A DNA stretch of 64,000 nt, from NCBI GenBank assembly GCA_964538915.1, contig CAZIFB010000005.1, forward strand, positions 43,747 through 107,746, written 5' to 3'. Positions within the stretch are counted from its first letter, which is position 1. Every line of letters starts with the position of its first letter. The position numbers and the translations under genes were made by a program. Positions 1 to 64,000 of this stretch are shown here, piece after piece. The notes beneath the pieces are model-generated. The model had not been told where the DNA came from. It saw nothing but the letters and a program-made list of their open reading frames with translations, and did no database searches. This stretch comes from an uncultured candidatus Brocadiaceae bacterium (GTDB taxonomy: Bacteria > Planctomycetota > UBA1135 > UBA2386).

Positions 1-7
1 ACGCGGG

Positions 8-2569
8 TCAGAACATGCCGGCAAGAATTTGCAGCGCGTTCGTCGCGACGACCGAGGTCCACGCGCCACCGGCGCCGACTTCGATCGGCACCATCTGGTG
101 GTAGAGCGTGAGGCCGACGAGCGGCGGCACGTTCGGCAGGAACAGGTCCGACTGCGCGGTGCCGGTCGTCGTCACGAGGGCGCCGAGGATGTCGGGCGCA
201 ACGAGTACATCGCAGCCGACGCCGGCTTGCGGGAACGCGAGGAGCAGCGGAGCCACGCCTTGTGGGACCGAAGTGAAGCTCGTCAGGGTGAGCACGATCG
301 AGGTGGTCGGCAGTCCGGTACCCACGGTGCGGAACATCGCGTCGACCCACGGCAGCGTGAGTGCGGACAGCGTGGCGCCCGCGCAACCGACTCCGTTCGG
401 CGCCACGGTCGCGGGGCAGGTCGTCGTGAGTCGGGCAAGCTTCGCGGAAGTCCCACCGCCAACCTGGAAGAAGTCGCCGCCGACCACCACGTCGCCATTG
501 CTCGCACGCGTGAGGCCACGGCCGTTCGCGTCGAGGCCGGCACCGAGCGCCGACCACGCGATGCCGTTCCACCGCGCGATGCGCGCCGCGGGCTGCCCTC
601 CCGCCGTCGTGAACGATCCGGTCGCGATCAGGTCACCGTTCGGAAGCGCGAGCAGCGACAACCCGGCGTTGTCGAGGCCGGTGCCGAGTGCCGACCACGC
701 GGCGCCGTTCCATCGCGCAACGCCGCTCGCGGGCACACCACCCGCGACCGTGAATGGTCCGCTCGCCACGAGATCGCCGTTCGACAGGACCGCGAGCGCA
801 CTGATGTCGCCGTTGGTGCCGCTGCCCAGCGGCGACCAGGCGATGCCGTCCCACATCGCGATGTTCTTCGCAGCGACGCCATCGGCGAACAGGAAGCGAC
901 CTGCTGCGACCACGTTGCCGTTCGGGAGCAGCGCGAGTGCGTTCACGGACCCGACCACGGGGATCGCGATGTTGTTCATCCGCATGCCGAGGCCGAATGC
1001 CGACCACGCGGCGCCGTTCCATCGCGCGATCGCGAGAGCCGAGACACCGCCGGCGGTCGTGAAGTCGCCGCCGATCACGAGATCGCCGCTCGGCAGCTCG
1101 AGCACCGACTTCACGCGGTTGTTCAGGGACACGCCGGTGCCGAAGCCGGTCCAAGTCGTACCGTTCCACCGCGCGATTCCGTTCACCTGCGCGCCGTTTG
1201 CGAACACGAAGTCGCCGCCCGCGACGAGATCGCCGTTCGACAGCACGCGCACTGCGAGCGCCGGGAACGGAAACGAGTTCGGCGTGAGCCCGTCGCCCAG
1301 TGTGTGCCACGACGTGCCGTCGAAGCGTGCGATGCGATTCGCGGCGATGCCGCCGATCGTCGTGAACTGGCCCGCCGCGACGAGATCACCGTTCGGCATC
1401 GTCGTCACCGCGTGGATTTCGCGATCGGCGCCACGACCGACACCGGCCCACGCACTGCCGTTCCACACGGCGACGCTCGCGGTGGGTACGCCGCCGGCAA
1501 CGGTGAAGAAGCCGCCCGCGACCACGTCGCCGCTCGGCAGACGCGTGATCGCGGCGACCTCGGCCGAAGTCAGATTGCCGGCGAAGCTCGTGCCGAGAGC
1601 GGACCAGGTCGCGCCGTTCCAGCGGGCGATGCACTGCGAGGCCACGCCGCCCGCGATGCCGAACCCGCCGCCGACGATCAGGTCGCCGTTCGGAAGCTCG
1701 GCGAGCGACTCGACGAGGTTGTTGAGGCCGGAGCCGAGCGCCGACCATGCCGACCCGTTCCAGCGAGCGATGCGCACCATCGGTGTGCCGATCGAGTCGG
1801 TCAGGAAGTCGCCGCCCGCGACGAGATCGCCGTTCGCGGCGACGAGCAGAGTGCGCACGGTGCTCGGGAAGCCGCCGCCGATCGAAGCCCAGGTCGAGCC
1901 GTTCCACCGCGCGACGCTCGTCTGCGTGCCCGCGCCGCCGCCCGCGATCAGGTCGCCGTTCGGCATCACTGCGAGTGCAGACACGCCGCCGTCGAAGCCG
2001 CTCCCGATCGGCGCCCAGCTCGCGCCGTTCCATCGTGCGATGAACGTGACGGCATTGCCGCCAGCGCTCGAGAAACCGCCGCCCGCGATCAGGTCGCCAT
2101 TCGGCATCACGGCGAGCGCCTTCACGGCGCCGTTGACGCCGGAGCCGAGCGGCGGCCAGGTCGACCCGTTCCAACGCGCGATCCGGGAAGCGGGAGCACC
2201 ACCCGCGTTCGTGAACGAACCCGCGGCCACCAACTCTCCCGTCGGCAGCACGGCGAGAGCGTTCACCGGTCCATCCGTTCCGACGCCGAGGCTCGTCCAG
2301 ACGCCGGCCACGGGTTCCCACAGCACGACGTTGTTCGCGATGGCGCCGCCGCCGATCGTGAAGGAACCGGCGAGAACGACGTGGAGCGGGCTCGGGCCGG
2401 CACCGTCGGGATCCCACGTCGTGGTCGCGCGCACCGTCCCGTTCACACCGGGATGGCCGTCGCCCGGCAACCAGGGGTTGGTGCACTGGGCCGTCGCGAA
2501 CGCGGCGGTTGCCGCGATCGCCGGGAGGAGCAGGGCGACGGAACGCAACGACGAGACGAGAGTGGGCAT
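8..2569 (-). CDS. Secreted beta-propeller-type repeat protein (about 13 tandem 47-50 aa ARWNG..LG..V.AL..LPNGDLVAGG.F repeats) plus a distinct C-terminal domain of about 130 aa
   Basis: Lies inside the 8..3694 minus ORF. The internal ATG at 2569-2567 gives MPTLVSSLRSVALLLPAIAATAAFATAQC, a signal peptide. The upstream part of the ORF is Arg-rich and antisense to pyrF. The repeat was read directly from the translation. Confidence 0.75.
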   Translation of the reverse strand: MPTLVSSLRSVALLLPAIAATAAFATAQCTNPWLPGDGHPGVNGTVRATTTWDPDGAGPSPLHVVLAGSFTIGGGAIANNVVLWEPVAGVWTSLGVGTDGPVNALAVLPTGELVAAGSFTNAGGAPASRIARWNGSTWPPLGSGVNGAVKALAVMPNGDLIAGGGFSSAGGNAVTFIARWNGASWAPIGSGFDGGVSALAVMPNGDLIAGGGAGTQTSVARWNGSTWASIGGGFPSTVRTLLVAANGDLVAGGDFLTDSIGTPMVRIARWNGSAWSALGSGLNNLVESLAELPNGDLIVGGGFGIAGGVASQCIARWNGATWSALGTSFAGNLTSAEVAAITRLPSGDVVAGGFFTVAGGVPTASVAVWNGSAWAGVGRGADREIHAVTTMPNGDLVAAGQFTTIGGIAANRIARFDGTSWHTLGDGLTPNSFPFPALAVRVLSNGDLVAGGDFVFANGAQVNGIARWNGTTWTGFGTGVSLNNRVKSVLELPSGDLVIGGDFTTAGGVSALAIARWNGAAWSAFGLGMRMNNIAIPVVGSVNALALLPNGNVVAAGRFLFADGVAAKNIAMWDGIAWSPLGSGTNGDISALAVLSNGDLVASGPFTVAGGVPASGVARWNGAAWSALGTGLDNAGLSLLALPNGDLIATGSFTTAGGQPAARIARWNGIAWSALGAGLDANGRGLTRASNGDVVVGGDFFQVGGGTSAKLARLTTTCPATVAPNGVGCAGATLSALTLPWVDAMFRTVGTGLPTTSIVLTLTSFTSVPQGVAPLLLAFPQAGVGCDVLVAPDILGALVTTTGTAQSDLFLPNVPPLVGLTLYHQMVPIEVGAGGAWTSVVATNALQILAGMF

Positions 2570-2752
2570 GGATGACACCGTACGCGATTCCTTCCCCCTC
2601 GATCCGGCCGCGAGCAACGACAGTGCCGTGGGTTTACCCGCCCGCGCCGCTGGCGCCGAGCCCCGCGCACCGACGGAGGACCGCCGACGGGCGGCGGCGG
2701 TTCGTCGGAACTGCTCGCACCGCCCTCGCGCGCAGCTACTCTTCCGCGCTCG

Positions 2753-3622
2753 ATGCGGAGCTTCGTCGCAGAGATCGCGGAACGTGTCCTCGGTGGCCAA
2801 GCCCCGATCGTGATCGGTCTCGACCCACGCCTCGACGCGCTGCCGCAGCGCATCCTGCCGAACGGCCCGCCGCCAGCGCGCATCGTCGAGTTCTACCGCG
2901 AGGCACTGCCGGCAATCGCGCGACACGCGCCGTGCGTGAAGCCGAACATCGCGTTCTTCGAGCAATTCGGCGCCGACGGCTACCGCGCCTACGAGGAGAC
3001 GTGCGCCCTCGCGCGGAAGAACGGGCTGCTGGTCATCGGCGACGTCAAGCGCGGCGACATCGGCAGCACGGCCGAAGCGTACGCCGACGGCCACTTCGGC
3101 CTCGCCGACGCGTTGACGCTGCATCCGTACCTCGGCGGCGACTCGATCGCGCCGTTCCTGAAGGCGTGCGATCCGGCGCACGGCGGCCGCGCGGTGTTCG
3201 TGCTGGTGCGCACGAGCAACCCTGGCGCCCGCGACTTCCAGGACCTGAAGGTCGGCGGCGAAGCGCTGTGCGACGTCGTCGCGCGCGCGGTGACGAAGTG
3301 GGGCAGCGACCTCCCGATGAGCGAGGGCTACTCGGCGGTCGGCGCCGTCGTCGGTGCGACGTGGCCGCAGGAACTCGCTCGACTCCGGGCACTCCTGCCG
3401 CACAGCTGGCTCCTTCTGCCGGGTGTCGGTGCGCAAGGCGGTGCGGTGAAGGACCTCGCTGCAGCGTTCGACCGGCGCGGCCTCGGCGCTCTCGTCAACC
3501 AGAGCCGCGGCGTGATGCAGTGTTTCCAGCCTTCGTCCGGCGACTGGCTCGACGCGATCGAGCGCGCTGCGAAGGTGTTCGCGGACGAATGCCGTGCAGT
3601 GACCGCGGGACGTTCGTCGTAG
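2753..3622 (+). CDS. pyrF: Orotidine 5'-phosphate decarboxylase, long (type 2) form
   Basis: 289 aa. Motifs seen: IVIGLDP, VKPNIAFFE, GDVKRGDIGSTA, LLPGVGAQGG, typical of type-2 OMP decarboxylase. Confidence 0.9.
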   Translation: MRSFVAEIAERVLGGQAPIVIGLDPRLDALPQRILPNGPPPARIVEFYREALPAIARHAPCVKPNIAFFEQFGADGYRAYEETCALARKNGLLVIGDVKRGDIGSTAEAYADGHFGLADALTLHPYLGGDSIAPFLKACDPAHGGRAVFVLVRTSNPGARDFQDLKVGGEALCDVVARAVTKWGSDLPMSEGYSAVGAVVGATWPQELARLRALLPHSWLLLPGVGAQGGAVKDLAAAFDRRGLGALVNQSRGVMQCFQPSSGDWLDAIERAAKVFADECRAVTAGRSS

Positions 3623-3633
3623 CAGAGGCCTTC

Positions 3634-5202
3634 GTGAGTTCGCCCACCGTGACTTCCACCCTTCGCCACATCTCGTTCCGCCGCGTCGGCACATCCGAAG
3701 TGCACCAGCGGTTCCTCGAGGACGACCGCGACCTCGGCGCGTTCCTCGGCATGCGGGCGCGCTCCGTGCAGGAACTCATGCGGCGAGCGCCGACGGGCGC
3801 CGGCCGTGTTCTGCCGCGCGAAGCACTGGTGAAAGCGCTGCGCGCCTACGCGCAGAAGCACGGTGCTCCGCCCGAGGTGCTCGCGAACGCCGAAGCGCTG
3901 CTCGACCCGAACGTGCACGTCGTCGTGACCGGCCAGCAACCCGGCCTCATGGGCGGACCGCTGTTCACGCTGCACAAGGTCGCGACCGCGATCCGTCTCT
4001 GCCGCGAGATCAACAAGGAGGGCGGTCCGCGCGTCGTGCCGCTCTACTGGAACCACAGCGACGACCACGACCTCGACGAAGCGAACCGCCTGTTCCTCGT
4101 GAACCAGGCTCAGGAGGTGCAGCGCTTCCGCCTCGAGGTCGATCGTTCGAACGAGCCGCTGCGCAGCATCGGCGTCGGTCGCGAGATCGACCGAGTGCTC
4201 GCGGAGGTCGACGCGCTGCTGCCACAGAGCGAATTCCGCGACTGGGCGATCGCGATGTGCAAGCCGCGGCATCCGGACGAAACGCTCGGCGACCAGCAGG
4301 CGCGCATCCTGTTCGAGACGTTCGGCAAGCACGGGCTGCTCGTGATCGAGCCGCGCGACCTGCCGACCGAGGCGTTCGACACGCTGCTGCGATGGTGGGG
4401 GCGGTCGAACGAGGTGCGCGAGAAGGTGAAGCAGACGTGCGACGACCTCGGCGACCTCGGCATCGACGTCACGCTCGATCCGGCGGCGACGATGATGTTC
4501 GACCTCGCGGGCGGGCGGCGCGAACCGATCGCCGACGGTGAGGTCGCGGGCCGCGCGCAGGACCTGAGTCCGGGTGTGCTGCTGCGACCGCTGTGGCAGG
4601 ACGCGTGCATCCCGACGGTCGCGTTCGTCGTGGGGCCGGGTGAACTCGCCTACCTGTGCGCAGTGGCGCCGCTGTACCGGCTCCTCGGAGTTCCGCAGCC
4701 GGTCTTCGTACCGCGTGCATCGCTGACGCTGGTCGAGCCGACGATGCAGCGCCTGCTGACGCGCTTCTCGCTCGACCTGCCCGATCTGGACCAGCCGCCG
4801 GAGAAGCTCGCCGAGAAGTATCTGAAGAGCGACGACGGCAGCGATCTCGAGGACGCACTCGACACGCTGCAGAGCCGTTTGAAGAGCGACCTCGACGCCA
4901 TCGGCCAGCGTCTCGGCAAGCTCGACTCGTCGATGCTGAGCGCGCTCGATCGTGCGCGCACGAAGTGCGTCGAGGAGATCGAGCGTCTGCAGCAGAAGAT
5001 CCGCAACGCTCGACAGAACCGGGAGGGCACGGGCATCAAGCAGCTGCGGCGTCTGTGCAGCACTTTGCGACCGCGCACGCGCTTCCAGGAACGTGTGCTC
5101 GGACCGTTGTCGTACCTCGCGGCCTACGGGCCGTCGCTCGCCGACGCGCTGATCGACGCCGCGGATCCGTTCCGCATCGAACACGGAGTGTTGGAGCTGT
5201 GA
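3634..5202 (+). CDS. bshC: Bacillithiol biosynthesis cysteine-adding enzyme BshC
   Basis: GTG at 3634, in frame with the 2509..5202 ORF. VVTGQQPGLMGGPLFTLHKVATAI near the N-terminus is the BshC/YllA signature. About 522 aa. Followed by a PIG-L deacetylase, with bshA nearby. Confidence 0.8.
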   Translation: MSSPTVTSTLRHISFRRVGTSEVHQRFLEDDRDLGAFLGMRARSVQELMRRAPTGAGRVLPREALVKALRAYAQKHGAPPEVLANAEALLDPNVHVVVTGQQPGLMGGPLFTLHKVATAIRLCREINKEGGPRVVPLYWNHSDDHDLDEANRLFLVNQAQEVQRFRLEVDRSNEPLRSIGVGREIDRVLAEVDALLPQSEFRDWAIAMCKPRHPDETLGDQQARILFETFGKHGLLVIEPRDLPTEAFDTLLRWWGRSNEVREKVKQTCDDLGDLGIDVTLDPAATMMFDLAGGRREPIADGEVAGRAQDLSPGVLLRPLWQDACIPTVAFVVGPGELAYLCAVAPLYRLLGVPQPVFVPRASLTLVEPTMQRLLTRFSLDLPDLDQPPEKLAEKYLKSDDGSDLEDALDTLQSRLKSDLDAIGQRLGKLDSSMLSALDRARTKCVEEIERLQQKIRNARQNREGTGIKQLRRLCSTLRPRTRFQERVLGPLSYLAAYGPSLADALIDAADPFRIEHGVLEL

Positions 5203-5918
5203 CGTCCCCGACGCGGCTCGATCCGTGCGACGTGCTCGCGTTCGGGCCGCACCCCGACGACGTGGAGATCGGCGCCGGTGGCACGCTGCTCCGCCTGATC
5301 GCCGCCGGCCGCTCCGCGTCGATCGTCGACCTGACGAACGGCGAAATGGGCTCGCGCGGCACCGCCGACGAACGGCGCGTCGAAGCCGCGGCCGCCGCGA
5401 AGGTGCTCGGCCTGCGCCAGCGCACGAACCTCGGCATCGCGGACACGAAGGTCACCGTCGACGACACGCAGACGGACCTGATCGTGGCCGCGATCCGCCA
5501 GGCGCGCCCGACGATCGTCTTCGCCCCGCACGAGCTCGACCTGCACCCCGATCACACGGCGGCGGCGCAGCTCGTCTCCCGCGCGTACTTCCTCGCCGGC
5601 CTGGCCAAACACGCTCCGCACCTCGGAGCACCGCATCGACCGCGGCTCGTGCTGCGGTTCCCGGGCAACCTGCCGGTCGAACCGAGCCTCGTCGTGGACA
5701 TCACCGCGGTCGCGAAGGCCAAGGACGACGTGGTGCGCTGTTATCGGTCACAACTCGCTCCGCCGGATCGGGGCCACCTGCTGCAGGGCATCGACGTATT
5801 CGAGAGGGCGCAGGTCCGCGACCGCTTCTTCGGGGCACGCATCGGGGTCTTCGCGGGCGAGCCCTTCTGGCACGAAGGGCCCCTGCCGGTGCGCGACGTC
5901 TCCCTGCTGATGGCGTGA
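5199..5918 (+). CDS. bshB: PIG-L/LmbE family deacetylase, probable GlcNAc-malate deacetylase BshB
   Basis: GTGA overlap with the bshC stop (5199-5202). FGPHPDDVEIGAGGT and HPDH motifs of the LmbE/PIG-L family. Context is bshC upstream and bshA downstream. Confidence 0.75.
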   Translation: MTSPTRLDPCDVLAFGPHPDDVEIGAGGTLLRLIAAGRSASIVDLTNGEMGSRGTADERRVEAAAAAKVLGLRQRTNLGIADTKVTVDDTQTDLIVAAIRQARPTIVFAPHELDLHPDHTAAAQLVSRAYFLAGLAKHAPHLGAPHRPRLVLRFPGNLPVEPSLVVDITAVAKAKDDVVRCYRSQLAPPDRGHLLQGIDVFERAQVRDRFFGARIGVFAGEPFWHEGPLPVRDVSLLMA

Positions 5919-5976
5919 GAAAACCCTCGCGCAGGGCCATGTGCGGCAGCACCATCCGTGGGGAGGTTCTGCACCC

Positions 5977-6861
5977 ATGAAGCGCATCGCGGTCATCAAT
6001 CAGAAAGGCGGCGTCGGCAAGACCACGACCACCGTCAACCTCGGTGCGGCGCTCGCGCACAAGGGCCATCGCGTGTTGCTGCTCGACATGGACCCGCAGG
6101 CGAACCTCACGGTGCACGTCGACAAGCGTCCGGATCTCGAGAGCAACACGCTCACGAGCCTCCTGGTCGAGGACACGCCGTTGAAGGACCTCGTGCAGCC
6201 GACCGGACAGCCGAACCTCTTCGTCGTGCCGAGCGACACGTCGCTCGCCGGTGTCGAGCAGGTGCTCGCGAACAGGATCGGTCGCGAGACGATCCTGCGC
6301 GAGGCGCTCGATGCGTTCCCCGACGCGCCGAACATCGACTACGTCCTGTTCGATTGCCCGCCGTCGCTGGGCGTACTGAGCGCGAACGCACTGGTCGCCG
6401 CCGACTTCGTCGTGATCCCGATGCAGGCCGAGTACCTGTCGCTGCAGGGCATGGCCAAGCTGCTCGAAGTGATCCAGCTCGTGCAGAAGCGTCTCAACCC
6501 GGCGGTGAAGATCGCCTGCGTGCTGCCTTGCATGGTGGACGCGCGCACCAATCTCAGCACCGAGGTCCTGCGCGAGATCGACGCCCACTTCGGTTCGATC
6601 CTCACGAAGACGCGCATCCGCAACAACGTGAAGCTCGCCGAGGCGCCGAGCTTCGGCCGCACGATCTTCGAGCACGCACCCGACAGCAACGGCGCGCGCG
6701 ACTACGAGGCGTTCTGCAACGAGTTCCTCGTCATGATCGGCGCAACGACTCCGGCGCCTGCCGCCGTGATCGACGCTCCTACGCCGCCCGAAACGGTCGA
6801 GCCGCCGCCGGCTTCGGCACCGGAAGCCCCGCGCGAAGGCGAACTCGAAGCCGGCGCCTGA
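5977..6861 (+). CDS. parA: ParA/Soj-type partition ATPase with a Pro/Ala-rich C-terminal tail
   Basis: ATG at 5977 preceded by GGGAGG at 5960-5965. MKRIAVINQKGGVGKTTTTVNLGAALA is a deviant Walker A. DMDPQANLT and FDCPPSLG also present. No ParB follows. Confidence 0.9.
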   Translation: MKRIAVINQKGGVGKTTTTVNLGAALAHKGHRVLLLDMDPQANLTVHVDKRPDLESNTLTSLLVEDTPLKDLVQPTGQPNLFVVPSDTSLAGVEQVLANRIGRETILREALDAFPDAPNIDYVLFDCPPSLGVLSANALVAADFVVIPMQAEYLSLQGMAKLLEVIQLVQKRLNPAVKIACVLPCMVDARTNLSTEVLREIDAHFGSILTKTRIRNNVKLAEAPSFGRTIFEHAPDSNGARDYEAFCNEFLVMIGATTPAPAAVIDAPTPPETVEPPPASAPEAPREGELEAGA

Positions 6862-6948
6862 GGCTCGGGGCAGCGCCCGTCTCGAAACGCGACCTCGACT
6901 CAGGGTCAACCCTCATGTCGCCTCGCGCGTCGGTCGATAGCCGTCGCG

Positions 6949-7551
6949 ATGCAAGGCAGCGAGCGGAACCTGGATCGGATCACGACGCTGCTCGGTCAAT
7001 GCCTCGGACGCATCGAGGCACACGCTGCCGACGTCCAGCACATCGACGACGGCGCCACGACGTTCCTCACGGCGGAGGAGATCGACAACGAGACCGCAGA
7101 GCTGCAGCAGCTCGTCGGGTCGCTCCTCGACAACGTCGTGCAGGCAGACGACGCCGATCTGAACCACATCGTCGACCAGGCGGTGCGTTCGTGCATCGCG
7201 GCGGTCGACGTGCCTCTCGTCGTGCGGCAGCGGCTCGCGCCGGACCTGCCGCGCGTCGCGTGCAATCCCGGCCAGCTCACGTTCGCCGTGCAGCGAGCGC
7301 TCGGCATCGGCATCGGACACCTCGAACCGGGCGGCGAACTCGTCGTCGTCACGCGTTGCGAGGGCGACACCATCGTGTTCGAGATGGAGAGCCTCGGTGA
7401 AGAGTCGGATCCGGACCTCGAAGCCCGCACCACGACGTTGCTCGAGTTCGTCTCGGACATGAAGGGCACGTGTCGGACCGATGCAGACGAGCGGGGCACG
7501 TTGCTGCTCGCGATCGAACTGCCCGCGGCCCTCGCGGCCGACGATCGCTGA
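6949..7551 (+). CDS. Acidic hypothetical protein resembling a degenerate histidine-kinase ATPase (HATPase_c-like) domain
   Basis: 200 aa. DLNHIVDQAV...LPRVACNPGQLTFAVQRAL...GGELVVVTRCEGDTIVFEMES follows the HK catalytic-domain layout. The N-box Asn and the G1/G2 glycine boxes are not conserved, and there is no H-box. Confidence 0.5.
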   Translation: MQGSERNLDRITTLLGQCLGRIEAHAADVQHIDDGATTFLTAEEIDNETAELQQLVGSLLDNVVQADDADLNHIVDQAVRSCIAAVDVPLVVRQRLAPDLPRVACNPGQLTFAVQRALGIGIGHLEPGGELVVVTRCEGDTIVFEMESLGEESDPDLEARTTTLLEFVSDMKGTCRTDADERGTLLLAIELPAALAADDR

Positions 7552-7593
7552 CACACCCCGAGCGCGCGCGGTGCGCGACACTAGGATGTGGCG

Positions 7594-8697
7594 ATGCGCA
7601 TCGGCATCGTTTGCTACCCGACCGTCGGCGGAAGTGGAGTGATCGCGACCGAGATGGCGCACGCGCTGGCGAAGCGAGGCCATCAGGTCCACCTCATCAG
7701 CTACGACCGCCCTGGCCGTCTGCGCCGCGGCACACCGGGACTGCAATTCCACCAGGTCGCAGTGTCGGCGTACCCGTTGTTCCGCTATCCGCCGTACGAC
7801 CTCGCGCTCGCGACGCGCATGCTCGAGGTCCGCGAAGAGGCGAAGGTCGATCTCTTCCACGTGCACTACGCGATCCCGCACGCGGTGAGCGCCTTCCTCG
7901 CACGCAGCATGTGCGGCGGCTGCCTGAAGTTCGTGACGACGCTGCACGGCACCGACATCACCGTCGTGGGCGCGGACCGGGCCTACCTGCGTCCGACGCG
8001 ATTCGCGCTCGAGCAGTCCGACGCGATCACAGCGGTGAGCCGCTACCTCGCCGACGAGACGCACCTCGTGTTCGGCGTGCGCAAGGAAGTCGAAGTGATC
8101 GCCAACTTCGTCGACACCGAACGCTTCAAGCCGGACGGATCGCCGCGCTGGCACCAGCGCGCCGACGGCGAACGGATCCTCGTGCATTCGTCGAACTTCC
8201 GCCCGGTGAAGCGCATCGCCGACGTCGTGCGGGCCTTCGCTCTCGTCGCGCAGGAGATCCCCGCACGGTTGCTGCTGGTCGGTGACGGACCGGATCGCGA
8301 ACACGCGCTCGCCGTCGCCGCGGACCTCGGATGCAGCGGCCGCGTGGAGCACCTCGGGGTCAGCGACCATATCGAGGACGTTCTGCCCAAAGCGGATCTC
8401 TTCCTGTCCGCTTCGGAGACCGAGAGTTTCGGACTCTCGATGCTCGAAGCGATGAGTTGTGGCGTTCCATGCGTGAGCACCGCGGTCGGCGGTGTCGCGG
8501 AGGTGCTCGGCGACACGGGGCTGCTCGCTCCGTTCGGTGACCCGCACGCACTCGCTCGCGCCGCGCTGCAGGTTCTCACCGACGGCAGCAAGCACACGGC
8601 TCTCGCCGCAGCAGCGAGGCGCCGGGCGGTGGAGCACTTCGCGACCGACGCCATCGTCGCGCGCTACGTCGATCTCTACGAGCGTGTGCTGAGGTGA
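7594..8697 (+). CDS. bshA: N-acetyl-alpha-D-glucosaminyl L-malate synthase (GT4 glycosyltransferase) BshA
   Basis: MRIGIVCYPTVGGSGVIATEMAHALAKRGHQVHLIS and YPLFRYPPYDLALATRM match the BshA N-terminus closely. ATG at 7594 with AGGA 7 nt upstream. The track start 7588 (GTG) is an alternative. Confidence 0.85.
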   Translation: MRIGIVCYPTVGGSGVIATEMAHALAKRGHQVHLISYDRPGRLRRGTPGLQFHQVAVSAYPLFRYPPYDLALATRMLEVREEAKVDLFHVHYAIPHAVSAFLARSMCGGCLKFVTTLHGTDITVVGADRAYLRPTRFALEQSDAITAVSRYLADETHLVFGVRKEVEVIANFVDTERFKPDGSPRWHQRADGERILVHSSNFRPVKRIADVVRAFALVAQEIPARLLLVGDGPDREHALAVAADLGCSGRVEHLGVSDHIEDVLPKADLFLSASETESFGLSMLEAMSCGVPCVSTAVGGVAEVLGDTGLLAPFGDPHALARAALQVLTDGSKHTALAAAARRRAVEHFATDAIVARYVDLYERVLR

Positions 8698-9827
8698 GCG
8701 GGACCGGGAGATCGGGGCAGGCACCGCGGTTCTGCGACTTCAACGCCGGGAGCCGCGCCGACGAAGATGTCCTCGAACTGTTCGTCGCCACCGAGCGCGA
8801 GCATCCGGCGAACCCGGCGAGTGTGCACGCGCCGGGTCGGCGAGCACGAGCCGTGCTCGAGGAGGCGCGCGAGCGCGTCGCCGCCGCACTCGGACTCGCC
8901 GCCGCGGACGTGCTGTTCACCAGTGGTGGCACGGAAGCTGCCAACCTCGCGATCACCGGGCTCGGCGATCGTGCGCTGCCCGTCTTGCTCTCGCCCGCCG
9001 AACATCCTGCGGTGTACGAACCGGCGCTGGAACGCGGCGCCGTTCTCATGGCGATCGATCGCACCGGATGCGCCGTCGTCGTGGCGCCCGACACCCGCGT
9101 CGGACTCGTGGCGCTGGTCCATGCCCAGAGCGAACTCGGTACCGTGCAACCGGTCGCCGAGGCGGCGCGCCTAGCCCGGGACCTCGGGGTGCCGCTCTTC
9201 GTCGACGCCGCACAGAGCCTCGGTCGGCTCGACCTCGACCCCGTCGTGGCGTCGGGAGCGATCGTCGCCCTGTCGCCGCACAAGGCCTTCGGCATCCGCG
9301 GACACGGAGTGCTCGCGGGTCGTGGACTTCAGCACGGTCTTCGACCGATGCTGCGCGGCGGAGCACAGGAGCACGGACTGCGACCGGGTACACAGAGCCC
9401 GGCGCTCGCCGTCGCGAATGCACTCGCGATCGAGCGAGCGATCGAGCATCGCGAAGACCGCGCCGTCACCATGCTCGCCGCGCGATCCGAGTTCATGACG
9501 GGGATGCGGACCCTGGTGGTCGACCACGAAGTCTTGACACCAGAAGCGAACAGCGTGCCGAACACCGTGATGATCGCGTTCCGCGGCGTCGACGGTCGCA
9601 ACCTCCTTCCGGCTCTCGATCTCGCAGGTGTTCACGCTTCGCACGGCAGTGCGTGTTCGTCCGGCGCACCGACTCCGCCTCGCATCCTGCGCGCGATCGG
9701 ACTCGACGACGCTTCGGCTCGAGCGTGCGTGCGGTTCAGCTTCAGCGGTGACGAGGCGCCCGGCTCGATGCGCGACGCAGGTGTGCGCGCAGCGCAGGTC
9801 GTGCAGCGTCTGCAAAAAAAAATCTGA
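8694..9827 (+). CDS. Cysteine desulfurase (class V aminotransferase, NifS/IscS-like)
   Basis: GTGA overlap with the bshA stop. NPASVHAPGRRA, FTSGGTEAANLAI, SPHKAFG (PLP lysine) and HGSACSSG (active-site Cys loop). Confidence 0.85.
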   Translation: MSGTGRSGQAPRFCDFNAGSRADEDVLELFVATEREHPANPASVHAPGRRARAVLEEARERVAAALGLAAADVLFTSGGTEAANLAITGLGDRALPVLLSPAEHPAVYEPALERGAVLMAIDRTGCAVVVAPDTRVGLVALVHAQSELGTVQPVAEAARLARDLGVPLFVDAAQSLGRLDLDPVVASGAIVALSPHKAFGIRGHGVLAGRGLQHGLRPMLRGGAQEHGLRPGTQSPALAVANALAIERAIEHREDRAVTMLAARSEFMTGMRTLVVDHEVLTPEANSVPNTVMIAFRGVDGRNLLPALDLAGVHASHGSACSSGAPTPPRILRAIGLDDASARACVRFSFSGDEAPGSMRDAGVRAAQVVQRLQKKI

Positions 9828-10321
9828 GCTCGTCGCGCGTCGACGAACTCCTCGCGACGATTCCAAGTCGTTGTCGCATCGTGCGCGTACGAACGACGTC
9901 GCGAGGGACATCTTGGTCGCCGATTTTTTTCGCGAGCAAAGTTGTGCGTGTGCTCTTCACAAGCGTCGCCGCGATCGCTAAGGACAACTCGCGTCAGAGA
10001 GGAGCGGACCCCGGCCGCCTAACCGTGGTTCTCTCCAGAGCCTGCCTTCGGAGTCCGAGTCTGCACTCGGTCTCAGCCACTCAGAGTCCGTCGAGTCTGT
10101 CACTCGTCCCGGGTGTTGCCCGACCGATCGCGGTCGCGTCGCACCTTCGCTCTCGGAGCCACCCTCCGAGGTGCTGCCACCAACTTCGCGAACCGTCCGG
10201 CGAGAGCCGAGCCGTTCCACGCCACCCGTCCGTACCCGCTTCTGGCGCTGCCGCCAGCGGCGCCGTTTCGTAGTCCCTCGTTCCACCCGTTTCGGCAACC
10301 CTGTCCTTGCACCCTAGACCC
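9828..10321. promoter_or_regulatory. Long non-coding region upstream of dnaA: dnaA promoter and possible oriC part
   Basis: About 490 bp without a credible ORF in a genome where genes usually abut or overlap. Contains T7 (9924-9930) and an imperfect direct repeat GAGTCCG(TCG)AGTCTG(T)CACTCG at 10051-10069 and 10084-10106. No canonical DnaA box found by eye. Confidence 0.3.
9850..9930 (+). terminator. Structured element after the cysteine desulfurase gene: 10-bp inverted repeat followed by a T7 run
   Basis: CCTCGCGACG (9850-9859) pairs with CGTCGCGAGG (9897-9906). T7 at 9924-9930 is rare in this GC context. However, the T run is 17 nt from the stem, not adjacent. Confidence 0.3.
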
Positions 10322-11815
10322 ATGGTGGATGCCCACACGCCAGAGTCGCAACCGCTCGACGAAAAGGAAGTGCTGCGGATCGTCCTGCAGTATCTCGGCC
10401 CGCGTGTGCGGCCGGAGCAGTTGGAGACCTGGTTCCGCACGATGAACGTGCGCCGCATCGACGACCGCGAGATCGATCTCTCGGTCACGAGCCAGTTCGT
10501 GCGTGACTGGCTCCAGCGCAACTACCTGTCCCTCCTCAACGAAGCGGTCGGTGCGCTCGGCGAACCGCGCCGCCGTCTCGTCCTGTCGAACCGCGAGGAA
10601 GACGGCTTCGACGGTTTCCGTGCAACCGGTCTCGGAGCGGCGCTCGGTCGCGGCGAACCCGCGCGCCTCGGCGCCGCCGACGAGATCGAGCGCGTGATCC
10701 GCCTCAACGACACAGCCGCGCCGATCCCCGTGACGGCGGCCGCGGCGGGGACGAACGTCGCGCCCGGCGTGCTCCGCCGTGCCACCAACCCGCTCAACCC
10801 GAACTACACGTTCGACAAGTTCGTCGTCGGTTCGTGCAACCGGCTCGCCCACGCTTCTGCGCTCGCGATCGGCGAGAACCCGGGCTGTGCCTACAACCCG
10901 CTCTTCGTTCACGGCAACGTCGGCCTCGGCAAGTCGCACCTGCTGCAGGCGATCTGTCACACGATCCTGCGGCGCGATCCGAACGCGCGAGTCGTCTACC
11001 TGAGCTGCGAGGACTTCACGAACGCGTTCATCCACGCGATCCAGAACCAGAAGCTCGACGTCTTCCGCGACTTCTACCGTTCTGCCGACGTGCTGGTGAT
11101 CGACGACGTGCAGTTCCTCGCGAATCGCGAGAAGACGCAGGACGAGTTCTTCCACACGTTCAACACGCTCTACGACGCGCAGAAGCAGATCGTGCTGTCG
11201 TCCGATCGCACACCGGTCGAGATCCCGACGATCCAGGAGCGGCTGGTCTCGCGCTTCAAATGGGGCCTGGTCGCCGAAGTCGAGGCGCCGTGCTTCGAGA
11301 CGCGCAGGGCGATCGTTCGGCGCAAGGCCGAGGGCCGCGGCGCGAGCCTGCCGGAGGACGTCGTCTCGTTCCTCGCCGAGCGCGTCACCGGGAACATCCG
11401 CGAGCTGGAGGGTGCGGTGATCAAGGTCGTCGGCATCGCCGCGATCACGGAACAACCGATCACGCTCGCCCTCGCCGAAACGAGCATGCGCGGCATGCCC
11501 GTGCTGCACCAACAGGTGTCCGTCGACGACGTGATGGCGCTCGTGACGAGTGAGTTCGCGATCACGGCGCGGGAGCTCACCGGCAAGGGCCGCACCCAGA
11601 CTGTCAGTCTGCCTCGGCAGATCGCGATGTTCCTGATCCGTGAGCACACGGAGAACTCGCTCGAGGACGTCGGCCGCATCTTCGGCAACCGCGACCACAC
11701 CACGGTCCTCTACGCGGTCACGAAGATCCAGGATCGCTCGAAGACCGATCGGCTGTTCAAGGAACTGCTCGACGGTCTCAGCACCCGCTTGCTGACGCGC
11801 TCGTTCCGGACCTGA
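10322..11815 (+). CDS. dnaA: Chromosomal replication initiator protein DnaA
   Basis: AAA+ core with NPLFVHGNVGLGKSHLLQAI (Walker A) and VLVIDDVQFL (Walker B). C-terminal HTH with RQIAMFLIRE and DHTTVLYA. ATG at 10322; the TTG at 10307 from the track is an alternative start. Confidence 0.95.
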   Translation: MVDAHTPESQPLDEKEVLRIVLQYLGPRVRPEQLETWFRTMNVRRIDDREIDLSVTSQFVRDWLQRNYLSLLNEAVGALGEPRRRLVLSNREEDGFDGFRATGLGAALGRGEPARLGAADEIERVIRLNDTAAPIPVTAAAAGTNVAPGVLRRATNPLNPNYTFDKFVVGSCNRLAHASALAIGENPGCAYNPLFVHGNVGLGKSHLLQAICHTILRRDPNARVVYLSCEDFTNAFIHAIQNQKLDVFRDFYRSADVLVIDDVQFLANREKTQDEFFHTFNTLYDAQKQIVLSSDRTPVEIPTIQERLVSRFKWGLVAEVEAPCFETRRAIVRRKAEGRGASLPEDVVSFLAERVTGNIRELEGAVIKVVGIAAITEQPITLALAETSMRGMPVLHQQVSVDDVMALVTSEFAITARELTGKGRTQTVSLPRQIAMFLIREHTENSLEDVGRIFGNRDHTTVLYAVTKIQDRSKTDRLFKELLDGLSTRLLTRSFRT

Positions 11816-12284
11816 TCGCGGGCCGCCTCGAACCGAAGCGGCAACGCTCGGGATCGTGCCTGGCGTCCTCCTGGTCGCGCGTTCTTTTGACGTCTGGGTC
11901 CGCGAAGCTGGATGGCGTGGCACCGGCGGGAGATCGGGTCGTCACGAAACCTGTGCACAGCCAGGGAGTGATGTCTGGAGCTTCTGCGGATCCCTGTCGG
12001 GAGGTCTCCCGATGCTTCCCGGGTCGTCCCGCTCCTCGTCGCAAGACGTCGAGAATGTGGATCCGTGCACCGCATCTTCCGACCGTTTCTCCAGGCCCGT
12101 GAACCGCCCTGGAGCCGGCTTTCTTGCTTCGATGGCGACGATCCATCGCTAACCTATGCACACTCGCGACGGAACGGATGACGGTGACGAGAGAGTACTT
12201 CTCTCTCACTGAAGATCTCCCGTCTCGCGCGCTTGAGCCAACACACCCGGCACCCGCACCTTCGAAGCCCGCAAGCACCGTACG
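11816..12284. promoter_or_regulatory. dnaA-dnaN intergenic region: candidate oriC with DnaA-box-like motifs
   Basis: About 470 bp non-coding. Near matches to TTATCCACA/TGTGGATAA: TGTGGATCC 12056-12064 (7/9) and CTATGCACA 12154-12162 (7/9). A palindromic TGTGCACA sits within 11951-11959. Hairpin GAGAGAG-N5-CTCTCTC at 12189-12207. Confidence 0.35.
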
Positions 12285-13379
12285 ATGAAGATCCTCTGCG
12301 ACCGCAACGCGCTGCAAGAAGCCGTCACCGTCGTCTCGTCCGTCGTTCCGGCGAAGACCACGAAGCCCATCCTGCAGAACCTCCTGCTGCGGGCCGACAG
12401 CGAAGGCATCACGTTGTTCGCGACGGACCTCGAGATGGCGGCGCGGGTGCAGCTCGACTCCGTGAAGGTGTCGAAGAAGGGGACGGCGCTCCTGCCCGCT
12501 CGTGAGACCGCGGCGCTGCTCCGCGAGCTGGGTGAGCCCACCGTGACGCTCGACAGCAGCGAGCAGCGCTGCCGCATCGAGAGCGGCGGCGGCTCGTTCG
12601 TGCTCCTGGGCGAGGACCCGGAGCAGTATCCCGAGGAAGCGCTCGGCAAGGCGGGCAAGAAGGTCGAGATCGTGGCCGGTGCGATGCTGCGGATGATCCA
12701 GGAGACGGTCTTCGCGGCGGCACGGGAGGAGACCCGTTACGCGATCAACGGCGTCCTGCTCGACTGCGCAGCGGGGTGCCTGCGCCTCGTGGCGACCGAC
12801 GGCCGACGCCTCGCGATCAGCTACGAGAACATCGACACGAAGGTCGAGTTCAAGACGGTCGTTCCGCTCCGGGCTCTGCACACCTTGAGCCGTGCGCTGA
12901 CCGAAGGCAGCAAGGAGATGCTGCGGATCGAAGTCGGCGACAAGCAGATCACCTTTGCCGTCGGTTCGACCCAGCTGGTGAGCCAGCTGCTCGAAACGCG
13001 CTTCCCCGACTACGAGGGTGTGCTGCCGAAGTCGGCCGACACGACCGTCGAGGTCTCCAAGTCGCTGCTCGAAGGTGCGCTGCGCCGCGCCGCGATCTTG
13101 TCCTCCAACGACATGCGCATGGTGCGCTTCGAGGTCGCCGACGACCAGCTTCGGATGACCGCCGAGAGTTCCGCCCGCGGCCGCGCCGACGTCGCGATCC
13201 AGGCGGTGGTGAAGGGCGCCGGCGGCTCGATCAACTTCAACCCCGACTACATCCTCGAGGCGCTGCGCATCTGCAAGCTCGACCAGGTCCGCCTCGACAT
13301 GTCGGACGACTCGATGCCGGCGAAGTTCACGCTCGGCGAGTCGTTCACCTACGTCGTCATGCCCATCAGTGGGTCGTGA
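12285..13379 (+). CDS. dnaN: DNA polymerase III beta sliding clamp
   Basis: 364 aa. MKILCDRNALQEAVTVVSSVVPAKTTKPILQNLLL and the overall three-domain length match DnaN. Positioned after dnaA. Confidence 0.95.
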   Translation: MKILCDRNALQEAVTVVSSVVPAKTTKPILQNLLLRADSEGITLFATDLEMAARVQLDSVKVSKKGTALLPARETAALLRELGEPTVTLDSSEQRCRIESGGGSFVLLGEDPEQYPEEALGKAGKKVEIVAGAMLRMIQETVFAAAREETRYAINGVLLDCAAGCLRLVATDGRRLAISYENIDTKVEFKTVVPLRALHTLSRALTEGSKEMLRIEVGDKQITFAVGSTQLVSQLLETRFPDYEGVLPKSADTTVEVSKSLLEGALRRAAILSSNDMRMVRFEVADDQLRMTAESSARGRADVAIQAVVKGAGGSINFNPDYILEALRICKLDQVRLDMSDDSMPAKFTLGESFTYVVMPISGS

Positions 13380-13442
13380 CCCGGTGGATCCCGAGTTGCC
13401 GATCGTGAGCCGACGTTCTCCGTCGAGTACCGTCTGACTTCC

Positions 13443-16197
<2,755 letters not shown>

Positions 16198-16239
16198 CGG
16201 GCTCCTCGCGGCCACGATCCGCCCACCGCGAGGACCACG

Positions 16240-17688
16240 ATGCATCGACTTCGCTATTCGATCGGCGTGCTGACGCTGCTCGCCGCCGCGCTGTGCGCGC
16301 TGTGGTTCGTCAGGATCCTGAGGAACCAGGACGAACGACCCGGCCTCGCGGTCCGAGTCGAGTTCCGCGACGCACGCGGGCTGCGCTCTGGCGCCGACGT
16401 CCGCTACCGCGGCGTATCGGTCGGCACGGTGCGAACGGTCTCGATCGCGGGCGACGGTCGCAAGGCGACGGTCGGCATGCTGCTCGATCCGATCGGTGCG
16501 GCGCAGGCTTGCGTGAACAGCGTGTTCTGGATCGTCACGCCCCGGTTCGCCGGGATCACGACGGGCGCGTCCGGTCTCGACACGCTCGTCCGCGATTCCT
16601 ACGTGACCTTCCAGACGCCGGGCGAACGCGGTTCACCGCTCGCCGACGGCAGCCTGCTCGCCGGTCGCGAGAAACCGCCGCCGGCGGCAGACCCCGAAGT
16701 GCTCGACGAGATCGAACACGGCGATCTCCTGATGAGCGTTCTGGTGCCCGAGAACCACGGACTGCGTCCCGGCTCGGCGGTGATCTACCGCGGCCAGCAG
16801 ACCGGTGACGTGCGCAGCGTCGAGCTGGCGCCGGACGGGTCGCACGTCGAAGTGAAACTGCGCATCGCGCGCAAGCACCGTCAGACGGTCACCGACAAGT
16901 CGTTCTTCTGGGTCGCGCGTCCGGCCGTGACGGGTGCGCTGCTGTCCGGGTTCACGCTGAACGACGTGAGTGCCCTGCTCACGCCCTTCGTCAGCTACTA
17001 CTCCGAACCGGGGAAAGGCGTGCCCGTGGACGACGGTCACCGCGTCGCCGCGCAGCCGATGCGGCCGTCGTTCGAGGTCGCCGCGGTGCCGAAGGCAGCC
17101 CTGCAGCCCCGCCCGCGGCCGGATCCAGCACCGGGAGCGGACGGCATCGTCGTGGTGCGGATCGTCTACGACGCGATCGAGCGCGACACCTGGAGTGCGG
17201 ACGATCCGGTGCGCGGCGAGGGCAGCGGTCTCCTTCTGCTCGCGCACGACGGCCGTGCGATCGTGGTGACCGCACGATCCGTGGTCGACGGATCGGTGAC
17301 GACGAGCGATGCGTTCGGTCGCGCTCCACAGATCGAAGACGAGCGCACGAAGGTGATGTTGCCCGACGGCTCGGTGCTTCGCGCCGTGCGGATCTGGGTT
17401 CATCCGGATGGCGCGGACCTCGCGGTCCTGCTCCTCGAGGACGTGCCGCCCGACCTGCGCGCGAGCGCGACGGATCGGCTCGCACTCGCGGAGACGATGA
17501 CGGGCAGCGACGTGCGTTGCGCCGGCCCCGACGGCGCTCCGCTCGCCGTGGCCGCGATCGAGACGATTTCCGAAGGAGCCGCACTCGGCGGTGTCGTGGT
17601 CGCGTCCGAACGAGCAGTCGGCATCGTCGGTGCGGGCAGGAAGGTCGTGCCGCTGACCTCGCTGCCCTCCGATCTGCGGCCGCGATGA
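16240..17688 (+). CDS. Membrane-anchored double-MCE (PqiB/MlaD-like) protein fused to a catalytically degenerate trypsin/HtrA-like C-terminal domain
   Basis: N-terminal TM (IGVLTLLAAALCALWFV). Two MCE units (RGLRSGADVRYRGVSVGTVRTV..FWIV and HGLRPGSAVIYRGQQTGDVRSV..FFWVARP). The C-terminus follows the HtrA layout, but His is replaced (VTARSVV), Asp is kept (GADLAVLLL) and Ser is replaced (GAALGGVVV). Confidence 0.7.
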   Translation: MHRLRYSIGVLTLLAAALCALWFVRILRNQDERPGLAVRVEFRDARGLRSGADVRYRGVSVGTVRTVSIAGDGRKATVGMLLDPIGAAQACVNSVFWIVTPRFAGITTGASGLDTLVRDSYVTFQTPGERGSPLADGSLLAGREKPPPAADPEVLDEIEHGDLLMSVLVPENHGLRPGSAVIYRGQQTGDVRSVELAPDGSHVEVKLRIARKHRQTVTDKSFFWVARPAVTGALLSGFTLNDVSALLTPFVSYYSEPGKGVPVDDGHRVAAQPMRPSFEVAAVPKAALQPRPRPDPAPGADGIVVVRIVYDAIERDTWSADDPVRGEGSGLLLLAHDGRAIVVTARSVVDGSVTTSDAFGRAPQIEDERTKVMLPDGSVLRAVRIWVHPDGADLAVLLLEDVPPDLRASATDRLALAETMTGSDVRCAGPDGAPLAVAAIETISEGAALGGVVVASERAVGIVGAGRKVVPLTSLPSDLRPR

Positions 17689-19196
17689 CGAGCGCCATGG
17701 CGCCCGCTCTCGAATTCCGCCGCTTCGGCCTCGCACACCGCCGTCCCGGCGTCGAGGACGTGTTGCTCGCCGACGTGGACCTCATGCTCGAAGAAGGGCG
17801 CTTCTACCTCTTCGTCGGGGCGAGCGGCGGCGGCAAGTCGTCGGTGCTGCGCGTGCTCGCGGGGCTCGTCGAGACGCGCGAACCGGCCCCGCGCATCTCC
17901 GGCGAACTGCTCGCGTGGGGGAAGTCGATCGTCGGCGACGACCTCTCCGCGCTGCAGGGCAACGTCGCGGCGATCCTGCAGGACGAGGGACTGCTCGACG
18001 AGCTGAGCCCGCGCGAGAACGTCGAACTCGCGCTGCGCGCCGCCGATCGATCGCGCCTTCTGGCCCCGGGTCTGCTCGCCCAGGCCGGGCTCGTCGATCC
18101 ACCGGCACGCACCGCGCAGTTGTCGGGCGGGATGCGGAAGCGTCTGGCCGTCGCTCGGGCCCTGGCGTCGAGTCCGCGTCTGCTGCTCTGCGACGAACCG
18201 ACGGCCGGCCTCGACGAGGACGCCGCGCGTCGCATTGCACGCCTTCTTCGCGACGCGCACGAACAGGATCCTGGCCGCACGACGATCGTCATCACGCACG
18301 ACCTCGACGCGTTCGAAGGGATGACCGACGGCGTGCTCGTGCTCGATCGCGCAGCCCGTTCGTTGCGACTCGAACCGCCGGGTCACCGACCCGCCGCGAA
18401 GGAACCCGCCGCCCGGGCGCCGGATCCGGTGTCGGGCGAACCGGCGCCCGTGCATGGATTGCGCCGGCTGCTGCTGCAGACCGCGGCGGTGTTCGAGACC
18501 TTCGTCGAATCGCTGCGGCGCTTGCCGCCGGTGGAGTTCGGTCAGGTCGCGCGCACCGTCGCGCGCTTCTCGATCGAACCAGCGCCGTTCGTCGCGCTCG
18601 CCGGCGCCGTCATCGGCGGCCTCGCGACGTTCTTCGCATTGAACAACAACCCGGTCGAAGGCGGCTTCGAGTCCGCGCTCCTCACCGGCACGGGCAAGGT
18701 CGCGACCGCGGTGCTCGTGCCTCTGCTCAGCGGTTTCTTCTTCACGGCGCGCATCGTCGCCGGCGCCGCGGCGCGGATCGGCACGATGAAGCGCACCAAC
18801 CAGGTCGCCGCGCTGCAGATGATGGGCGTGCGCCCCGCGGACTGGCTGCTCACGCCGCTCGTGTGGGCGATGGTGATCGCGATGCCTCTGGTGACGTTCG
18901 CCGGCGTCGTCGCGGCCGCAGTCGCCGGGGCGTTCGCTGCCGGGACGGTGTCGGGATTCTCGACGGCCGGCTGGGCGCACGCGTGGTTCGCGACGGTGGA
19001 CGCCCGCGACGTGCTCGTCGTGCTCATGAAGTCCGCGCTGTCCGGGTACCTCGTGGCGCTCGCCTGCTACCACCTCGGCATCGGCCCCAAACGGTCGAGC
19101 GCGGACGTCGGGGATGCCGTGAATCGCGCCATTGTCGTCGGCACCGGACTCGTCCTGACCGTCCATGCGGTCGGCACCTTCGTGGTGTACGCCTGA
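17685..19196 (+). CDS. Fused ABC transporter ATPase (MlaF-like) and permease (MlaE-like)
   Basis: ATGA overlap with the MCE gene stop. GASGGGKSS (Walker A), LSGGMRKRLAVARAL (signature) and LLLCDEPTAGLD (Walker B). A Pro-rich linker is followed by a multi-TM MlaE-type region (ARIGTMKRTNQVAALQMMGVRP). Confidence 0.8.
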   Translation: MTSAMAPALEFRRFGLAHRRPGVEDVLLADVDLMLEEGRFYLFVGASGGGKSSVLRVLAGLVETREPAPRISGELLAWGKSIVGDDLSALQGNVAAILQDEGLLDELSPRENVELALRAADRSRLLAPGLLAQAGLVDPPARTAQLSGGMRKRLAVARALASSPRLLLCDEPTAGLDEDAARRIARLLRDAHEQDPGRTTIVITHDLDAFEGMTDGVLVLDRAARSLRLEPPGHRPAAKEPAARAPDPVSGEPAPVHGLRRLLLQTAAVFETFVESLRRLPPVEFGQVARTVARFSIEPAPFVALAGAVIGGLATFFALNNNPVEGGFESALLTGTGKVATAVLVPLLSGFFFTARIVAGAAARIGTMKRTNQVAALQMMGVRPADWLLTPLVWAMVIAMPLVTFAGVVAAAVAGAFAAGTVSGFSTAGWAHAWFATVDARDVLVVLMKSALSGYLVALACYHLGIGPKRSSADVGDAVNRAIVVGTGLVLTVHAVGTFVVYA

Positions 19197-19262
19197 GCCA
19201 TCGGTGACACCGCCCGTTGCGCCGGCTCAAGGGGACCCCCGCCAAGGGCCGATGACCTGCCG

Positions 19263-19913
19263 GTGAAGGGCATCGAGAAGATCACTTCGGTCCGGCTCGC
19301 CGAGATCCTGACGGAGCGCGCCGCGGTCTCGTCCGAAGTCATCACCGACGCCCTGTACGCCCAGGACAAGCACGGCGAACCATTCGTCCAGATCCTGGTC
19401 AGCGGCGGCCACATCACCGAGTGGGACCTCGCGAAGCTCGTCACCGAGCACTTCAGCCTGCCCTTCCTGATGGCCGGCAACTACCACATCAGCGACGCCG
19501 CGAAGGCGCGGCTGCCGAAGGAAGTGCTGTTCAAGCACATGATCGTGCCGCTCGACGTCTTCGACGACATCGTGTGCGTCGCGATGCCCGTGATGCTCGC
19601 CTACGACGACATCGCGAAGATCCAGAAGGATCATCAGTGCGACCTCTACCCGTATGTCGGGTTGATCACCGAGAACAAGAAGGTGCTCACCGACATGCAC
19701 AAGGACTACCCGCAGTGGGTCGAGGCCGAGCAGAAGCGGCGCGAGGAAGAAGCGAAGAAGCGCTCCGCGTCGGGTGCGAAGGGCGGTGGCGACTGGATGA
19801 GCATCTTCGACGCCGGCGACCAGGCGATTCAGAGCAACAAGAAGAAGCCGTCCGGGTCTCCTGCGCCGCAGCCGTCGCCCGCCGCCGGGCAGAAGCCGCT
19901 ACCGAAGAAGTGA
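19263..19913 (+). CDS. Stand-alone T2SS-E N-terminal (GspE_N / MshEN-like) domain protein with a Lys/Pro-rich tail
   Basis: 216 aa, GTG start. LAEILTERAAVSSEVITDALYAQDKHGEPFVQILVSGGHITEWDLAKLVTEHFSLPFL and VPLDVFDDIVCVAMP fit the GspE_N repeat pattern. No ATPase domain is attached. Confidence 0.6.
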   Translation: MKGIEKITSVRLAEILTERAAVSSEVITDALYAQDKHGEPFVQILVSGGHITEWDLAKLVTEHFSLPFLMAGNYHISDAAKARLPKEVLFKHMIVPLDVFDDIVCVAMPVMLAYDDIAKIQKDHQCDLYPYVGLITENKKVLTDMHKDYPQWVEAEQKRREEEAKKRSASGAKGGGDWMSIFDAGDQAIQSNKKKPSGSPAPQPSPAAGQKPLPKK

Positions 19914-19932
19914 CCGCGGACCGCCGCGCCGA

Positions 19933-20676
19933 TCAGCGCGGGTCGATCACGAAGAGCTCGCCGTTCCGCCGCGTGAGTCGCTGCACGACGTTCTTCTGCG
20001 GGTCGTGCACCACACCGGACTCGAACCTGCCGTCTCCGTCCGTGTCGCTCCACGTCTCCACGGAACGGTCGGCGGCGTAGACCTCGAACTTCTCGGCGAA
20101 GCCGTCTTCGTTCTCGTCGAACGTCGCCGAGACGAGCACACCCTTCTTGTTGAAGAAGTCGACCCGCTCGAAGACGCGGTCGAAGTCCGCGTCGTGCGAG
20201 AACGTGACCGTCCTGCCGTCGGCACGCTGCACACAACGCAGTCCGTCCGCCTCGCCGATCCAGTCGAACAGCGGATCGCGGGGTGGCGGCCACGTCGCCC
20301 GTACCCAGAGCCCGCCGAACACGACCGCGATCGCACTCACGACGAGCAGACGCCAGTCGATCGAGGATCGGCGGGGTTCTGTGCGCGGCGTGGGCTCGCG
20401 CTCGGAGCTGGCAGCAGCGAGGGCCTGCTCCTCGAGATCGTCGACCGAGACATCGGCGCCGGCGAGGATCGTCTTCGCGCGCTCGAGGCTCGCGGTCGGC
20501 ACCAGCACACGCACACCCTGCAGGTTCATGAGGCGGCGGCTCAACGCGAGTTCGTCCGCGAGCGAATCGCCGTCGACGTGCGCCGGGATGCCCTCGGCCT
20601 GCAGCATCGCGACGAAGAGCTTCGCCTGAACCGGCGTGGCGGCGATCTTGACGACGGTCGCGATCGGTTCGCTCAC
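19933..20676 (-). CDS. Membrane protein with N-terminal DUF2007-like domain, one TM and a periplasmic C-terminal domain
   Basis: 247 aa, GTG start 2 nt after the tatA stop. N-terminus AKLFVAMLQAEGIPAHV...VLVP...ERAKTIL resembles DUF2007. TM is LLVVSAIAVVFGGLWV. Confidence 0.5.
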   Translation of the reverse strand: MSEPIATVVKIAATPVQAKLFVAMLQAEGIPAHVDGDSLADELALSRRLMNLQGVRVLVPTASLERAKTILAGADVSVDDLEEQALAAASSEREPTPRTEPRRSSIDWRLLVVSAIAVVFGGLWVRATWPPPRDPLFDWIGEADGLRCVQRADGRTVTFSHDADFDRVFERVDFFNKKGVLVSATFDENEDGFAEKFEVYAADRSVETWSDTDGDGRFESGVVHDPQKNVVQRLTRRNGELFVIDPR

Positions 20677-20678
20677 GG

Positions 20679-21059
20679 CTAGTCCTCGTTCTTCGGTGGT
20701 CCTTCGGTGGGCGTCGCAGGCGTCGTCGAAGGTGCCGGAGCGGTCTCCGGCGGCGGCTCCGACTCGATCATGTCACGCGCCGCGCTCTGGAGAGTTCGCC
20801 GCGGATCGGCGATCGCGCGCGGCACGTCCGCGACGCGCCGCAGTTCGTCCGCGGTGCCCTGCAGCGACTTCTTCACTTCGCTCAGGTCCCCGTCGCGGTC
20901 CATCTGGTCCTTGAACTCCTGCCAGCCGCGACGGAGCTGCGCTGCGACACGACCTAGGCTGCGCCCCGCCTCGGGCAGGTTGCGCCCGTAGAGCAGGAGG
21001 CCGACGACGACCAGCAGCACCATCTCAGTGCCGCCGATGTTGGGGAGGAACGCGAACAC
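20679..21059 (-). CDS. tatA: Twin-arginine translocase TatA/TatB/TatE family protein
   Basis: 126 aa, GTG start. FLPNIGGTEMVLLVVVGLLLYGRNLPEAGRSLGRVAAQLRRGWQEFK is the TatA/B TM plus amphipathic-helix signature. Confidence 0.85.
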   Translation of the reverse strand: MFAFLPNIGGTEMVLLVVVGLLLYGRNLPEAGRSLGRVAAQLRRGWQEFKDQMDRDGDLSEVKKSLQGTADELRRVADVPRAIADPRRTLQSAARDMIESEPPPETAPAPSTTPATPTEGPPKNED

Positions 21060-21215
21060 GCGAGCAGGATAGGGGATCGCTCCACGGAAGGGACTGCCGC
21101 GGGCAGGAACGCGGTTTCCGCGGGTGTCCCGGCGGTGCGCGGCGGGTTGACAGCTGGAGGATCGGGCGGCAAAAGACGCGACTGCGGGAGGAGATGTGCA
21201 ATGACCCCTTCGTCG

Positions 21216-21245
21216 CCCCAGTCCCCAGTCCCCAGTCGACTGGGG
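21216..21245. repeat. Three tandem CCCCAGT heptads ending in a perfect 16-bp palindrome CCCCAGTCGACTGGGG
   Basis: Heptads at 21216-21222, 21223-21229 and 21230-21236. Palindrome at 21230-21245. A TTGACA hexamer at 21250-21255 follows 5 nt later, and another TTGACA lies at 21147-21152. Confidence 0.9.
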
Positions 21246-21249
21246 TTCC

Positions 21250-21696
21250 TTGACAAGTTTGCTTCACCGAAGCGTCCGCGGTGTTGAGCGGGAGGATCTC
21301 GTGCAGGAGACGATCGTGAGAGTGCTACGGCGGCTGGGTCCGCGGGCAGTGGCCGAAGACGCACTGCGCCTGAGCTGGTGCATTGCCCAGTCGGTGCGCG
21401 TCGATTTCTTTCGCAAGAGGCGGCGAGAGCACGCACCGTTGGCGGCGGATCCGGAGTCGAGGGGCGACGAACTTGGACACAGCACCGAGACTGAGTCGAT
21501 CGAGATTCCGCCCGGATTGCGGCGGCACCTGGGTGCGCGGGCACTGCAACTGTTGGAGGCGATCTGCGCAGGCTGTCGCACGAACAAGGCGTTGGCCCGA
21601 CGTTTCGATTCGGACCCGAGTTCGGTCCGTCAGCGGAGACGGCGAATCGCGCGGGTCCTTTCGTGCTACCTCCGCACCCGCAATCACCCGCCGTGA
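21250..21696 (+). CDS. Short ECF-type sigma-70 family protein (N-terminally minimal)
   Basis: EDLVQETIVRVL...WCIAQSVRVDFFRKRRRE matches sigma region 2. LLEAICAGCRTNKALARRFDSDPSSVRQRRRRIARVL matches the region 4 HTH. Only about 15 codons precede EDLVQET before an in-frame stop at 21202. Start is TTG 21250; GTG 21301 has a GGGAGG SD but would cut region 2. Confidence 0.6.
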   Translation: MTSLLHRSVRGVEREDLVQETIVRVLRRLGPRAVAEDALRLSWCIAQSVRVDFFRKRRREHAPLAADPESRGDELGHSTETESIEIPPGLRRHLGARALQLLEAICAGCRTNKALARRFDSDPSSVRQRRRRIARVLSCYLRTRNHPP

Positions 21697-21762
21697 ACGA
21701 TCTCTTTCAGAGGCAAGAAGCCACTTGTGGCGGCTCAATCGAACGACGAGGACACTGCATCG

Positions 21763-22524
21763 ATGGGAGTGAAGACCCAGAAAACCCTGCTGACTGGTGC
21801 CTTGGTCGCTATCGCCGTTTTGACTGTTGCCACTCATGTCGCGCGACGTGGTCAACCAGCCCCGGCACGACAGCCGGTTCGTCAACACGACGACCCCGGT
21901 TACCCAGCAGACTCACAACGGCCTGTTCAGGAGCACTCACAAGTTGTTGCCGATCGAGAGTTGCCGCCTCCGGAGGCGAACAAGGAGAAATCGGACGACC
22001 GAGTAGCGACCCAAGAGTCTCCCCGAGCACGGGAACGCCTGAGTCGGCAAGACGTCGGCTCCGCACTGAGGCGCGCGAACATCATCTCCGCGAAATTGGG
22101 CATGTCGTACCACGCCTCGGCTCCGCCGGAACTCGACACCGCGTCTGCCAACGCGATCCTCGCGGCATATGGGAAGTACCTCGACGACTGTGAGAGCGTG
22201 GAGGTGATTCGGCAGCCCATCATTCACCGCCTGGCCACCGCCAAGGAGGAGCGCGGGGACTTCGAGACTGTCCCGTCACCCCGTGCCGCTGATCCATCTT
22301 TGAGTGCAAAGGAGCGTGGATCGGCCAGTCGTCAGCTCGCAGCCAAGAGCAAGTCGAATCGTCCCGATCAGACCGTCGTCCAGGTCGGGATAGGTGGGAC
22401 TATTCGCATCATCAGGGTGGATGCGGATGAGGATCCCTACCTCACCCAAGCGTACTCGTCGCTCCACGACATAGAGCGGTTGTTTCTCGAGTCGATCATG
22501 CTCGTTGTCCCCAACTCGAAATAG
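21763..22524 (+). CDS. Single-pass membrane protein of unknown function (anti-sigma position, no recognisable anti-sigma domain)
   Basis: ATG at 21763 (GTG 21727 is an alternative). TM is LLTGALVAIAVLTVATHV, then about 220 aa with no motif I recognise. A/T-ending codons are frequent, unlike flanking genes. Confidence 0.55.
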   Translation: MGVKTQKTLLTGALVAIAVLTVATHVARRGQPAPARQPVRQHDDPGYPADSQRPVQEHSQVVADRELPPPEANKEKSDDRVATQESPRARERLSRQDVGSALRRANIISAKLGMSYHASAPPELDTASANAILAAYGKYLDDCESVEVIRQPIIHRLATAKEERGDFETVPSPRAADPSLSAKERGSASRQLAAKSKSNRPDQTVVQVGIGGTIRIIRVDADEDPYLTQAYSSLHDIERLFLESIMLVVPNSK

Positions 22525-22536
22525 GAGAGAGTAGCC

Positions 22537-22710
22537 ATGAATTCGATGCTTATCGTCGTCCCGGTCCTGCTCACGTTCCTTGGTCCGGCAAGGACGGTTT
22601 TCGATTGTGAGGGGTGCAGCAATGACAACTCGAATTGGGAAGGGACTGGTGGGAACGACCATATCTGGGTCTATGAACCAGCACCGAATGACGCTCCTTG
22701 GGTACTGTGA
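22537..22710 (+). CDS. Small ORF (57 codons) encoding a hydrophobic-leader peptide with a CEGC motif; not in the ORF track
   Basis: AGGAG at 22523-22527, 9 nt before the ATG at 22537. My translation is MNSMLIVVPVLLTFLGPARTVFDCEGCSNDNSNWEGTGGNDHIWVYEPAPNDAPWVL with stop TGA at 22708-22710. Confidence 0.45.
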   Translation: MNSMLIVVPVLLTFLGPARTVFDCEGCSNDNSNWEGTGGNDHIWVYEPAPNDAPWVL

Positions 22711-22981
22711 ACCAGGGTCCTGCCAATGGAAGCCGTGCGAGTTCCACGGCACGATTACCTTCAGGAACGCGTCGGCAACGGCGGTGGACATCCATTACCC
22801 AGGGATGCCATTGGTGGTCGTCACCGTTCCCGCCGGGGGAACCCACACTACGCCAACTCTCGACCTGAGGGGCGACTGCGGCCAGCTGGACGAGGTAGAT
22901 CCTTGGTTCGGGGCTCATCCCGTGGGCGGCGGGGCGCGAATCTCTGGCTACATCTTCAGTTGTGGCCTTTGCTCGGAGTAG
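22673..22981 (+). CDS. Small Cys-rich hypothetical protein (start uncertain; overlaps the preceding small ORF in another frame)
   Basis: Part of the 22580..22981 ORF. Possible starts are 22622, 22673 and 22688. Sequence is LLGYCEPGSCQWKPCEFHGTITF...DLRGDCGQLDEV...IFSCGLCSE (7 Cys). Followed by a hairpin at 22982-23025. Confidence 0.4.
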   Translation: MNQHRMTLLGYCEPGSCQWKPCEFHGTITFRNASATAVDIHYPGMPLVVVTVPAGGTHTTPTLDLRGDCGQLDEVDPWFGAHPVGGGARISGYIFSCGLCSE

Positions 22982-23025
22982 GTCCCCCGGCGCAGCGTGC
23001 CCGAGCACGCGCTGGCGTAGGGGAC
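22982..23025 (+). terminator. GC-rich inverted repeat immediately after the Cys-rich ORF stop
   Basis: GTCCCC (22982-22987) pairs with GGGGAC (23020-23025), with inner imperfect pairing GCAGCGTGC / GCACGCGCTG. No T tract. Confidence 0.3.
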
Positions 23026-23113
23026 CCGACGGCCTCTGTTCGTTCACCATGGGATGAGGTTCACGCCACTCTGTGGACCGGAGCGGGCCGACTCACTACC
23101 GTCCCCGCCCCCC

Positions 23114-24706
23114 ATGAGCGACAAGCCCATCTTCGCCCTCGAACGGCTCACCAAGAGCTACCAAGGCAAGAAGCCGGTCCTGAAGGACGTCAGCCTCGTG
23201 TTCCTCGAAGGCGCCAAGATCGGCGTCATCGGCCAGAACGGCGCCGGCAAGTCGACGATGCTCCGCATCATGGCCGGCGTCGACAAGGAGTACGACGGCA
23301 CGGCGCGCCTCGCCGAGGGCAAGACGGTCGGCTACGTGCCGCAGGAGCCGAAGCTGCTCGAAGACCTCACGGTGCGCGGCAACGTCGAGCAGGCGGTCGC
23401 GCCCGTCCGCATGCTGCTGCGCAAGCACGAGGAGCTGTCCATGAAGCTCGGCGAGGACCTGCCGCCGAAGGAGATGGACAAGGTGATGGCCGAGCTCGAA
23501 CGGCTGCAGCACGAGATCGAGGCGAAGGACGCGTGGGAACTCGACCGCCACGTCGAGACCGCGATGACGAAGCTGCACCTGCCGCCCGGCGAGAAGATGG
23601 TGAACGCGTGCTCCGGCGGTGAACGGCGCCGCGTCGCGCTGTGCCGCACTCTGCTCGAGCATCCCGACCTGCTGCTGCTCGACGAACCGACGAACCACCT
23701 CGACGTCGAGACCGTCCGCTGGCTCGAAGAGACGCTGCGCGAATACAAGGGCACGGTCGTCTGCATCACGCACGACCGCTTCTTCCTCGACAACGTCGTC
23801 GGCTGGATGCTCGAGGTCTGGCACGGCAAGGCGATCCCGTACCAGGGCAACTACTCCGAGTACCTGATCCAGCGCAGCAAGCGCATGCAGGTGCAGGAAG
23901 TGCAGGAGCAGCGCCGCTCGAAGTTCCTCGACCGCGAACTCGAGTGGATCCGCATGAACCCGAAGGCGCGCACGACCAAGAACAAGGCACGCCTCAAGAA
24001 CTACGACAAGATGCTCGAGCAGGAGGTCGAGGAGAAGGACGACACCGTCGAGCTGCACATCCCGCCGGGCAAGCGCCTCGGCGACACCGTCATCCGCTTC
24101 GAGAAGGTCAACTTCGCGTACGACAAGGAACACAACGTCGTCGAGAACCTGTCGTTCGAGCTGGCGCCCGGCGACATCCTCGGCATCGTCGGTCCGAACG
24201 GCACCGGCAAGACGACCTGCCTCAAGCTCATCACCGGCAGGCTGAAGCCCGACAGCGGCAAGGTGACCGTCGGCCAGACGGTCGAGCTGTGCCACGTCGA
24301 CCAGGAGCGCGAGACGCTCGATCCGGCGAAGACCGTGTGGCAGGAGATCAGCGACGCGCAGGACATCATCAGGCTCGGCAAGTTCGAGGTGAACAGCCGC
24401 AGCTACGTCGCGAAGTTCAACTTCACCGGTCCCGACCAGCAGCAGCTCGTCGGCTCACTGTCGGGCGGTCAGCGCAATCGCGTGCAGCTCGCCAAGATGC
24501 TGCGCCGCGGCGGCAACGTGATCCTGCTCGACGAGCCGACGAACGACCTCGATCTCGACACGCTGCGCGTTCTCGAAGAGGCGATCGCCGAGTTCCCCGG
24601 CTGCGTCGTGGTCGTGTCCCACGACCGCTACTTCCTCGATCGCATCTGCACGAAGATCCTCGACCTCGGCAACTACGAGCCGGGCAAGTACCTCGACAGT
24701 CTGTGA
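23114..24706 (+). CDS. ettA: ABC-F ATPase, EttA-like translational throttle
   Basis: ATG at 23114. Closely parallels E. coli EttA: GAKIGVIGQNGAGKSTMLRIMAGVDKE, CSGGERRRVALCRTLL, ITHDRFFLDNVVGWMLE. Second cassette has GIVGPNGTGKTT and LSGGQRNRVQLAKML. Confidence 0.9.
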   Translation: MSDKPIFALERLTKSYQGKKPVLKDVSLVFLEGAKIGVIGQNGAGKSTMLRIMAGVDKEYDGTARLAEGKTVGYVPQEPKLLEDLTVRGNVEQAVAPVRMLLRKHEELSMKLGEDLPPKEMDKVMAELERLQHEIEAKDAWELDRHVETAMTKLHLPPGEKMVNACSGGERRRVALCRTLLEHPDLLLLDEPTNHLDVETVRWLEETLREYKGTVVCITHDRFFLDNVVGWMLEVWHGKAIPYQGNYSEYLIQRSKRMQVQEVQEQRRSKFLDRELEWIRMNPKARTTKNKARLKNYDKMLEQEVEEKDDTVELHIPPGKRLGDTVIRFEKVNFAYDKEHNVVENLSFELAPGDILGIVGPNGTGKTTCLKLITGRLKPDSGKVTVGQTVELCHVDQERETLDPAKTVWQEISDAQDIIRLGKFEVNSRSYVAKFNFTGPDQQQLVGSLSGGQRNRVQLAKMLRRGGNVILLDEPTNDLDLDTLRVLEEAIAEFPGCVVVVSHDRYFLDRICTKILDLGNYEPGKYLDSL

Positions 24707-24733
24707 TCTCCCTCGACGGCGCGGTGCCTTCCG

Positions 24734-25291
24734 TCAGTGGCGCTTCAGGCCGATCGCGAGGCCGGTCACGGCGAGGCCGGCGGTCGGCAGACTGCCGGTG
24801 ACGAAGCGCTGGAAGCTGCTCCACTCGTCGGCGACGTTCTGCGTGAAGCGGTTCCACACGCCGTCGATCGCCGTCCAGTCCACGACGACGAGTCCGTAGT
24901 GCGCGAGCACGAGGGTCATCGCGAGCCAGAAGCCGAACGCGATCGCCGCGACCTTCAGCATCGCACGCACGAACGAGCCGAGGCAGAAACCGGCGACGAA
25001 GCCGAAGCCGAGCCGGAACACGCCCTTCGCCGCAGGCTCCTCGCCGACCGTCGTGCTGCCATGCGGCGATGGGTTGCCGGCGGTGAGGCTCGACGCGATG
25101 CCGGGCGACGTGCCGCCCGTCGAACCGCCGACCGGGGGTGCTGGCGCAGCGAGGGTCAGCGCCGCGCCGACGACCACAGCGGCGACCGCGACACCGACCG
25201 CGATCTTCTTCCAGCGCGGCATGTCACGGAGCCAACCGACGAACGTGCGGTCGTTCGGGACCTTCGCAGGCGGTGGTGCGGGTTCGTCCAT
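24734..25291 (-). CDS. Membrane protein, FUN14-like C-terminal region
   Basis: 185 aa. TM helices after a Pro/Gly-rich segment. GFGFVAGFCLGSFVRAMLKVAAIAFGFWLAMTLVLAHYGLVVVDW resembles FUN14 family topology. Confidence 0.45.
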   Translation of the reverse strand: MDEPAPPPAKVPNDRTFVGWLRDMPRWKKIAVGVAVAAVVVGAALTLAAPAPPVGGSTGGTSPGIASSLTAGNPSPHGSTTVGEEPAAKGVFRLGFGFVAGFCLGSFVRAMLKVAAIAFGFWLAMTLVLAHYGLVVVDWTAIDGVWNRFTQNVADEWSSFQRFVTGSLPTAGLAVTGLAIGLKRH

Positions 25292-25395
25292 ACCGGACAG
25301 CCTACGGCGGCCACTCGCTCCGCGCCCCGGGCCCTTTTCGCTTGAGGCAGCTTCGCGCTTCCGGATGATCCCCGGCCCTCACACCTCGGAAACCT

Positions 25396-26430
25396 ATGCG
25401 ACACCTCTTCACAGCTGCCGCCATCGCGATGTTCGCGGGCGGTGTTCTCGCCCAGGATCGGGTCACGCTCGCCAACGGCGACGTGCTCACGGGCACCATC
25501 AAGTCGATGGCCGACGGCAAGCTCGTCATCACGTCGGCTCTTCTCGGTGACATCACGGTCCCCATGGCGAACGTCAGCGACGTCGTCACGAAGGAAGCCG
25601 TCACGCTCGAGACCGCCACCGGCGACCGCCTCTTGAACCGCAAGATCCTCGGCCTCGAGGGCGGCAATCTGAAGCTCGAAGGTGCGACGACCTCGCTCGC
25701 GATGAAGGACCTCGGCAAGATCAATCCGCCGGAGAAGGTCGAGCCGAAGTGGACCGGCTCGGTGAAGCTGAGTGCGCTCTGGGCGGACGGCAACACCGAT
25801 CGGCGCGCAGTCGGCGCCGCGTTCGACGCGTCGCTGCGCCGCGAGGACGACCGGATCTCGCTCGACGCTGCGTGGGACTACAGCGAAGACAAGGACACGG
25901 ACTCGACGTCAGCGACGTTCCGCGACTGGAAGCTGAATCAGCGCCGCGCCGGCGGTGGCATCAAGTACGACTACTTCATCAGCAAGAAGTGGTACGTGCT
26001 GGTGACCTCGCGCGTGCTCGGTGACACGCTCGCCGACATTCAGCTGCGCTACACCGGCGGCCTCGGCATCGGCTACACGTGGGTGGAGAACGACTCGACG
26101 ACGTTCCTGACCGAAGTGGGTCTTTCGTACTTCAACGAGAACTACCGCACGCCTGGCGTGGAGTCGCAGGACTACCTGGCCGCACGCGCCGCCTACAAGC
26201 TGACCCACGCGTTCAGCGACGAAACCAAGCTGGTGCACGGTGTGGAAGCGTTCCCCTCCCTCGAAGACGGAGCCGACGTGTACCTGCAGGCGAAGACGGA
26301 GGTCGTCACATCGCTGACCGATTCCATGATCGCGTCGATCGCACACGTGCTGGACTACGACAACACGCCGGCGCCGGGCCGCGACCGCGTCGACAACCGC
26401 GTGCTGCTGTCCGTCGGCTGGTCGTTCTGA
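25396..26430 (+). CDS. DUF481 family outer-membrane beta-barrel protein
   Basis: Signal peptide MRHLFTAAAIAMFAGGVLAQD. N-terminal LANGDVLTGTI..DGKLVI repeats. Alternating-residue barrel region ending in SVGWSF (terminal aromatic). Confidence 0.7.
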   Translation: MRHLFTAAAIAMFAGGVLAQDRVTLANGDVLTGTIKSMADGKLVITSALLGDITVPMANVSDVVTKEAVTLETATGDRLLNRKILGLEGGNLKLEGATTSLAMKDLGKINPPEKVEPKWTGSVKLSALWADGNTDRRAVGAAFDASLRREDDRISLDAAWDYSEDKDTDSTSATFRDWKLNQRRAGGGIKYDYFISKKWYVLVTSRVLGDTLADIQLRYTGGLGIGYTWVENDSTTFLTEVGLSYFNENYRTPGVESQDYLAARAAYKLTHAFSDETKLVHGVEAFPSLEDGADVYLQAKTEVVTSLTDSMIASIAHVLDYDNTPAPGRDRVDNRVLLSVGWSF

Positions 26431-26491
26431 ACGGAACGCGCCGGCGCCAGTCTCACCCGGTGCCGTGCATGCTCGCGCGGCTTCGCGCCCG

Positions 26492-29011
26492 TCAGTAGTT
26501 GGTCGCGAATTCGCTCGCCTGGAGCATCGAGCCGCCGAAGCGGTCCGCGTGGCCGCGGTTCATCCCGCCGAAGCGAGGCAGGAACTCGAGGCGGAACGTC
26601 GTCTCGTCCGCGTACGGGTTGTAGCTGGCGTTCGCGGAGATCGACCAGTCGTGGTCGTTGCGCACGAGGCCGAACGAGTAGGACAGCCACCTGTCCTCGG
26701 TCAGGTCGCGCTGGCTGCCCCCGAACACGCTCCAACGGTCGAACAGGCGCGTGCTGCCGTTCACGCCGACGGCGCCCCTCACGACGAGGTCCTCGCGGTA
26801 GTCGACCGTCCACGTGATGCCGGCGATGCGACCGACGCGCAATTCGGTGTCGAGCGTGCGCATGCCTTCCTTCCAGTCGTGGTCGCCGTAGACCGCGAAC
26901 GCGAAGTCCTCGAACGGCAGCCACGAGATGTGGGGGCGCAGCAGCAGGTCGTAGTAGAAGAGGCCGATCGACTCGCCGCCGTTGTCGCGCGCGGCGTCAG
27001 GCCAGAAGTCCTGCGCCAGGTCGAGCAGCACGACGTCGCGCGGGTGCGCCGGTCCGGCCTTCGGGTCCTTGGTCCCCATCTGCTGCAGCAGGTTGCGCAC
27101 CTCGACGCGCACGAGTTCCTGCTCCTGCAGCGTGTCCGTCGCGTCGAACTCGAAGAATTCGCTCGGCGGATCGTCGACGCGGAACCGGTTGCGCCAGGTG
27201 ACCTTCGGCGCGATGACGTGGCGCAGCGCTTCGGGGCCGTCGTCGCCGGTCCACGAGAACGTCTTCGACAACCTCGTGCCGAGTGCGACGCCGCCCTCGA
27301 ACGCGATGCGACCTTCGGCGCGGCCGTCGACCGCTTCGTCGAACCAGGTTCCGCGGGCGGACGTGTAGGGCCGCAGGTTCCACGGGCCGATCGCGAACGG
27401 CGCGGACACTTCCACCAGCTGATCGGCGCGGAACGTCCGGTCGGACACCCGCACGCCGGCGCGGTCGTCGTACGCCGAGCGCCGCTGCCCGAGTTCGGTC
27501 GCGGCATCGACGACGATCGGCGTCTGCCACGGCGTCTCGCCGATCGGTTGCGCGATCCAGTCGTACGTGACGACGGGCAGTTCCTCGACGAAGCGGTCCG
27601 CGAGCGCGCGGTCGTCGCGATAGCTGAAGTCGTCGAGGTTCCAGCGTGTGCCGATCGTGAAGAGCCGATTGCCGTCCGAGTGGTGGAGGTAGCTGCTCGT
27701 CTCCGGCGTCTCCTGGATCCGGTACTCGCCCGGGAAGAACTCGGGCAGCACCGCCGGATCGGTCGCGCGGAACGCGACGAGGTCGAGGTGCGTGCTCGGC
27801 CCGATGTGGAGGCGGTTCTCGGTCGAGATCAGTCCGCGCATCTCGTTGTCGCGCGGCGAGCCGTCGAAGTTGCCCTGGATCTCGCGCAGGTCGGGCCCGC
27901 GGTCGTCGAGCCAGAAGCCGTTCAGCCTGCCGTCGTACAGGCCCTCTGCGCGGTACCGCAGTTCGCCGTCGAGCGGAACGCCGCGCTTCTCCACCCAGCC
28001 GACGCCCAGCTCCCAGTCGCCGCGGAACTCGTGCGCGGGCCGCCCGGTGATGGCCCGGTGCAGCGTGCCGCCGGTCTTGTTCCACGGCAGCCCGAACACG
28101 ATCTCGGCCTTCGTACCCTCTTTCTGCGAGTAGCTGCCGCTCGCGCGTTTGATCGGGAACTCGCTCTGGCTCTTCGTGAAGATGCGCGCGTCGGGGAGCG
28201 GCAGAACGCTGGTGCCGCCGATCTGCAGCGTCTGTCCGCGCGCCACCACTTCGAACTCGCCGTCGCGCTCGATGATCTCGGCTTCGCCGACCGCGGCGGC
28301 CGCGTGCGGTTCGCCGGCCGTGCACGTCGTGATCGTGAGGTCGCGGCCGGTCCACCGCGCGCCCTGTTTCACGAGGCGATCGCCGCGGACGACGAGCAGG
28401 TTGCGCGAGTCCTTGCCGGGCGTGAAGTACCGGATCTCGGCTTCTTCGACCACGATGCGGTCGTCGAGCGGCGAGATCCACATCCGCGCACAGTTCAGCA
28501 CTTCGATGCCGTCGCGCACGACGACGACACCGCCCTCGAAGTAGAGGTAGCGGAACAGGTCGATCGCCTGGTCGGCGGAGCGGGTCCTGGGCAGACCTTC
28601 GGCTCGGCCGACTGCGCGCAGCGTGCGATCGAGACGTTCGCGCAACTGCTCTGTCGACAGGCGGCGGCGCGGCTCGGGCGGCTCGATGCCGCGCCGCGGC
28701 GGCCCCGACGAGTCGGGGCGCTGGATCGCCGAACGGGTCTCCTCCAGATCGGACAGGAGCACCGCGTTGCGGCCCCGCACCTCGATGCCGAGGCTCGGCG
28801 CGCGGAAGCGAAACCCGCCGATCAGGAACAGTTCGCGGTAGTCGTCGCGGTCGCCGGACCGCATCCACGCCGCGTCGTAGACGTAGCTGCCGTCCGCCGG
28901 GCCGTTGGCTTCCGGAGCGACGGGCTGCGCCGGCGGCGGATCCTGCTGCGCGAGCGCGTTCGTGGCGACCGCACACGCCGCGAGCGCGAGACTGGCGAGG
29001 CCGTCCCTCAC
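26492..29011 (-). CDS. lptD: Large outer-membrane beta-barrel protein, probable LPS-assembly protein LptD
   Basis: 839 aa. Signal peptide ...AVATNALAQQ. C-terminus ...ASEFATNY (aromatic end). GTGA start overlap with the upstream 982 aa gene in a kdsD-kdsC operon. Assignment is mainly by context and architecture. Confidence 0.55.
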   Translation of the reverse strand: MRDGLASLALAACAVATNALAQQDPPPAQPVAPEANGPADGSYVYDAAWMRSGDRDDYRELFLIGGFRFRAPSLGIEVRGRNAVLLSDLEETRSAIQRPDSSGPPRRGIEPPEPRRRLSTEQLRERLDRTLRAVGRAEGLPRTRSADQAIDLFRYLYFEGGVVVVRDGIEVLNCARMWISPLDDRIVVEEAEIRYFTPGKDSRNLLVVRGDRLVKQGARWTGRDLTITTCTAGEPHAAAAVGEAEIIERDGEFEVVARGQTLQIGGTSVLPLPDARIFTKSQSEFPIKRASGSYSQKEGTKAEIVFGLPWNKTGGTLHRAITGRPAHEFRGDWELGVGWVEKRGVPLDGELRYRAEGLYDGRLNGFWLDDRGPDLREIQGNFDGSPRDNEMRGLISTENRLHIGPSTHLDLVAFRATDPAVLPEFFPGEYRIQETPETSSYLHHSDGNRLFTIGTRWNLDDFSYRDDRALADRFVEELPVVTYDWIAQPIGETPWQTPIVVDAATELGQRRSAYDDRAGVRVSDRTFRADQLVEVSAPFAIGPWNLRPYTSARGTWFDEAVDGRAEGRIAFEGGVALGTRLSKTFSWTGDDGPEALRHVIAPKVTWRNRFRVDDPPSEFFEFDATDTLQEQELVRVEVRNLLQQMGTKDPKAGPAHPRDVVLLDLAQDFWPDAARDNGGESIGLFYYDLLLRPHISWLPFEDFAFAVYGDHDWKEGMRTLDTELRVGRIAGITWTVDYREDLVVRGAVGVNGSTRLFDRWSVFGGSQRDLTEDRWLSYSFGLVRNDHDWSISANASYNPYADETTFRLEFLPRFGGMNRGHADRFGGSMLQASEFATNY

Positions 29012-31956
29012 CGCGCGATGGCCTCGTTGCGAATGACCTGCTCGAGCCGGCCGCGGTACGTGGTGACCGTCATCGTCTCGTAGTTGAGTTCGATTCGCGG
29101 CGCGACGAAGCGGCGGTCGTCGGGCAGGGTCACGACCGCGCCGTCCGGATCGCGAGCGATCAGGCGGCCCCAGCGAAGGTCGAGTTCGACCTCGGCACTG
29201 TGCGCCTTCGCCTGCGACCAGTCGAGGTCGACGCCTTTGCCGAGCACCTGGACCACTTCGCCGGTGTCCTTGCGGCGCACCATCCGCAGCTGTTCGGCGC
29301 CGATCTGCATGCCTTCGTCGTCCGCCTCACCGTCGGGCCGCAGTGTGTGTGCCTTCACCGGACCGTGGAACACGACTGCGTCCGGCATCACTTCGATGTC
29401 GCCCTGGCACGACGAGGTCATGTGCGCCAGCAGACCGGGCGAACGCGGGTCGTGCAACGTCACGGTCGGGAGCACGAACGTCGAACGATCCGGGAACGCG
29501 CGCAGCGCCTGCAGCCGGACCGAGTCGTCGCGGAACACCCGCACCTGCGCACCGCGGGCGATCGCCTCGCGACCCTCGTGCGTGCGCCGCACTTCGGCCG
29601 GCACGAGGTCGTCCGGATCGCCGAGGAACAACGCTGCCTCCGCCCCTTGCGACAGCACGAGCCGCTTGCCGACGCCGTCGAACACACCTTGCCGCGGATC
29701 CTCGAGGTGGAAGCGGTGCACGCCGTCGGCGATGAGCCAGGCCTTGCCGAGCGCGTGGAACGGCAGCCCGGCGACCGGCCCCGTCGCTCCGGCCGCGAAC
29801 ATGCGTTGTGCTTCGCGGGTCATCGCGAACGGCAGCGCGCGCAGACGATCGGCCTCGAACGTCGACGTGCTGGCTGTCCCGGCCGGGTCGGCCCACGTCG
29901 CGGTCACGACGGGCCGCCAGTCTTCCACGGCGACCGCATCGACGAACACGTCGCTGCCGCCGAGGTGGTGTGCGTCGATGCGCGGTCCTTCGACGACGAC
30001 CTCCATCGCAGGGTGATCGCCGGTGGCCGCGATCTGCCGAGACAGCACGGGGCGTGCATGCTCACGCGCGAGGTCGAACCAGCGACGTTCTGGATCGTTC
30101 TGGTCCGCGGTCGTGAGTCGCAGCGAGCCGGGGCCGATCTGTTCGAACCGCGGCGCCGTTGCGGTCACGACGTCGCCGTCGCGGGAGCGCGTCGCGCGGG
30201 CGGGCAGGCCGGCGGCATCGAGGCTCGCGACCTCCGTGTCCTCGAGCACGACGTCGAGCGCGTTGAGACCGTCGAGGTCGACACCCTGGGTGCCGAGCCG
30301 GGCGGAGATCGTCGGACCGGGAGCGCGCAGCACGACGTTCGTGCGGGTCCCGCGCCGGATCACTTCGCACGCGCCGGTGCCGTGCGCCTTCGCGTTGCCC
30401 TGCACGACTTCGTAGTGGTGCGACGACCGCCATTGCGATCGTTCCGCTGCGACCGCGGGTGCGGGCGGGCCGAGGCGCCAGCGTTCTCCTTCGGGCGAGA
30501 GCAGCGCGGCGAAGCCGTCGTTGCCCGTGACGAGCATCCCGCGCGGGTTCTCGGTCGTCGGTCGCCGCTCGATCCGCACCGCCCCGGATCCCCGTGCCGC
30601 GCCGAACCTGCTGTCCGTTCGCGAGAGAACCTGCAGACCCTTGCTGGAGGTGATCGTTCGCGACGCGTCTTCGATGCGCGAATCGCCCTCGAACGCGACA
30701 CAGTGCGTCTTCGTGAGGGGCCGCAGCGTCCACTGCGGGAACCCGAACTGGCGGTGCGTCGCCCCGACCGAGTTGCCGATGTCGAGCACGTGGATGCGCC
30801 GCGGTGACGTGCCGCGCAGCACTCCGTCGATCTTCGTGTTCGCACCGAAGCGGTCGATCTCGACGGTCGACTCGCCGCCGTACGCCGTGATCTGGCACGC
30901 ATCGCCGAGCGGACCCGGCAGCACCTTGATCTTCGGGGTGCGCAGCTTGTCGCGGCCCATCGTGACCACGGCGGGTGCACCGGTGAACAGCAGTTGGCGC
31001 CATGCGAGGCGCCCGCCGCCGCGGGCGGGGTCGTCGCGCTCCGCGCGGAGCAGCCGACCCACGAACTGGTCGCCGCGAATCTCGATCGGCTCGGCGTCGC
31101 CACCGCCCTTCGCTCCGCCGCCGAGGCCGGCGCCGCCGCTCGTGATCACGAGGCGCACGTCGTCGTCGAGCGTGACCCGCCCGGCGCCATCGGCGAGATC
31201 CTCGGACCAGTGCAGGCGACCCTTCGCAGTGACCCGGGCCCCGTCCGTCACGAGGTCCGGCTCGTGCAGAACCTCGACGTCGATGCGCTGCAGCGGGCTC
31301 TTCCGATCACGCGGGAAGCGCGCTTGCAGGCCCTTGCCGCGCAGCGTGCCGCTGCGCTCGCCGGCGACGACGAGATTCACCGGATCGGTTTCGTTCGCCG
31401 TCGTGACGACCAGCTCGTCGTCGCCGACCTTCACCTTCGCGTTGCCCAGCTCGAGGCGCATGCCGGGATGGCTCGAACCGGGCAGCGTGTGGATCACGGC
31501 ATCACGAAGGTCGATGTCCTTGTGCTCGCGCAGCGACGGCTTGCCGCTCGCGTCGCGGTCGAGTTCGAGGAACGCCTGTCGCGCGATGAGACGCACCGTC
31601 GGCGTGTCGTGCTCGAAGAGCAGCACCTCGACGTCGTCCAGTTGCTGCACGGCTTCGCTGATGGGTGCGCTGTCCGCCGCGGACAGATGGAACACCTTCT
31701 CGTTGCGCGTGGATCCGTCGGGAAGTCGGATCGACCGGAACTGCGGCAGCTCGATCGGACCGTTCTGCGACACGGACACCGGGATGCGCCCTTGCTGCGT
31801 CGTGACGCCGGCGGGCGGTCGCGGTCGCGGGGTCGTCGTGGTCGAGGTCGCGCTGGGCTCGCTGTTCGCGCGCACGGTTTCGTCGTCGCCCACGGCGAAG
31901 TGCAGCGCCGTGATGCCGAGCGCGACGAGCAGCAGGAATGCGAGCAGGCGCTTCAC
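29008..31956 (-). CDS. Membrane-anchored 982 aa periplasmic protein in the lptC/lptA position of the kds-lpt operon
   Basis: GTG at 31956-31954 forms a GTGA overlap with the kdsC stop. N-terminal anchor is VKRLLAFLLLVALGITALHF. Long beta-rich sequence, but no motif I can name with certainty. Confidence 0.6.
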   Translation of the reverse strand: MKRLLAFLLLVALGITALHFAVGDDETVRANSEPSATSTTTTPRPRPPAGVTTQQGRIPVSVSQNGPIELPQFRSIRLPDGSTRNEKVFHLSAADSAPISEAVQQLDDVEVLLFEHDTPTVRLIARQAFLELDRDASGKPSLREHKDIDLRDAVIHTLPGSSHPGMRLELGNAKVKVGDDELVVTTANETDPVNLVVAGERSGTLRGKGLQARFPRDRKSPLQRIDVEVLHEPDLVTDGARVTAKGRLHWSEDLADGAGRVTLDDDVRLVITSGGAGLGGGAKGGGDAEPIEIRGDQFVGRLLRAERDDPARGGGRLAWRQLLFTGAPAVVTMGRDKLRTPKIKVLPGPLGDACQITAYGGESTVEIDRFGANTKIDGVLRGTSPRRIHVLDIGNSVGATHRQFGFPQWTLRPLTKTHCVAFEGDSRIEDASRTITSSKGLQVLSRTDSRFGAARGSGAVRIERRPTTENPRGMLVTGNDGFAALLSPEGERWRLGPPAPAVAAERSQWRSSHHYEVVQGNAKAHGTGACEVIRRGTRTNVVLRAPGPTISARLGTQGVDLDGLNALDVVLEDTEVASLDAAGLPARATRSRDGDVVTATAPRFEQIGPGSLRLTTADQNDPERRWFDLAREHARPVLSRQIAATGDHPAMEVVVEGPRIDAHHLGGSDVFVDAVAVEDWRPVVTATWADPAGTASTSTFEADRLRALPFAMTREAQRMFAAGATGPVAGLPFHALGKAWLIADGVHRFHLEDPRQGVFDGVGKRLVLSQGAEAALFLGDPDDLVPAEVRRTHEGREAIARGAQVRVFRDDSVRLQALRAFPDRSTFVLPTVTLHDPRSPGLLAHMTSSCQGDIEVMPDAVVFHGPVKAHTLRPDGEADDEGMQIGAEQLRMVRRKDTGEVVQVLGKGVDLDWSQAKAHSAEVELDLRWGRLIARDPDGAVVTLPDDRRFVAPRIELNYETMTVTTYRGRLEQVIRNEAIAR

Positions 31957-32507
31957 GGTCGACCTTCCCCGCGCACGACGGCATCCCACGCGCCCCGTGC
32001 GCGCAGAAGTTCTTCGACGACGTCTCGGGCGGCGCCGAATCCAGCCGCGCGGTGGGAGACGTAGTGGACGGCCGGGGCCAGTTCCGGTCGGGCCTCGGGC
32101 ACGGTTGCGGCGAACCCGACCTGCCGCAGGACGGGCAGGTCGAGGAGGTCGTCGCCGACGTAGGCGACCTGGACCGGCTCCAGGCCGCGGCGCTGCAGGA
32201 TCTCCTGGAACGCGACGGCCTTGTCCACCCGACTCAGCACGACCTCGTGGACGCCGAGTTCGCGCGCCCGCCGCTCGACGACTTCTCCGCCTCGACCCGA
32301 CAGGAAACCCGACTGCCCGCCGGAGCGGTGCCAGTACACGAGCCCGGCGGCGTCGTGCACGTGGAACGACTTGTACTCCTTGCCGTCGCGGTCGAAGTGG
32401 ATGCGGCCGTCGGTGAGCACGCCGTCGACGTCGAGCAGGAGCAGGCGGATCGCCGCCAGGGTGCGGTCGTCGGGTCGCGGTCGACCGGGAACGAGCGGTT
32501 GGGGCAT
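31953..32507 (-). CDS. kdsC: 3-deoxy-D-manno-octulosonate 8-phosphate phosphatase (HAD-IIIA)
   Basis: 184 aa. LLLLDVDGVLTDGRI, SGRGG and YVGDDLLDLPVL motifs of KdsC. 1-nt overlap with kdsD. Confidence 0.85.
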   Translation of the reverse strand: MPQPLVPGRPRPDDRTLAAIRLLLLDVDGVLTDGRIHFDRDGKEYKSFHVHDAAGLVYWHRSGGQSGFLSGRGGEVVERRARELGVHEVVLSRVDKAVAFQEILQRRGLEPVQVAYVGDDLLDLPVLRQVGFAATVPEARPELAPAVHYVSHRAAGFGAARDVVEELLRARGAWDAVVRGEGRP

Positions 32508-33478
32508 CAGCCGATCTTCAGGTTCAGGAGATCCTGCACGTCGAGCAGGCCCAGGAGGCGGCCGTCGGTGTCCACGACGGGCAGCTGGTCGAGATGGAAC
32601 TGGTGCAGCGTCGCGAGCGCTTCGAGGGCGAACGTCTCGGTGCCGATGCAGCGAGGGTTCTTCGTCATGGCTTCGTCGATGCGGCTCTGGCGCGGATCCT
32701 GGAGGCCGCGCTCGATGAGTCGGCGCAGGTCGCCGTCGGTGAAGAACCCGAGCAGCCGACCTGCGGCGTCGACGACGCTGGTGGCTCCCGGTCGGCCGGG
32801 GGTCCGGGTCATGACCTCGATCGCCTGCAGCACCGTCGCCCCGCTGCGCACCTGCGGGTTGCGGTCGCCGGTGCGCATCAGTTCACCGACGCGCATGAGG
32901 CGTCGGCCCAGGTCGCCGCCGGGGTGGAAGCGGGCGAAGTCCTCGGGGCCGAAGCGCCGCCCCTCCTGAACGACGAGCGCGAGCGCATCCCCGAGGGCCA
33001 GCATCGCGGTCGTCGAAGCACTCGGCGCGAGGCCGTACGGCCCGGCTTCGTCGATTCGACCGAGTTCGAGCACGAGGTCGCAGTGTCGGCCGAGGGTCGA
33101 CTTCGCGTCCTGCGTGATGCCGACGATCGGCACGGCGGCGGCTTTCACGTGCGGCAGCATCACGAGCAGCTCCTGCGTCTCGCCGGACTTCGAGAACGCG
33201 AGCAGCAGATCGCCTGCGTCGACGCGGCCGAGGTCGCCGTGGATGGCTTCGGCCGGGTGCAGGAAGATGGATGGTGTTCCGGTCGAGGCGAGCGTGGCGC
33301 TGACCTTCTGCGCGATGAAGCCTGCCTTGCCCATGCCGGCCGTCACGACCCGGCCGCGCAGGCCGAGGATCATGTCGATCGCGCGCAGGAACGGCGCGCC
33401 GATGCCCTCGGCGACCTGGCGTACGGCGGCGGCTTCGCGCTCGACGATCTCGCGAGCGCGTTCGATCCTCGGGTCCAT
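32507..33478 (-). CDS. kdsD: Arabinose-5-phosphate isomerase (SIS plus tandem CBS domains)
   Basis: 323 aa. GRVVTAGMGKAGFIAQKVSATLASTGTPSIFLHPAEAIHGDLG is the SIS domain; the C-terminal CBS pair includes QLPVVD. Confidence 0.9.
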   Translation of the reverse strand: MDPRIERAREIVEREAAAVRQVAEGIGAPFLRAIDMILGLRGRVVTAGMGKAGFIAQKVSATLASTGTPSIFLHPAEAIHGDLGRVDAGDLLLAFSKSGETQELLVMLPHVKAAAVPIVGITQDAKSTLGRHCDLVLELGRIDEAGPYGLAPSASTTAMLALGDALALVVQEGRRFGPEDFARFHPGGDLGRRLMRVGELMRTGDRNPQVRSGATVLQAIEVMTRTPGRPGATSVVDAAGRLLGFFTDGDLRRLIERGLQDPRQSRIDEAMTKNPRCIGTETFALEALATLHQFHLDQLPVVDTDGRLLGLLDVQDLLNLKIG

Positions 33479-33533
33479 GCGGGCGGAGACAGTAGCACAC
33501 GCTCCGTCCGCGGACCCCTGTCCCTCCTGCGGC

Positions 33534-34733
33534 TCAAACGCCCGTCGAGGACGGCACGTTCGCCGGCAGCAGATCGTCCTGACGGGCCATCGTCATCGCC
33601 CGTTCGAACCACTCGTCGATGCGGTCGAAGCGGCCGGTTCGCTCGAGCCACTTGCGGTCGAACTGCCGTCTTGCCGCTTCGACGCGGGCTTCGTCGCCGG
33701 TGGCCGCGAGCATTTCGGCGAGTGTGTCCGCAACGTGCACCGCGCCGGTCACCCCGAACTCCGAGAGGCCGCTCGAGCTCGGCCAGTGGTGGTGGAGTAC
33801 GGCTTCGACGATGAGCAGAGGCAGACCCCAGACCGAGATCAGGTAGGCGCCGACCCGCGGGTGCAGCGCGGCGAGTTCGGCTTCCGCGAGGCGACCCTCG
33901 CCGTAGCCGCGGCCAGCCATCACGAGCTCACCCACGTCGTGCAGGAGCCCGACCGTGAACGCCGCTTCGGAGTCCGACGGGTCCGCGACGATGTCTGCGG
34001 CGAGCCGCGCGACGAGCACCGCGTGGCGCTGGCGGTCCGACAGGAACTCGTCGCTCGCCAGCCCGGCGTGCCCGATGTTGTCGAAGATCTCCGCGCCGAG
34101 CACGAGCTGCTTCAGGCGCGCGAGGCCGATGTACGCAGTGGCCTGGCGCAACGACGACATCGGGCGAGACGGGCCGAAGTAGCTCGAGTTGACGATCTGC
34201 AGCAGCTTCGTCGCGAGACCCGGGTCTTCGCTGATCGTCTTGGACACGACGTCGAGACTCACCTCCGGATCGGCCAGCGCTTCCGACAGTGCGAGGAACG
34301 TCTGCGGGGGCGACGGCAGCGCGGTCAGCCGATGCACCACGGCGCGCAGTTCTTCCGACGCCAGATTCGATTGCACGACGAGAGCGCGGTTCACGACGTC
34401 GACGAGCGTCGCTGCAGTGCAGGGAATCGCGACGCACTGGTGCGCCACAGTCGCCGCCTGCAGCGCCACCGGACTACCGAACGTCTTGGTCAGCGCGAAG
34501 CGGATCGCGCGCGGCTGTTGTCGGCGCGCGTCGCGCAGGAGATTCACTCCGTTCAGTCCGAGGCGCTCGACGTCGACGAAGACGAAGTCGAACACACCGT
34601 TCTGCAGGCGATCCTTCGCTTCCGCGACCGTGGCGACGCGTTCCGGGTTCCACGTGGCCGAGCGATCGAGGCGCAACCGGGCGATCGTCTCGATCAGACC
34701 GGGGTTGTCCGTGACGAACAGGAGATGCTTCAT
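33534..34733 (-). CDS. Receiver-like domain plus HDOD domain signalling protein
   Basis: ATG at 34733-34731 (MKHLLFVTDNPG...). HDOD-type region has LPSPPQTFLALSEALADPEVSLDVVSKTISEDPGLATKLLQIVNSSYFG and GLLHDVGELV. The 5' part of the track ORF was dropped. Confidence 0.75.
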   Translation of the reverse strand: MKHLLFVTDNPGLIETIARLRLDRSATWNPERVATVAEAKDRLQNGVFDFVFVDVERLGLNGVNLLRDARRQQPRAIRFALTKTFGSPVALQAATVAHQCVAIPCTAATLVDVVNRALVVQSNLASEELRAVVHRLTALPSPPQTFLALSEALADPEVSLDVVSKTISEDPGLATKLLQIVNSSYFGPSRPMSSLRQATAYIGLARLKQLVLGAEIFDNIGHAGLASDEFLSDRQRHAVLVARLAADIVADPSDSEAAFTVGLLHDVGELVMAGRGYGEGRLAEAELAALHPRVGAYLISVWGLPLLIVEAVLHHHWPSSSGLSEFGVTGAVHVADTLAEMLAATGDEARVEAARRQFDRKWLERTGRFDRIDEWFERAMTMARQDDLLPANVPSSTGV

Positions 34734-34818
34734 CCGGAGCCTTTTTCGCCAGGATCCCCCACGATGTTCATGAGGGAGAGCCCTCACGGAACGGCGCGCT
34801 CGATGGGGTCGCAGGGCG

Positions 34819-35787
34819 TCAGGATCGGCCGTTGCCAGCGATGTCGGCGACCACGGACAGAAACTGCCCACGGATCGAAGCGCGCAACGACGTGGTCCGG
34901 CGCGCGATCACTTCGCCGTCGAGGGTGACCGGCAGGGGTGTCGAAGGCGACATCACGACTTCGTTGCAGCGCTCGAGTCGGACACGCGGATCCCGGCCGT
35001 GCCGCCGGCGGAGCAGGCGGGCGAGGAGGCCGAGCGTGGCGAACGCGGACGACGACGTGACGCGGAGCACGTCGAGAGCGTTGTCCTCGACCGAGGCGTC
35101 CGGAGCGAAGTGCAGTCCGCCGCCGACGCGCGGCCCGTTGCACGCCGACGCGAAGAGCACGGGCAGGGTCTCGGTCACCGCCGTGCTGCCGCTCGTGTAG
35201 GTCATGTCGCAGTCGACGACCCGCTGCCGCCGCGCCGCGCGCACCGTCGCCGTGAGGTAGAGCGGCAGGCCGCGCAGCCAGCGCAGTTCGCCGGCCGCGA
35301 GCACGACGTCGGCTTCGAAGCCGAGACCTGCGTCGTTGACGAAGAGACGCTGCACCGCGCCGTGTTCGCAGTCGAGCCGGGCGTCGCCGACGTCGATCGT
35401 TCGTGTACGGCCGTGCGCCAGTCGAAGCGCCAGCTCGTCGACGTCGCGCGTCTGCCCTGCATTCGCCGCGAAGTCGTCGCCGCTGCCGGCCGGCAGCACC
35501 GCGAAAGGCCCGATGCGGCCGGCGCGCACGGGCAGTCCGTTGACGCATTCGTTCACCGTGCCGTCGCCGCCGATCGCCACCACCGCACTCGTGGCATCGC
35601 GTGCGAGGGTCGTGGCGTGGCCCGCGCCCGTCGTCTCGACGATCCGGAACGCGAGCCCGCGACGACGCAGACTCTCGGCCAGACGCTCGGCCCGCGCTCG
35701 CGCCGCCCCCTTTCCCGCGCGCGGATTGGCGATCACCAGGATCTCTTTCGCGGCGTGCGGATCGCGCGTCATCGGCGCGCCGAGCAT
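34819..35787 (-). CDS. Diacylglycerol/lipid kinase family protein (YegS/BmrU/LCB5-like)
   Basis: C-terminal 322 aa of the 34819..36840 ORF. ATG at 35787 (alternative 35772). ILVIANPRAGKG and VVAIGGDGTVNECVNGL are the DAGK catalytic-domain motifs. Confidence 0.8.
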   Translation of the reverse strand: MLGAPMTRDPHAAKEILVIANPRAGKGAARARAERLAESLRRRGLAFRIVETTGAGHATTLARDATSAVVAIGGDGTVNECVNGLPVRAGRIGPFAVLPAGSGDDFAANAGQTRDVDELALRLAHGRTRTIDVGDARLDCEHGAVQRLFVNDAGLGFEADVVLAAGELRWLRGLPLYLTATVRAARRQRVVDCDMTYTSGSTAVTETLPVLFASACNGPRVGGGLHFAPDASVEDNALDVLRVTSSSAFATLGLLARLLRRRHGRDPRVRLERCNEVVMSPSTPLPVTLDGEVIARRTTSLRASIRGQFLSVVADIAGNGRS

Positions 35788-35808
35788 ACTGCGCGCCCTC
35801 CGCCCGCC

Positions 35809-36597
35809 GTGACCGACGTTCCCCGCACACCAGTCGCGCTGATCACCGGAGCGTCGAGCGGCATCGGCGCGGCGCTCGCGATCGAACTCGCCGCCGCCGG
35901 ATACGCGCTCGTTCTGTCCGCACGCGGACTCGACCGGCTCGAAGCGACCTCGGCGGTCGTCCGGGGGCGAGGCGGTCGGGCGCTCGTCGTGCCGTGCGAC
36001 GTCGCCGATCGCGGTGCGGTTGCCGAGCTCGTCGCGCGTGCGCTCGCCGAGACCGGGCGACTCGACGTCGTCGTCGCGAATGCCGGCGTCTACTCGCGCA
36101 AGGCGGCGACGCAGCTCGGGCGTGCGGACTTCGAGGACGCCTTCGCCGTCAACTTCTTCGGCGCGGTGCACCTGATCGAGGCGGCGCTGCCGCATCTCCA
36201 GCGGCAACGGGCCGGACACCTCGTGCTCATGACGTCGTTCGACGCGAAGAAGGCGATGCCGCACGACGGAGCGTACGCCGCGGCGAAGGCGGCGCTCGCG
36301 ACGTTCGGCGCGACGCTGCGGCAGGACCTTCGCCAGAGCGGTGTGCACGTGTGCACCGTGTTTCCCGGCCGCGTCGACACGCCGATGATCGACGACCTCG
36401 ACGTTCCCGCGATCTCGGCGAAGATCCGGCCCGAACGGGTCGCCCGCGCGGTCCTTCGGGCGATCCGCCGCCGCCGCTCGGAGGTCGTCGTGCCGTGGCA
36501 CTGCGGGCTGCTCGCGTGGGCCGACCAGGTGTCCCCGCGCCTCGGCGACTGGTTCGTCCGTGTGCTCCATCTCGACGGACGCCCGCGCTCGCCTTGA
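35809..36597 (+). CDS. Short-chain dehydrogenase/reductase (SDR)
   Basis: GTG at 35809, in frame with the 34999..36597 ORF. ALITGASSGIGAALA (TGxxxGxG), NAG and YAAAKAA (YxxxK). Confidence 0.85.
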   Translation: MTDVPRTPVALITGASSGIGAALAIELAAAGYALVLSARGLDRLEATSAVVRGRGGRALVVPCDVADRGAVAELVARALAETGRLDVVVANAGVYSRKAATQLGRADFEDAFAVNFFGAVHLIEAALPHLQRQRAGHLVLMTSFDAKKAMPHDGAYAAAKAALATFGATLRQDLRQSGVHVCTVFPGRVDTPMIDDLDVPAISAKIRPERVARAVLRAIRRRRSEVVVPWHCGLLAWADQVSPRLGDWFVRVLHLDGRPRSP

Positions 36598-36624
36598 TCT
36601 CGGGCGAGGACTAAGCTCCGCCCC

Positions 36625-38175
36625 GTGCTGCCCGGCGATCCCCCCACGACCCACGCGTTCCTGCGCCACGTGCGCATCGCCGCGGTGGACGGTCCGTCGA
36701 CGCCGTTGCTCGACCGCGTGGTCGCGGGTGTGCAGCGCGCCCTCTGCGACCGCGGGCACGAGTGGACACGAACGCCCGACGATCGCACGGATTCGTTCGT
36801 CACGACCGCGCGTCTGCACGAGCCGGTGTCGTGGCGACATTCGCCGTTGTTCACGGGCCGCAAGCGGTACGGGCTCGCTGGCAAGCCGGCGACCTACACC
36901 TTCGTGCAGGTGACGGAGACCGCGCTCGCGGAGCTGCTGCGCCGCTTCGAGGCCGCGCTAGCGAAGGACGAACCGTCGCCGGCGGACTTCGACTTCCCGG
37001 GCCTGTCGAAGAACGCGTGGCAGGTGCTGCTCGACCAGGGGCGTCGCGGCGGGCCGATGATGTGCGTCGGTCGTCTGCTGCAGGCGCAGAGCAAGAGCCT
37101 TCGCGTGGTGATGGTCGTCGGCGACACGAAGATCGGCGCGGCGTACCTGTTCGACCTCGCCGGAGCCTACCCGCGCATCGACGGAACCGCACAGGAGCCG
37201 TTCTTCGCCGAACTCGCGCTTCGCATCGCGACGCACCTCAGCACGCGCGAGGTCACCCAGCACGCGATCGAAGGCGCACCGATCGCCCGTGCATTGTGGG
37301 AGCGTTCGCAGGCGCCGTCGGCGATGTTGCGCGCTTCCCGTGAACTCGGCGCGCGCGCGTTCTTCACCCGGATGGTACGCATCGCCGACCTCGTCGACGT
37401 ACCGGCGATCACGGACTCCGTCGCGCAGCAGTACAGCGAGGGCTGCTTCGGCACCTGGGATCCGACGCTGCGCGCGCAGCTCGTGACGGTGACCGGCAGC
37501 CAGCATCCCGTCGTGAAGGCGAGCCTGCAGGAGGACGACCTCGCCGTCATCACCGGAGTGCTGTCGTGCGGCAGCGGCGCGCGCGTCCGTACGGTCGAGG
37601 GCCTGCGCAACGATCCGCCGTCGTCGGAAGCCGTCGAGTTCGTGACGATCGACCGCTGTCTGCCTGCGCACCGTCCGCATGCGTCGTTCGGCATCGAGGG
37701 CGAAGTGCCCGTCGTGCGAAGCAAGCTGCACGGACATCGCGGCGTCGTCGCGTTCGACCCGCGCACCGTCGAATACGTGCCGCTCGACGCGCCGTACTTC
37801 GACTACCTCGTGTCCTGCTCCACCGAAGCGCAGGCGCAGGGCGTCACGGCGGCGTTTGCGCGCTCGCAGGCGCTGCGTGACCCGGCGGATCCACGAACGG
37901 TCGTCTTCACGGTGTTGCCGGGCCACGGCCTCCTGATGGCGGAGAAGTGGGTCCCCGGCACGCAACCGTTCGACGTGTTGCTCGCGGCGATGGACTCGCA
38001 CCGCCTCGAGGTGAGCCACGGCGTGCCGCAGGGTCGCATGCGTTACGTCGCGCAGGGCGATCGCATGGTGCTGCACCTCGACGGTGCCGTGGAAGGCGCG
38101 GTGCGGCTCGGCGCTGCCGACCGTGCGGCGGAAGTGCGCGACCTGCGCGTTCCGGGCGGCGTCGAGACGGTGTGA
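36625..38175 (+). CDS. Hypothetical protein, 516 aa, no family recognised
   Basis: Clean ORF in host-like codon usage, 27 nt after the SDR stop. No signal peptide, TM or catalytic motif that I can identify by eye. Confidence 0.6.
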   Translation: MLPGDPPTTHAFLRHVRIAAVDGPSTPLLDRVVAGVQRALCDRGHEWTRTPDDRTDSFVTTARLHEPVSWRHSPLFTGRKRYGLAGKPATYTFVQVTETALAELLRRFEAALAKDEPSPADFDFPGLSKNAWQVLLDQGRRGGPMMCVGRLLQAQSKSLRVVMVVGDTKIGAAYLFDLAGAYPRIDGTAQEPFFAELALRIATHLSTREVTQHAIEGAPIARALWERSQAPSAMLRASRELGARAFFTRMVRIADLVDVPAITDSVAQQYSEGCFGTWDPTLRAQLVTVTGSQHPVVKASLQEDDLAVITGVLSCGSGARVRTVEGLRNDPPSSEAVEFVTIDRCLPAHRPHASFGIEGEVPVVRSKLHGHRGVVAFDPRTVEYVPLDAPYFDYLVSCSTEAQAQGVTAAFARSQALRDPADPRTVVFTVLPGHGLLMAEKWVPGTQPFDVLLAAMDSHRLEVSHGVPQGRMRYVAQGDRMVLHLDGAVEGAVRLGAADRAAEVRDLRVPGGVETV

Positions 38176-38220
38176 GAGCGGCCGGCCGCCCGCGGGGCGG
38201 CGAGCAGTCCCCGTCGGGGA

Positions 38221-39021
38221 TCAGCCAGTCGCGAGCCAGTCGCGCAGCCGCGATTCGACGCGTTCGCGCAGCACCCGACTGTCGCTGCCGACGTCCGCCG
38301 GAAGATCGACCGCCAGCTGGCGCACACGCAGCACCGGCATCGGATGCGGAGGGCGGAACATCGGGACCTCGCGCGACAGCCACACCGGACGACAACGGAT
38401 CCCGACGGTGACGAGCGGCACGTTCGCGCGGCACGCGATCTCGAATGCGACCCGGCCGAAAGGGCGCAGGCCGTCGGGGAACGAGCGCGAGCCCTCGGGG
38501 AAGACGAAGATGCGCATGCCTTCGTGCAGGCGGCGGACACCGTCGTCGATGACCCGGCCGACGGAGATCGGATCGGTGCCCGGCCCTTCGAGCATGCCCG
38601 CGCCGACGAGCAGCGGGTGCACCATGCGGCGGCGGAAGACCGTCGACTTCACGATCGTGCAGGCGCCGCCGAGGCACGCACCGATCGCGGTGACGTCCAT
38701 CTGCGTCGGATGGTTGGCCACGACGACGCACGGTCCGGTCGGCAGGTCGGGCAGTGCCCCTCGGTGGTCGAAGTCGGCGACGCGGATCCAGCGCAGCCAG
38801 TGGTGCATGAAGCGGAATCCGAATCCCGTGATGCGCTGCAGGCGCAGCGCGCAGCGCAGCGGATCGCGGCGCCAGGCACGCACGAGGATCGCGAAGAGGA
38901 TGTAGCCGAAGAACCCGACGAAGAAGTAGCCGCCGACACTGAACGCGACGCCGAGCGTTCGCAGTGCGCGCTGCAAGAGGTAGCGCGGTGCCCGCACCGG
39001 CGCGTCCGCGGTCGCGGTCAT
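38221..39021 (-). CDS. Lysophospholipid (1-acyl-sn-glycerol-3-phosphate) acyltransferase family protein
   Basis: ATG at 39021-39019 (MTATADAPV...). NHPTQMD (HX4D) and FPEGSRS motifs of PlsC/LPLAT. N-terminal TM helices. ATGA overlap with the upstream gene's stop. Confidence 0.8.
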   Translation of the reverse strand: MTATADAPVRAPRYLLQRALRTLGVAFSVGGYFFVGFFGYILFAILVRAWRRDPLRCALRLQRITGFGFRFMHHWLRWIRVADFDHRGALPDLPTGPCVVVANHPTQMDVTAIGACLGGACTIVKSTVFRRRMVHPLLVGAGMLEGPGTDPISVGRVIDDGVRRLHEGMRIFVFPEGSRSFPDGLRPFGRVAFEIACRANVPLVTVGIRCRPVWLSREVPMFRPPHPMPVLRVRQLAVDLPADVGSDSRVLRERVESRLRDWLATG

Positions 39022-39806
39022 CCGAGCGGCTCCGTGCCAGCGGCGACGAGTGCCTGCTCGAGATCGTCGGCCCTCGCCGACGCGAACGGACCCTCGTCGA
39101 CGTAGCACCATCGTCCCCACACCTCGGCGGCGCCGAGCGCGAACGGGAAGTGTGGTGCCGGAGCCTCGATCCGCCGCGGGAAGACCCAAGCCGTGCCGTC
39201 CTGCACGACGACGTTCCATGCCGCCGTGAGTCGCGCGGCGGCGAGCTGTGCGAGCGCTGCTCCTCGCGCTGCGGCGGGGCCGCGCACGCCGACGAGACAG
39301 AACGGCGCGAGCTTCGCCACGAACTCCGCGCCCGCGGGGCGGTCGATCGCGTCGATCGCGATCGCCTTCTCGGGCAACGCTGCGAGGAAGGGCAGGCGTT
39401 CGGGAAGGAGGTGCGCGTGCGCGCGCGCGATCGTCGACGCCGCGCCGATCGTGTTCACCAGGGCGGTGCCGTTCGAGGCGTCGGCCCATTCGCACGCGGC
39501 GGTCCACATCGCGGCATCGGGTTCGCGGATCGGGCGCAGCGGCCAGAGGATCCTCTGCTGCGCGGCGAACGGATAGCGATTCGGCGTCAGCGCGAGGTCG
39601 CCGCCGCGCCAGAACGCTTCCTCCGCGACGATGCGATCCGCGGGGCTCCGGCGGAACGCCGGCCGTCGCGACACGGGATCCTGCCGCGCTTTGCGTCCGG
39701 GCACGTACGCGAGCACGACCGGAGCACCGAACACCACGAGCGATCGCAGGGCCGCGGGCGCGAAGGGGACGAGGCTCGGATGGGGCTCGGTGGGCGGCTG
39801 CACCAT
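39018..39806 (-). CDS. HIT-superfamily (Apa2 / GalT-branch-like) nucleotidyltransferase or phosphorylase homologue
   Basis: ATG at 39806-39804 (MVQPPTEPH...). TPNRYPF and NTIGAASTIARAHAHLLP resemble the N.G..AGAS..H.H.Q motif of ATP adenylyltransferase-type HIT enzymes. Translationally coupled to the acyltransferase. Confidence 0.45.
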   Translation of the reverse strand: MVQPPTEPHPSLVPFAPAALRSLVVFGAPVVLAYVPGRKARQDPVSRRPAFRRSPADRIVAEEAFWRGGDLALTPNRYPFAAQQRILWPLRPIREPDAAMWTAACEWADASNGTALVNTIGAASTIARAHAHLLPERLPFLAALPEKAIAIDAIDRPAGAEFVAKLAPFCLVGVRGPAAARGAALAQLAAARLTAAWNVVVQDGTAWVFPRRIEAPAPHFPFALGAAEVWGRWCYVDEGPFASARADDLEQALVAAGTEPLG

Positions 39807-39962
39807 GGAAAGGCGCGATGTTGGAGGCTCCGCCGCCGCTTCACAACCGGGCGCCGCCGAGGTCGAGCAAGACCTTTGCCCGTCCGGCGACGCGTCGCTA
39901 CCCTTCGCCACCTCGTGACCCGCGCGTTCCGCGCGGTCCCACGCACTCCGCAGGTTCCCAAT

Positions 39963-40895
39963 TTGCGCATCGTCTTCTTCGGCAGCAGTGACTTCGCGAT
40001 TCCGTCGCTGAAGGCGCTCAAGGAAGGCGGGTTCACTCCCGCACTCGTGGTGACCAAGCCGGACGCGCCGCGAGGCCGCGGCCGGAAGATCTACGACAGC
40101 GAAGTGAAGCTCGCTGCGCAGGAACTGGGGCTGGAGTGTGCGCAGCCGGACGACGTGCACGCGCCGGACTTCCTCGACCGCCTGAAGAAGCTGAAGCCCG
40201 ACGTGGGCATCGTGGTGAGCTACGGCGTGATCCTGAAGCCGGAGATGATCGCGCTGCCGAAGAAGGGACTCATCAACGCACACGCTTCGCTGCTGCCGTT
40301 GTTCCGCGGCGCGGCGCCGATCCAGCGCGCCATCCGCGAAGGCCACACGGAGACCGGCGTGACCGTGATGCGCATCGTCGAGGCGCTCGATGCCGGCGAC
40401 GTGCTGCTGAAGAAGCCGACGCCGATCGATCCGCGCGAGAACGCGGGCGTGCTGCGCGACCGGCTCGCCGAACTGTCCGGCAAGGCGCTGCTCGAAGCGC
40501 TGGCTCTGATGGAGAAGGGCAAGGACACCTACACGCCGCAGGACCACGAGAAGGCGACCTACGCGCCGAAGGTCGAGAAGGAGCACGGCGTGATCAACTG
40601 GAAGCTGCCGGCGAAGGAAGTCGACCTGCTCGTGCGAGCGATGACGCCGAAGCCCGGCGCGCAGACGCGCCTCGGCAGCAAGCGCTTCATCGTCATCGAG
40701 GGCTCCGTCGAACAGGACCTCTACGGCATGGGCATCCCCGGCGGCCTGCAGTCGTCGGGCGAAGAGGGCATCCGGGTCTGCACGGGCAAGGACCTGTACC
40801 GGATCACGCGCATCAAGCCGGACAACGGCCGCAACATGACCGCCGGCGAGTTCGTCCGCGGGCACCACATCGCGCCCGACGCGCGTTTCGGCTGA
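39963..40895 (+). CDS. fmt: Methionyl-tRNA formyltransferase
   Basis: TTG at 39963 gives (M)RIVFFGSSDFAIPSLKAL. INAHASLLPLFRGAAPIQRAI and TGVTVMRIVEALDAGD are Fmt motifs. GTG at 39915 is an alternative start. Confidence 0.9.
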   Translation: MRIVFFGSSDFAIPSLKALKEGGFTPALVVTKPDAPRGRGRKIYDSEVKLAAQELGLECAQPDDVHAPDFLDRLKKLKPDVGIVVSYGVILKPEMIALPKKGLINAHASLLPLFRGAAPIQRAIREGHTETGVTVMRIVEALDAGDVLLKKPTPIDPRENAGVLRDRLAELSGKALLEALALMEKGKDTYTPQDHEKATYAPKVEKEHGVINWKLPAKEVDLLVRAMTPKPGAQTRLGSKRFIVIEGSVEQDLYGMGIPGGLQSSGEEGIRVCTGKDLYRITRIKPDNGRNMTAGEFVRGHHIAPDARFG

Positions 40896-40905
40896 GTCGC
40901 GGCCG

Positions 40906-42237
40906 ATGGCCTCGGCGAGGGGCGCGGCGCTTCGTGCGTTGGTCGCCGTCGAACGCGGCCGCAGCGAACGGTTGCGCTCGGTCCTCGACGACGCGGGTCT
41001 CGAAGGGCGCGACGCCGGTTTCGCGAACGAACTCGCACACGGTGTGCTCCGGCGCGAGCGTCTGCTCGACCACGTCGTTCGCGCGTTCGCGCAGCGCGGC
41101 CTGCCGAAGGACCCGGCGCTGCTGTGCGCGCTGCGGCTCGGCGCGTACCAGCTGACGTTCGTCGGCGGCGTGCCGGCGCACGCAGCGGTGCACGAAACGG
41201 TCGAACTCGTGCGGCAGAACCGCTCGTTCGCCAACGCGATCCTGCGACGCATCGCGGACTGCATCGCCCCGCGATCGGCGGATCCGTCGGCGGTGACCAC
41301 CGAGGTCCCGTTGTCGCCGACGCGCACGCTGGTGCTGCCGCGACCGTTGCCCGACGACGAGGTCGCCCGACTCGCCATCCTGCATTCGCTGCCCGACTTC
41401 CTCGCCGCCCGGTTCCGCCATCAGCACGGCATCGACGGATTGCGCACGATCGCGGGGGCGGCGAGCGCGGTGCCCGCCGTGTTCCTGCGCGCCGTGGGCG
41501 GATCACGCGACGATCTCCGGGCGGCGCTCGCGGCCGAAGGCGTCGAGTGCGAGCCGGCGGCGAATCCGACGGCGCTGAAGTGGAGCGGCGGCGGATCCCC
41601 GTTCGTCACGGAGAGCTTCCGGCGCGGCCGGTTCGTCGTGCAGGACCCGACGGCGATCGCGGCCGCCCTCGCTGTGCCGTGCCGGGCAGGCGCCACCGTC
41701 GTCGACCTGTGTGCTGCCCCGGGGACCAAGACGACGCTGCTCGCGGAGCGGGTCCGCCCCGGCGGGCGCGTGTTCGCGTTCGATCCGGACGAGGCGCGCC
41801 GGCGCCGCATCGTCGAGAACGTCGCGCGGCTCGGGTTCGCCGACACGGTTACCGTGGTCGAGGACCCGGCGAGGCTGACCGAGGCGGACGCCGTCCTCGC
41901 CGACGTGCCGTGTTCGAACACCGGTGTCCTCGGGCGGCGCGTCGAGGTGCGGCGGCGAATCCGGCCGACGACGATGGCGGAGATGGCGCGGGTGCAGAGC
42001 GGCATCCTCGACCGGGCGATGAGCCTCGTCCGTCCCGGGGGTGCGCTCGTCTACTCGACGTGTTCGATCGACCGCGAGGAGAACGAGGAGCAGGTAGCGG
42101 CCGCGCTCGCGCGACCGGCCGCAGCGGGGTTCTCGGTCGTGGGCCAGCAGATCGTGCTGCCGATGGCCGGGGAGCACGACGGGGGGTTCCACGCGGTGCT
42201 GCGCCGGGCCCTTCCTGGCTCTGCGGCCGACGGGTAG
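40906..42237 (+). CDS. rsmB: 16S rRNA (cytosine-C5) methyltransferase RsmB/Sun
   Basis: 443 aa. N-terminal NusB-like region. VVDLCAAPGTKT (SAM binding), DVPCSNTGVLGRR and YSTCS (catalytic Cys). Canonical fmt-rsmB order. Confidence 0.85.
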   Translation: MASARGAALRALVAVERGRSERLRSVLDDAGLEGRDAGFANELAHGVLRRERLLDHVVRAFAQRGLPKDPALLCALRLGAYQLTFVGGVPAHAAVHETVELVRQNRSFANAILRRIADCIAPRSADPSAVTTEVPLSPTRTLVLPRPLPDDEVARLAILHSLPDFLAARFRHQHGIDGLRTIAGAASAVPAVFLRAVGGSRDDLRAALAAEGVECEPAANPTALKWSGGGSPFVTESFRRGRFVVQDPTAIAAALAVPCRAGATVVDLCAAPGTKTTLLAERVRPGGRVFAFDPDEARRRRIVENVARLGFADTVTVVEDPARLTEADAVLADVPCSNTGVLGRRVEVRRRIRPTTMAEMARVQSGILDRAMSLVRPGGALVYSTCSIDREENEEQVAAALARPAAAGFSVVGQQIVLPMAGEHDGGFHAVLRRALPGSAADG

Positions 42238-42252
42238 AACGCCGGGCCTCGC

Positions 42253-42864
42253 ATGGCCACCCGCCCGACGTCTTCTCGCTCCGCGTCCACCGCCGGTTCG
42301 TCGCGCGCCCGCAGCAGCGGCCGCAGCTCGCGCGGAGGATCGTCGGGAGGCAACGCCCAGCCGTTCGTGTTCGGCGGCATCGGCATCGTGGTCGTAATTG
42401 CCGTGATCGTGATGATGAGCCGTGGCGGCGGCGACCGCGCCAACGCTGCGAACGCCGCCCCCGCGGAACAGGCCGCGAAGTCGGCCGCACAGCCCGCCGC
42501 GCCGGCCAAGACGCCGGTCAAGCTGGAAGCCGCCAAGGCCGGGGGCGCGGCGAAGCGTCCGGCACCGGCCCTGACCGAAGCGACGCTGCAGGAGGCGCGC
42601 GATCTCCTGGCGGCCGCGAAGAGCCTCTGCAACGAGGGCATCACGGCTCGGACCGCGGGCGACAACACGAAGGCGCGGGAGCGGCAATCGCTGGCGAAGA
42701 CCAAGATCGACGAACTGAAGAAGCTGGTCGCCGCGGCGTCGCTCTGGCAGGAGGAGGCGCAGCTCGAGAACTGGGCGCAGCCCGCGGAATACATGACGCT
42801 CGAGAAGCTGCTCGGCGAGCTCGGGCCGCTCGAGAAGCGCGTCCGCATGGGCGGCGGCACCTGA
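42253..42864 (+). CDS. Hypothetical single-pass membrane protein with Ser/Arg-rich N-terminus and Ala-rich helical C-terminus
   Basis: 203 aa. TM is FVFGGIGIVVVIAVIVMM. No recognised domain. Confidence 0.5.
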   Translation: MATRPTSSRSASTAGSSRARSSGRSSRGGSSGGNAQPFVFGGIGIVVVIAVIVMMSRGGGDRANAANAAPAEQAAKSAAQPAAPAKTPVKLEAAKAGGAAKRPAPALTEATLQEARDLLAAAKSLCNEGITARTAGDNTKARERQSLAKTKIDELKKLVAAASLWQEEAQLENWAQPAEYMTLEKLLGELGPLEKRVRMGGGT

Positions 42865-43697
42865 TGCGCGCGGGCTACCACACGAACAGCCTGCAGAACC
42901 ACCGCTTCGCCGACGCGATCGAACTGGTCGCCGAGTTCGGCTTCGAAGCGATCGCGATCACGCCGGACACCTGCCACCTCGATCCGGATCGCACGACCGA
43001 CGCGGACCTGGATACCGTCGCGCGTCGCCTCGCCGACCTCGGGCTCCTGCCCGTGATGGAGACCGGCGCCCGCTATCTGCTCGATCCCCGGACGAAGCAC
43101 GAGCCGACGCTGATGACGCGGGACCGGGCAGCGCGCGATCGACGCCTCGCCTTCTACCGCCGGACGGCTGCGATGGGCGCCCGGCTCGGGGCGCGGGTGG
43201 TGTCGTTCTGGACGGGCATCGACCGGGCGCCCTCGGCGGACAGCCGCGGCTGGATGCTGGAGGGGATCCGCCTCGCCGCCGCCGCGATCCGGGCCGAGGG
43301 GCTCCTGCCCGCGCTCGAGCCCGAGCCCGGCATGGCGGTCGAGACCTTCGCGGACTGGACGCGCGTCCGGCAGGACCTCGGGGCCGACGCGCCCGCCCTC
43401 ACCCTCGACGTCGGTCACCTTTACGCCGTGTGGGAAGGGGAGCCGACGGAAGTCCTTGCCGCCGCAGGGCCTCACCTCGCCCAGGTCCACCTCGAGGACA
43501 TGCGCCGCGGCACGCACGAGCACCTCGTTCCTGGGGCCGGTGACGTCGACTTCTCCGGGGTCCTGACCGCCCTCCATCGGGCCGGCTACGCGGGTCCAGT
43601 CTGCTTCGAGCTGTCCCGGTCGAGCCACGCCGCTCCCGACGCGCTGGCCCGGAGCCGGGCCGTGTTCGCGGGGTGGCGGGCGGCCACGCGCCGTTGA
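42864..43697 (+). CDS. Sugar phosphate isomerase/epimerase (xylose isomerase-like TIM barrel)
   Basis: ATG at 42864 shares 1 nt with the previous stop. AIELVAEFGFEAIAI, ALEPEPGMAVET, LDVGHL and VHLED are typical metal-binding strand ends of this fold. Confidence 0.7.
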   Translation: MRAGYHTNSLQNHRFADAIELVAEFGFEAIAITPDTCHLDPDRTTDADLDTVARRLADLGLLPVMETGARYLLDPRTKHEPTLMTRDRAARDRRLAFYRRTAAMGARLGARVVSFWTGIDRAPSADSRGWMLEGIRLAAAAIRAEGLLPALEPEPGMAVETFADWTRVRQDLGADAPALTLDVGHLYAVWEGEPTEVLAAAGPHLAQVHLEDMRRGTHEHLVPGAGDVDFSGVLTALHRAGYAGPVCFELSRSSHAAPDALARSRAVFAGWRAATRR

Positions 43698-43856
43698 CCG
43701 CCGGTTCCGGCGTCGTACGCTTCCCACCTTCCGACGGACCGCTGCGGCGGTTCCGGGCGCGAAGCCACCCCCGCTCCCCCCTGCATGAGACTCTGCCCGT
43801 CCGTCGAAGGATCCGCGTCGCCCCTCATCACCCACCGCATCGGGGTGGACGTGTGC

Positions 43857-44087
43857 ATGGCGCGACAGCGCACCTTCTTCCACAAGTGCCACCGGTGCAT
43901 CTATCGGGGCAAGGCGGCGAACTGGGAGCCAGCCGAGGCGCCGCAGGCGATGCTCAATGTGCACGCCGCGGAAGAGCCCGCGCAGGGTGACGTGAAGCCC
44001 GTCAAGGTCGGTACGAAGCCGGTGCGCAAGGGCAAGAAGGGTGGCGCCGAGGCACCCGCACCGAAAGCCGCCGAAGCGGCTGGCTGA
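43857..44087 (+). CDS. Small hypothetical protein (76 aa) with a CHRC motif and a Lys/Ala-rich tail
   Basis: ATG at 43857 within the 43785..44087 ORF. MARQRTFFHKCHRCIYRGKAANW... No recognised family. Confidence 0.4.
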   Translation: MARQRTFFHKCHRCIYRGKAANWEPAEAPQAMLNVHAAEEPAQGDVKPVKVGTKPVRKGKKGGAEAPAPKAAEAAG

Positions 44088-44097
44088 TCCGGCCCGC

Positions 44098-44460
44098 CTA
44101 CGCCTTGTAGTTGGAGTAGAGCTGCTTCAGGGCGACTTCGGCTTCGGCGAACCGGTCGCCGAGCAGCGTCGTGAGCCGGCGGGAGTCGTCCAGCCGGTGG
44201 TGTCGGGTCGCAACCAGCATCTGCTCGCACGCGTCCTGCAGAAGGCGCGCGCCGAGGTTGCCCGACGAACCCTTCAGCGCGTGGGCGGCGCGTTCCATCT
44301 TGTCGAAGTCGCCGGCTTGGAGGCCTTCGTTCACCGCGTTGACCTTCGACGGGCCGTCCTCGAGGAACATCTGGATGAGGTCGAGCAGCAGCTCGGGGTC
44401 GCCATCGTCGGAAAACGACAACAGCTCTTCGACCACGCTCATGTCCAGGATCTGTTCCAT
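44098..44460 (-). CDS. Stand-alone histidine phosphotransfer (Hpt) domain protein
   Basis: 120 aa. ERAAHALKGSSGNLGA is the Hpt phospho-His motif (HxLKG). Confidence 0.85.
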   Translation of the reverse strand: MEQILDMSVVEELLSFSDDGDPELLLDLIQMFLEDGPSKVNAVNEGLQAGDFDKMERAAHALKGSSGNLGARLLQDACEQMLVATRHHRLDDSRRLTTLLGDRFAEAEVALKQLYSNYKA

Positions 44461-44528
44461 CCGTCCCCCCTCCCTCGTGAGGGCAAGGATCGGGTTTTGG
44501 CAGGGGCGACTTGTGGCTCGAACCGGGA

Positions 44529-45749
44529 CTAACTGCCCGCCGCGGCGCGCACCTCGGCATCGGTCAGGAGGCGCTTGCTCGACTTGCCGGCCGCAAGGAC
44601 CCGTTGCACCCGCTCCTCGGTCGGCTCGATCCCCATCCGCTCCAGGACGAACGCGGCATTCGACTTGCCCGCCATCGGGCCCACGGCGATCTGCTGCTCG
44701 AGGCCGACCATGTGCGCCGGCACACCCGAGTAGACCGCGTCGGCGAGCGCCACGTCACCTTTCTTGAACGCCTTGATGACCGCGGCCGCGTGCACCCCGG
44801 TGCCCGTCTCGAACGCGTCGGTGCCGAGCACGGGGTAGTTGTGCGGGATCTCGACCGCGAGCGCCTTCGCAGCTGCCGCGACGTACTGCGGGAGCGTGCG
44901 CAGATCGTTGTCGATCCAGCCGAGCAGCCGGCAGTTCACGAGGAGCAGGTCCATCGGGGCATTGCCCGCACGTTCGCCGACGCCGAGTGCGGTGCCGTGG
45001 ACGCGGTCGGCGCCCGCTTCGATCGCGGCGAGGCAGTTGGCGATCCCCAGGTCGCGGTCGCGGTGCCCGTGCCAGTCGACGCCGAGGGTCTTGTCGTGCT
45101 GGTCGGCGAGCTCTCGCACGAAGCGCACGACGGCGCGCGTGCCTTGCGGCGTCGCGTGGCCGACCGTGTCGCAGACGCAGAGGCGGCGGGCGCCGAGTTC
45201 GATCGCCGTGCCGTAGAGCGCGCGGATGGTGTCCGGTCGCGCGCGGGTCGTGTCCTCGGTCACGTACATCACGGGAAGTCCGTGGCGCTGCGCGAACGAC
45301 AGCGCCTCGCGCGTGTTCTGCAGCATGCGATCGAGCGTCCAGTCCTCCGCGTACTGCCGGATGTAGCTGCTGCCGATGAAGGCGCAGACCTCGATCGGGA
45401 TACCGGCCCTCTGCGTCATCTCGACGACGGGCTCGATGTCGCTCACCACGGTGCGGCACGCGACGTTGGCGCCGATGCGCAGCTTTGCCTTGGCGATGTG
45501 CTGCGCGAGGCGCAGGATGTCCTCGCGCGGACGGCCGCCGGCGCCCGGCAGGCCGAGATTGGCGGTCTGGATGCCGAGCCGGTCCATGCGCTCGAGCAGG
45601 TCGATTTTTGCGTCGAGCGAAGGATCGCTCACCGCCGGTGACTGCAGGCCGTCGCGCAGGGTCTCGTCGTCGAATTGCAGCGTGCGGGCGGGCCGGAACG
45701 CGCCGTCGGTGCGGTTCCAGTCGTGGATCAGTTCCTCGATGCGCGTCAT
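44529..45749 (-). CDS. 2-isopropylmalate synthase / homocitrate synthase family enzyme (short form, no LeuA regulatory domain)
   Basis: ATG at 45749-45747 (MTRIEELI...). DETLRDGLQS, VCDTVGHATP and WHGHRDRDLGIANCLAAIEAGADRVHGT are DRE-TIM HMGL-like motifs. Confidence 0.8.
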   Translation of the reverse strand: MTRIEELIHDWNRTDGAFRPARTLQFDDETLRDGLQSPAVSDPSLDAKIDLLERMDRLGIQTANLGLPGAGGRPREDILRLAQHIAKAKLRIGANVACRTVVSDIEPVVEMTQRAGIPIEVCAFIGSSYIRQYAEDWTLDRMLQNTREALSFAQRHGLPVMYVTEDTTRARPDTIRALYGTAIELGARRLCVCDTVGHATPQGTRAVVRFVRELADQHDKTLGVDWHGHRDRDLGIANCLAAIEAGADRVHGTALGVGERAGNAPMDLLLVNCRLLGWIDNDLRTLPQYVAAAAKALAVEIPHNYPVLGTDAFETGTGVHAAAVIKAFKKGDVALADAVYSGVPAHMVGLEQQIAVGPMAGKSNAAFVLERMGIEPTEERVQRVLAAGKSSKRLLTDAEVRAAAGS

Positions 45750-45840
45750 GGGGGCGACATTATGCCGATCGTGCGCACGACCGAAGACGGGGATCGTGTC
45801 CTTCTCGCGCCCGGGACCGCGCTGCATGATCGAACGTCCC

Positions 45841-47094
45841 ATGGCACGAGAGCGAGCCCTCGCCGTGATGCTGCGCGACGCGCTGGTCGTGGCGGCGATC
45901 GCCGTCGTCGTGGTGCAGGTCCTGCGGCGCTGCTGCGGCGACCGCTACGTCGTGCCGTCCGACAGCATGCAGCCGATGCTGCACGGGGACGAAGTGCACG
46001 GCGACGTGGTCTTCGTCGACAAGCTCGCGTCCGCGGCAGACCGCCGCAGGCACGACCTGGTCGTCGTGGAGCACCCCGACAAGCGCGGCGGTCAACTCGT
46101 GAAGCGGATCGCGGCGCGCGGTGACGACGTCGAAGGCGGCACCTGGATCGACCTGCGCGACGGGGACGTGTGGCTCGGTGATCCCGACCGCCTGCAGCGC
46201 GAGTGCAAGGACCCGATCGAAGCGGCCCGCATGCAGGTGGCCTGGGCCACGCTGCCTGCGGACGCCGTGGTCGGAGGGCACCTGCAGATGGACGCCGCGC
46301 GCCGCGACGGCGCCGAGTGGATCCTGTCGCCGGTCGCCCTGGTCGCGGACGAGGTCCGCACCGTGTTCGCTCCGGACGCCGGTGCCGAACGGCGTCGTTC
46401 GGGTCGCGTCGTTCCTTCCGGATTCGTCGGCACCGGCCGCAGCGTCGATGCTTCGTACGTCGAAGTGACCGGCGTTCGCGGCGGCGGGGGACGCGACGTC
46501 GGTGTGCGCGACTGCGGGATGACCGTCGAACTCGCCGCTCCGGCCGACCTGCTCTGCACGATCGACGCTCGGGCGTGCGCGCTGACGTTCTGCCTCCGCC
46601 TCGCTTCCGGCGACGTGCAGCTCTGGTGCAACGGCAGGAACGTCGCGACCACGTCTCTCGCGTGGCGGCCGACCGCGAGTTGCCGCGTGGAGTTCGCGTT
46701 CCTCGACGATCGCGCCTACTGCCTCGTCGACGGCCGCCGCGATGCGATGTTCATCGTGCCGCGCGATGCGTCGTGGGCGCAGGACAACGAGCCGGGCCCG
46801 GCGGGTCCGCGCACGTGGCTGCACTTCGGCGCCGTGGGCGAACGGCCGGCGCGCATCCGCGGCTTGCGCGTCTTCCGCGACGTGTTCGTGTGGCGGGAGC
46901 GGATCGCGGGCTTGCCGGACGACCCGGGGCAGTGGCCGCGTTCCGTCCCGCCGGGCACGTGGTTCCTTCTCGGCGACAACCCGTTCGACAGCCGCGACAG
47001 TCGGCACTTCGGCCCGCGCTCGACCTCGACGTTCCTCGGACGGCCCCGCTTCGTCCTCGGACCGTGGCCGCGCGGTCGCTGGCTCGATCCGTGA
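45841..47094 (+). CDS. lepB: Signal peptidase I (S26) with a long insertion between the Ser/Lys boxes and box E
   Basis: ATG at 45841 (45826 is an alternative). TM, then VPSDSMQPML (catalytic Ser), LVKRIAARGDD (Lys) and GDNPFDSRDSRHFG (box E). About 290 aa separate the KR box from box E. Confidence 0.8.
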   Translation: MARERALAVMLRDALVVAAIAVVVVQVLRRCCGDRYVVPSDSMQPMLHGDEVHGDVVFVDKLASAADRRRHDLVVVEHPDKRGGQLVKRIAARGDDVEGGTWIDLRDGDVWLGDPDRLQRECKDPIEAARMQVAWATLPADAVVGGHLQMDAARRDGAEWILSPVALVADEVRTVFAPDAGAERRRSGRVVPSGFVGTGRSVDASYVEVTGVRGGGGRDVGVRDCGMTVELAAPADLLCTIDARACALTFCLRLASGDVQLWCNGRNVATTSLAWRPTASCRVEFAFLDDRAYCLVDGRRDAMFIVPRDASWAQDNEPGPAGPRTWLHFGAVGERPARIRGLRVFRDVFVWRERIAGLPDDPGQWPRSVPPGTWFLLGDNPFDSRDSRHFGPRSTSTFLGRPRFVLGPWPRGRWLDP

Positions 47095-47651
47095 CCGCCC
47101 CCTCGGAGCCCGACGAACCGGACCGGCGGGTGTCCCTCGTCGTCGCCGCCGTCGTGTACGGAGGCATCCTGGTCGCCGGGTGTGCGTGGTTGTCTGCGCG
47201 CGACCGCGGCGACCAGATCGCCGTCCTCGCCATCGGCGAACGGGGACCCTGGCTCGGCTGCGCCGCGGGGTTGGTGGTCGGATGGCTCGGTGCCCGCGCA
47301 TTCGCCCTCGCGACCGGACGTTCGAAACACCTGCGCGCGACCGAAGACGCGGCGCGACTCGTGTTCCGCGGCGTCGACGAGCGCGTCGTGACCGCCTTCG
47401 TCCTCTTCGCGGTGATCGCGGAGGAGTTGTTCTTCCGTCTGGCCGTCCAGGACGCGTTCGGCCTGCCCGGCGCGGTTGCCGCCTACGCGTTGCTGCATAG
47501 CTGCACCGTCGGTTTCGGCGCCTTGCCGTTCGCCGTGGCACACGCAGTCGTCCTCGGCTTGCTCGTGCAGCACGGCTTTGGTCTGCTCGGTTGCACGACA
47601 GCACACGCGATCATGAATCACCTCACCCTGCGGAGGATCCTTTGCACGTGA
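47091..47651 (+). CDS. CPBP family intramembrane glutamic endopeptidase (CAAX protease-like)
   Basis: GTGA overlap with the lepB stop. IAEELFFRLAV (EExxxR) and HAIMNH motifs. Multi-TM. Confidence 0.75.
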   Translation: MTAPSEPDEPDRRVSLVVAAVVYGGILVAGCAWLSARDRGDQIAVLAIGERGPWLGCAAGLVVGWLGARAFALATGRSKHLRATEDAARLVFRGVDERVVTAFVLFAVIAEELFFRLAVQDAFGLPGAVAAYALLHSCTVGFGALPFAVAHAVVLGLLVQHGFGLLGCTTAHAIMNHLTLRRILCT

Positions 47652-49450
47652 CCTCGACGTGCTGTGCCGTTCTCGTGGTCGGCGCAATGGCTGCGGCCCA
47701 GCAACCGCCGTCGGCCGACATCCCCCGCGAACCGATGCCGCCGGTGCAGGCGCTGGTTCTGCCGCGCGGGGACAAGGAGGTGGCGATCGACGGCTCGCTC
47801 GCCGATTGGCCCGCCTTGCCGGCGATCCGGCTCGACGACGCCCGCCAGCTCTCCGGCACGGCCGGCAACGCCTGGCGCGGACTGCGCGACATCTCGGCGG
47901 TCGCGTTCCTGATGTGGGACCACGACTCGCTCTTCGTCTCCTGTGTCGCGCAGGACGACTGGCATCGCGCGCTGGACAAGGACTCGCGGCGGCTCACCGA
48001 GATCCCCGTCGCCGACTCGATCGTGCTGACGTTCGACACCGAGCGCGACACCCGCGGCATCGGGCCCGACCCGGGTCGCCGCGAGGACCGCGAGTTCTGG
48101 CTCGCCGATCAGGACGATCGTCGCGTCGTGCAGTGGGATCGTCTGCGGGGCACCGCTCGCATCCTCGAAGAGCCGGTCGCGCGTGTGGTCGTGCTGCACG
48201 ACAAAGAGCGCGGCGTCACGACGTACGAGGCGAAGCTGCCCTGGACCGAGATCCTGCCCGTCGGCGTCGAGCCCTCGTCCGGGCTCGTCATGGACCTGCA
48301 GATCGTCGTCAGCGACTTCGACGAGACGACCGATCCGATGCCGCAGACGCGCATCGGTTGGTCCTTCGGAACCGGGAAGATCGTCGATCCCGGCGTGTTC
48401 GGGACCGTCATGCTGCTCGATGCGGCGCCGGCCGACGGCGCGATGCCCACGTTCCCGGCGAAGGTGAAGGGCGTCGATCCGCGCACGACGAACGACGCGT
48501 TCCAGCGGATCACCGCGGGCCTGCTCCAGCATCCGCCGCAGGCGTACGACGGCACGAAGTCACCGGAAGAAGCGGGCGGCCTCGCGCGCTTCGCTGTCCT
48601 CGAAGAACTCGACGGCCATTGTGCCCGGTTTCCGCGCGTCGACTACCTCGAGTTCCATCATCGGATCCACCGGCGGATGGGGCGCGAACTCGTGGGCATC
48701 CAGGCAGCCGGACTGCCGTGGTGGTGGAACCAGCGGCTCGAGTCGTTGTCGAAGAGCGCCGAGGAACCCGTGCCGAACGGCAACCTGCGCATCTTCCGGC
48801 TGCCGATGGGCGGCTGGCTGGTCCGGATGCCGACGGGCGGGTTCCTGATCGACCCAGCGGGCGCCGACGTCGCGCAATGGCTGTGGGGCGGCGCGTCGTT
48901 CTGTGTCCTGTCACAGCCGGTCGACATGACGAAGCGGAACGACCAGTTGCTGATCCGGATGCTGCAGGCCAATCCGCGCCGTCCCGTGTTCACCCACATC
49001 GCGTTCCACTTGCCGGTGGTGCCCATGTCGGAACTGCCGATATTCGAGCCCGGCCAGGAATTCACGCCGGCCGGCGGTGTCGCGGTGAAGGCGTTGGGCA
49101 AGAAGCGCGACGACGGGGCCGTGACGTTTTCCTGCAGCTATGTCCTCTCGGTGCCAGCGGGGCCGCGCCTCATGATCGCCGGACCCGACCTGCTCGCCGA
49201 CGAAGTGGGTGGTGACAGCATCGACGCGATGATCCTGTCGCCGCGCAATCCGGAGGGGCTGAAGATCGTGCAGAGGGTTCGCCCGGGAGTGGTGATCCTC
49301 GACGAGGGCTTCCTGCCGCAGGCCTATCCCGACCAGCCCCGCACGACGTTCGCCGATCTGCACACGACCCAGAAAGCGCTGCGTCCGCAGCCCACATTGC
49401 TGTTGGCACCTGGCGAATCCTGGGATGTCGCCAAGGCGCCGCCGAAGTGA
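47648..49450 (+). CDS. Secreted protein with N-terminal CBM9/DOMON-like domain and an uncharacterised C-terminal domain
   Basis: GTGA overlap with the CPBP stop. VAIDGSLADWPALPAIRLDD...FLMWDHDSLFVSCVAQDD fits the CBM9-like pattern. The C-terminal half lacks an HxHxDH motif, so no MBL call is made. Confidence 0.55.
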   Translation: MTSTCCAVLVVGAMAAAQQPPSADIPREPMPPVQALVLPRGDKEVAIDGSLADWPALPAIRLDDARQLSGTAGNAWRGLRDISAVAFLMWDHDSLFVSCVAQDDWHRALDKDSRRLTEIPVADSIVLTFDTERDTRGIGPDPGRREDREFWLADQDDRRVVQWDRLRGTARILEEPVARVVVLHDKERGVTTYEAKLPWTEILPVGVEPSSGLVMDLQIVVSDFDETTDPMPQTRIGWSFGTGKIVDPGVFGTVMLLDAAPADGAMPTFPAKVKGVDPRTTNDAFQRITAGLLQHPPQAYDGTKSPEEAGGLARFAVLEELDGHCARFPRVDYLEFHHRIHRRMGRELVGIQAAGLPWWWNQRLESLSKSAEEPVPNGNLRIFRLPMGGWLVRMPTGGFLIDPAGADVAQWLWGGASFCVLSQPVDMTKRNDQLLIRMLQANPRRPVFTHIAFHLPVVPMSELPIFEPGQEFTPAGGVAVKALGKKRDDGAVTFSCSYVLSVPAGPRLMIAGPDLLADEVGGDSIDAMILSPRNPEGLKIVQRVRPGVVILDEGFLPQAYPDQPRTTFADLHTTQKALRPQPTLLLAPGESWDVAKAPPK

Positions 49451-49587
49451 GTAGTCGGCGCACACACATTGGCTCGGAAAGGGGAGATTGCTTGCAGGGG
49501 CACAATCCCGGGTGCACACTCGCTCCCTTCCCTTGAACACGTCCGTCAGGTCAAGGTGACGGCGAGTTCTTCCTCGTAAAGAAGACT

Positions 49588-49980
49588 ATGGCAGCAAAGA
49601 AAGACAATGCGGCGATGGATTTCCTGGTAGACGCCCTGAAGAGCAACCGCAATGCGGTGTACGCAGACGTTGCGGAGGCGGCGGCCAGGAAGAAGCTGAA
49701 GGTGTGGCCGATCATGTGGGGCCGAGCGAAGGCGCTGCTCGGCTACGTGAAGTCGGCACCGCGCGGTCAGGGCAAGGTCGCCCGCGCGAAGCGCGCCGCT
49801 GCGGCACAGGCCGCTGGTGCGCCGGTGAAGCGTGGTCCCGGCCGTCCGCGGAAGGTGGCCTCGGCGTTCGATGGCACCATCGAGGGCATCGTCGCCGCAG
49901 TGAAGACCAGCGAGCAGGAGAAGACCCGCTATCGCGCGGCATTGGCCAAGATCCAGGCCATTCTCGCCGACGTGATGTGA
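49588..49980 (+). CDS. Small basic protein with an AT-hook-like KRGPGRPRK motif (possible DNA-binding or nucleoid protein)
   Basis: 130 aa. The GRP core is flanked by basic residues. Codon usage has more A/T-ending codons (gca, aaa, gat, gta) than neighbours. Followed by a hairpin. Confidence 0.55.
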   Translation: MAAKKDNAAMDFLVDALKSNRNAVYADVAEAAARKKLKVWPIMWGRAKALLGYVKSAPRGQGKVARAKRAAAAQAAGAPVKRGPGRPRKVASAFDGTIEGIVAAVKTSEQEKTRYRAALAKIQAILADVM

Positions 49981-50002
49981 ATCACGCCCGCGGGGAACCC
50001 CG

Positions 50003-50022
50003 GGGAGCGAGAGATCGCTCCC
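50003..50022 (+). terminator. 8-bp GC-rich hairpin with GAGA tetraloop between two convergent genes
   Basis: GGGAGCGA (50003-50010), GAGA loop, TCGCTCCC (50015-50022). No T tract. Confidence 0.3.
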
Positions 50023-50089
50023 GATCCCCGCTGCTGCAGGCCCTCGCCGGCAACCCGCCCTCACGGGTGGCGCGATTCCGCGCCGTCGT

Positions 50090-50992
50090 TCAGATGGCGC
50101 GATCGGTGAGTTCGCGCCAGGCCGGCGCGCGGCGACGCAGCAGGTCCGCAGCGTGCGACCGCCAGCGCTCGAGCAGGCTCGCGGTCCGCGGCCCAGGCGA
50201 TCCGCCGTTCTTGGCGACGCCGTCGACGTGCGTGACGGCCGCGATGTCGCGCAACGAACTCGACAAGAAGACCTCCTTTGCCGTGCGCAGTCGCGCGGCA
50301 TCGAAGTCGTCTTCGACGACGCGCTCCCCGCATCGAGGCAGGAAGTCCAGCAGCATGCCGCGGGTGACTCCGGCGAGGATGCCCGCGTCGAGCGGCGGCG
50401 TGTGCCAGCCGTCGTCGAAGAGTGCGAAGATGTTCGACGTCGACGCTTCGGTGACGTTGCCGGCGACGTTCAGCATCACGCAGTCCGTCGCCCCCATGTC
50501 CTTCGCTTCGGCGAGGGCGAGGATGTTGTTCAGGTAGTTGCCGCTCTTGGTCGCCGGGTCGAGTGCGCGCCGATCGTTGCGCAATCGGCCGACGACGGCG
50601 ATGCGCGTGGTCTTGCCGGACAGATCGGGCAGCGGTCGCACCATGATGAGCCAGCACGGCCGTCCGGTCGCGTACGACAGGTCGATGTTGGGCGCGCTGC
50701 CGACCCCGCGCGTGACGACGATGCGCACGTAGCTGTCGCCGTGGGCGGCCTTCGCGACGGTCGTGGCCACCCGGCGTGCGACGGTGCGTTCGTCGAGATC
50801 CAGCGACATGCGCAGGCCCTTCGCCGACTCGCCGAGCCTGGCCCAGTGCTCGGCCCACCCGAACGGCACCCCGCCGTTCGTCCGCACGACCTCGTAGATC
50901 GAATCGCCGAACAGGAACCCGCGGTCCAGCACCGGGATGCGCGCTTCGCTCTCGGGCACGATCTCGCCGTCGATGTTGCAGAGGTTCGCCAT
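50090..50992 (-). CDS. Class IV aminotransferase (branched-chain / D-amino-acid aminotransferase or ADC lyase family)
   Basis: ATG at 50992-50990 (MANLCNIDGEIV...). PVLDRGFLFGDSIYEV, KSGNYLNNILA and EASTSNIF are fold-type IV PLP motifs. Confidence 0.8.
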   Translation of the reverse strand: MANLCNIDGEIVPESEARIPVLDRGFLFGDSIYEVVRTNGGVPFGWAEHWARLGESAKGLRMSLDLDERTVARRVATTVAKAAHGDSYVRIVVTRGVGSAPNIDLSYATGRPCWLIMVRPLPDLSGKTTRIAVVGRLRNDRRALDPATKSGNYLNNILALAEAKDMGATDCVMLNVAGNVTEASTSNIFALFDDGWHTPPLDAGILAGVTRGMLLDFLPRCGERVVEDDFDAARLRTAKEVFLSSSLRDIAAVTHVDGVAKNGGSPGPRTASLLERWRSHAADLLRRRAPAWRELTDRAI

Positions 50993-51023
50993 CGCGCGGC
51001 GGATGGTAAGCTCACGCCCCTTC

Positions 51024-52478
51024 ATGTGCGGCTTCATCTCGATCTTCGGCCCGTCTGATTCGAACGCGATCCACGACGTCCTGGCCGGCCTCCTCGCGAT
51101 CCAGCATCGCGGCCAGGACGCGGCTGGCGTCGTCACCTTCCGCGATCGCTTCCAGGCGAAGAAGGGACTCGGCCTCGTCCGCGAGGTCTTCGGCGAAAAA
51201 CACGTGGAACGCCTCACCGGCCATCTCGCGGTCGGCCACGTGCGCTACCCCACGGTCGGCCTCGGCGACCGCGCCGACGTGCAGCCGTTCTGGCTCGACT
51301 ATCCCGTCGGCGTCGCGATGGCGCACAACGGCAACGTCACCAACTTCCACGAGCTGAAGCGCACCTACTTCGGCCAGCGCAAGATCCACCTGGCGAGCAA
51401 CTGCGACCTCGAGGTCGTGCTCTACGTGTTCGCCGACGCGCTGATGCGTCGCCGCTCGGAGCCGGTCACCGTCGACGACGTGAAGGTCGCGGTGAAGGAG
51501 GTGTTCGATCGCGTGAAGGGCGCCTACTCGGTCGCGGGAATCACCAGCGAGGGGATGTATGCGTTCCGCGACCCGTACGGCATCAAGCCGGCGATCTTCG
51601 GCAAGAAGGTCACACCGGAGGGCACGTGGTACGCGGTCGCGAGCGAGTCGGTGGTCCTCGACGTCGCCGGCTACGAGGTCGTCCGCGACCTGAAGGCCGG
51701 GGAGATGGTGTGGATCGGCCAGGACCGTGTGCCGCACTTCGTGCAGGTCGGCAACAAGCCGCACCGTCCGTGCATCTTCGAATACATCTACTTCGCCCGC
51801 CCCGACACGACGCTCGACGCGACGTCGGTCTACGAGGCGCGCATGGAACTCGGCCGCCGTCTCGGTCGCGCGTTCCAGCGCACGGGGCAGCAGGCGGACG
51901 TCGTGATCCCAGTTCCCGAGTCGGCGCGCACTGCGGGGCAGACGATGGCGGAGACGCTCGGGCTGCCGTGCCGCGAGGGGTTCGTGAAGAACCGCTACGT
52001 CGGCCGCACCTTCATCATGCCGAACGACAAGGCGCGGCGTGATTCGATCCGCGCCAAGCTCAACCCGATCCGCGCGGAGTTCGAGGGCAAGCGGGTGATC
52101 ATCCTCGACGACTCGATCGTGCGCGGGAACACGAGCCGGCAGATGGTCAAGATCGCGCGGCAGATGGGCGCGGCGAAGGTCTATCTCGCCTCCTACTCGC
52201 CGCCGCTGCTCTTCCCGTGCCTCTACGGCATCGACATGTCGACGAAGCGCGAGTTCGTCGCGCGCGGCCGCACGCACGAAGAGATCGCGAAGGAACTCGG
52301 CGCCGACGCCGTGCTCTACCAGACCATCGAAGAGATGGTCGACGCCGTGCAGACGGCGGGGAACGGCGAACTCGAGTTCTGCAAGGCCTGCTTCGAAGGC
52401 ACCTATCCGACCGGCGACATCACGGAACAGATGATCACCGACATCGAGCAGGACCGCCTCGCCGCCAGCAACAGCTGA
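51024..52478 (+). CDS. purF: Amidophosphoribosyltransferase
   Basis: ATG at 51024 gives MCGFISIFG (catalytic Cys2). HRGQDAAGV, HVRYPT and VIILDDSIVRGNTS (PRPP loop). Confidence 0.93.
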   Translation: MCGFISIFGPSDSNAIHDVLAGLLAIQHRGQDAAGVVTFRDRFQAKKGLGLVREVFGEKHVERLTGHLAVGHVRYPTVGLGDRADVQPFWLDYPVGVAMAHNGNVTNFHELKRTYFGQRKIHLASNCDLEVVLYVFADALMRRRSEPVTVDDVKVAVKEVFDRVKGAYSVAGITSEGMYAFRDPYGIKPAIFGKKVTPEGTWYAVASESVVLDVAGYEVVRDLKAGEMVWIGQDRVPHFVQVGNKPHRPCIFEYIYFARPDTTLDATSVYEARMELGRRLGRAFQRTGQQADVVIPVPESARTAGQTMAETLGLPCREGFVKNRYVGRTFIMPNDKARRDSIRAKLNPIRAEFEGKRVIILDDSIVRGNTSRQMVKIARQMGAAKVYLASYSPPLLFPCLYGIDMSTKREFVARGRTHEEIAKELGADAVLYQTIEEMVDAVQTAGNGELEFCKACFEGTYPTGDITEQMITDIEQDRLAASNS

Positions 52479-52488
52479 GATCGCGCGA

Positions 52489-53451
52489 TCAGCTCGGCCG
52501 CGAGCGCTTCACGCGGCCGCGCAGCTTGGGCACCAGCAACAGCGCCTCGCGCGCGATCTTGCCGTCCATCTTCGAGGCGCCGACGCGCCGATCGACGAAG
52601 TGGATCGGGATCTCCTGCACGCGGAACCCGGCGCGCACCATGCGGAACGCCATCTCGATCTGGAACGCGTAGCCCTGTGCGGACACGGCAGCGAGATCGA
52701 GGCGTTGCAGGGCCGCCGTGGCGAAGCACCGGAACCCCGCCGTGTTGTCGCGGATGCCGGACGAGAGCACGAGCCGGGCGTACAGGTTGGCGCCGCGCGA
52801 CAGCAGGCGGCGGCGGAAGTCCCATCCCACCGTGTTGCCACCCTTCACGTAGCGGCTGCCGATCACGAGGTCGGCGCGTTCGCCCGCGAACACGAGTCGC
52901 GGCAGGTCCCACGGTGCGTGGCTGAAGTCGGCGTCCATCTCGCACACGCGCTCGTAGCCGTGCTCGATGGCGAAGCGGAAGCCGGCGATGTACGCGGTGC
53001 CGAGGCCTTGTTTGCCCTGGCGATGGAGCACGCGGATGCGCGGGTCAGCGGCGGCGAGCCGATCGGCGATCGCTCCGGTGCCGTCCGGCGATCCGTCGTC
53101 GACGACGAGGATGTCCGTGTCGAGGTACGAGTGGATCGCACGCACGATCGGCTCGAGGTTGTCCTTCTCGTTGTAGGTCGGGATCACGACCAGCGTGCGG
53201 CGGGGCGCGCGATGCGGCCGCGTCGGCACCGGGCCTCGACCCTGGGCGCGTCCGTGTTCGGCCGCTGCGACCGCCGCCGCTTCGTCCTGGCCCGCGAGCA
53301 CCACGATCCGTTCGCTGTCGACGCCGTCCCTGACCTTCGCTTCGGCCGCCGCGAAGTCCGCGACGACGACGATGGTCGCCGGGCGCGGACCGGGAGCCGG
53401 CGTTGCGGTGCCGGGGACCGGGCGCGGCTCGGGGGCGGTGAGGCCGGTCAA
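52489..53451 (-). CDS. GT2 polyprenol-phosphate mannosyltransferase (Dpm1/Ppm1-like) with an N-terminal extension of about 85 aa
   Basis: [32 protein letters not shown] and GSRY motifs. The true start may be internal. Confidence 0.8.
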
Positions 53452-53542
53452 GGCTCACCAACTCTTGGTTCGACGTTTGCCATGGATTCGCCGGCGCGGC
53501 GAACGCGCGCACTCTAGCCGGCCGTGGCCGCCCGGCCGAGCG

Positions 53543-54901
53543 TCATTGCCGACTGCCGACGAACGCTCCGCCGTTCTGGTGCAGCGTGAGCTCCTTGCCG
53601 TCGGCGGAGAACACGATCTTGACCTCGTTGTCGAAGCCGGCCCGGAACTCGAGGCCGCCCTGGTAGAGCAGGTCGAACGCTTCCTGGCCGGGCGCCTTGC
53701 CCTTGGCGCGGAGGCGATCGCCGTTCACCGTCACCTCGAGGGCCATGCCGACCTCCGCGAGGTCGTATTCGCCGGCGAGCTTGTCGCGCACGTCCGCGGG
53801 CAGCGGCAGGTCCTTCGCGACGAACTTCTGGATGCCCAGCACCGCCTGCACGATGTCGCGCGCGACCTTCTCGGCGCTCGCGGCCTCCCCGTTGCTGATC
53901 ACCGCGACGTGGAGGTCGTCGTCCGGCAGGTGCAGGAGCATCGAGTTGAAGCCGTTGATGCCGCCGCCGTGGAAGACCGCCGGCCGACCCAGGAAGTCGC
54001 CGCGCATCAGGCCGAAGCCGTAGCTCGTGTCACGTCCGTTCGGCAGGACGGTCGCAGTCGCCATCCGTGCGTACGACGCCGCACTCACGACCTTGCCTCC
54101 GGCGAGCGCCGTCGACCAGCGCACGAGATCGGCGCCGGTCGACAGCAGTGCGCCCGCCGCGCCGGGCTGGGTCATGCCGAGATGGTCGGCGTTGACGCGC
54201 TTCCCAGCGCGCATCGTGTAGCCGTGCGCCCGCCGCTCGATCACGTCCTGGTTGTGGCCGTACATCGTGTCGGCGAGTCCGAGCGGGCCGCCGAGTTCGT
54301 CGCGCACGACGTCGCCGTAGGGCTTTCCGTACGCCTTCTCGATCAGCATGCCGAGCAGGTAGTAGCCGGTGTTGTTGTAGCGCCAGTCCGTGCCCGGCTC
54401 GAAGTCGAACGGTTTGCCGCCGACCAGGGCGAGCAGTTCCGCGTGCGTCAGCTCGAGCGGAATGACCTTCTCCCACTCCTTGCCGATGTCCGTGTAGCTC
54501 GGGATGCCGCTCGTGTGATCGAGCAGCATCTGCACGCTGACCTTCTTGCCTTGCAGCGGGAACTCGGGCACGTACTTCTCGAGCCCGTCGTCGAGCGCGA
54601 TCTTCTTCTGCTCGACGAGACGCATCACGAGTGCAGCGGTGAACTGCTTCGTCACCGACCCGATCCGGAAGCGTGTGTCCGCCTTGGCGGGAACCTTCCA
54701 CTCCGCGTCAGCGAGGCCGTAACCCTTCGCGAGCAGCACGTCGCCCTTTTGCGCGATGCCGACCGAGAAGCCGACGGCATCTGCCTTGGCGACGCGCGCA
54801 GCGACCAGCGCGTCGACCTTCGCGACCCACGCGGGATCCTGCGCGGTGACCGTGGCGAGGAGAGCTGCGAACGTGAGAGCGCTGACGTGGCGGCGGATCA
54901 T
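53543..54901 (-). CDS. Secreted serine hydrolase of the class C beta-lactamase / DD-peptidase family
   Basis: Signal peptide MIRRHVSALTFAALLATVTAQD. SVTKQFTA (SxxK) and YNNTGY (YxN) motifs. Confidence 0.85.
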   Translation of the reverse strand: MIRRHVSALTFAALLATVTAQDPAWVAKVDALVAARVAKADAVGFSVGIAQKGDVLLAKGYGLADAEWKVPAKADTRFRIGSVTKQFTAALVMRLVEQKKIALDDGLEKYVPEFPLQGKKVSVQMLLDHTSGIPSYTDIGKEWEKVIPLELTHAELLALVGGKPFDFEPGTDWRYNNTGYYLLGMLIEKAYGKPYGDVVRDELGGPLGLADTMYGHNQDVIERRAHGYTMRAGKRVNADHLGMTQPGAAGALLSTGADLVRWSTALAGGKVVSAASYARMATATVLPNGRDTSYGFGLMRGDFLGRPAVFHGGGINGFNSMLLHLPDDDLHVAVISNGEAASAEKVARDIVQAVLGIQKFVAKDLPLPADVRDKLAGEYDLAEVGMALEVTVNGDRLRAKGKAPGQEAFDLLYQGGLEFRAGFDNEVKIVFSADGKELTLHQNGGAFVGSRQ

Positions 54902-54950
54902 CGGGGCGCGATGGTAGACCGCGCCGCGTCGCGACGATATCCATGGCCGC

Positions 54951-55517
54951 GTGACACCGAAGTTCGAACCCGCGTCGGCGAAGAAGCGTCTGCTCCAGCT
55001 CGTCCGTGAACGCGCCTACAAGGACGGCATCGACATCGTGCTCGCGTCGGGCAAGCGCTCGACGTTCTACATCAACGGCAAGAAGGTCTCGCTGCATCCG
55101 GAAGGGCTGTGGCTGATCGCGAAGCTGCTGCTGGAGAAGCTGAAGAGCCATCCCGAGATCACGGCGGTCGGCGGACTCACGATCGGCGCCGATCCGCTCG
55201 CGAGCGCGGTTGCCGCTCTCTCCTTCGAGACCGGGCAGAACCTGAAGGCGTTCCTCGTGCGCAAGGAGGCGAAGGGCCACGGCACCGGTTCGCGGATCGA
55301 AGGCGACCTCGACAAGGGCGAGAAGGTCGCGATCCTCGAGGACACCGTGACCACGGGCGGTTCGGCGAAGAAGGCGATCGAGGCGGTGGTCGAGGTCGGC
55401 GCGGTGCCGGTCGTCGTGATGGCGATCGCCGATCGCGAGGATCCCGACGCCGACGCGTTCCGGAAGGAGTTCCGCGTCGAGTGCCTTCTCACGCTGAGCG
55501 AGATCCGGAAAGGCTGA
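54951..55517 (+). CDS. pyrE: Orotate phosphoribosyltransferase
   Basis: 188 aa, GTG start. LASGKRSTFYINGK and VAILEDTVTTGGSA (PRPP-binding loop). Confidence 0.9.
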   Translation: MTPKFEPASAKKRLLQLVRERAYKDGIDIVLASGKRSTFYINGKKVSLHPEGLWLIAKLLLEKLKSHPEITAVGGLTIGADPLASAVAALSFETGQNLKAFLVRKEAKGHGTGSRIEGDLDKGEKVAILEDTVTTGGSAKKAIEAVVEVGAVPVVVMAIADREDPDADAFRKEFRVECLLTLSEIRKG

Positions 55518-55522
55518 GCGCC

Positions 55523-56878
55523 GTGCGCACCGTCGCGATCGTGCCGGCCGCCGGCCGCGGCGAACGGATGGGTGCGGACAAGGCGCTGCTCGACCTCGCG
55601 GGCAAGACGGCGATCGAACGCGTCGTCACCACGTGCCGCGACGCCGGCGCCGACGACGTACTGGTCGTGCGGCGGGATGGTGCTGCGGCGCTTCCCGCGA
55701 ACCTCGGCGTTCGGATCGTCATCGTGGCTCCGGGCGGCGAGATGGCGGACAGCCTGCGAGCGGCCGCGGCGGCGCTCGGACCCGATGTCGCGGAGATCGT
55801 CGTGTTCCCGGTCGACCACGCGATCGTGCCGGCCGAAACGCTGCTCGCAGTGCTCGCCCTGCTCCGACGACCGGGCTGCGGCGTGGCGCTGCCGCTCTTC
55901 CGCGGCCGCCCCGGTCACCCGGTCGCGATGACCCGCGCGGTGTTCGACGAGATCCGCCGGCCCGATGCGTTGCTGCGCGACGTCGTGCGGGCCGAGCGTT
56001 CGCGCGTGCAGGCGATCGCGACCGGCAGTCCGTGGGTCGTGGCCGACCTCGATCGCCCCGACGACCTGCGCGCCGCCGTCTGCGCACTGCACGGCGAGCC
56101 GTGGAGCACGGTGGCGCAGATGTTCCGCCACCGCAGCCACCGTTCGTACCGCCCCGACCCGATCGCGGCGCCGACGATCGAACGCCTCGTCGACGCGGCG
56201 CGCCACGCGTCGACGTCGAGCTTCATCCAGGCGAACGCCGTCGTCGTGGTGAGCGATGCGAAGCGACGAGGCGACGTCGCGCGGCTGTGCGGCGGCCAGG
56301 TGCACATCACCGAGGCGCCGGTGTTCGCCGCCGTGTGCGCCGACCTGCACAAGATCGCCGCTGCCTGCGGCCGCCATGGAACGGCCGTGCAGGCGCAGAG
56401 CTTCGAGCTGTTCCTCCAGGCGACGGTCGACGCCGCGCTGTTCGGCCAGAACCTCGCGCTCGCCGCCGAAGCCGAAGGCCTCGGTGTGTGCATGATCGGC
56501 GCTGCACGCAATCACCCCGTCGAACTCGGCGCACTGCTCGGCCTGCCGCCGCATTGCTACGTCGTGTTCGGGATGACGATCGGCATGCCCGCCGACGACC
56601 CCGTGCCTCGCGGCCGCATGCCCCTTCCGGGCATCCTGCACTGGGATCGCTACGACACGAACGCGATCCCGGCTGCACTCGACGGTGCCAACGAAGGCAT
56701 GCGCGCGTGGGCGCGCCGCGCCAACGCGGAGCAGGGCGGCTACAACGGCAAGCCGGTCAGCGAGACGAAGGGCTGGGCCGAGCGCATGGCAGTCGCGTGG
56801 GGCGCCTCGAGCTCGTACGCCAAGGCGCGAGCGACCCTGGTCGACGAACTGAGGCGCCTCGGCTTCGGCCTCGATTGA
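55523..56878 (+). CDS. Fusion protein: MobA-like nucleotidyltransferase (NTP_transf_3) N-terminal domain plus NfsA-like nitroreductase C-terminal domain
   Basis: GTG at 55523. IVPAAGRGERMG..DKALL is the MobA/MocA-type motif. The second half, HRSHRSYRPDPI...ASTSSFIQANAVVVV...EAEGLGVCMIGAARN, is nitroreductase-like. Confidence 0.65.
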   Translation: MRTVAIVPAAGRGERMGADKALLDLAGKTAIERVVTTCRDAGADDVLVVRRDGAAALPANLGVRIVIVAPGGEMADSLRAAAAALGPDVAEIVVFPVDHAIVPAETLLAVLALLRRPGCGVALPLFRGRPGHPVAMTRAVFDEIRRPDALLRDVVRAERSRVQAIATGSPWVVADLDRPDDLRAAVCALHGEPWSTVAQMFRHRSHRSYRPDPIAAPTIERLVDAARHASTSSFIQANAVVVVSDAKRRGDVARLCGGQVHITEAPVFAAVCADLHKIAAACGRHGTAVQAQSFELFLQATVDAALFGQNLALAAEAEGLGVCMIGAARNHPVELGALLGLPPHCYVVFGMTIGMPADDPVPRGRMPLPGILHWDRYDTNAIPAALDGANEGMRAWARRANAEQGGYNGKPVSETKGWAERMAVAWGASSSYAKARATLVDELRRLGFGLD

Positions 56879-56897
56879 CGGTACGCTCGCGGTCGCG

Positions 56898-57857
56898 ATG
56901 TCGACCACCTCGGATTCGACCGGGAAACTGCTGCGCGCGGCGCAGCTCGCCGTCCGGCACCTGCCGGAGAGCGCACGGGCGGATTTCGCGGCGCTCTTCG
57001 AACCCGCGACCATCGCGATCACGACGAGCGTGTTCGCGGCGTGGGGTGCATCGCACGTGTTCGGCATCGGCTTCCTCGCCGACGTGCTGCTGCTGCTCGC
57101 CGGCGTCGTGGCGCTCGGTGCGATCGCGCTGCAAGCCGCGGAGGAGATCCGTTCGTTCGTCGTGGTCGCACTGGACGCGAAGGACGACGCCGGACTCGAT
57201 CGTGCGGGTGCGCATCTCGCGAAGGCCGTGACGCTGATCGGCGTTCAGGCGTTCGTCGCGTTCCTCACTCGCGGAGTCGCCAAGCGTGTGCAGGCACCGA
57301 CTCTCTACGCGGCGCGGGTGAGTCGGATCGAACGGCTGATCGCGGGGATCGGCACGAAGCACCAGGTGCCGCAGATCCGGCAGCGCATCACGGTCGCGCT
57401 CGCGTTCTTCGAGGAGTCGTTCCCGAAGATGAACGACGAAGCACTGCTGTCCAGGCTTCGTGCGATCGACTTCCACGGCACCGTCGAGGTCGTCGAACTG
57501 CCCAAGGGAACACGGCTCGTCGCCTGGAAGTCGACCGAGCACGTGGCGCACCCCGAGGCTCTGCTGAAAGGCGACTACTACGCGACGTCGGGAACGCAGG
57601 CCGACCGCCTCGGGATCGTCGCCGAGGGCCGCACGCTCGTTCGCTACGAGACGACGCAGTCGGTGAAGGTGCTGCGTTCGCGCGCCGCACCGGCCATGGA
57701 TCGCTGGTCCCCGAATCGCACCCCGACCTTCGACGGGATCCGAACGGAGAACGGTCGCTTCGATTCGGGTCAGATGGTGGGAGGCGGCGGAGTGCAGTAC
57801 ATTCTGCCGGCTGACGCCGGTGCACTGCGCGTCGTGGGCATCAGCGGAGGCGTGTGA
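56898..57857 (+). CDS. Membrane-associated protein with a C-terminal domain showing a TNT/ART-like (NAD-glycohydrolase toxin-like) signature
   Basis: 319 aa. Hydrophobic helices in residues about 35-130. C-terminus GDYYATSGTQADRLGI...LVRYETTQSVKVLRSRAAPAMDRW...GGGGVQYILP resembles the TNT pattern (G.F.SP.GT...LP...Y.Y.V...V..G..APWF..GGG.QY). Weak, memory-based assignment. Confidence 0.3.
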   Translation: MSTTSDSTGKLLRAAQLAVRHLPESARADFAALFEPATIAITTSVFAAWGASHVFGIGFLADVLLLLAGVVALGAIALQAAEEIRSFVVVALDAKDDAGLDRAGAHLAKAVTLIGVQAFVAFLTRGVAKRVQAPTLYAARVSRIERLIAGIGTKHQVPQIRQRITVALAFFEESFPKMNDEALLSRLRAIDFHGTVEVVELPKGTRLVAWKSTEHVAHPEALLKGDYYATSGTQADRLGIVAEGRTLVRYETTQSVKVLRSRAAPAMDRWSPNRTPTFDGIRTENGRFDSGQMVGGGGVQYILPADAGALRVVGISGGV

Positions 57858-57995
57858 CGCCGGGGCCCGGGAGCAACGCCGCGACGGTGCGGGTGGCGAA
57901 GTGAAGGTCGGGGTCAAGGCGCGGTGAGCGCGCGGCGGAAAACTGCCCGGCCGTCCGGCGGAACACGCCTCGCGCACGTCTCGTTCGGCGTCGCC

Positions 57996-59609
57996 ATGCC
58001 CCACTCTCCCGCGTCGTTCTTCGCGTCCGTCGTGCTGCTCGCGTTCGCCGGCGCGCCGCGTGCACAGGTGGCCGATGCCACGGCACCGATGGTGGCGGTC
58101 GTCGCGGCCGACGAATCGGCCGGTGGACTCGACCGCATGCTCGGCCGCGCCGGGTTCCGCCGCCGCCGCGTCGCTATCTCGGCGTGCACGCCGGACGCGG
58201 TGCGGTTCGCGGACGTGGTGGTGATCGACTGTTCCGAGACGAACGGCGGTCCCGACGGGTTGCCGCTCGGCGACCTGGCGCGTTGGGATCGACCGACCGT
58301 GCTGCTCGGTGGCGCCGGTGACGTCGTGGCGCGGCGGTTCCTGCTGCCGACCGCGTCGGAGATGGCCGCGCTCGCGCCGGAACGGCGCGGCCCCGAGATG
58401 CAGCTGCTCGAGCCGGCCGGGGCCGCGACGACCAAGGTGTGGCGGCAGGGCAACCTGTTCCATTTCGCTCCGGCGGCCGACGCGATCGCCGCGGTCGACG
58501 CGGAGGCGGCGTGGTTCGTCGACGTGATGCGGCGCTCAGCGACGTTCGTGATCGATCGGCCGATCGTGAGATTCACGGTCGCCCCCGGTGCGAAGCCGGC
58601 GCCCGAAGAGGTCGCGCGGCGCGAGCGCATCGCTGCGAGCCCTGCGTGGGTCGGCGGGGATGTCCGCACCCGATCCGTGCTCGCCGCGTTGCCCGGTTTC
58701 CTCGGCGGTCGGCACGGTGATGCAGCGAAGCAGCTGCTGATCGACATCGTGGTCGACGGACCCGACGCGGACACCACGCCGCGCAACTGGGCGTTCTGGT
58801 TCCAGTCGCGGCTCGACCACATGGTCTGGGACGCGCTTTCGGAGACGTGGCGAATGGACGAGCTCGCCCGGGTGCGCGGTGTGCGGCCGGAGGCGCTGGT
58901 CGGGGATGCGCGTGCCGACGGTCGCGTGCCGGATGCCGCATCGCGTGCGTTGGCTCTCGAGGTCGTGCGCTGGTACGGCGGGCGGGCACTCGACGACCTC
59001 GTGACGTTCACCTGTCGTTGCGGCGAGCGGCACTACTCGTTGGACCGGCGCGCCGGCGTCTTCCGCGCGGAGAACCACGCCGTCCTCCCGCGCGGCAATC
59101 GGGCCACCGCGTGGAGCGTCGCCGTGTTCGACACGGCGCGTGACGAGGACTTGATCCGCGGCGGCGGCCCGCCGCCCCGTCCCACCGTGTCCGCGCGACA
59201 AGACTTCCGCGAACTCGTGATGAATGCGTTCCTGCCGGCGCTGCTGTTCGCGCCGGGCACGACGCTGACCCGCAACCCGGACGAGGACGAAGCCGACGAA
59301 CGCGCCCTCGACGTGCGCCTCGTTGCGCGCGGCTATCCGGAGGGTATCGAGGTCCGTCTGTGGATCGGTCCCGACGGCGCGATCCGACGGTTGTTCGACG
59401 TGCGGCGCCATCACCACCGCATGCCGTTCCGCCTCGAGGCGACGACGCAGATCGGACCGCTGTCGGTGCCGACGGTGTGGAGCGAGCAGACGAACGACAA
59501 TCCGCGGCGCTACGTCCTCGACGACGTCGCGTGGAATCCGACGCTGCCCGCCGACTTCGCGACGGCGAAGGAGAAGCTCACGAAGCCCCGCGCTGTGGAA
59601 GCGCGGTGA
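57996..59609 (+). CDS. Secreted hypothetical protein (about 537 aa)
   Basis: ATG at 57996 gives MPHSPASFFASVVLLAFAGAPRAQV (signal peptide). No family recognised. The track start 57924 is an Arg-rich extension. Confidence 0.55.
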   Translation: MPHSPASFFASVVLLAFAGAPRAQVADATAPMVAVVAADESAGGLDRMLGRAGFRRRRVAISACTPDAVRFADVVVIDCSETNGGPDGLPLGDLARWDRPTVLLGGAGDVVARRFLLPTASEMAALAPERRGPEMQLLEPAGAATTKVWRQGNLFHFAPAADAIAAVDAEAAWFVDVMRRSATFVIDRPIVRFTVAPGAKPAPEEVARRERIAASPAWVGGDVRTRSVLAALPGFLGGRHGDAAKQLLIDIVVDGPDADTTPRNWAFWFQSRLDHMVWDALSETWRMDELARVRGVRPEALVGDARADGRVPDAASRALALEVVRWYGGRALDDLVTFTCRCGERHYSLDRRAGVFRAENHAVLPRGNRATAWSVAVFDTARDEDLIRGGGPPPRPTVSARQDFRELVMNAFLPALLFAPGTTLTRNPDEDEADERALDVRLVARGYPEGIEVRLWIGPDGAIRRLFDVRRHHHRMPFRLEATTQIGPLSVPTVWSEQTNDNPRRYVLDDVAWNPTLPADFATAKEKLTKPRAVEAR

Positions 59610-59612
59610 CGA

Positions 59613-61244
59613 TCAGCGGTGCACGCCCGGCGCTTCCATGCCGGTGCGCTCGACCCACTCGACGTAGCTGCCGGGATACGCGTGCGGCGGCTTGCCCTGC
59701 ACGCAAGCGCTGACGTCCAGCACCTTCGTCGCGAGGCCGCGCAGGAAGCCGCGGTCGTGGGACACGAAGAGCATCGTGCCTTCGTAGTCCTTCAGCGTCT
59801 TGACGAGCATTTCCTTCGTGACGAGGTCGAGGTGGTTCGTCGGCTCGTCGAGCACGAGGAAGTTGGGCGGGTCGTAGAGCATGAGCGCGAGCACGAGTCG
59901 CGACTTCTCGCCGCCGCTCAGGAACTTCACCATCTTCTCCTGGTCGTCGCCGGAGAACTGGAACGCGCCGAGCAGCGTGCGCTTCGCACCGGTGGCCTCG
60001 AGCGGGAACTTGCGATCGACCATCTCGAAGACCGTCGCTTCGGGATCGAGCAGGTCGAGCGCCTGCTGCGCGAAGTAGCCCATCTTGACGCTCCCGAGCT
60101 TCACGTTGCCGCCGTCGGGCGAGAGGTGGCCGGCCACCATCTTGAGCAGGGTCGTCTTGCCCGAGCCGTTCTGGCCCATCACGCACCAGCGCTCGCCGCG
60201 TTTGATCTCGAAGTCGAGCGACTTGTAGATCGTCTTCTGGCCGTAGGCCTTCGCGACGCCCTGGATCTTGACGATGTCGTCGCCCGAGCGCGGCGGCTTC
60301 TTGCAGACGAACGGCACGACCTCGCGCTTCTTCGGCGGGTCGACGCGCTCGATCTTGTCGATCTGCTTCTGCCGGCTCTGCGCGGCGGCGGCCTTCGCGA
60401 CGTGTGTGCCGAAGCGGTCGATGAACCGCTGCATCTTCGCGATCATCGCTTCTTGCCGCGCGAACGTGGCCTCCTTCTGCGCGAGGCGGTTCTTCTGCTC
60501 TCGCTCCATGAAGTCGTAGTCGCCCGTGTAGCTGCAGAACTCGCCGTCGTCGATGTCGATGATCCGGTCGACGAGGCGGTTCATGAAGTCGCGGTCGTGG
60601 CACGTCATCAGCACCGCGGACTTCGTCTGCTGCAGGAACTGCTCGAGCCAGAGGATCGACTCGATGTCGAGGTGGTTCGTCGGCTCGTCGAGCAGCAGGA
60701 CGTCGAAGTTGCCGAGAAGCACCTTCGCCATGCCGACGCGCATCTTCCAGCCGCCGGAGAGAGCGCCGACGTCGCCTTCGATCTGTTCGTCGGAGAAGCC
60801 GAGACCGTGCAGCACTTCCTTGCTGCGCGCTTCGAGTTCGTAACCGCCGAGGTCCTGGTACTCGCCTTGGATCTCGCCGTAGCGCTCGAGGATCTTCTCC
60901 ATCTCGTCGGCTTTGTCCGGGTCCGACATGTCGCGCTGGAGCTGTTCGATCTCGTGGTGCAGTGCGCCGGCCTTGCCGCTGCCGGCGATCGCTTCGTCGA
61001 GGACCGAACGGCCCGACATCTCGCCCATGTCCTGACGGAAGTAGCCGATGGTCACGCGCTTCGGCAGAGCGACATCGCCTTCGTCCGGCTTCTCCTCGCC
61101 GACGATCATCCGGAAGACCGTCGACTTGCCGGCGCCGTTCGGACCCGTGAGGCCGACCTTCTCGCCGGGGTTGAGTTGCAGCGAGGCGTCCACGAACAGG
61201 ACCTGGTGGCCGTGCCGCTTGTTGATGCCGGTGAGGGTGATCAT
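59613..61244 (-). CDS. ABC-F family ATPase (two ABC cassettes, no TM domain)
   Basis: ATG at 61244-61242 (MITLTGINKRHG...). GLTGPNGAGKST and LSGGWKMRVGMAKVL, then MGQNGSGKTT and LSGGEKSRLVLALML. 543 aa. Confidence 0.9.
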   Translation of the reverse strand: MITLTGINKRHGHQVLFVDASLQLNPGEKVGLTGPNGAGKSTVFRMIVGEEKPDEGDVALPKRVTIGYFRQDMGEMSGRSVLDEAIAGSGKAGALHHEIEQLQRDMSDPDKADEMEKILERYGEIQGEYQDLGGYELEARSKEVLHGLGFSDEQIEGDVGALSGGWKMRVGMAKVLLGNFDVLLLDEPTNHLDIESILWLEQFLQQTKSAVLMTCHDRDFMNRLVDRIIDIDDGEFCSYTGDYDFMEREQKNRLAQKEATFARQEAMIAKMQRFIDRFGTHVAKAAAAQSRQKQIDKIERVDPPKKREVVPFVCKKPPRSGDDIVKIQGVAKAYGQKTIYKSLDFEIKRGERWCVMGQNGSGKTTLLKMVAGHLSPDGGNVKLGSVKMGYFAQQALDLLDPEATVFEMVDRKFPLEATGAKRTLLGAFQFSGDDQEKMVKFLSGGEKSRLVLALMLYDPPNFLVLDEPTNHLDLVTKEMLVKTLKDYEGTMLFVSHDRGFLRGLATKVLDVSACVQGKPPHAYPGSYVEWVERTGMEAPGVHR

Positions 61245-61311
61245 CGGGGGCGAGGAGGATAGCGAGGGAACGCGGCGCTGCCGAGGCCCGGAGTCCGGGT
61301 ACGCTGGGCCG

Positions 61312-63375
61312 ATGCGGGCTCCGGCTGCTTCGTCCCTGCTCCTGCTCGCGCTCGGCTGCGCCGCGCCGTCTCCGCCGCCGCCGCCGAACGAGATCGCGAT
61401 CGACCGCGACGACATCGTCATCGATCGCGACACGGTGGTGCGGCCCGGGCACTACGACGTGCGCGATGCCAACGGCGATGGCGTGCTGCACGTCGTCGGC
61501 GACCATGTCCGGCTGAAGCTGGACGGCGTCGTGCTCGATGGCGCCGCGGACGGTGCGTCACCCGACACGTTCGACGGCATCGGCATCCGGGTCGAGAACG
61601 CCAAGGGCGTGCGCATCGACGGCGGTGCGGTGCGCGGATTCCGGATCGGCGTGCGTGCGGAGCAGGCACCGGGCCTCGAAGTCACCTTGCTCGACGTGTC
61701 GAACAACCGCGCGATGCGGCTGAAGAGCACGCCGCAGCGCGAGGATCCCGACGACTGGCTGTGGCCGCACGAGAACGACAAGGGCGAATGGGAGACGCGC
61801 TACGGCGCGGGTATCTCGCTCGTCGACTGCGATGAAGCGCTCGTGAAGTACTGTCGCGCGCGGACGACGCAGAACGGCCTGCTGCTGACGCGCTGCCGCA
61901 GCGTGCGCGCGGAGGGCAACGACTTCTCGTTCCTCTCGGGCTGGGGCATCGCGATGTACCGCAGCACGCACTGCGACGTCGTTGGCAATCGTTGCGACTT
62001 CTGCGTGCGCGGCTACAGCCACGGCGTCTACGCCCGCGGTCAGGACTCGGCGGCGATCCTGATGTTCGAGCAGTGCAGCAACAACCTGATCGAAGGGAAC
62101 TCGGGGACGCACTCGGGCGACGGCCTGTTCCTCTACGCGGGCCATGAGACGACGCAGCGCACCGGCCGCGGTGGCTCGAACGAGAACTGGGTCTTCAACA
62201 ACGACTTCTCCCACGCGGTCGCGAACGGCATCGAAGCGACCTTCAGCCGCGGCAACGTGTTCTTGGCCAACATCCTCGACGGCTGCGACCACGGCGTGTG
62301 GGCCGGCTATTCGTACGAGACCGAGATTCGCGGCAACACGATCCGCGACTGCGCGAACGGGATCTCCATCGAGCACGGCCACGACAACGCGATCGAACGC
62401 AACACGATCGAACGGTGCGGGCTCGGCGTGCACCTGTGGTGGGACGAAGACAAGGAGCTGCTGGGCTCGGTCTACGGGCGGCACAACGACACGTCGTCGT
62501 CCCGCAATGTGATCGCGGGCAATCGGCTCGGGGCATGCGCATCGCCGGTCCGACTCGATCGGGACACCGGGTCGACAGTGACCGACACCTCACCCGACGT
62601 CGTCGTTCCGGAAGCCGCGCCGGTGATGGCGGCGTACCACCCGGGGCGAGCAAAGGGCCGCGAGCACATCGTGATCGGCGAATGGGGACCGCTCGATCCG
62701 CGACTGCCCGGGCTCGTGCCGTTCGGGACGTCGGGCGAAGCGGCGGCGACGTTCCGTCTGGTCGGCGACAAGCTGCCGTTCGTGGCAGCCGTGCCGCGCG
62801 GTCTCGTCGCGGAGCCGGCGAACGGCACGGCGCCGGCCGTCGTTCGCGTCAGGGCGAAGGACGCGTCCGTGTCGGCGGTGACGCCGTGGACGGTTTCGGT
62901 GCGCATCGGCGATCGCGACTTCACGGCGCGCGGCACGATGCTGGAGACCCGGTGGACCGTGAAGTGGTGGAGCTGGCAGACCGATCCACGCGACGACGCT
63001 GCGGCCTTCACCGCACTGCTCGCGACCCCGCCGCTCGACTCCACGACGGTCGACGAACTCGCGTACGCCTGGCACGGCAATGCGCCGACGCCGAAGGTCC
63101 CGGCCGATCACTTCGCGACAGTCGCGGAGACGACGCTCACTCTCCCTGCTGGCTGCTACCGCATCGTCACCACGAGCGACGACGGCATCCGCGTCTTCCT
63201 CGACGGCGAGACCATCCTCGAGGACTGGACGTGGCACGCGCCGAAGGAACTCGACGTCGAACGCAACCTCACCGCCGGCTCGCACACGATCCGGATCGAG
63301 CACTTCGAGCTCGACGGCCACGCGGCGCTGCACTGCGCGATCGAGCCCGTGACTCCTGCGCCGTCGGCGCGCTGA
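61312..63375 (+). CDS. Probable lipoprotein with right-handed beta-helix (pectate-lyase-like) repeats and a C-terminal PA14-like domain
   Basis: ATG at 61312. LLLLALGC is a lipobox-like signal. Repeated N.I.GN / H.V motifs fit a parallel beta-helix. The C-terminus, YRIVTTSDDGIRVFLDGETILEDWTWH, is PA14-like. Confidence 0.65.
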   Translation: MRAPAASSLLLLALGCAAPSPPPPPNEIAIDRDDIVIDRDTVVRPGHYDVRDANGDGVLHVVGDHVRLKLDGVVLDGAADGASPDTFDGIGIRVENAKGVRIDGGAVRGFRIGVRAEQAPGLEVTLLDVSNNRAMRLKSTPQREDPDDWLWPHENDKGEWETRYGAGISLVDCDEALVKYCRARTTQNGLLLTRCRSVRAEGNDFSFLSGWGIAMYRSTHCDVVGNRCDFCVRGYSHGVYARGQDSAAILMFEQCSNNLIEGNSGTHSGDGLFLYAGHETTQRTGRGGSNENWVFNNDFSHAVANGIEATFSRGNVFLANILDGCDHGVWAGYSYETEIRGNTIRDCANGISIEHGHDNAIERNTIERCGLGVHLWWDEDKELLGSVYGRHNDTSSSRNVIAGNRLGACASPVRLDRDTGSTVTDTSPDVVVPEAAPVMAAYHPGRAKGREHIVIGEWGPLDPRLPGLVPFGTSGEAAATFRLVGDKLPFVAAVPRGLVAEPANGTAPAVVRVRAKDASVSAVTPWTVSVRIGDRDFTARGTMLETRWTVKWWSWQTDPRDDAAAFTALLATPPLDSTTVDELAYAWHGNAPTPKVPADHFATVAETTLTLPAGCYRIVTTSDDGIRVFLDGETILEDWTWHAPKELDVERNLTAGSHTIRIEHFELDGHAALHCAIEPVTPAPSAR

Positions 63376-64000
63376 TCAGTTCTTCTTCGCGGCGCGACGG
63401 ATCGAGACGTCGCCGTTGTGCGTCACGATCCCGAGCTTGCCCGCTCCGTCGCCGAGGCGGCACGAGAGCGTCGAGTCGTCGCGACGTACGTCGGATGCGT
63501 CGTCGGGCCAGGTGAGGCGGCCGTTGTGCGTCGACGCGTCGACGGTGGCGTTCACGCCGGGCCCCACTTCGACGGTGATCCCGCCGTTGTGCGACTCGAG
63601 GGTGCCGCCGAAGCCACCGCCACCGTCGCGCCGGATCGTGATCTCCCCGTTGTGGGTCGTGGCGTCGATGCGGTGCGCGCGCGAGGTCGCTTCGATGCCC
63701 CCGTTGTGCGTTTCGAGGCGGATGTCGCCTTCGGTGCCGCGCACCGACAGTGATCCGTTGTGCGAAGCGAGCCGCGCCGCGACGCCGGGCGGGACCACGA
63801 GGGCGAAGTCGAAGCCCGGGATCTTGCCGCCGAGCGGTTCGGGGCAGACGCCGCGGACGACGAGTCGACCGTCGACGATGTCGTGCGCGACCGACATCTG
63901 CGCGAGCGTCGCCGCCGCCTCTTCGTCGCTGAAGGCACGGATGCGGACCTCGGCATGCAGGGCGACCGTCGTGCACGCGGGATCGCCGACGATCCGGATG
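63376..64000 (-). CDS. DUF4097-like repeat protein (HNG.I repeats), 5'-truncated by the window edge
   Basis: Repeated THNGGI/SHNGSL/THNGEI/SHNGGI/THNGRL/THNGDV units. The reading frame stays open upstream of the track ATG (63897) to position 64000, so the gene probably starts outside the window. Confidence 0.65.
   Translation of the reverse strand, partial: IRIVGDPACTTVALHAEVRIRAFSDEEAAATLAQMSVAHDIVDGRLVVRGVCPEPLGGKIPGFDFALVVPPGVAARLASHNGSLSVRGTEGDIRLETHNGGIEATSRAHRIDATTHNGEITIRRDGGGGFGGTLESHNGGITVEVGPGVNATVDASTHNGRLTWPDDASDVRRDDSTLSCRLGDGAGKLGIVTHNGDVSIRRAAKKN

Follow-up and report, generated by a model that had tools for sequence, protein, structure and literature searches.

A probable two-gene MCE-type lipid-transport module of uncultured Planctomycetota with a predicted pseudoprotease domain and an ATPase-permease fusion

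The connection that MCE systems make from inner membrane to outer membrane varies by lineage and can take the form of a shuttle, a needle, a ring stack or a barrel. The stretch of DNA analysed here (64,000 nucleotides, hereafter the window) carries a two-gene module, probably for membrane lipid transport, from an uncultured group of Planctomycetota. The first gene encodes a periplasmic tunnel protein ending in an HtrA-type domain that is predicted to be catalytically dead, and the second encodes a fusion of an ATPase and a permease. The features of gene 1, which the following paragraphs take in turn, are listed here with the evidence for each.

16240..17688, + strand: gene 1, an open reading frame for a membrane-anchored double-MCE protein with a predicted C-terminal pseudoprotease domain (482 aa; Pfam; AF2)
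16243..16332, + strand: N-terminal transmembrane anchor, aa 2-31 (AF2 helix 2-31; hydropathy peak 8-26)
16339..16668, + strand: MCE domain 1, aa ~34-143 (Pfam MlaD 35-84; AF2 strands 36-143; Foldseek LetB/PqiB)
16720..17055, + strand: MCE domain 2, aa ~161-272 (second Pfam MlaD stretch; AF2 strands 163-270)
17056..17148, + strand: poorly conserved Pro-rich linker, aa 273-303 (pLDDT 54-58; column identity 0.49)
17149..17664, + strand: predicted HtrA-like (S1-C type) pseudoprotease domain, aa 304-475 (AF2; Foldseek; profile search; column identity)
17278..17280, + strand: Ser347 codon, aligned with the catalytic His (TARS here, TNRH in active relatives; hhalign to DegS; MAFFT)
17416..17418, + strand: codon of Asp393, at the retained catalytic Asp position in a DLA motif (hhalign; MAFFT; column counts)
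17581..17583, + strand: Ala448 codon, aligned with the catalytic Ser (GAALGG here, GNSGGG in active relatives; alignment without gaps)
17662..17685, + strand: family-specific C-terminal tail L-P-x-D-L-R-P (P476 in 65/66, R480 in 62/66, P481 in 59/66)

The N-terminal part of the gene 1 protein has the transmembrane anchor and two MCE domains that an initial annotation had read from the sequence. Pfam MlaD (PF02470) matches it in two stretches (E = 1.7e-22), and the full-length AF2 model (pLDDT 86.4) and hydropathy agree on the anchor. In Foldseek comparisons the MCE region matched LetB (E = 6.6e-18) and PqiB (E = 6.9e-16), with MlaD and Mce1 at about 1e-6, all at a probability of 1.00. The NCBIfam PqiB model also matches the protein (E = 4.8e-20), with a score of 71.7 that lies below its cut-off of 525. 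Both MCE domains are highly conserved in the family (column identity 0.81-0.84, the second at 0.84). Two loops of low pLDDT, 105-116 in MCE domain 1 and 230-241 in MCE domain 2, appear in the model to sit at the expected sites of the pore-lining loops of MCE proteins. No helix follows MCE domain 2 in the model, where the chain passes through a disordered linker into a beta-rich domain.

This C-terminal domain had been assigned the layout of HtrA and trypsin, and structure prediction bears this out. Its AF2 model (pLDDT 91.2, pTM 0.88) has a protease fold, and the top 50 Foldseek matches in the PDB were all HtrA1, HtrA2, HtrA3, DegP, DegQ or Deg9 (E = 1e-5 to 2e-4, probability 1.00). Over ~190 aligned columns these matches had a TM score of about 0.5 and an rmsd of 5-6 A, a moderate agreement explained by the reduced C-terminal half-barrel. 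Pfam Trypsin_2 matches residues 328-442 of gene 1 (E = 5e-4), and its 21.2 bits fall under the gathering score of 27.6. Homology to S1-C proteases is nevertheless supported by a search in the reverse direction, in which a profile of the C-terminal domain, run with hmmsearch against 1.84 billion representatives, recovered 89 proteins. Nearly all of these had the same architecture or were fragments of it, and the weakest matches were bona fide S1-C (Trypsin_2) proteases sharing the motifs TxRxVVD, W-x-x-P-D-G-x-DLA and G-x-x-G-I with the domain. The alignment profile of the domain found only marginal trypsin fragments among PDB sequences (E = 0.4), and hhalign of the family profile to the single E. 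coli DegS sequence (a reference identical to PDB 3LGI) gave a probability of 3%; we used the latter alignment for the register of the His and Asp positions alone, which a MAFFT alignment confirmed.

Conservation within the domain is uneven, with a column identity of 0.78 in the N-terminal barrel versus 0.52 in the C-terminal half-barrel, which is both reduced and variable. The N-terminal barrel is thus conserved like the MCE domains, and the C-terminal tail reaches 0.74, indicating that the domain is kept by selection rather than decaying. The tail positions are not conserved in active proteases. No PDZ domain was found in gene 1 (Pfam, E <= 1), and the protein stops 7 residues past the protease-like domain.

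To place the catalytic triad, the protein was aligned with MAFFT to six active relatives plus DegS, and columns were counted over 66 family members. The triad equivalents in gene 1 are Ser347, Asp393 and Ala448. His occurs in 0 of 66 members at the first position, including members at 31% identity, where the residues are Ser in 52, Ala in 8 and Thr in 2, with others in the remainder. The second position is Asp in 58 of 66 and Asn in 5, and the third is highly variable (W10, A9, N8, S8, H5 and others). Because His is absent throughout and the Ser column is variable, we classify the domain, from its aligned sequence, as a pseudoprotease with neither the catalytic His nor the catalytic Ser. The initial annotation had proposed the same classification from the motifs VTARSVV (343-349), GADLAVLLL (391-399) and GAALGG (446-451). 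Its Ala at the Ser position and its retained Asp context both stand, but the Arg that it placed at the His position is Arg346, one residue off, which corresponds to the conserved residue preceding His in the TNRH of active relatives. No alignment gave an intact triad. The register of the PDB profile search would have put Leu449 at the Ser position; we dropped this candidate in favour of Ala448, which the closest active relatives indicate when aligned without gaps.

Gene 2 encodes the transporter core, with the following features.

17685..19196, + strand: gene 2, ABC ATPase and MlaE-type permease in one polypeptide (503 aa; Pfam ABC_tran and MlaE)
17685..18359, + strand: ABC nucleotide-binding domain, aa 1-225 (motif scan; Pfam; PDB phmmer)
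18360..18449, + strand: Pro/Ala-rich interdomain linker, aa ~226-255 (sequence)
18450..19193, + strand: MlaE-type permease, with an amphipathic N-terminal helix and five hydrophobic segments (Pfam; hydropathy; PDB phmmer)

The nucleotide-binding domain (Pfam ABC_tran, residues 28-174, E = 1e-23) has intact ABC motifs: Walker A (45), Q-loop, LSGG (146), Walker B (166) and H-loop (203). The permease half matches Pfam MlaE (PF02405) at residues 295-498 (E = 3e-31, 109 bits versus a cut-off of 22.5), and MlaE and YrbE1A/B are its sole matches in a phmmer search of the PDB. The top NCBIfam and PDB matches of the ATPase half, by contrast, are FtsE, CydD, DppD and ABCB, of which DppD and ABCB are best in the PDB, and MlaF is absent from its top 60 PDB matches. 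By sequence comparison, then, the ATPase half is best described as a generic ABC domain that is not demonstrably an MlaF orthologue, and the permease half alone is specifically MlaE/YrbE-like. Of the proposed fusion of MlaF to MlaE, Pfam and tblastn establish a conserved ATPase-permease fusion.

To assess how widely this layout recurs, we used a set of related loci (80 loci listed of 135 species-level genomes, all uncultured Planctomycetota); a relative, P0061, served as a query for encoding contigs. Complete MAG chromosomes with the module include OZ245838.1, OZ245006.1 and JBKAGP010000001.1. Both fusions were present by tblastn in every listed locus with enough sequence, and relatives carrying both reach down to 31% identity. 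A single tblastn HSP covered the two halves of gene 2 in each related locus with enough downstream sequence. Among database proteins, more than 120 full-length homologues of gene 1 and more than 120 fused homologues of gene 2 were found. Recurrence in related loci from independent assemblies argues against an origin of the fusions in assembly errors. Gene 1 and the fused gene 2 also occur as a pair in distant loci that have different neighbours. In line with the annotation's supposition that the architecture is undescribed, a full-text search of searchable papers found no description of an MCE protein with a dead protease domain beside an ATPase-permease fusion, and the architecture table of Isom et al. 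2017 has no such layout either.

The closest familiar systems each share part of this layout. MlaFEDB of E. coli, P. aeruginosa and A. baumannii (PDB 6XBD, 7CH8, 6Z5U) likewise joins an MlaE-type permease and an ABC ATPase with intact motifs to an adjoining membrane-anchored MCE protein. In the planctomycetal module, however, the ATPase and permease form one polypeptide, the ATPase shows no specific likeness to MlaF, the MCE protein contains two MCE domains rather than one and lacks a C-terminal helix, and a predicted pseudoprotease is added. No STAS/MlaB or MlaC gene lies nearby: Pfam found neither among the genes following gene 2 or the neighbours scanned, as the annotation had stated, and no MlaA- or MlaC-like gene was found in nine neighbouring open reading frames (10.3-26.4 kb of the window) or in the gene table of one related locus (L001). 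The tandem MCE region finds its best structural and NCBIfam matches in PqiB and LetB (YebT) of E. coli, which have three and seven MCE domains, respectively, compared with two here; by analogy, stacked rings would be expected here too. PqiB and LetB pair with PqiA and LetA, which have no ATPase domain (PMC12436622), whereas the partner here is an ABC-MlaE fusion, and the coiled-coil needle is missing. Proteins with multiple MCE domains have been reported as specific to Proteobacteria (Isom et al. 2017).

MlaEFD is a widespread minimal core, and long MlaD proteins bridge the envelope (PMC10665443). The minimal MlaEFD with long MlaD of Veillonella parvula (Grasekamp et al. 2023) and the Brucella Mla-Pqi chimera Mpc (Lannoy et al. 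2025) resemble the present module in combining an MlaE/F-type ABC core with an MCE protein that has its own distal extension; those two systems have no MlaA or MlaC, neither was found in the neighbourhood scanned here, and the MCE protein itself would supply the far end of the pathway. They differ in what that end is made of. It is a helical tunnel with an outer-membrane beta-barrel in Veillonella and a helical needle docking to a PqiC-like lipoprotein in Brucella, compared with a globular HtrA-like domain with a dead triad on a flexible linker here. More broadly, tunnels elsewhere are extended by a helical needle in PqiB, Mce1 and Mpc, by a beta-barrel in Veillonella MlaD or by the soluble shuttle MlaC. 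MlaD proteins of the PVC group have been described as having no beta-barrel (Grasekamp et al. 2023; PMC10665443), and the module represents a compact two-gene candidate for this group in which the distal element would be a repurposed protease fold.

That fold is the chymotrypsin-type two-barrel fold of HtrA, DegP and DegS (MEROPS S1C), and the domain shares G-x-G, T-x-R-x-V-V-D, W-x-x-P-D-G-x-D-L-A and G-x-x-G-I with membrane-anchored S1-C proteases. It differs from HtrA, DegP and DegS in its loss of the catalytic His and Ser, its reduced C-terminal barrel, its fusion to MCE domains, its sub-gathering Pfam score and the absence of a detectable PDZ domain. A precedent is MamO, a trypsin-like protease of bacteria that is reported to have taken on a non-proteolytic role (PMC4794232). 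Known bacterial pseudoproteases are few, MamO among them, and the family would be a further case that is clear and deeply conserved.

Taken together, we think it probable that the two genes form an MCE-type ABC transporter of the inner membrane and that a non-catalytic module for binding or docking makes up its distal end. The substrate would be hydrophobic, most likely a glycerophospholipid; MCE systems also move sterols and other lipids. Gene 2, with its N-terminal ATPase and C-terminal permease, would be a half-transporter that dimerizes to give two ATPase and two permease domains. Gene 1, held by one transmembrane helix, would form a hexamer by analogy with all solved MCE proteins, its two MCE domains stacking as two rings round a hydrophobic pore above the permease. 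Each subunit would then present its HtrA-derived domain on a flexible Pro-rich linker of ~30 residues. This domain would no longer cut protein but would serve in binding or docking: it could hold a partner in the periplasm or outer membrane, or it could cap and organize the distal end of the tunnel. The conserved L-P-x-D-L-R-P tail may be part of the docking interface. Two MCE rings plus a single globular domain would probably not reach across the periplasm alone, so a further partner would be needed; no candidate is evident in the conserved neighbourhood.

A different role for the dead domain would be that of a tethered carrier or chaperone, which binds a lipid, a lipoprotein or an unfolded outer-membrane protein in the cleft between the barrels, exchanges it with the MCE pore and so replaces MlaC. 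The scan of the neighbourhood, with no MlaC-like gene after the module, and the poorly conserved linker, which would permit movement, fit such a role, as does MamO, a bacterial trypsin-like protease reported to be repurposed for binding a ligand, in its case metal (PMC4794232). The same observations fit simple docking equally well, and we consider a carrier unlikely. Catalytically inactive DegP variants are widely reported to keep chaperone activity, which counts in its favour; against it, the chymotrypsin fold is not, to our knowledge, known as a lipid carrier.

We regard it as very improbable that the domain is still an enzyme, one that processes a protein or lipoprotein where the MCE tunnel opens and does so with a non-canonical site (for example Ser347 with Asp393, or a residue of an adjacent subunit). 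The prevalence of Ser347 and of Asp393 in its DLA context, the near invariance of Arg346 and Asp350, and the concentration of conservation in the N-terminal barrel around the former active site would all suit an enzyme. However, 14 of 66 members have Ala, Thr, Cys, Gln, Arg or Pro in place of Ser347, and 8 of 66 have Asn, Gly or His in place of Asp393; residues in the nucleophile column vary widely, and the GNSGG oxyanion motif is gone. Arg346, Asp350, Trp386 and DLA are conserved in active relatives too and look like inherited structural residues. In active proteases the C-terminal half-barrel carries the specificity pocket; in this domain it is reduced and shows the lowest conservation. The weakest reading, that the fusions are artefacts of frameshift, misassembly or gene calling or that an unrelated beta-rich domain resembles trypsin by chance, could appeal to the sub-threshold Trypsin_2 score, the marginal PDB profile search and the hhalign result with DegS, but is effectively refuted by the continuous frames that recur in the database homologues of each gene and in related loci of independent assemblies, by Foldseek matches to dozens of HtrA structures at full probability and by an hmmsearch that reaches true S1-C proteases with shared motifs.

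Returning to the docking module, a bolder and, in our view, doubtful version is that the dead HtrA domain is an unrecognized MCE route to the outer membrane in a lineage without the beta-barrel type of long MlaD, with six tethered domains and their tails capturing an outer-membrane or cell-wall partner or lipidated cargo. If true, this capture would take over the function of MlaC/MlaA, the PqiB needle/PqiC pair or the Veillonella barrel. The host organisms are uncultured, so functional tests would need heterologous systems, and the single-chain half-transporter ABC core should ease heterologous expression and cryo-EM.

The genes following gene 2 encode a 216-aa MshEN-like protein, a DUF2007 protein, TatA and a sigma-70-like protein. 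The first of these is listed here.

19263..19913, + strand: MshEN/T2SSE_N-like protein, 216 aa, conserved downstream, of uncertain membership in the module (weak Pfam match, E = 4.5e-4)

We did not adopt gyrB (upstream) or the MshEN-like protein and TatA (downstream) as parts of the system because synteny in the lineage extends over the entire origin-proximal region and does not single them out in distant loci. Most related loci have the MshEN-like gene after gene 2, but it is missing beside the pair in the four most distant, which retain the two-gene pair alone of the local gene set. A promoter and terminator scan of 15900-20000 returned no plus-strand signals and is uninformative on operon boundaries. 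The two genes meet in the ATGA overlap that the annotation had noted (gene 2 ATG at 17685-17687, gene 1 TGA at 17686-17688), and a second in-frame ATG at 17697 may be an alternative start of gene 2. The overlap is not kept in relatives, in which gaps of 0 to about 60 nt separate gene 1 from gene 2.

The gene pair at 16240-19196 belongs to the known MCE/ABC lipid-transport type as a variant of it, and represents a real, deeply conserved architecture of which we found no description in searchable papers. The features of this part of the window, whose overall G+C is ~69%, are:

10307-16197, plus strand: dnaA, dnaN, dciA and gyrB in a row, 5' of the module
16240-17688, co-directional with gene 2: gene 1, open reading frame of 482 aa
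17685 (ATG) to 19196 (stop), co-directional with gene 1: gene 2, open reading frame of 503 aa
19263-19913, plus strand: 216-aa protein with a weak MshEN/T2SSE_N match (E 4.5e-4), directly 3' of gene 2
19933-20676, minus strand: DUF2007-like protein, downstream
20679-21059, minus strand: TatA/B/E-family protein, downstream
23054-24706, plus strand: ABC-F type double-ATPase protein, downstream
25396-26430, plus strand: DUF481 protein, ~6 kb downstream

The TGA of gene 1 is overlapped by the ATG of gene 2, the ATGA at 17685 being present as initially described; a second in-frame candidate ATG lies at 17697. The protein collection includes an identical copy of gene 1 (P0001), yet the best gene 2 match is only 94% identical, so gene 2 of this genome may be annotated from another start. 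Because dnaA, dnaN, dciA and gyrB are consecutive, 10307-16197 is an origin-proximal region; from gyrB to gene 1 the plus strand showed no terminator-like site.

In gene 1, Pfam detected two MlaD/MCE stretches (E 1.7e-22). A Trypsin_2 match, covering residues 328-442, stayed below threshold (E 5e-4, 21.2 bits versus a cut-off of 27.6); the best NCBIfam model, PqiB, scored far under its own cut-off. The full-length AlphaFold2 model, based on an input alignment of 37 sequences (mean pLDDT 86.4), contains:

aa 2-31: N-terminal helix
aa ~36-143 and ~163-270: two similar beta-rich units
aa ~273-303: disordered Pro-rich linker
after the linker: confident, beta-rich C-terminal domain (C-domain)

Each of the two units has one low-confidence loop, at the place expected for MCE pore-lining loops. 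Foldseek ranked LetB/PqiB first for the full-length model (E 1e-17 to 1e-16), followed by MlaD/Mce1 subunits (~1e-6) and then HtrA. Modelled alone (pLDDT 91.2, pTM 0.88), the C-domain gave 119 PDB matches at E<=0.001, the best 50 of which were all HtrA1, HtrA2, HtrA3, DegP, DegQ or Deg9 protease domains (E 1e-5 to 2e-4, probability 1.00, ~190 aligned columns, identity 16-21%), bearing out the protease fold proposed for it. The TM score of only ~0.5 to these proteases is consistent with the C-domain model, in which the N-terminal six-stranded barrel is complete and the second barrel shortened.

A C-domain profile searched against 1.84 billion representative proteins returned just 89 matches at E<=0.001, almost all of them proteins of 470-540 aa with the domain at ~300-500, or their fragments; the family members scanned had two MlaD matches each. 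The weakest matches (E 4e-6 to 1e-3) were genuine proteases, with Pfam Trypsin_2 E values of 1e-18 to 1e-23, and included three clusters annotated at source as "S1-C subfamily serine protease". An alignment that joined 66 family members, six of the active proteases and E. coli DegS (identical to PDB 3LGI) gave an unambiguous register:

His position, window Ser347: T-N-R-H-V-V-D in active relatives, T-A-R-S-V-V-D in the family
Asp position, window Asp393: D-L-A in both
Ser position, window Ala448: G-N-S-G-G-G-L in active relatives, G-A-A-L-G-G-V in the family, ungapped

The initial annotation had read His as Arg, Asp as kept and Ser as Ala from VTARSVV (343-349), GADLAVLLL (391-399) and GAALGG (446-451). 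All three motifs are present and the last two assignments stand; the first was off by one, Arg346 being the conserved Arg/Lys that precedes His in active relatives. Across the 66 members the His column contains no His (S52 A8 T2 C1 Q1 R1 P1), the Asp column is D58 N5 G2 H1 and the Ser column is variable (W10 A9 N8 S8 H5 and others), with the same pattern in members of 31-34% identity. Judged from these columns, the C-domain is predicted to be a pseudoprotease throughout the family.

Among the active relatives, the closest (P0320, P0321, P0323 and P0324) are S1-C proteases of 369-465 aa with a C-terminal protease domain and the motifs TNRHVVD, W-x-APDG-x-DLA and GNSGGG; P0320 also has an N-terminal Prok-RING_1 domain. 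Their family is a candidate donor of the pseudoprotease domain.

The conservation pattern indicates constraint on the pseudoprotease domain. Mean column identity was 0.81 and 0.84 in the MCE domains and 0.78 in the pseudoprotease N-barrel, compared with 0.52 in its C-half, 0.49 in the linker and 0.74 in the last 12 residues. Many other invariant positions, among them Arg346, Asp350, Trp386 and DLA, also occur in active relatives and seem to serve the structure, not a new function. Specific to the family is the tail L-P-x-D-L-R-P, with P476 in 65 and R480 in 62 of 66 members and neither conserved in active proteases.

Gene 2 combines ABC_tran (28-174, E 1e-23) and MlaE (295-498, E 3e-31), with intact Walker A (GASGGGKS at 45), LSGG (146), Walker B (LLLCDE, 166) and H-loop (203) motifs. 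Next come a Pro/Ala-rich linker (aa ~226-255), an amphipathic helix and five hydrophobic segments. PDB matches of the permease half were confined to MlaE (P. aeruginosa, A. baumannii, E. coli) and mycobacterial YrbE1A/B, whereas the best matches of the ATPase half were generic ABC domains (DppD, ABCB, ABCA), with MlaF absent from the best 60. The reported single-polypeptide fusion holds, orthology of its ATPase half to MlaF is doubtful, and an ABC ATPase joined to a permease of MlaE type is therefore the accurate description. In published MlaFEDB structures the MlaE N-terminus is cytoplasmic, so an N-terminal ATPase fusion would be topologically sound.

More than 120 full-length homologues were found for each gene, annotated just as "MlaD/MCE family protein" or "ABC transporter permease"; those with an organism name come from Planctomycetota or unclassified-bacterium metagenome bins. 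When one genome per species was scanned, 135 genomes carried a relative. The 80 loci listed all come from metagenome-assembled genomes, nearly all labelled Planctomycetota, with a few bins labelled as other taxa. In every locus with enough downstream sequence, gene 2 was a single tblastn segment over both halves, directly 3' of gene 1. Loci of at least ~40% identity had the 216-aa MshEN-like protein and TatA downstream and, in nearly every case, gyrB immediately 5' of the module. In the four loci that are most distant (31-34% identity), only the pair is retained, its Pfam architecture unchanged, between unrelated genes (beta-lactamase-family protein, Met-zincin); the two-gene module is therefore the conserved functional unit and the remainder lineage synteny around the replication origin.

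Four architectures make up >97% of MCE proteins in the catalogue of Isom et al. 2017, which reported multi-MCE proteins as Proteobacteria-specific. Its Table S1 is without any MCE-trypsin combination, and the full text of searchable papers yielded nothing relevant on MCE with trypsin-like, pseudoprotease or HtrA-like domains or on fused MlaF/MlaE, in agreement with the initial view that the architecture is undescribed; the C-domain would anyway score below the Pfam threshold. Grasekamp et al. 2023 (PMC10665443) described MlaEFD as the ancestral minimal core and long MlaD with an outer-membrane beta-barrel as common, the barrel being absent from PVC-group sequences, and Lannoy et al. 2025 a Mla-Pqi chimera in Brucella. 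The module is of moderate interest for PVC-group envelope biology and for offering a clean case of a bacterial pseudoprotease.

The analysis establishes the domain content, the fold, the dead triad, the intact ATPase motifs and the conservation. If the module resembles solved MCE systems, a gene 2 half-transporter dimer would carry a gene 1 hexamer, whose two stacked MCE rings would form a hydrophobic pore. Lost catalysis together with the strongly conserved N-barrel and tail suggests that the C-domain serves, without catalysis, for binding or docking at the distal end. Since two rings plus a single globular domain would hardly reach across the periplasm by themselves, a partner is expected; none was evident among the genes near the module. 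Rather than docking, the C-domain could act as a tethered carrier or chaperone replacing MlaC, which we consider unlikely. Residual non-canonical catalysis is highly improbable. An artefactual fusion, given loci that keep the architecture at 31-34% identity, can practically be dismissed.

The 216-aa MshEN-like protein adjoins gene 2 in most related loci (45-95% identity). In the four most distant loci it does not accompany the pair, and in three others (L021, L022 and L058) insertions have moved it away; it may serve the transporter as a cytoplasmic accessory or just reflect conserved synteny. The TatA and ABC-F genes keep their synteny in L001, a relative of 61% identity, which also encodes the DUF481 protein ~6 kb downstream of the module (14465-15481), presumably of an outer-membrane beta-barrel family.

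Follow-up and report, generated by a model that had tools for sequence, protein, structure and literature searches.

In Escherichia coli, kdsD and kdsC are followed by lptC, lptA and lptB, and the periplasmic part of the Lpt bridge is built from separate proteins: a 191-aa LptC, anchored by a single N-terminal helix, and one or more copies of the 185-aa LptA, whose oligomerisation gives the bridge its length, with LptD as the outer-membrane partner. The number of LptA units, and the way in which the bridge is fitted to the width of the periplasm, are unsettled even in this paradigm. According to homology surveys, Planctomycetes have a 'largely reduced' Lpt system (PMC8871954). In a different system, the long MlaD of Veillonella parvula is described as a trans-envelope bridge (PMC10665443). 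Here we describe a planctomycete locus, within a 64-kb stretch of DNA (the window), in which one 982-aa protein (the giant) stands between kdsC and a divergent lptD, and which predicted structures support as a novel form of Lpt bridge. Literature searches on fused or giant Lpt bridges, and on Lpt in Planctomycetes, turned up no account of one.

Organisation and conservation of the locus

Four chained ORFs lie on the minus strand of the window: kdsD (arabinose-5-phosphate isomerase, SIS plus two CBS domains; 323 aa, 32507..33478), kdsC (Kdo-8-phosphate phosphatase; 184 aa, 31953..32507), the gene of the giant, an anchored all-beta protein (982 aa, 29008..31956), and lptD (839 aa, 26492..29011). 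The original prediction held that these genes are linked by overlaps of 1 or 4 nt, and the ORF check of the window agrees with it at every junction. At the kdsD/kdsC junction (GGCTGATGCCC), which reads TGATG, one base at 32507 is common to the kdsD stop and the kdsC start; the kdsC/giant (CCGTGAAGCGC) and giant/lptD (GCGGTGAGGGAC) junctions are GTGA overlaps at 31956-31953 and 29011-29008, respectively. The giant gene overlaps its neighbour by 4 nt at both ends, and is translationally coupled to both kdsC and lptD. A scan for promoters and terminators gave nothing beyond shuffle expectation. The identities of the first two genes are clear: KdsD scores 267.1 bits against TIGR00393 (KpsF/GutQ; curated NCBIfam cut-off 203.7), matches the Pfam SIS and CBS families and is 41% identical to E. 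coli KdsD, and KdsC scores 130.2 bits against TIGR01670 (curated NCBIfam cut-off 106.95) and is 42% identical to its E. coli counterpart. For the giant, the longest ORF reaches 31989 (993 aa); the start at 31956 (982 aa) is the better choice because it reproduces a database protein (P0121, 982 aa) at 100% identity and because the homologues all start with M-K-R at this position.

The giant-lptD pair is present in all 17 related loci, every one of them from a high-GC Planctomycetota MAG, and is preceded by kdsD and usually also by kdsC. The full order kdsD-kdsC-giant-lptD recurs, where the contig permits, in 14 related loci (L002, L004-L016) and also in a distant one (L003), and kdsD-giant-lptD is found in L019, indicating that the arrangement is not due to chance. 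Identities across the related loci are 78-87% for KdsD, 55-68% for LptD and 39-51% for the giant, and the pair is still together in distant loci in which LptD identity is merely 31-33%. Two of the related MAG contigs carry labels ('Kuenenia' and 'Brocadiaceae') that look doubtful, because their loci have a GC content of 69-71%, like the rest of the clade, and that of Kuenenia is about 41%.

With 64 full-length homologues, the giant is encoded by a real gene. Its family has only 181 clusters among 1.84 billion representatives and is of tight length (925-1035 aa, 5th-95th percentile). When all these representatives were searched by HMM, full-length relatives of about 920-1120 aa and fragments were the only matches, with no link to short LptA or LptC proteins. 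In the most divergent homologues, the match to the family profile is limited to residues 1 to about 215, and a word-indexed homologue search started from an alignment of these divergent members returned the query alone.

Predicted structure of the giant

All structural evidence on the giant is prediction built on a 31-sequence alignment. The AlphaFold2 (AF2) model (mean pLDDT 82, pTM 0.64) has 64 strands, with 55.6% of residues in strand and 6.4% in helix, and consists of an N-terminal helix, a disordered linker and then about 900 residues of beta structure, much as had been proposed from the sequence (an N-terminally anchored, beta-rich protein). Residues 1-22 (31891..31956) comprise a K/R-rich N-terminus and a hydrophobic helix (residues 2-21 in the model), a putative inner-membrane signal-anchor resembling the transmembrane (TM) helix of LptC. 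No other 25-residue segment of the family is as well conserved (2.63 bits, where the mean over 137 sequences is 1.85), and its pattern is kept in giants of 17-23% overall identity; such top conservation, persisting at about 20% identity, favours a functional TM anchor over a disposable signal peptide. The Pro/Thr/Ser-rich linker that follows (residues 23-61, 31774..31890) is predicted to be disordered (pLDDT <50), and is the least conserved and a gap-rich part of the 137-sequence alignment.

The beta region begins with a module at residues ~68-250 (31207..31755, boundaries approximate) that is the best-conserved part of the beta structure (2.1-2.5 bits), has long antiparallel strands and is the putative LptC-equivalent end. 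A conserved helical insert at residues 393-415 (30712..30780; DSSP helices 393-403 and 408-415) contains the invariant residues G405, P407 and W409 (in FGFPQWTLRPL). Further beta modules were assigned by DSSP and pLDDT to residues 417-975 (29032..30708), including short-strand, LptA-like stretches (~417-560 and ~787-900), long hairpins (~559-615, 739-769 and 901-958) and a helical loop of low confidence (711-739). Many strands of the giant are 13-18 residues long, whereas those of LptA are shorter.

Foldseek searches of the PDB with this model returned Lpt proteins at probability 1.0: LptC (3my2 and 4b54_B, TM 0.73-0.75; 6mit_C, LptC in LptB2FGC, TM 0.56), LptA (2r1a/2r19_B, TM 0.61-0.65), LptH (4uu4, TM 0.62) and full-length LptD (E 3e-7). 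The LptC, LptA and LptH alignments have 15-18% identity over about 155 columns, and, given that Foldseek gives a single local alignment for each target and no coordinates of the aligned giant residues, it is a single module of about 155 residues that is demonstrably Lpt-like. The OstA/Lpt-type fold is thus detected in the predicted model, which combines the LptC trait of a single N-terminal helix followed by a beta-jellyroll with the LptA/OstA trait of a jellyroll of about 16 antiparallel strands, the latter in one module; the giant departs from LptA, a small soluble head-to-tail oligomer, in its 982-aa length and N-terminal anchor. The LptA entries in the PDB are nearly all from E. coli. A top Foldseek match of the giant to LRP2 is meaningless (TM within 0.04-0.11).

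At the level of sequence, the giant of the window matches no Pfam or NCBIfam family. Among 31 members of the family, PF06835 (LptC) is matched by one, at E 0.27, and PF03968 (OstA/LptD_N) by none at E up to 10; of ten distant giants, P0267 alone matches PF03968, at E 0.1, below cut-off. A profile search against PDB sequences gave only a chance match (E 1.8). When the giant alignments (31 and 137 sequences) were compared by hhalign with E. coli proteins, nothing significant was obtained for LptC (E 0.49-0.55) or LptA (E 0.09-0.13, giant residues 378-534), nor for the LptD N-domain (E ~0.1, giant residues 822-973), the values being ~0.1 or worse for both E. coli LptD_N and the N-domain of the clade's own LptD. 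Self-comparison of the giant for internal repeats was likewise not significant (best off-diagonal E 0.02-0.05), so a concatenation of LptA units is without support from the sequence.

These properties bear on a second reading, in which the giant moves phospholipid or another lipid as a transfer protein of the AsmA/TamB type or of the bridge-like kind, accompanies or uses the LptD-like barrel as TamB does TamA, and does not descend from LptC/LptA. An N-terminal anchor on an all-beta protein of about 1000 residues is the body plan of TamB and YhdP, the length of many strands and the lack of sequence repeats and of an OstA signature suit it, and the global Foldseek matches are to proteins of this kind: chorein-N (VPS13-like; BFVD, probability 0.98 and 0.85 over about 750 columns, TM ~0.13), LPD-3 (PDB, probability 0.44; the chorein-N and LPD-3 TM values are low, 0.11-0.15) and ApoB100 (PDB, probability 0.85-0.90). 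However, none of the 31 giants (E up to 10) and none of the ten distant members matches AsmA, AsmA_2, DUF490/TamB, chorein-N or related Pfam domains, the best local target-normalised matches are to LptC and LptA (TM 0.61-0.75, against ~0.13 for chorein-N), the conserved partner is LptD and not an Omp85 protein, and the genes conserved upstream serve the synthesis of Kdo, which is a precursor of LPS. We regard this reading as unlikely.

The LptD partner and the search for other Lpt genes

The 839-aa protein had been described as a large beta-barrel with an aromatic C-terminal residue (it ends ...ATNY), leaving the choice between LptD and another outer-membrane protein family, and this is decided in favour of LptD. 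All of the top 37 Foldseek PDB matches of its AF2 model (pLDDT 73) are LptD (best E 2.6e-27), with TM 0.53-0.60 for full-length structures, which align across 865-920 columns, and 0.64-0.67 for core-barrel structures. Of its homologues (54-75% identity), 17 of 26 match PF04453 (best E 1.7e-7) and several are named LptD by NCBI; the window's own protein falls below all Pfam and NCBIfam thresholds, with no match to PF04453. It is a true but divergent LptD. By DSSP and Foldseek, its residues ~44-310 (28082..28882, minus strand) form the periplasmic N-terminal beta-jellyroll, which is the expected docking site for the C-terminal end of the giant and which contains a conserved Arg-rich helical or disordered insert (residues ~89-151, 28559-28747; P112, R115 and R116 invariant). 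Residues ~329-812 (26576..28027) form an outer-membrane barrel of about 26 strands (25-26 by DSSP).

No lptA, lptB, lptC, lptF, lptG or lptE was found in the other scanned ORFs of the window. In the relatives examined, the 10 kb on either side of the locus likewise gave no match to the LptA, LptC, LptF, LptG or LptE families and no LptB. The sole ABC ATPases in the window are two ABC-F proteins and one MlaF-MlaE fusion, consistent with the earlier observation that lptB is not adjacent. Lpt components that had diverged past detection would produce just the 'largely reduced' score reported in surveys of Planctomycetes (PMC8871954).

The same searches bear on a third reading: that canonical LptC and LptA, encoded elsewhere, form the bridge, and that the giant is an Lpt-fold accessory of the LptD translocon (acting, for example, as a scaffold, in assembly or in place of the LptE plug). 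In its favour, the search near lptD gave no LptE candidate, and tight coupling to lptD would also suit an LptD-specific partner; on the other side, the most conserved segment of the giant is an anchor of inner-membrane type, which points to an inner-membrane partner and not to an outer-membrane accessory, the 982 residues far exceed those of LptE (about 190 aa in E. coli), and the gene sits exactly in the lptC-lptA slot. On balance we find this reading distinctly improbable. A fourth reading, by which the giant is a beta-rich protein of the periplasm or cell surface (such as an adhesin or fibre) that has no relation to Lpt and is co-transcribed by accident, as the lack of a sequence-based family assignment and a top BFVD match to a phage tail fibre (E 1.7e-7, meaningless at its negligible TM of 0.11) might suggest, is already disfavoured and has very little probability, given synteny kept over 17 loci down to about 20-30% identity, 4-nt overlaps on both sides and specific LptC, LptA and LptD fold matches.

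A probable one-piece Lpt bridge compared with known systems

We consider it probable, from the predicted fold and the genomic setting, that the giant unites in one polypeptide the equivalents of LptC and of several LptA units: an elongated beta-groove, anchored in the inner membrane, that would carry LPS from the LptB2FG extractor to LptD. The original prediction of a fused or expanded LptC/LptA-type bridge is in this way upheld by the predicted fold of one module of about 155 residues, with no link at the level of sequence. From the size, the strand content and the weaker global matches to lipid-transfer proteins, we infer that the groove may be continuous and multi-modular over the whole ~900 residues. 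Scaled from LptA, the giant would correspond to about 5-6 LptA equivalents and span very roughly 20-25 nm. The chances seem about even that, in a clade of Planctomycetota, one genetically fixed protein of ~980 residues, co-translated with LptD, has taken over from the modular LptC/LptA bridge.

In the mechanism that we propose, with LPS as the presumed cargo and LptF/G and LptD as the presumed docking partners, the conserved N-terminal helix would lie in the inner membrane, as the TM helix of LptC does at the LptF/LptG gate, and would be followed by the flexible linker of about 40 residues. The conserved first beta module would meet the periplasmic jellyroll of LptF/G edge-to-edge, and the acyl chains of LPS would slide along the groove. 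The C-terminal module would dock on the N-terminal jellyroll of LptD, its co-translated partner, whose barrel would insert LPS into the outer leaflet.

If this is true, a single gene would set how long the LPS conduit is and, with it, the envelope spacing that can be served, and a natural covalent Lpt bridge would bear on both bridge length and the number of jellyroll units needed. One polypeptide of tight length covering the whole periplasmic span would allow the length and geometry of the bridge to be measured directly, and structural studies of a complete trans-envelope complex would find an attractive target in the giant-LptD lineage. Such a bridge would also account for the Lpt components reported as 'missing' from Planctomycetes, showing that such components can diverge past HMM detection, which matters for the 'largely reduced' surveys (PMC8871954) and for what is argued from them about the evolution of the outer membrane.

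Compared with the E. coli system, the giant occupies the same slot after kdsD-kdsC, appears to have the same kind of single N-terminal helix anchor as LptC, has a predicted jellyroll that superposes on LptC (TM 0.73-0.75) and LptA/LptH (TM 0.61-0.65), and shares LptD as its presumed outer-membrane partner. It differs in being one polypeptide in place of LptC and LptA copies, in having no detectable sequence similarity to either, in its many much longer strands and two helical inserts, and in that lptD, and not lptB, follows directly; its gene, rather than oligomerisation, would set the length of the bridge. The 839-aa protein has the same N-terminal jellyroll and ~26-strand barrel as the LptD/LptE translocon (PDB 5iv9, 4q35, 4rhb and 5ixm), but its N-domain carries the conserved Arg-rich insert of about 60 residues, no lptE was found near its gene, and that gene stands in one operon with the genes for Kdo synthesis and for the putative bridge.

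With AsmA-like proteins, TamB-TamA, VPS13 (chorein-N) and BLTP1/LPD-3, the giant has a global Foldseek resemblance and would share the plan of a single, very long, N-anchored beta-groove between two membranes, with an outer-membrane barrel; it lacks the AsmA, TamB and DUF490 signatures, is partnered by LptD and not Omp85, has its best local matches among Lpt proteins and lies in an LPS (Kdo) biosynthesis context. The giant also blurs the boundary between Lpt jellyroll chains and bridge-like lipid-transfer proteins such as TamB/AsmA and VPS13. The V. parvula MlaD, as described (PMC10665443), has an MCE fold and a phospholipid cargo and belongs to a different system, but it is alike in concept: in a lineage outside the Proteobacteria, one extended polypeptide stands for what are separate parts in E. 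coli.

The four-gene operon and its neighborhood

All four ORFs of the original prediction are present on the minus strand, namely kdsD (32507-33478), kdsC (31953-32507), the gene for the giant 982-residue protein (29008-31956) and lptD (26492-29011; 839 residues), and they are chained as claimed by 1- and 4-nucleotide overlaps (the junctions read TGATG, GTGA and GTGA). The longest possible ORF for the giant protein extends to 31989; the correct start is that of the 982-residue form, since a database protein, P0121, has the same length and sequence (982 residues, 100% identity) and all homologs start there. KdsD (TIGR00393, 267 bits against a cut-off of 203.7) and KdsC (TIGR01670, 130 bits against 107) are each 41-42% identical to the enzymes of E. 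coli, where the gene order is kdsD-kdsC-lptC-lptA-lptB, as had been stated.

The giant gene lies immediately upstream of lptD in 17 of the 17 related loci recovered, all of them from uncultured 'Planctomycetota bacterium' MAGs with a GC content of 61-72% (approximately 70% in the window). As far as their contigs extend, 14 of these loci (L002 and L004-L016) show the order kdsD-kdsC-giant-lptD, with identities of 78-87% for KdsD, 65-75% for KdsC, 55-68% for LptD and 39-51% for the giant protein. Locus L003 has the same order (KdsD 56% and LptD 31% identical), its giant protein being found by the family HMM only, and L019 reads kdsD-giant (1,059 residues)-lptD (835 residues), without kdsC. The contig titles of L010 and L016 name 'Candidatus Kuenenia stuttgartiensis' and 'Brocadiaceae'; these labels look wrong, because GC is 69-71% (as in the rest of the clade) against approximately 41% for Kuenenia.

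Upstream of kdsD, after a gap of 55 bp, is a gene for an HDOD protein with a degenerate receiver domain (33534-34871, minus strand), which is probably outside the core operon because only some relatives (L004 and L006) keep it there. Beyond lptD are a convergent DUF481 outer-membrane protein gene (25396-26430, plus), a FUN14-family gene (24734-25291, minus) and an ABC-F ATPase gene (23054-24706, plus); the same trio is found beyond lptD in L002, and the conserved neighborhood is therefore larger than the four-gene operon. The window also carries a dnaA-dnaN-(small ORF)-gyrB cluster (10274-16194, plus strand) and so probably adjoins the chromosomal replication origin. About 10-17 kb separate this cluster from the Lpt/Kdo operon, and the L002 neighborhood is alike.

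LptD, the product of the last gene

The 839-residue protein itself had no match in Pfam or NCBIfam; 17 of its 26 homologs (54-75% identity) match PF04453, with a best E value of 1.7e-7, and several carry the NCBI name LptD. In its AF2 model (pLDDT 73, pTM 0.63) a signal-like helix precedes a beta domain (residues ~44-310) and a barrel of 25-26 long strands (residues 329-812), and the sequence ends in the predicted aromatic residue (...ATNY). LptD structures fill the first 37 places in a Foldseek search of the PDB (best E 2.6e-27), with TM scores of 0.53-0.60 over 865-920 columns against full-length structures and 0.64-0.67 against core barrels; TonB-dependent receptors come next, beginning at E 2e-7 with a TM score of 0.3. 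The barrel is thus that of LptD, as the original prediction had proposed.

The N-terminal jellyroll is broken by an Arg-rich insert at residues ~89-151 (28559-28747, minus strand), predicted at low pLDDT to be helical or disordered. Its consensus is SGLPRRGIxPPAPRRRLSP, in which P112, R115 and R116 are invariant. E. coli LptD is not known to carry a comparable segment. The insert may serve in docking or bind LPS phosphates.

Sequence and predicted structure of the giant protein

The giant gene is real and conserved: 64 homologs of ~960-1,050 residues share 38-90% identity. None of the 64 has a Pfam domain, and the protein itself belongs to no Pfam or NCBIfam family. A scan of 31 members at E values up to 10 gave no family and a single LptC match (E 0.27); ten very divergent members likewise gave no family and a single LptD_N match (E 0.1). 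We found no PDB sequence relatives, profile search included, and no significant internal repeats, and hhalign comparisons with the LptC, LptA and LptD N-domain of E. coli and with the clade's own LptD N-domain were not significant (E ~0.09 or worse). An exhaustive HMM search places the family in only 181 clusters among 1.84 billion representative proteins; full-length matches are all 878-1,122 residues long (family median 980, 5th-95th percentile 925-1,035), and the most divergent cover residues 1-~215 only.

Among 25-residue windows of the family, scored on an alignment of 137 sequences, conservation is highest at residues 1-25 (2.63 bits, where the mean is 1.85); residues 76-250 rank second. 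The motif M-x-K/R-K/R-h-L-x-F-h-L-L-h-x-x-G...L...A-h-G is kept in members with only 17-23% overall identity. Such conservation is rare among cleaved signal peptides, and is expected of a transmembrane helix that touches a partner, such as the LptC helix in LptB2FG.

The AF2 model, built on a 31-sequence alignment (mean pLDDT 82, pTM 0.64), bears out the description of an N-terminally anchored, beta-rich protein: a helix at residues 2-21 is followed by a disordered Pro/Thr/Ser-rich linker (23-61) and 64 beta strands (55.6% strand, the last at residue 973), interrupted by only two helical inserts, one confident and conserved (393-415; 30712-30780, minus strand) and one of low confidence (711-739). 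The first is a helical hairpin with the near-invariant motif HRAFGFPQWTLRPL, in which G405, P407 and W409 are invariant across 31 sequences, and is the sole strongly conserved non-beta element apart from the anchor.

An Lpt-type fold had been anticipated, and the predicted model matches Lpt structures in the PDB at a Foldseek probability of 1.0: LptC (3my2 and 4b54_B, TM 0.73-0.75; 6mit_C, LptC in LptB2FGC, 0.56), many LptA chains (0.61-0.65), LptH (4uu4, 0.62) and full-length LptD (E 3e-7 to 1e-4). The alignments to LptC, LptA and LptH have 15-18% identity over ~155 columns. Weaker, longer alignments were obtained to ApoB100 and to LPD-3, a bridge-like lipid-transfer protein, and, in a viral library, to two chorein-N (VPS13-like) proteins (probabilities 0.98 and 0.85, ~750 columns). 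On the model, therefore, at least one module is Lpt-jellyroll-like and the whole resembles extended lipid-transfer grooves. That the protein is instead an AsmA/TamB-type bridge of independent origin we consider unlikely.

A probable one-piece bridge and known systems

Families LptA, LptC, LptF, LptG and LptE were not found in other ORFs of the window or in the relatives' flanks (+/-10 kb), nor was an LptB-type ATPase; in line with the predicted lack of an adjacent lptB, the window encodes no ABC ATPases besides two ABC-F proteins and an MlaF-MlaE fusion. That the giant protein is an LptD accessory factor, with canonical LptA and LptC encoded elsewhere, we consider slightly less likely than the AsmA/TamB-type bridge; that it is an unrelated beta-rich protein is very improbable.

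The best-supported reading, which we regard as probable, is a one-piece LptC/LptA-type bridge. The N-terminal helix would be its inner-membrane anchor, followed by a flexible linker; the conserved first module would dock on LptF/G, a long beta groove would form the body, and the C-terminal module would dock on the jellyroll of LptD, which is co-translated with the giant protein. Its ~900 folded residues, where LptA has ~135-150, would amount to ~5-6 LptA equivalents, and modules arranged in line would reach across roughly 20-25 nm. Because its sequence does not place the giant protein in PF06835 or PF03968, we class it as LptC/LptA-like in putative function and predicted fold, and do not count it as a demonstrated member of either family.

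A giant Lpt bridge would be a variant of a known system; no fused or giant form was described in the full-text literature searched. In Planctomycetes, according to one phylogenomic survey (PMC8871954), the Lpt system is 'largely reduced', a result consistent with components diverged past detection. Directly 3' of gyrB (16198-19193, plus strand) are a long MlaD-domain gene (496 residues, two MlaD stretches and a weak Trypsin_2 match) and a fused MlaF-MlaE gene (559 residues, ABC_tran plus MlaE), an arrangement shared with L002. Because this long MlaD is reminiscent of the Veillonella MlaD, which is reported to form a trans-envelope bridge (PMC10665443), the organism may, by analogy, use one-piece bridges for phospholipids too.
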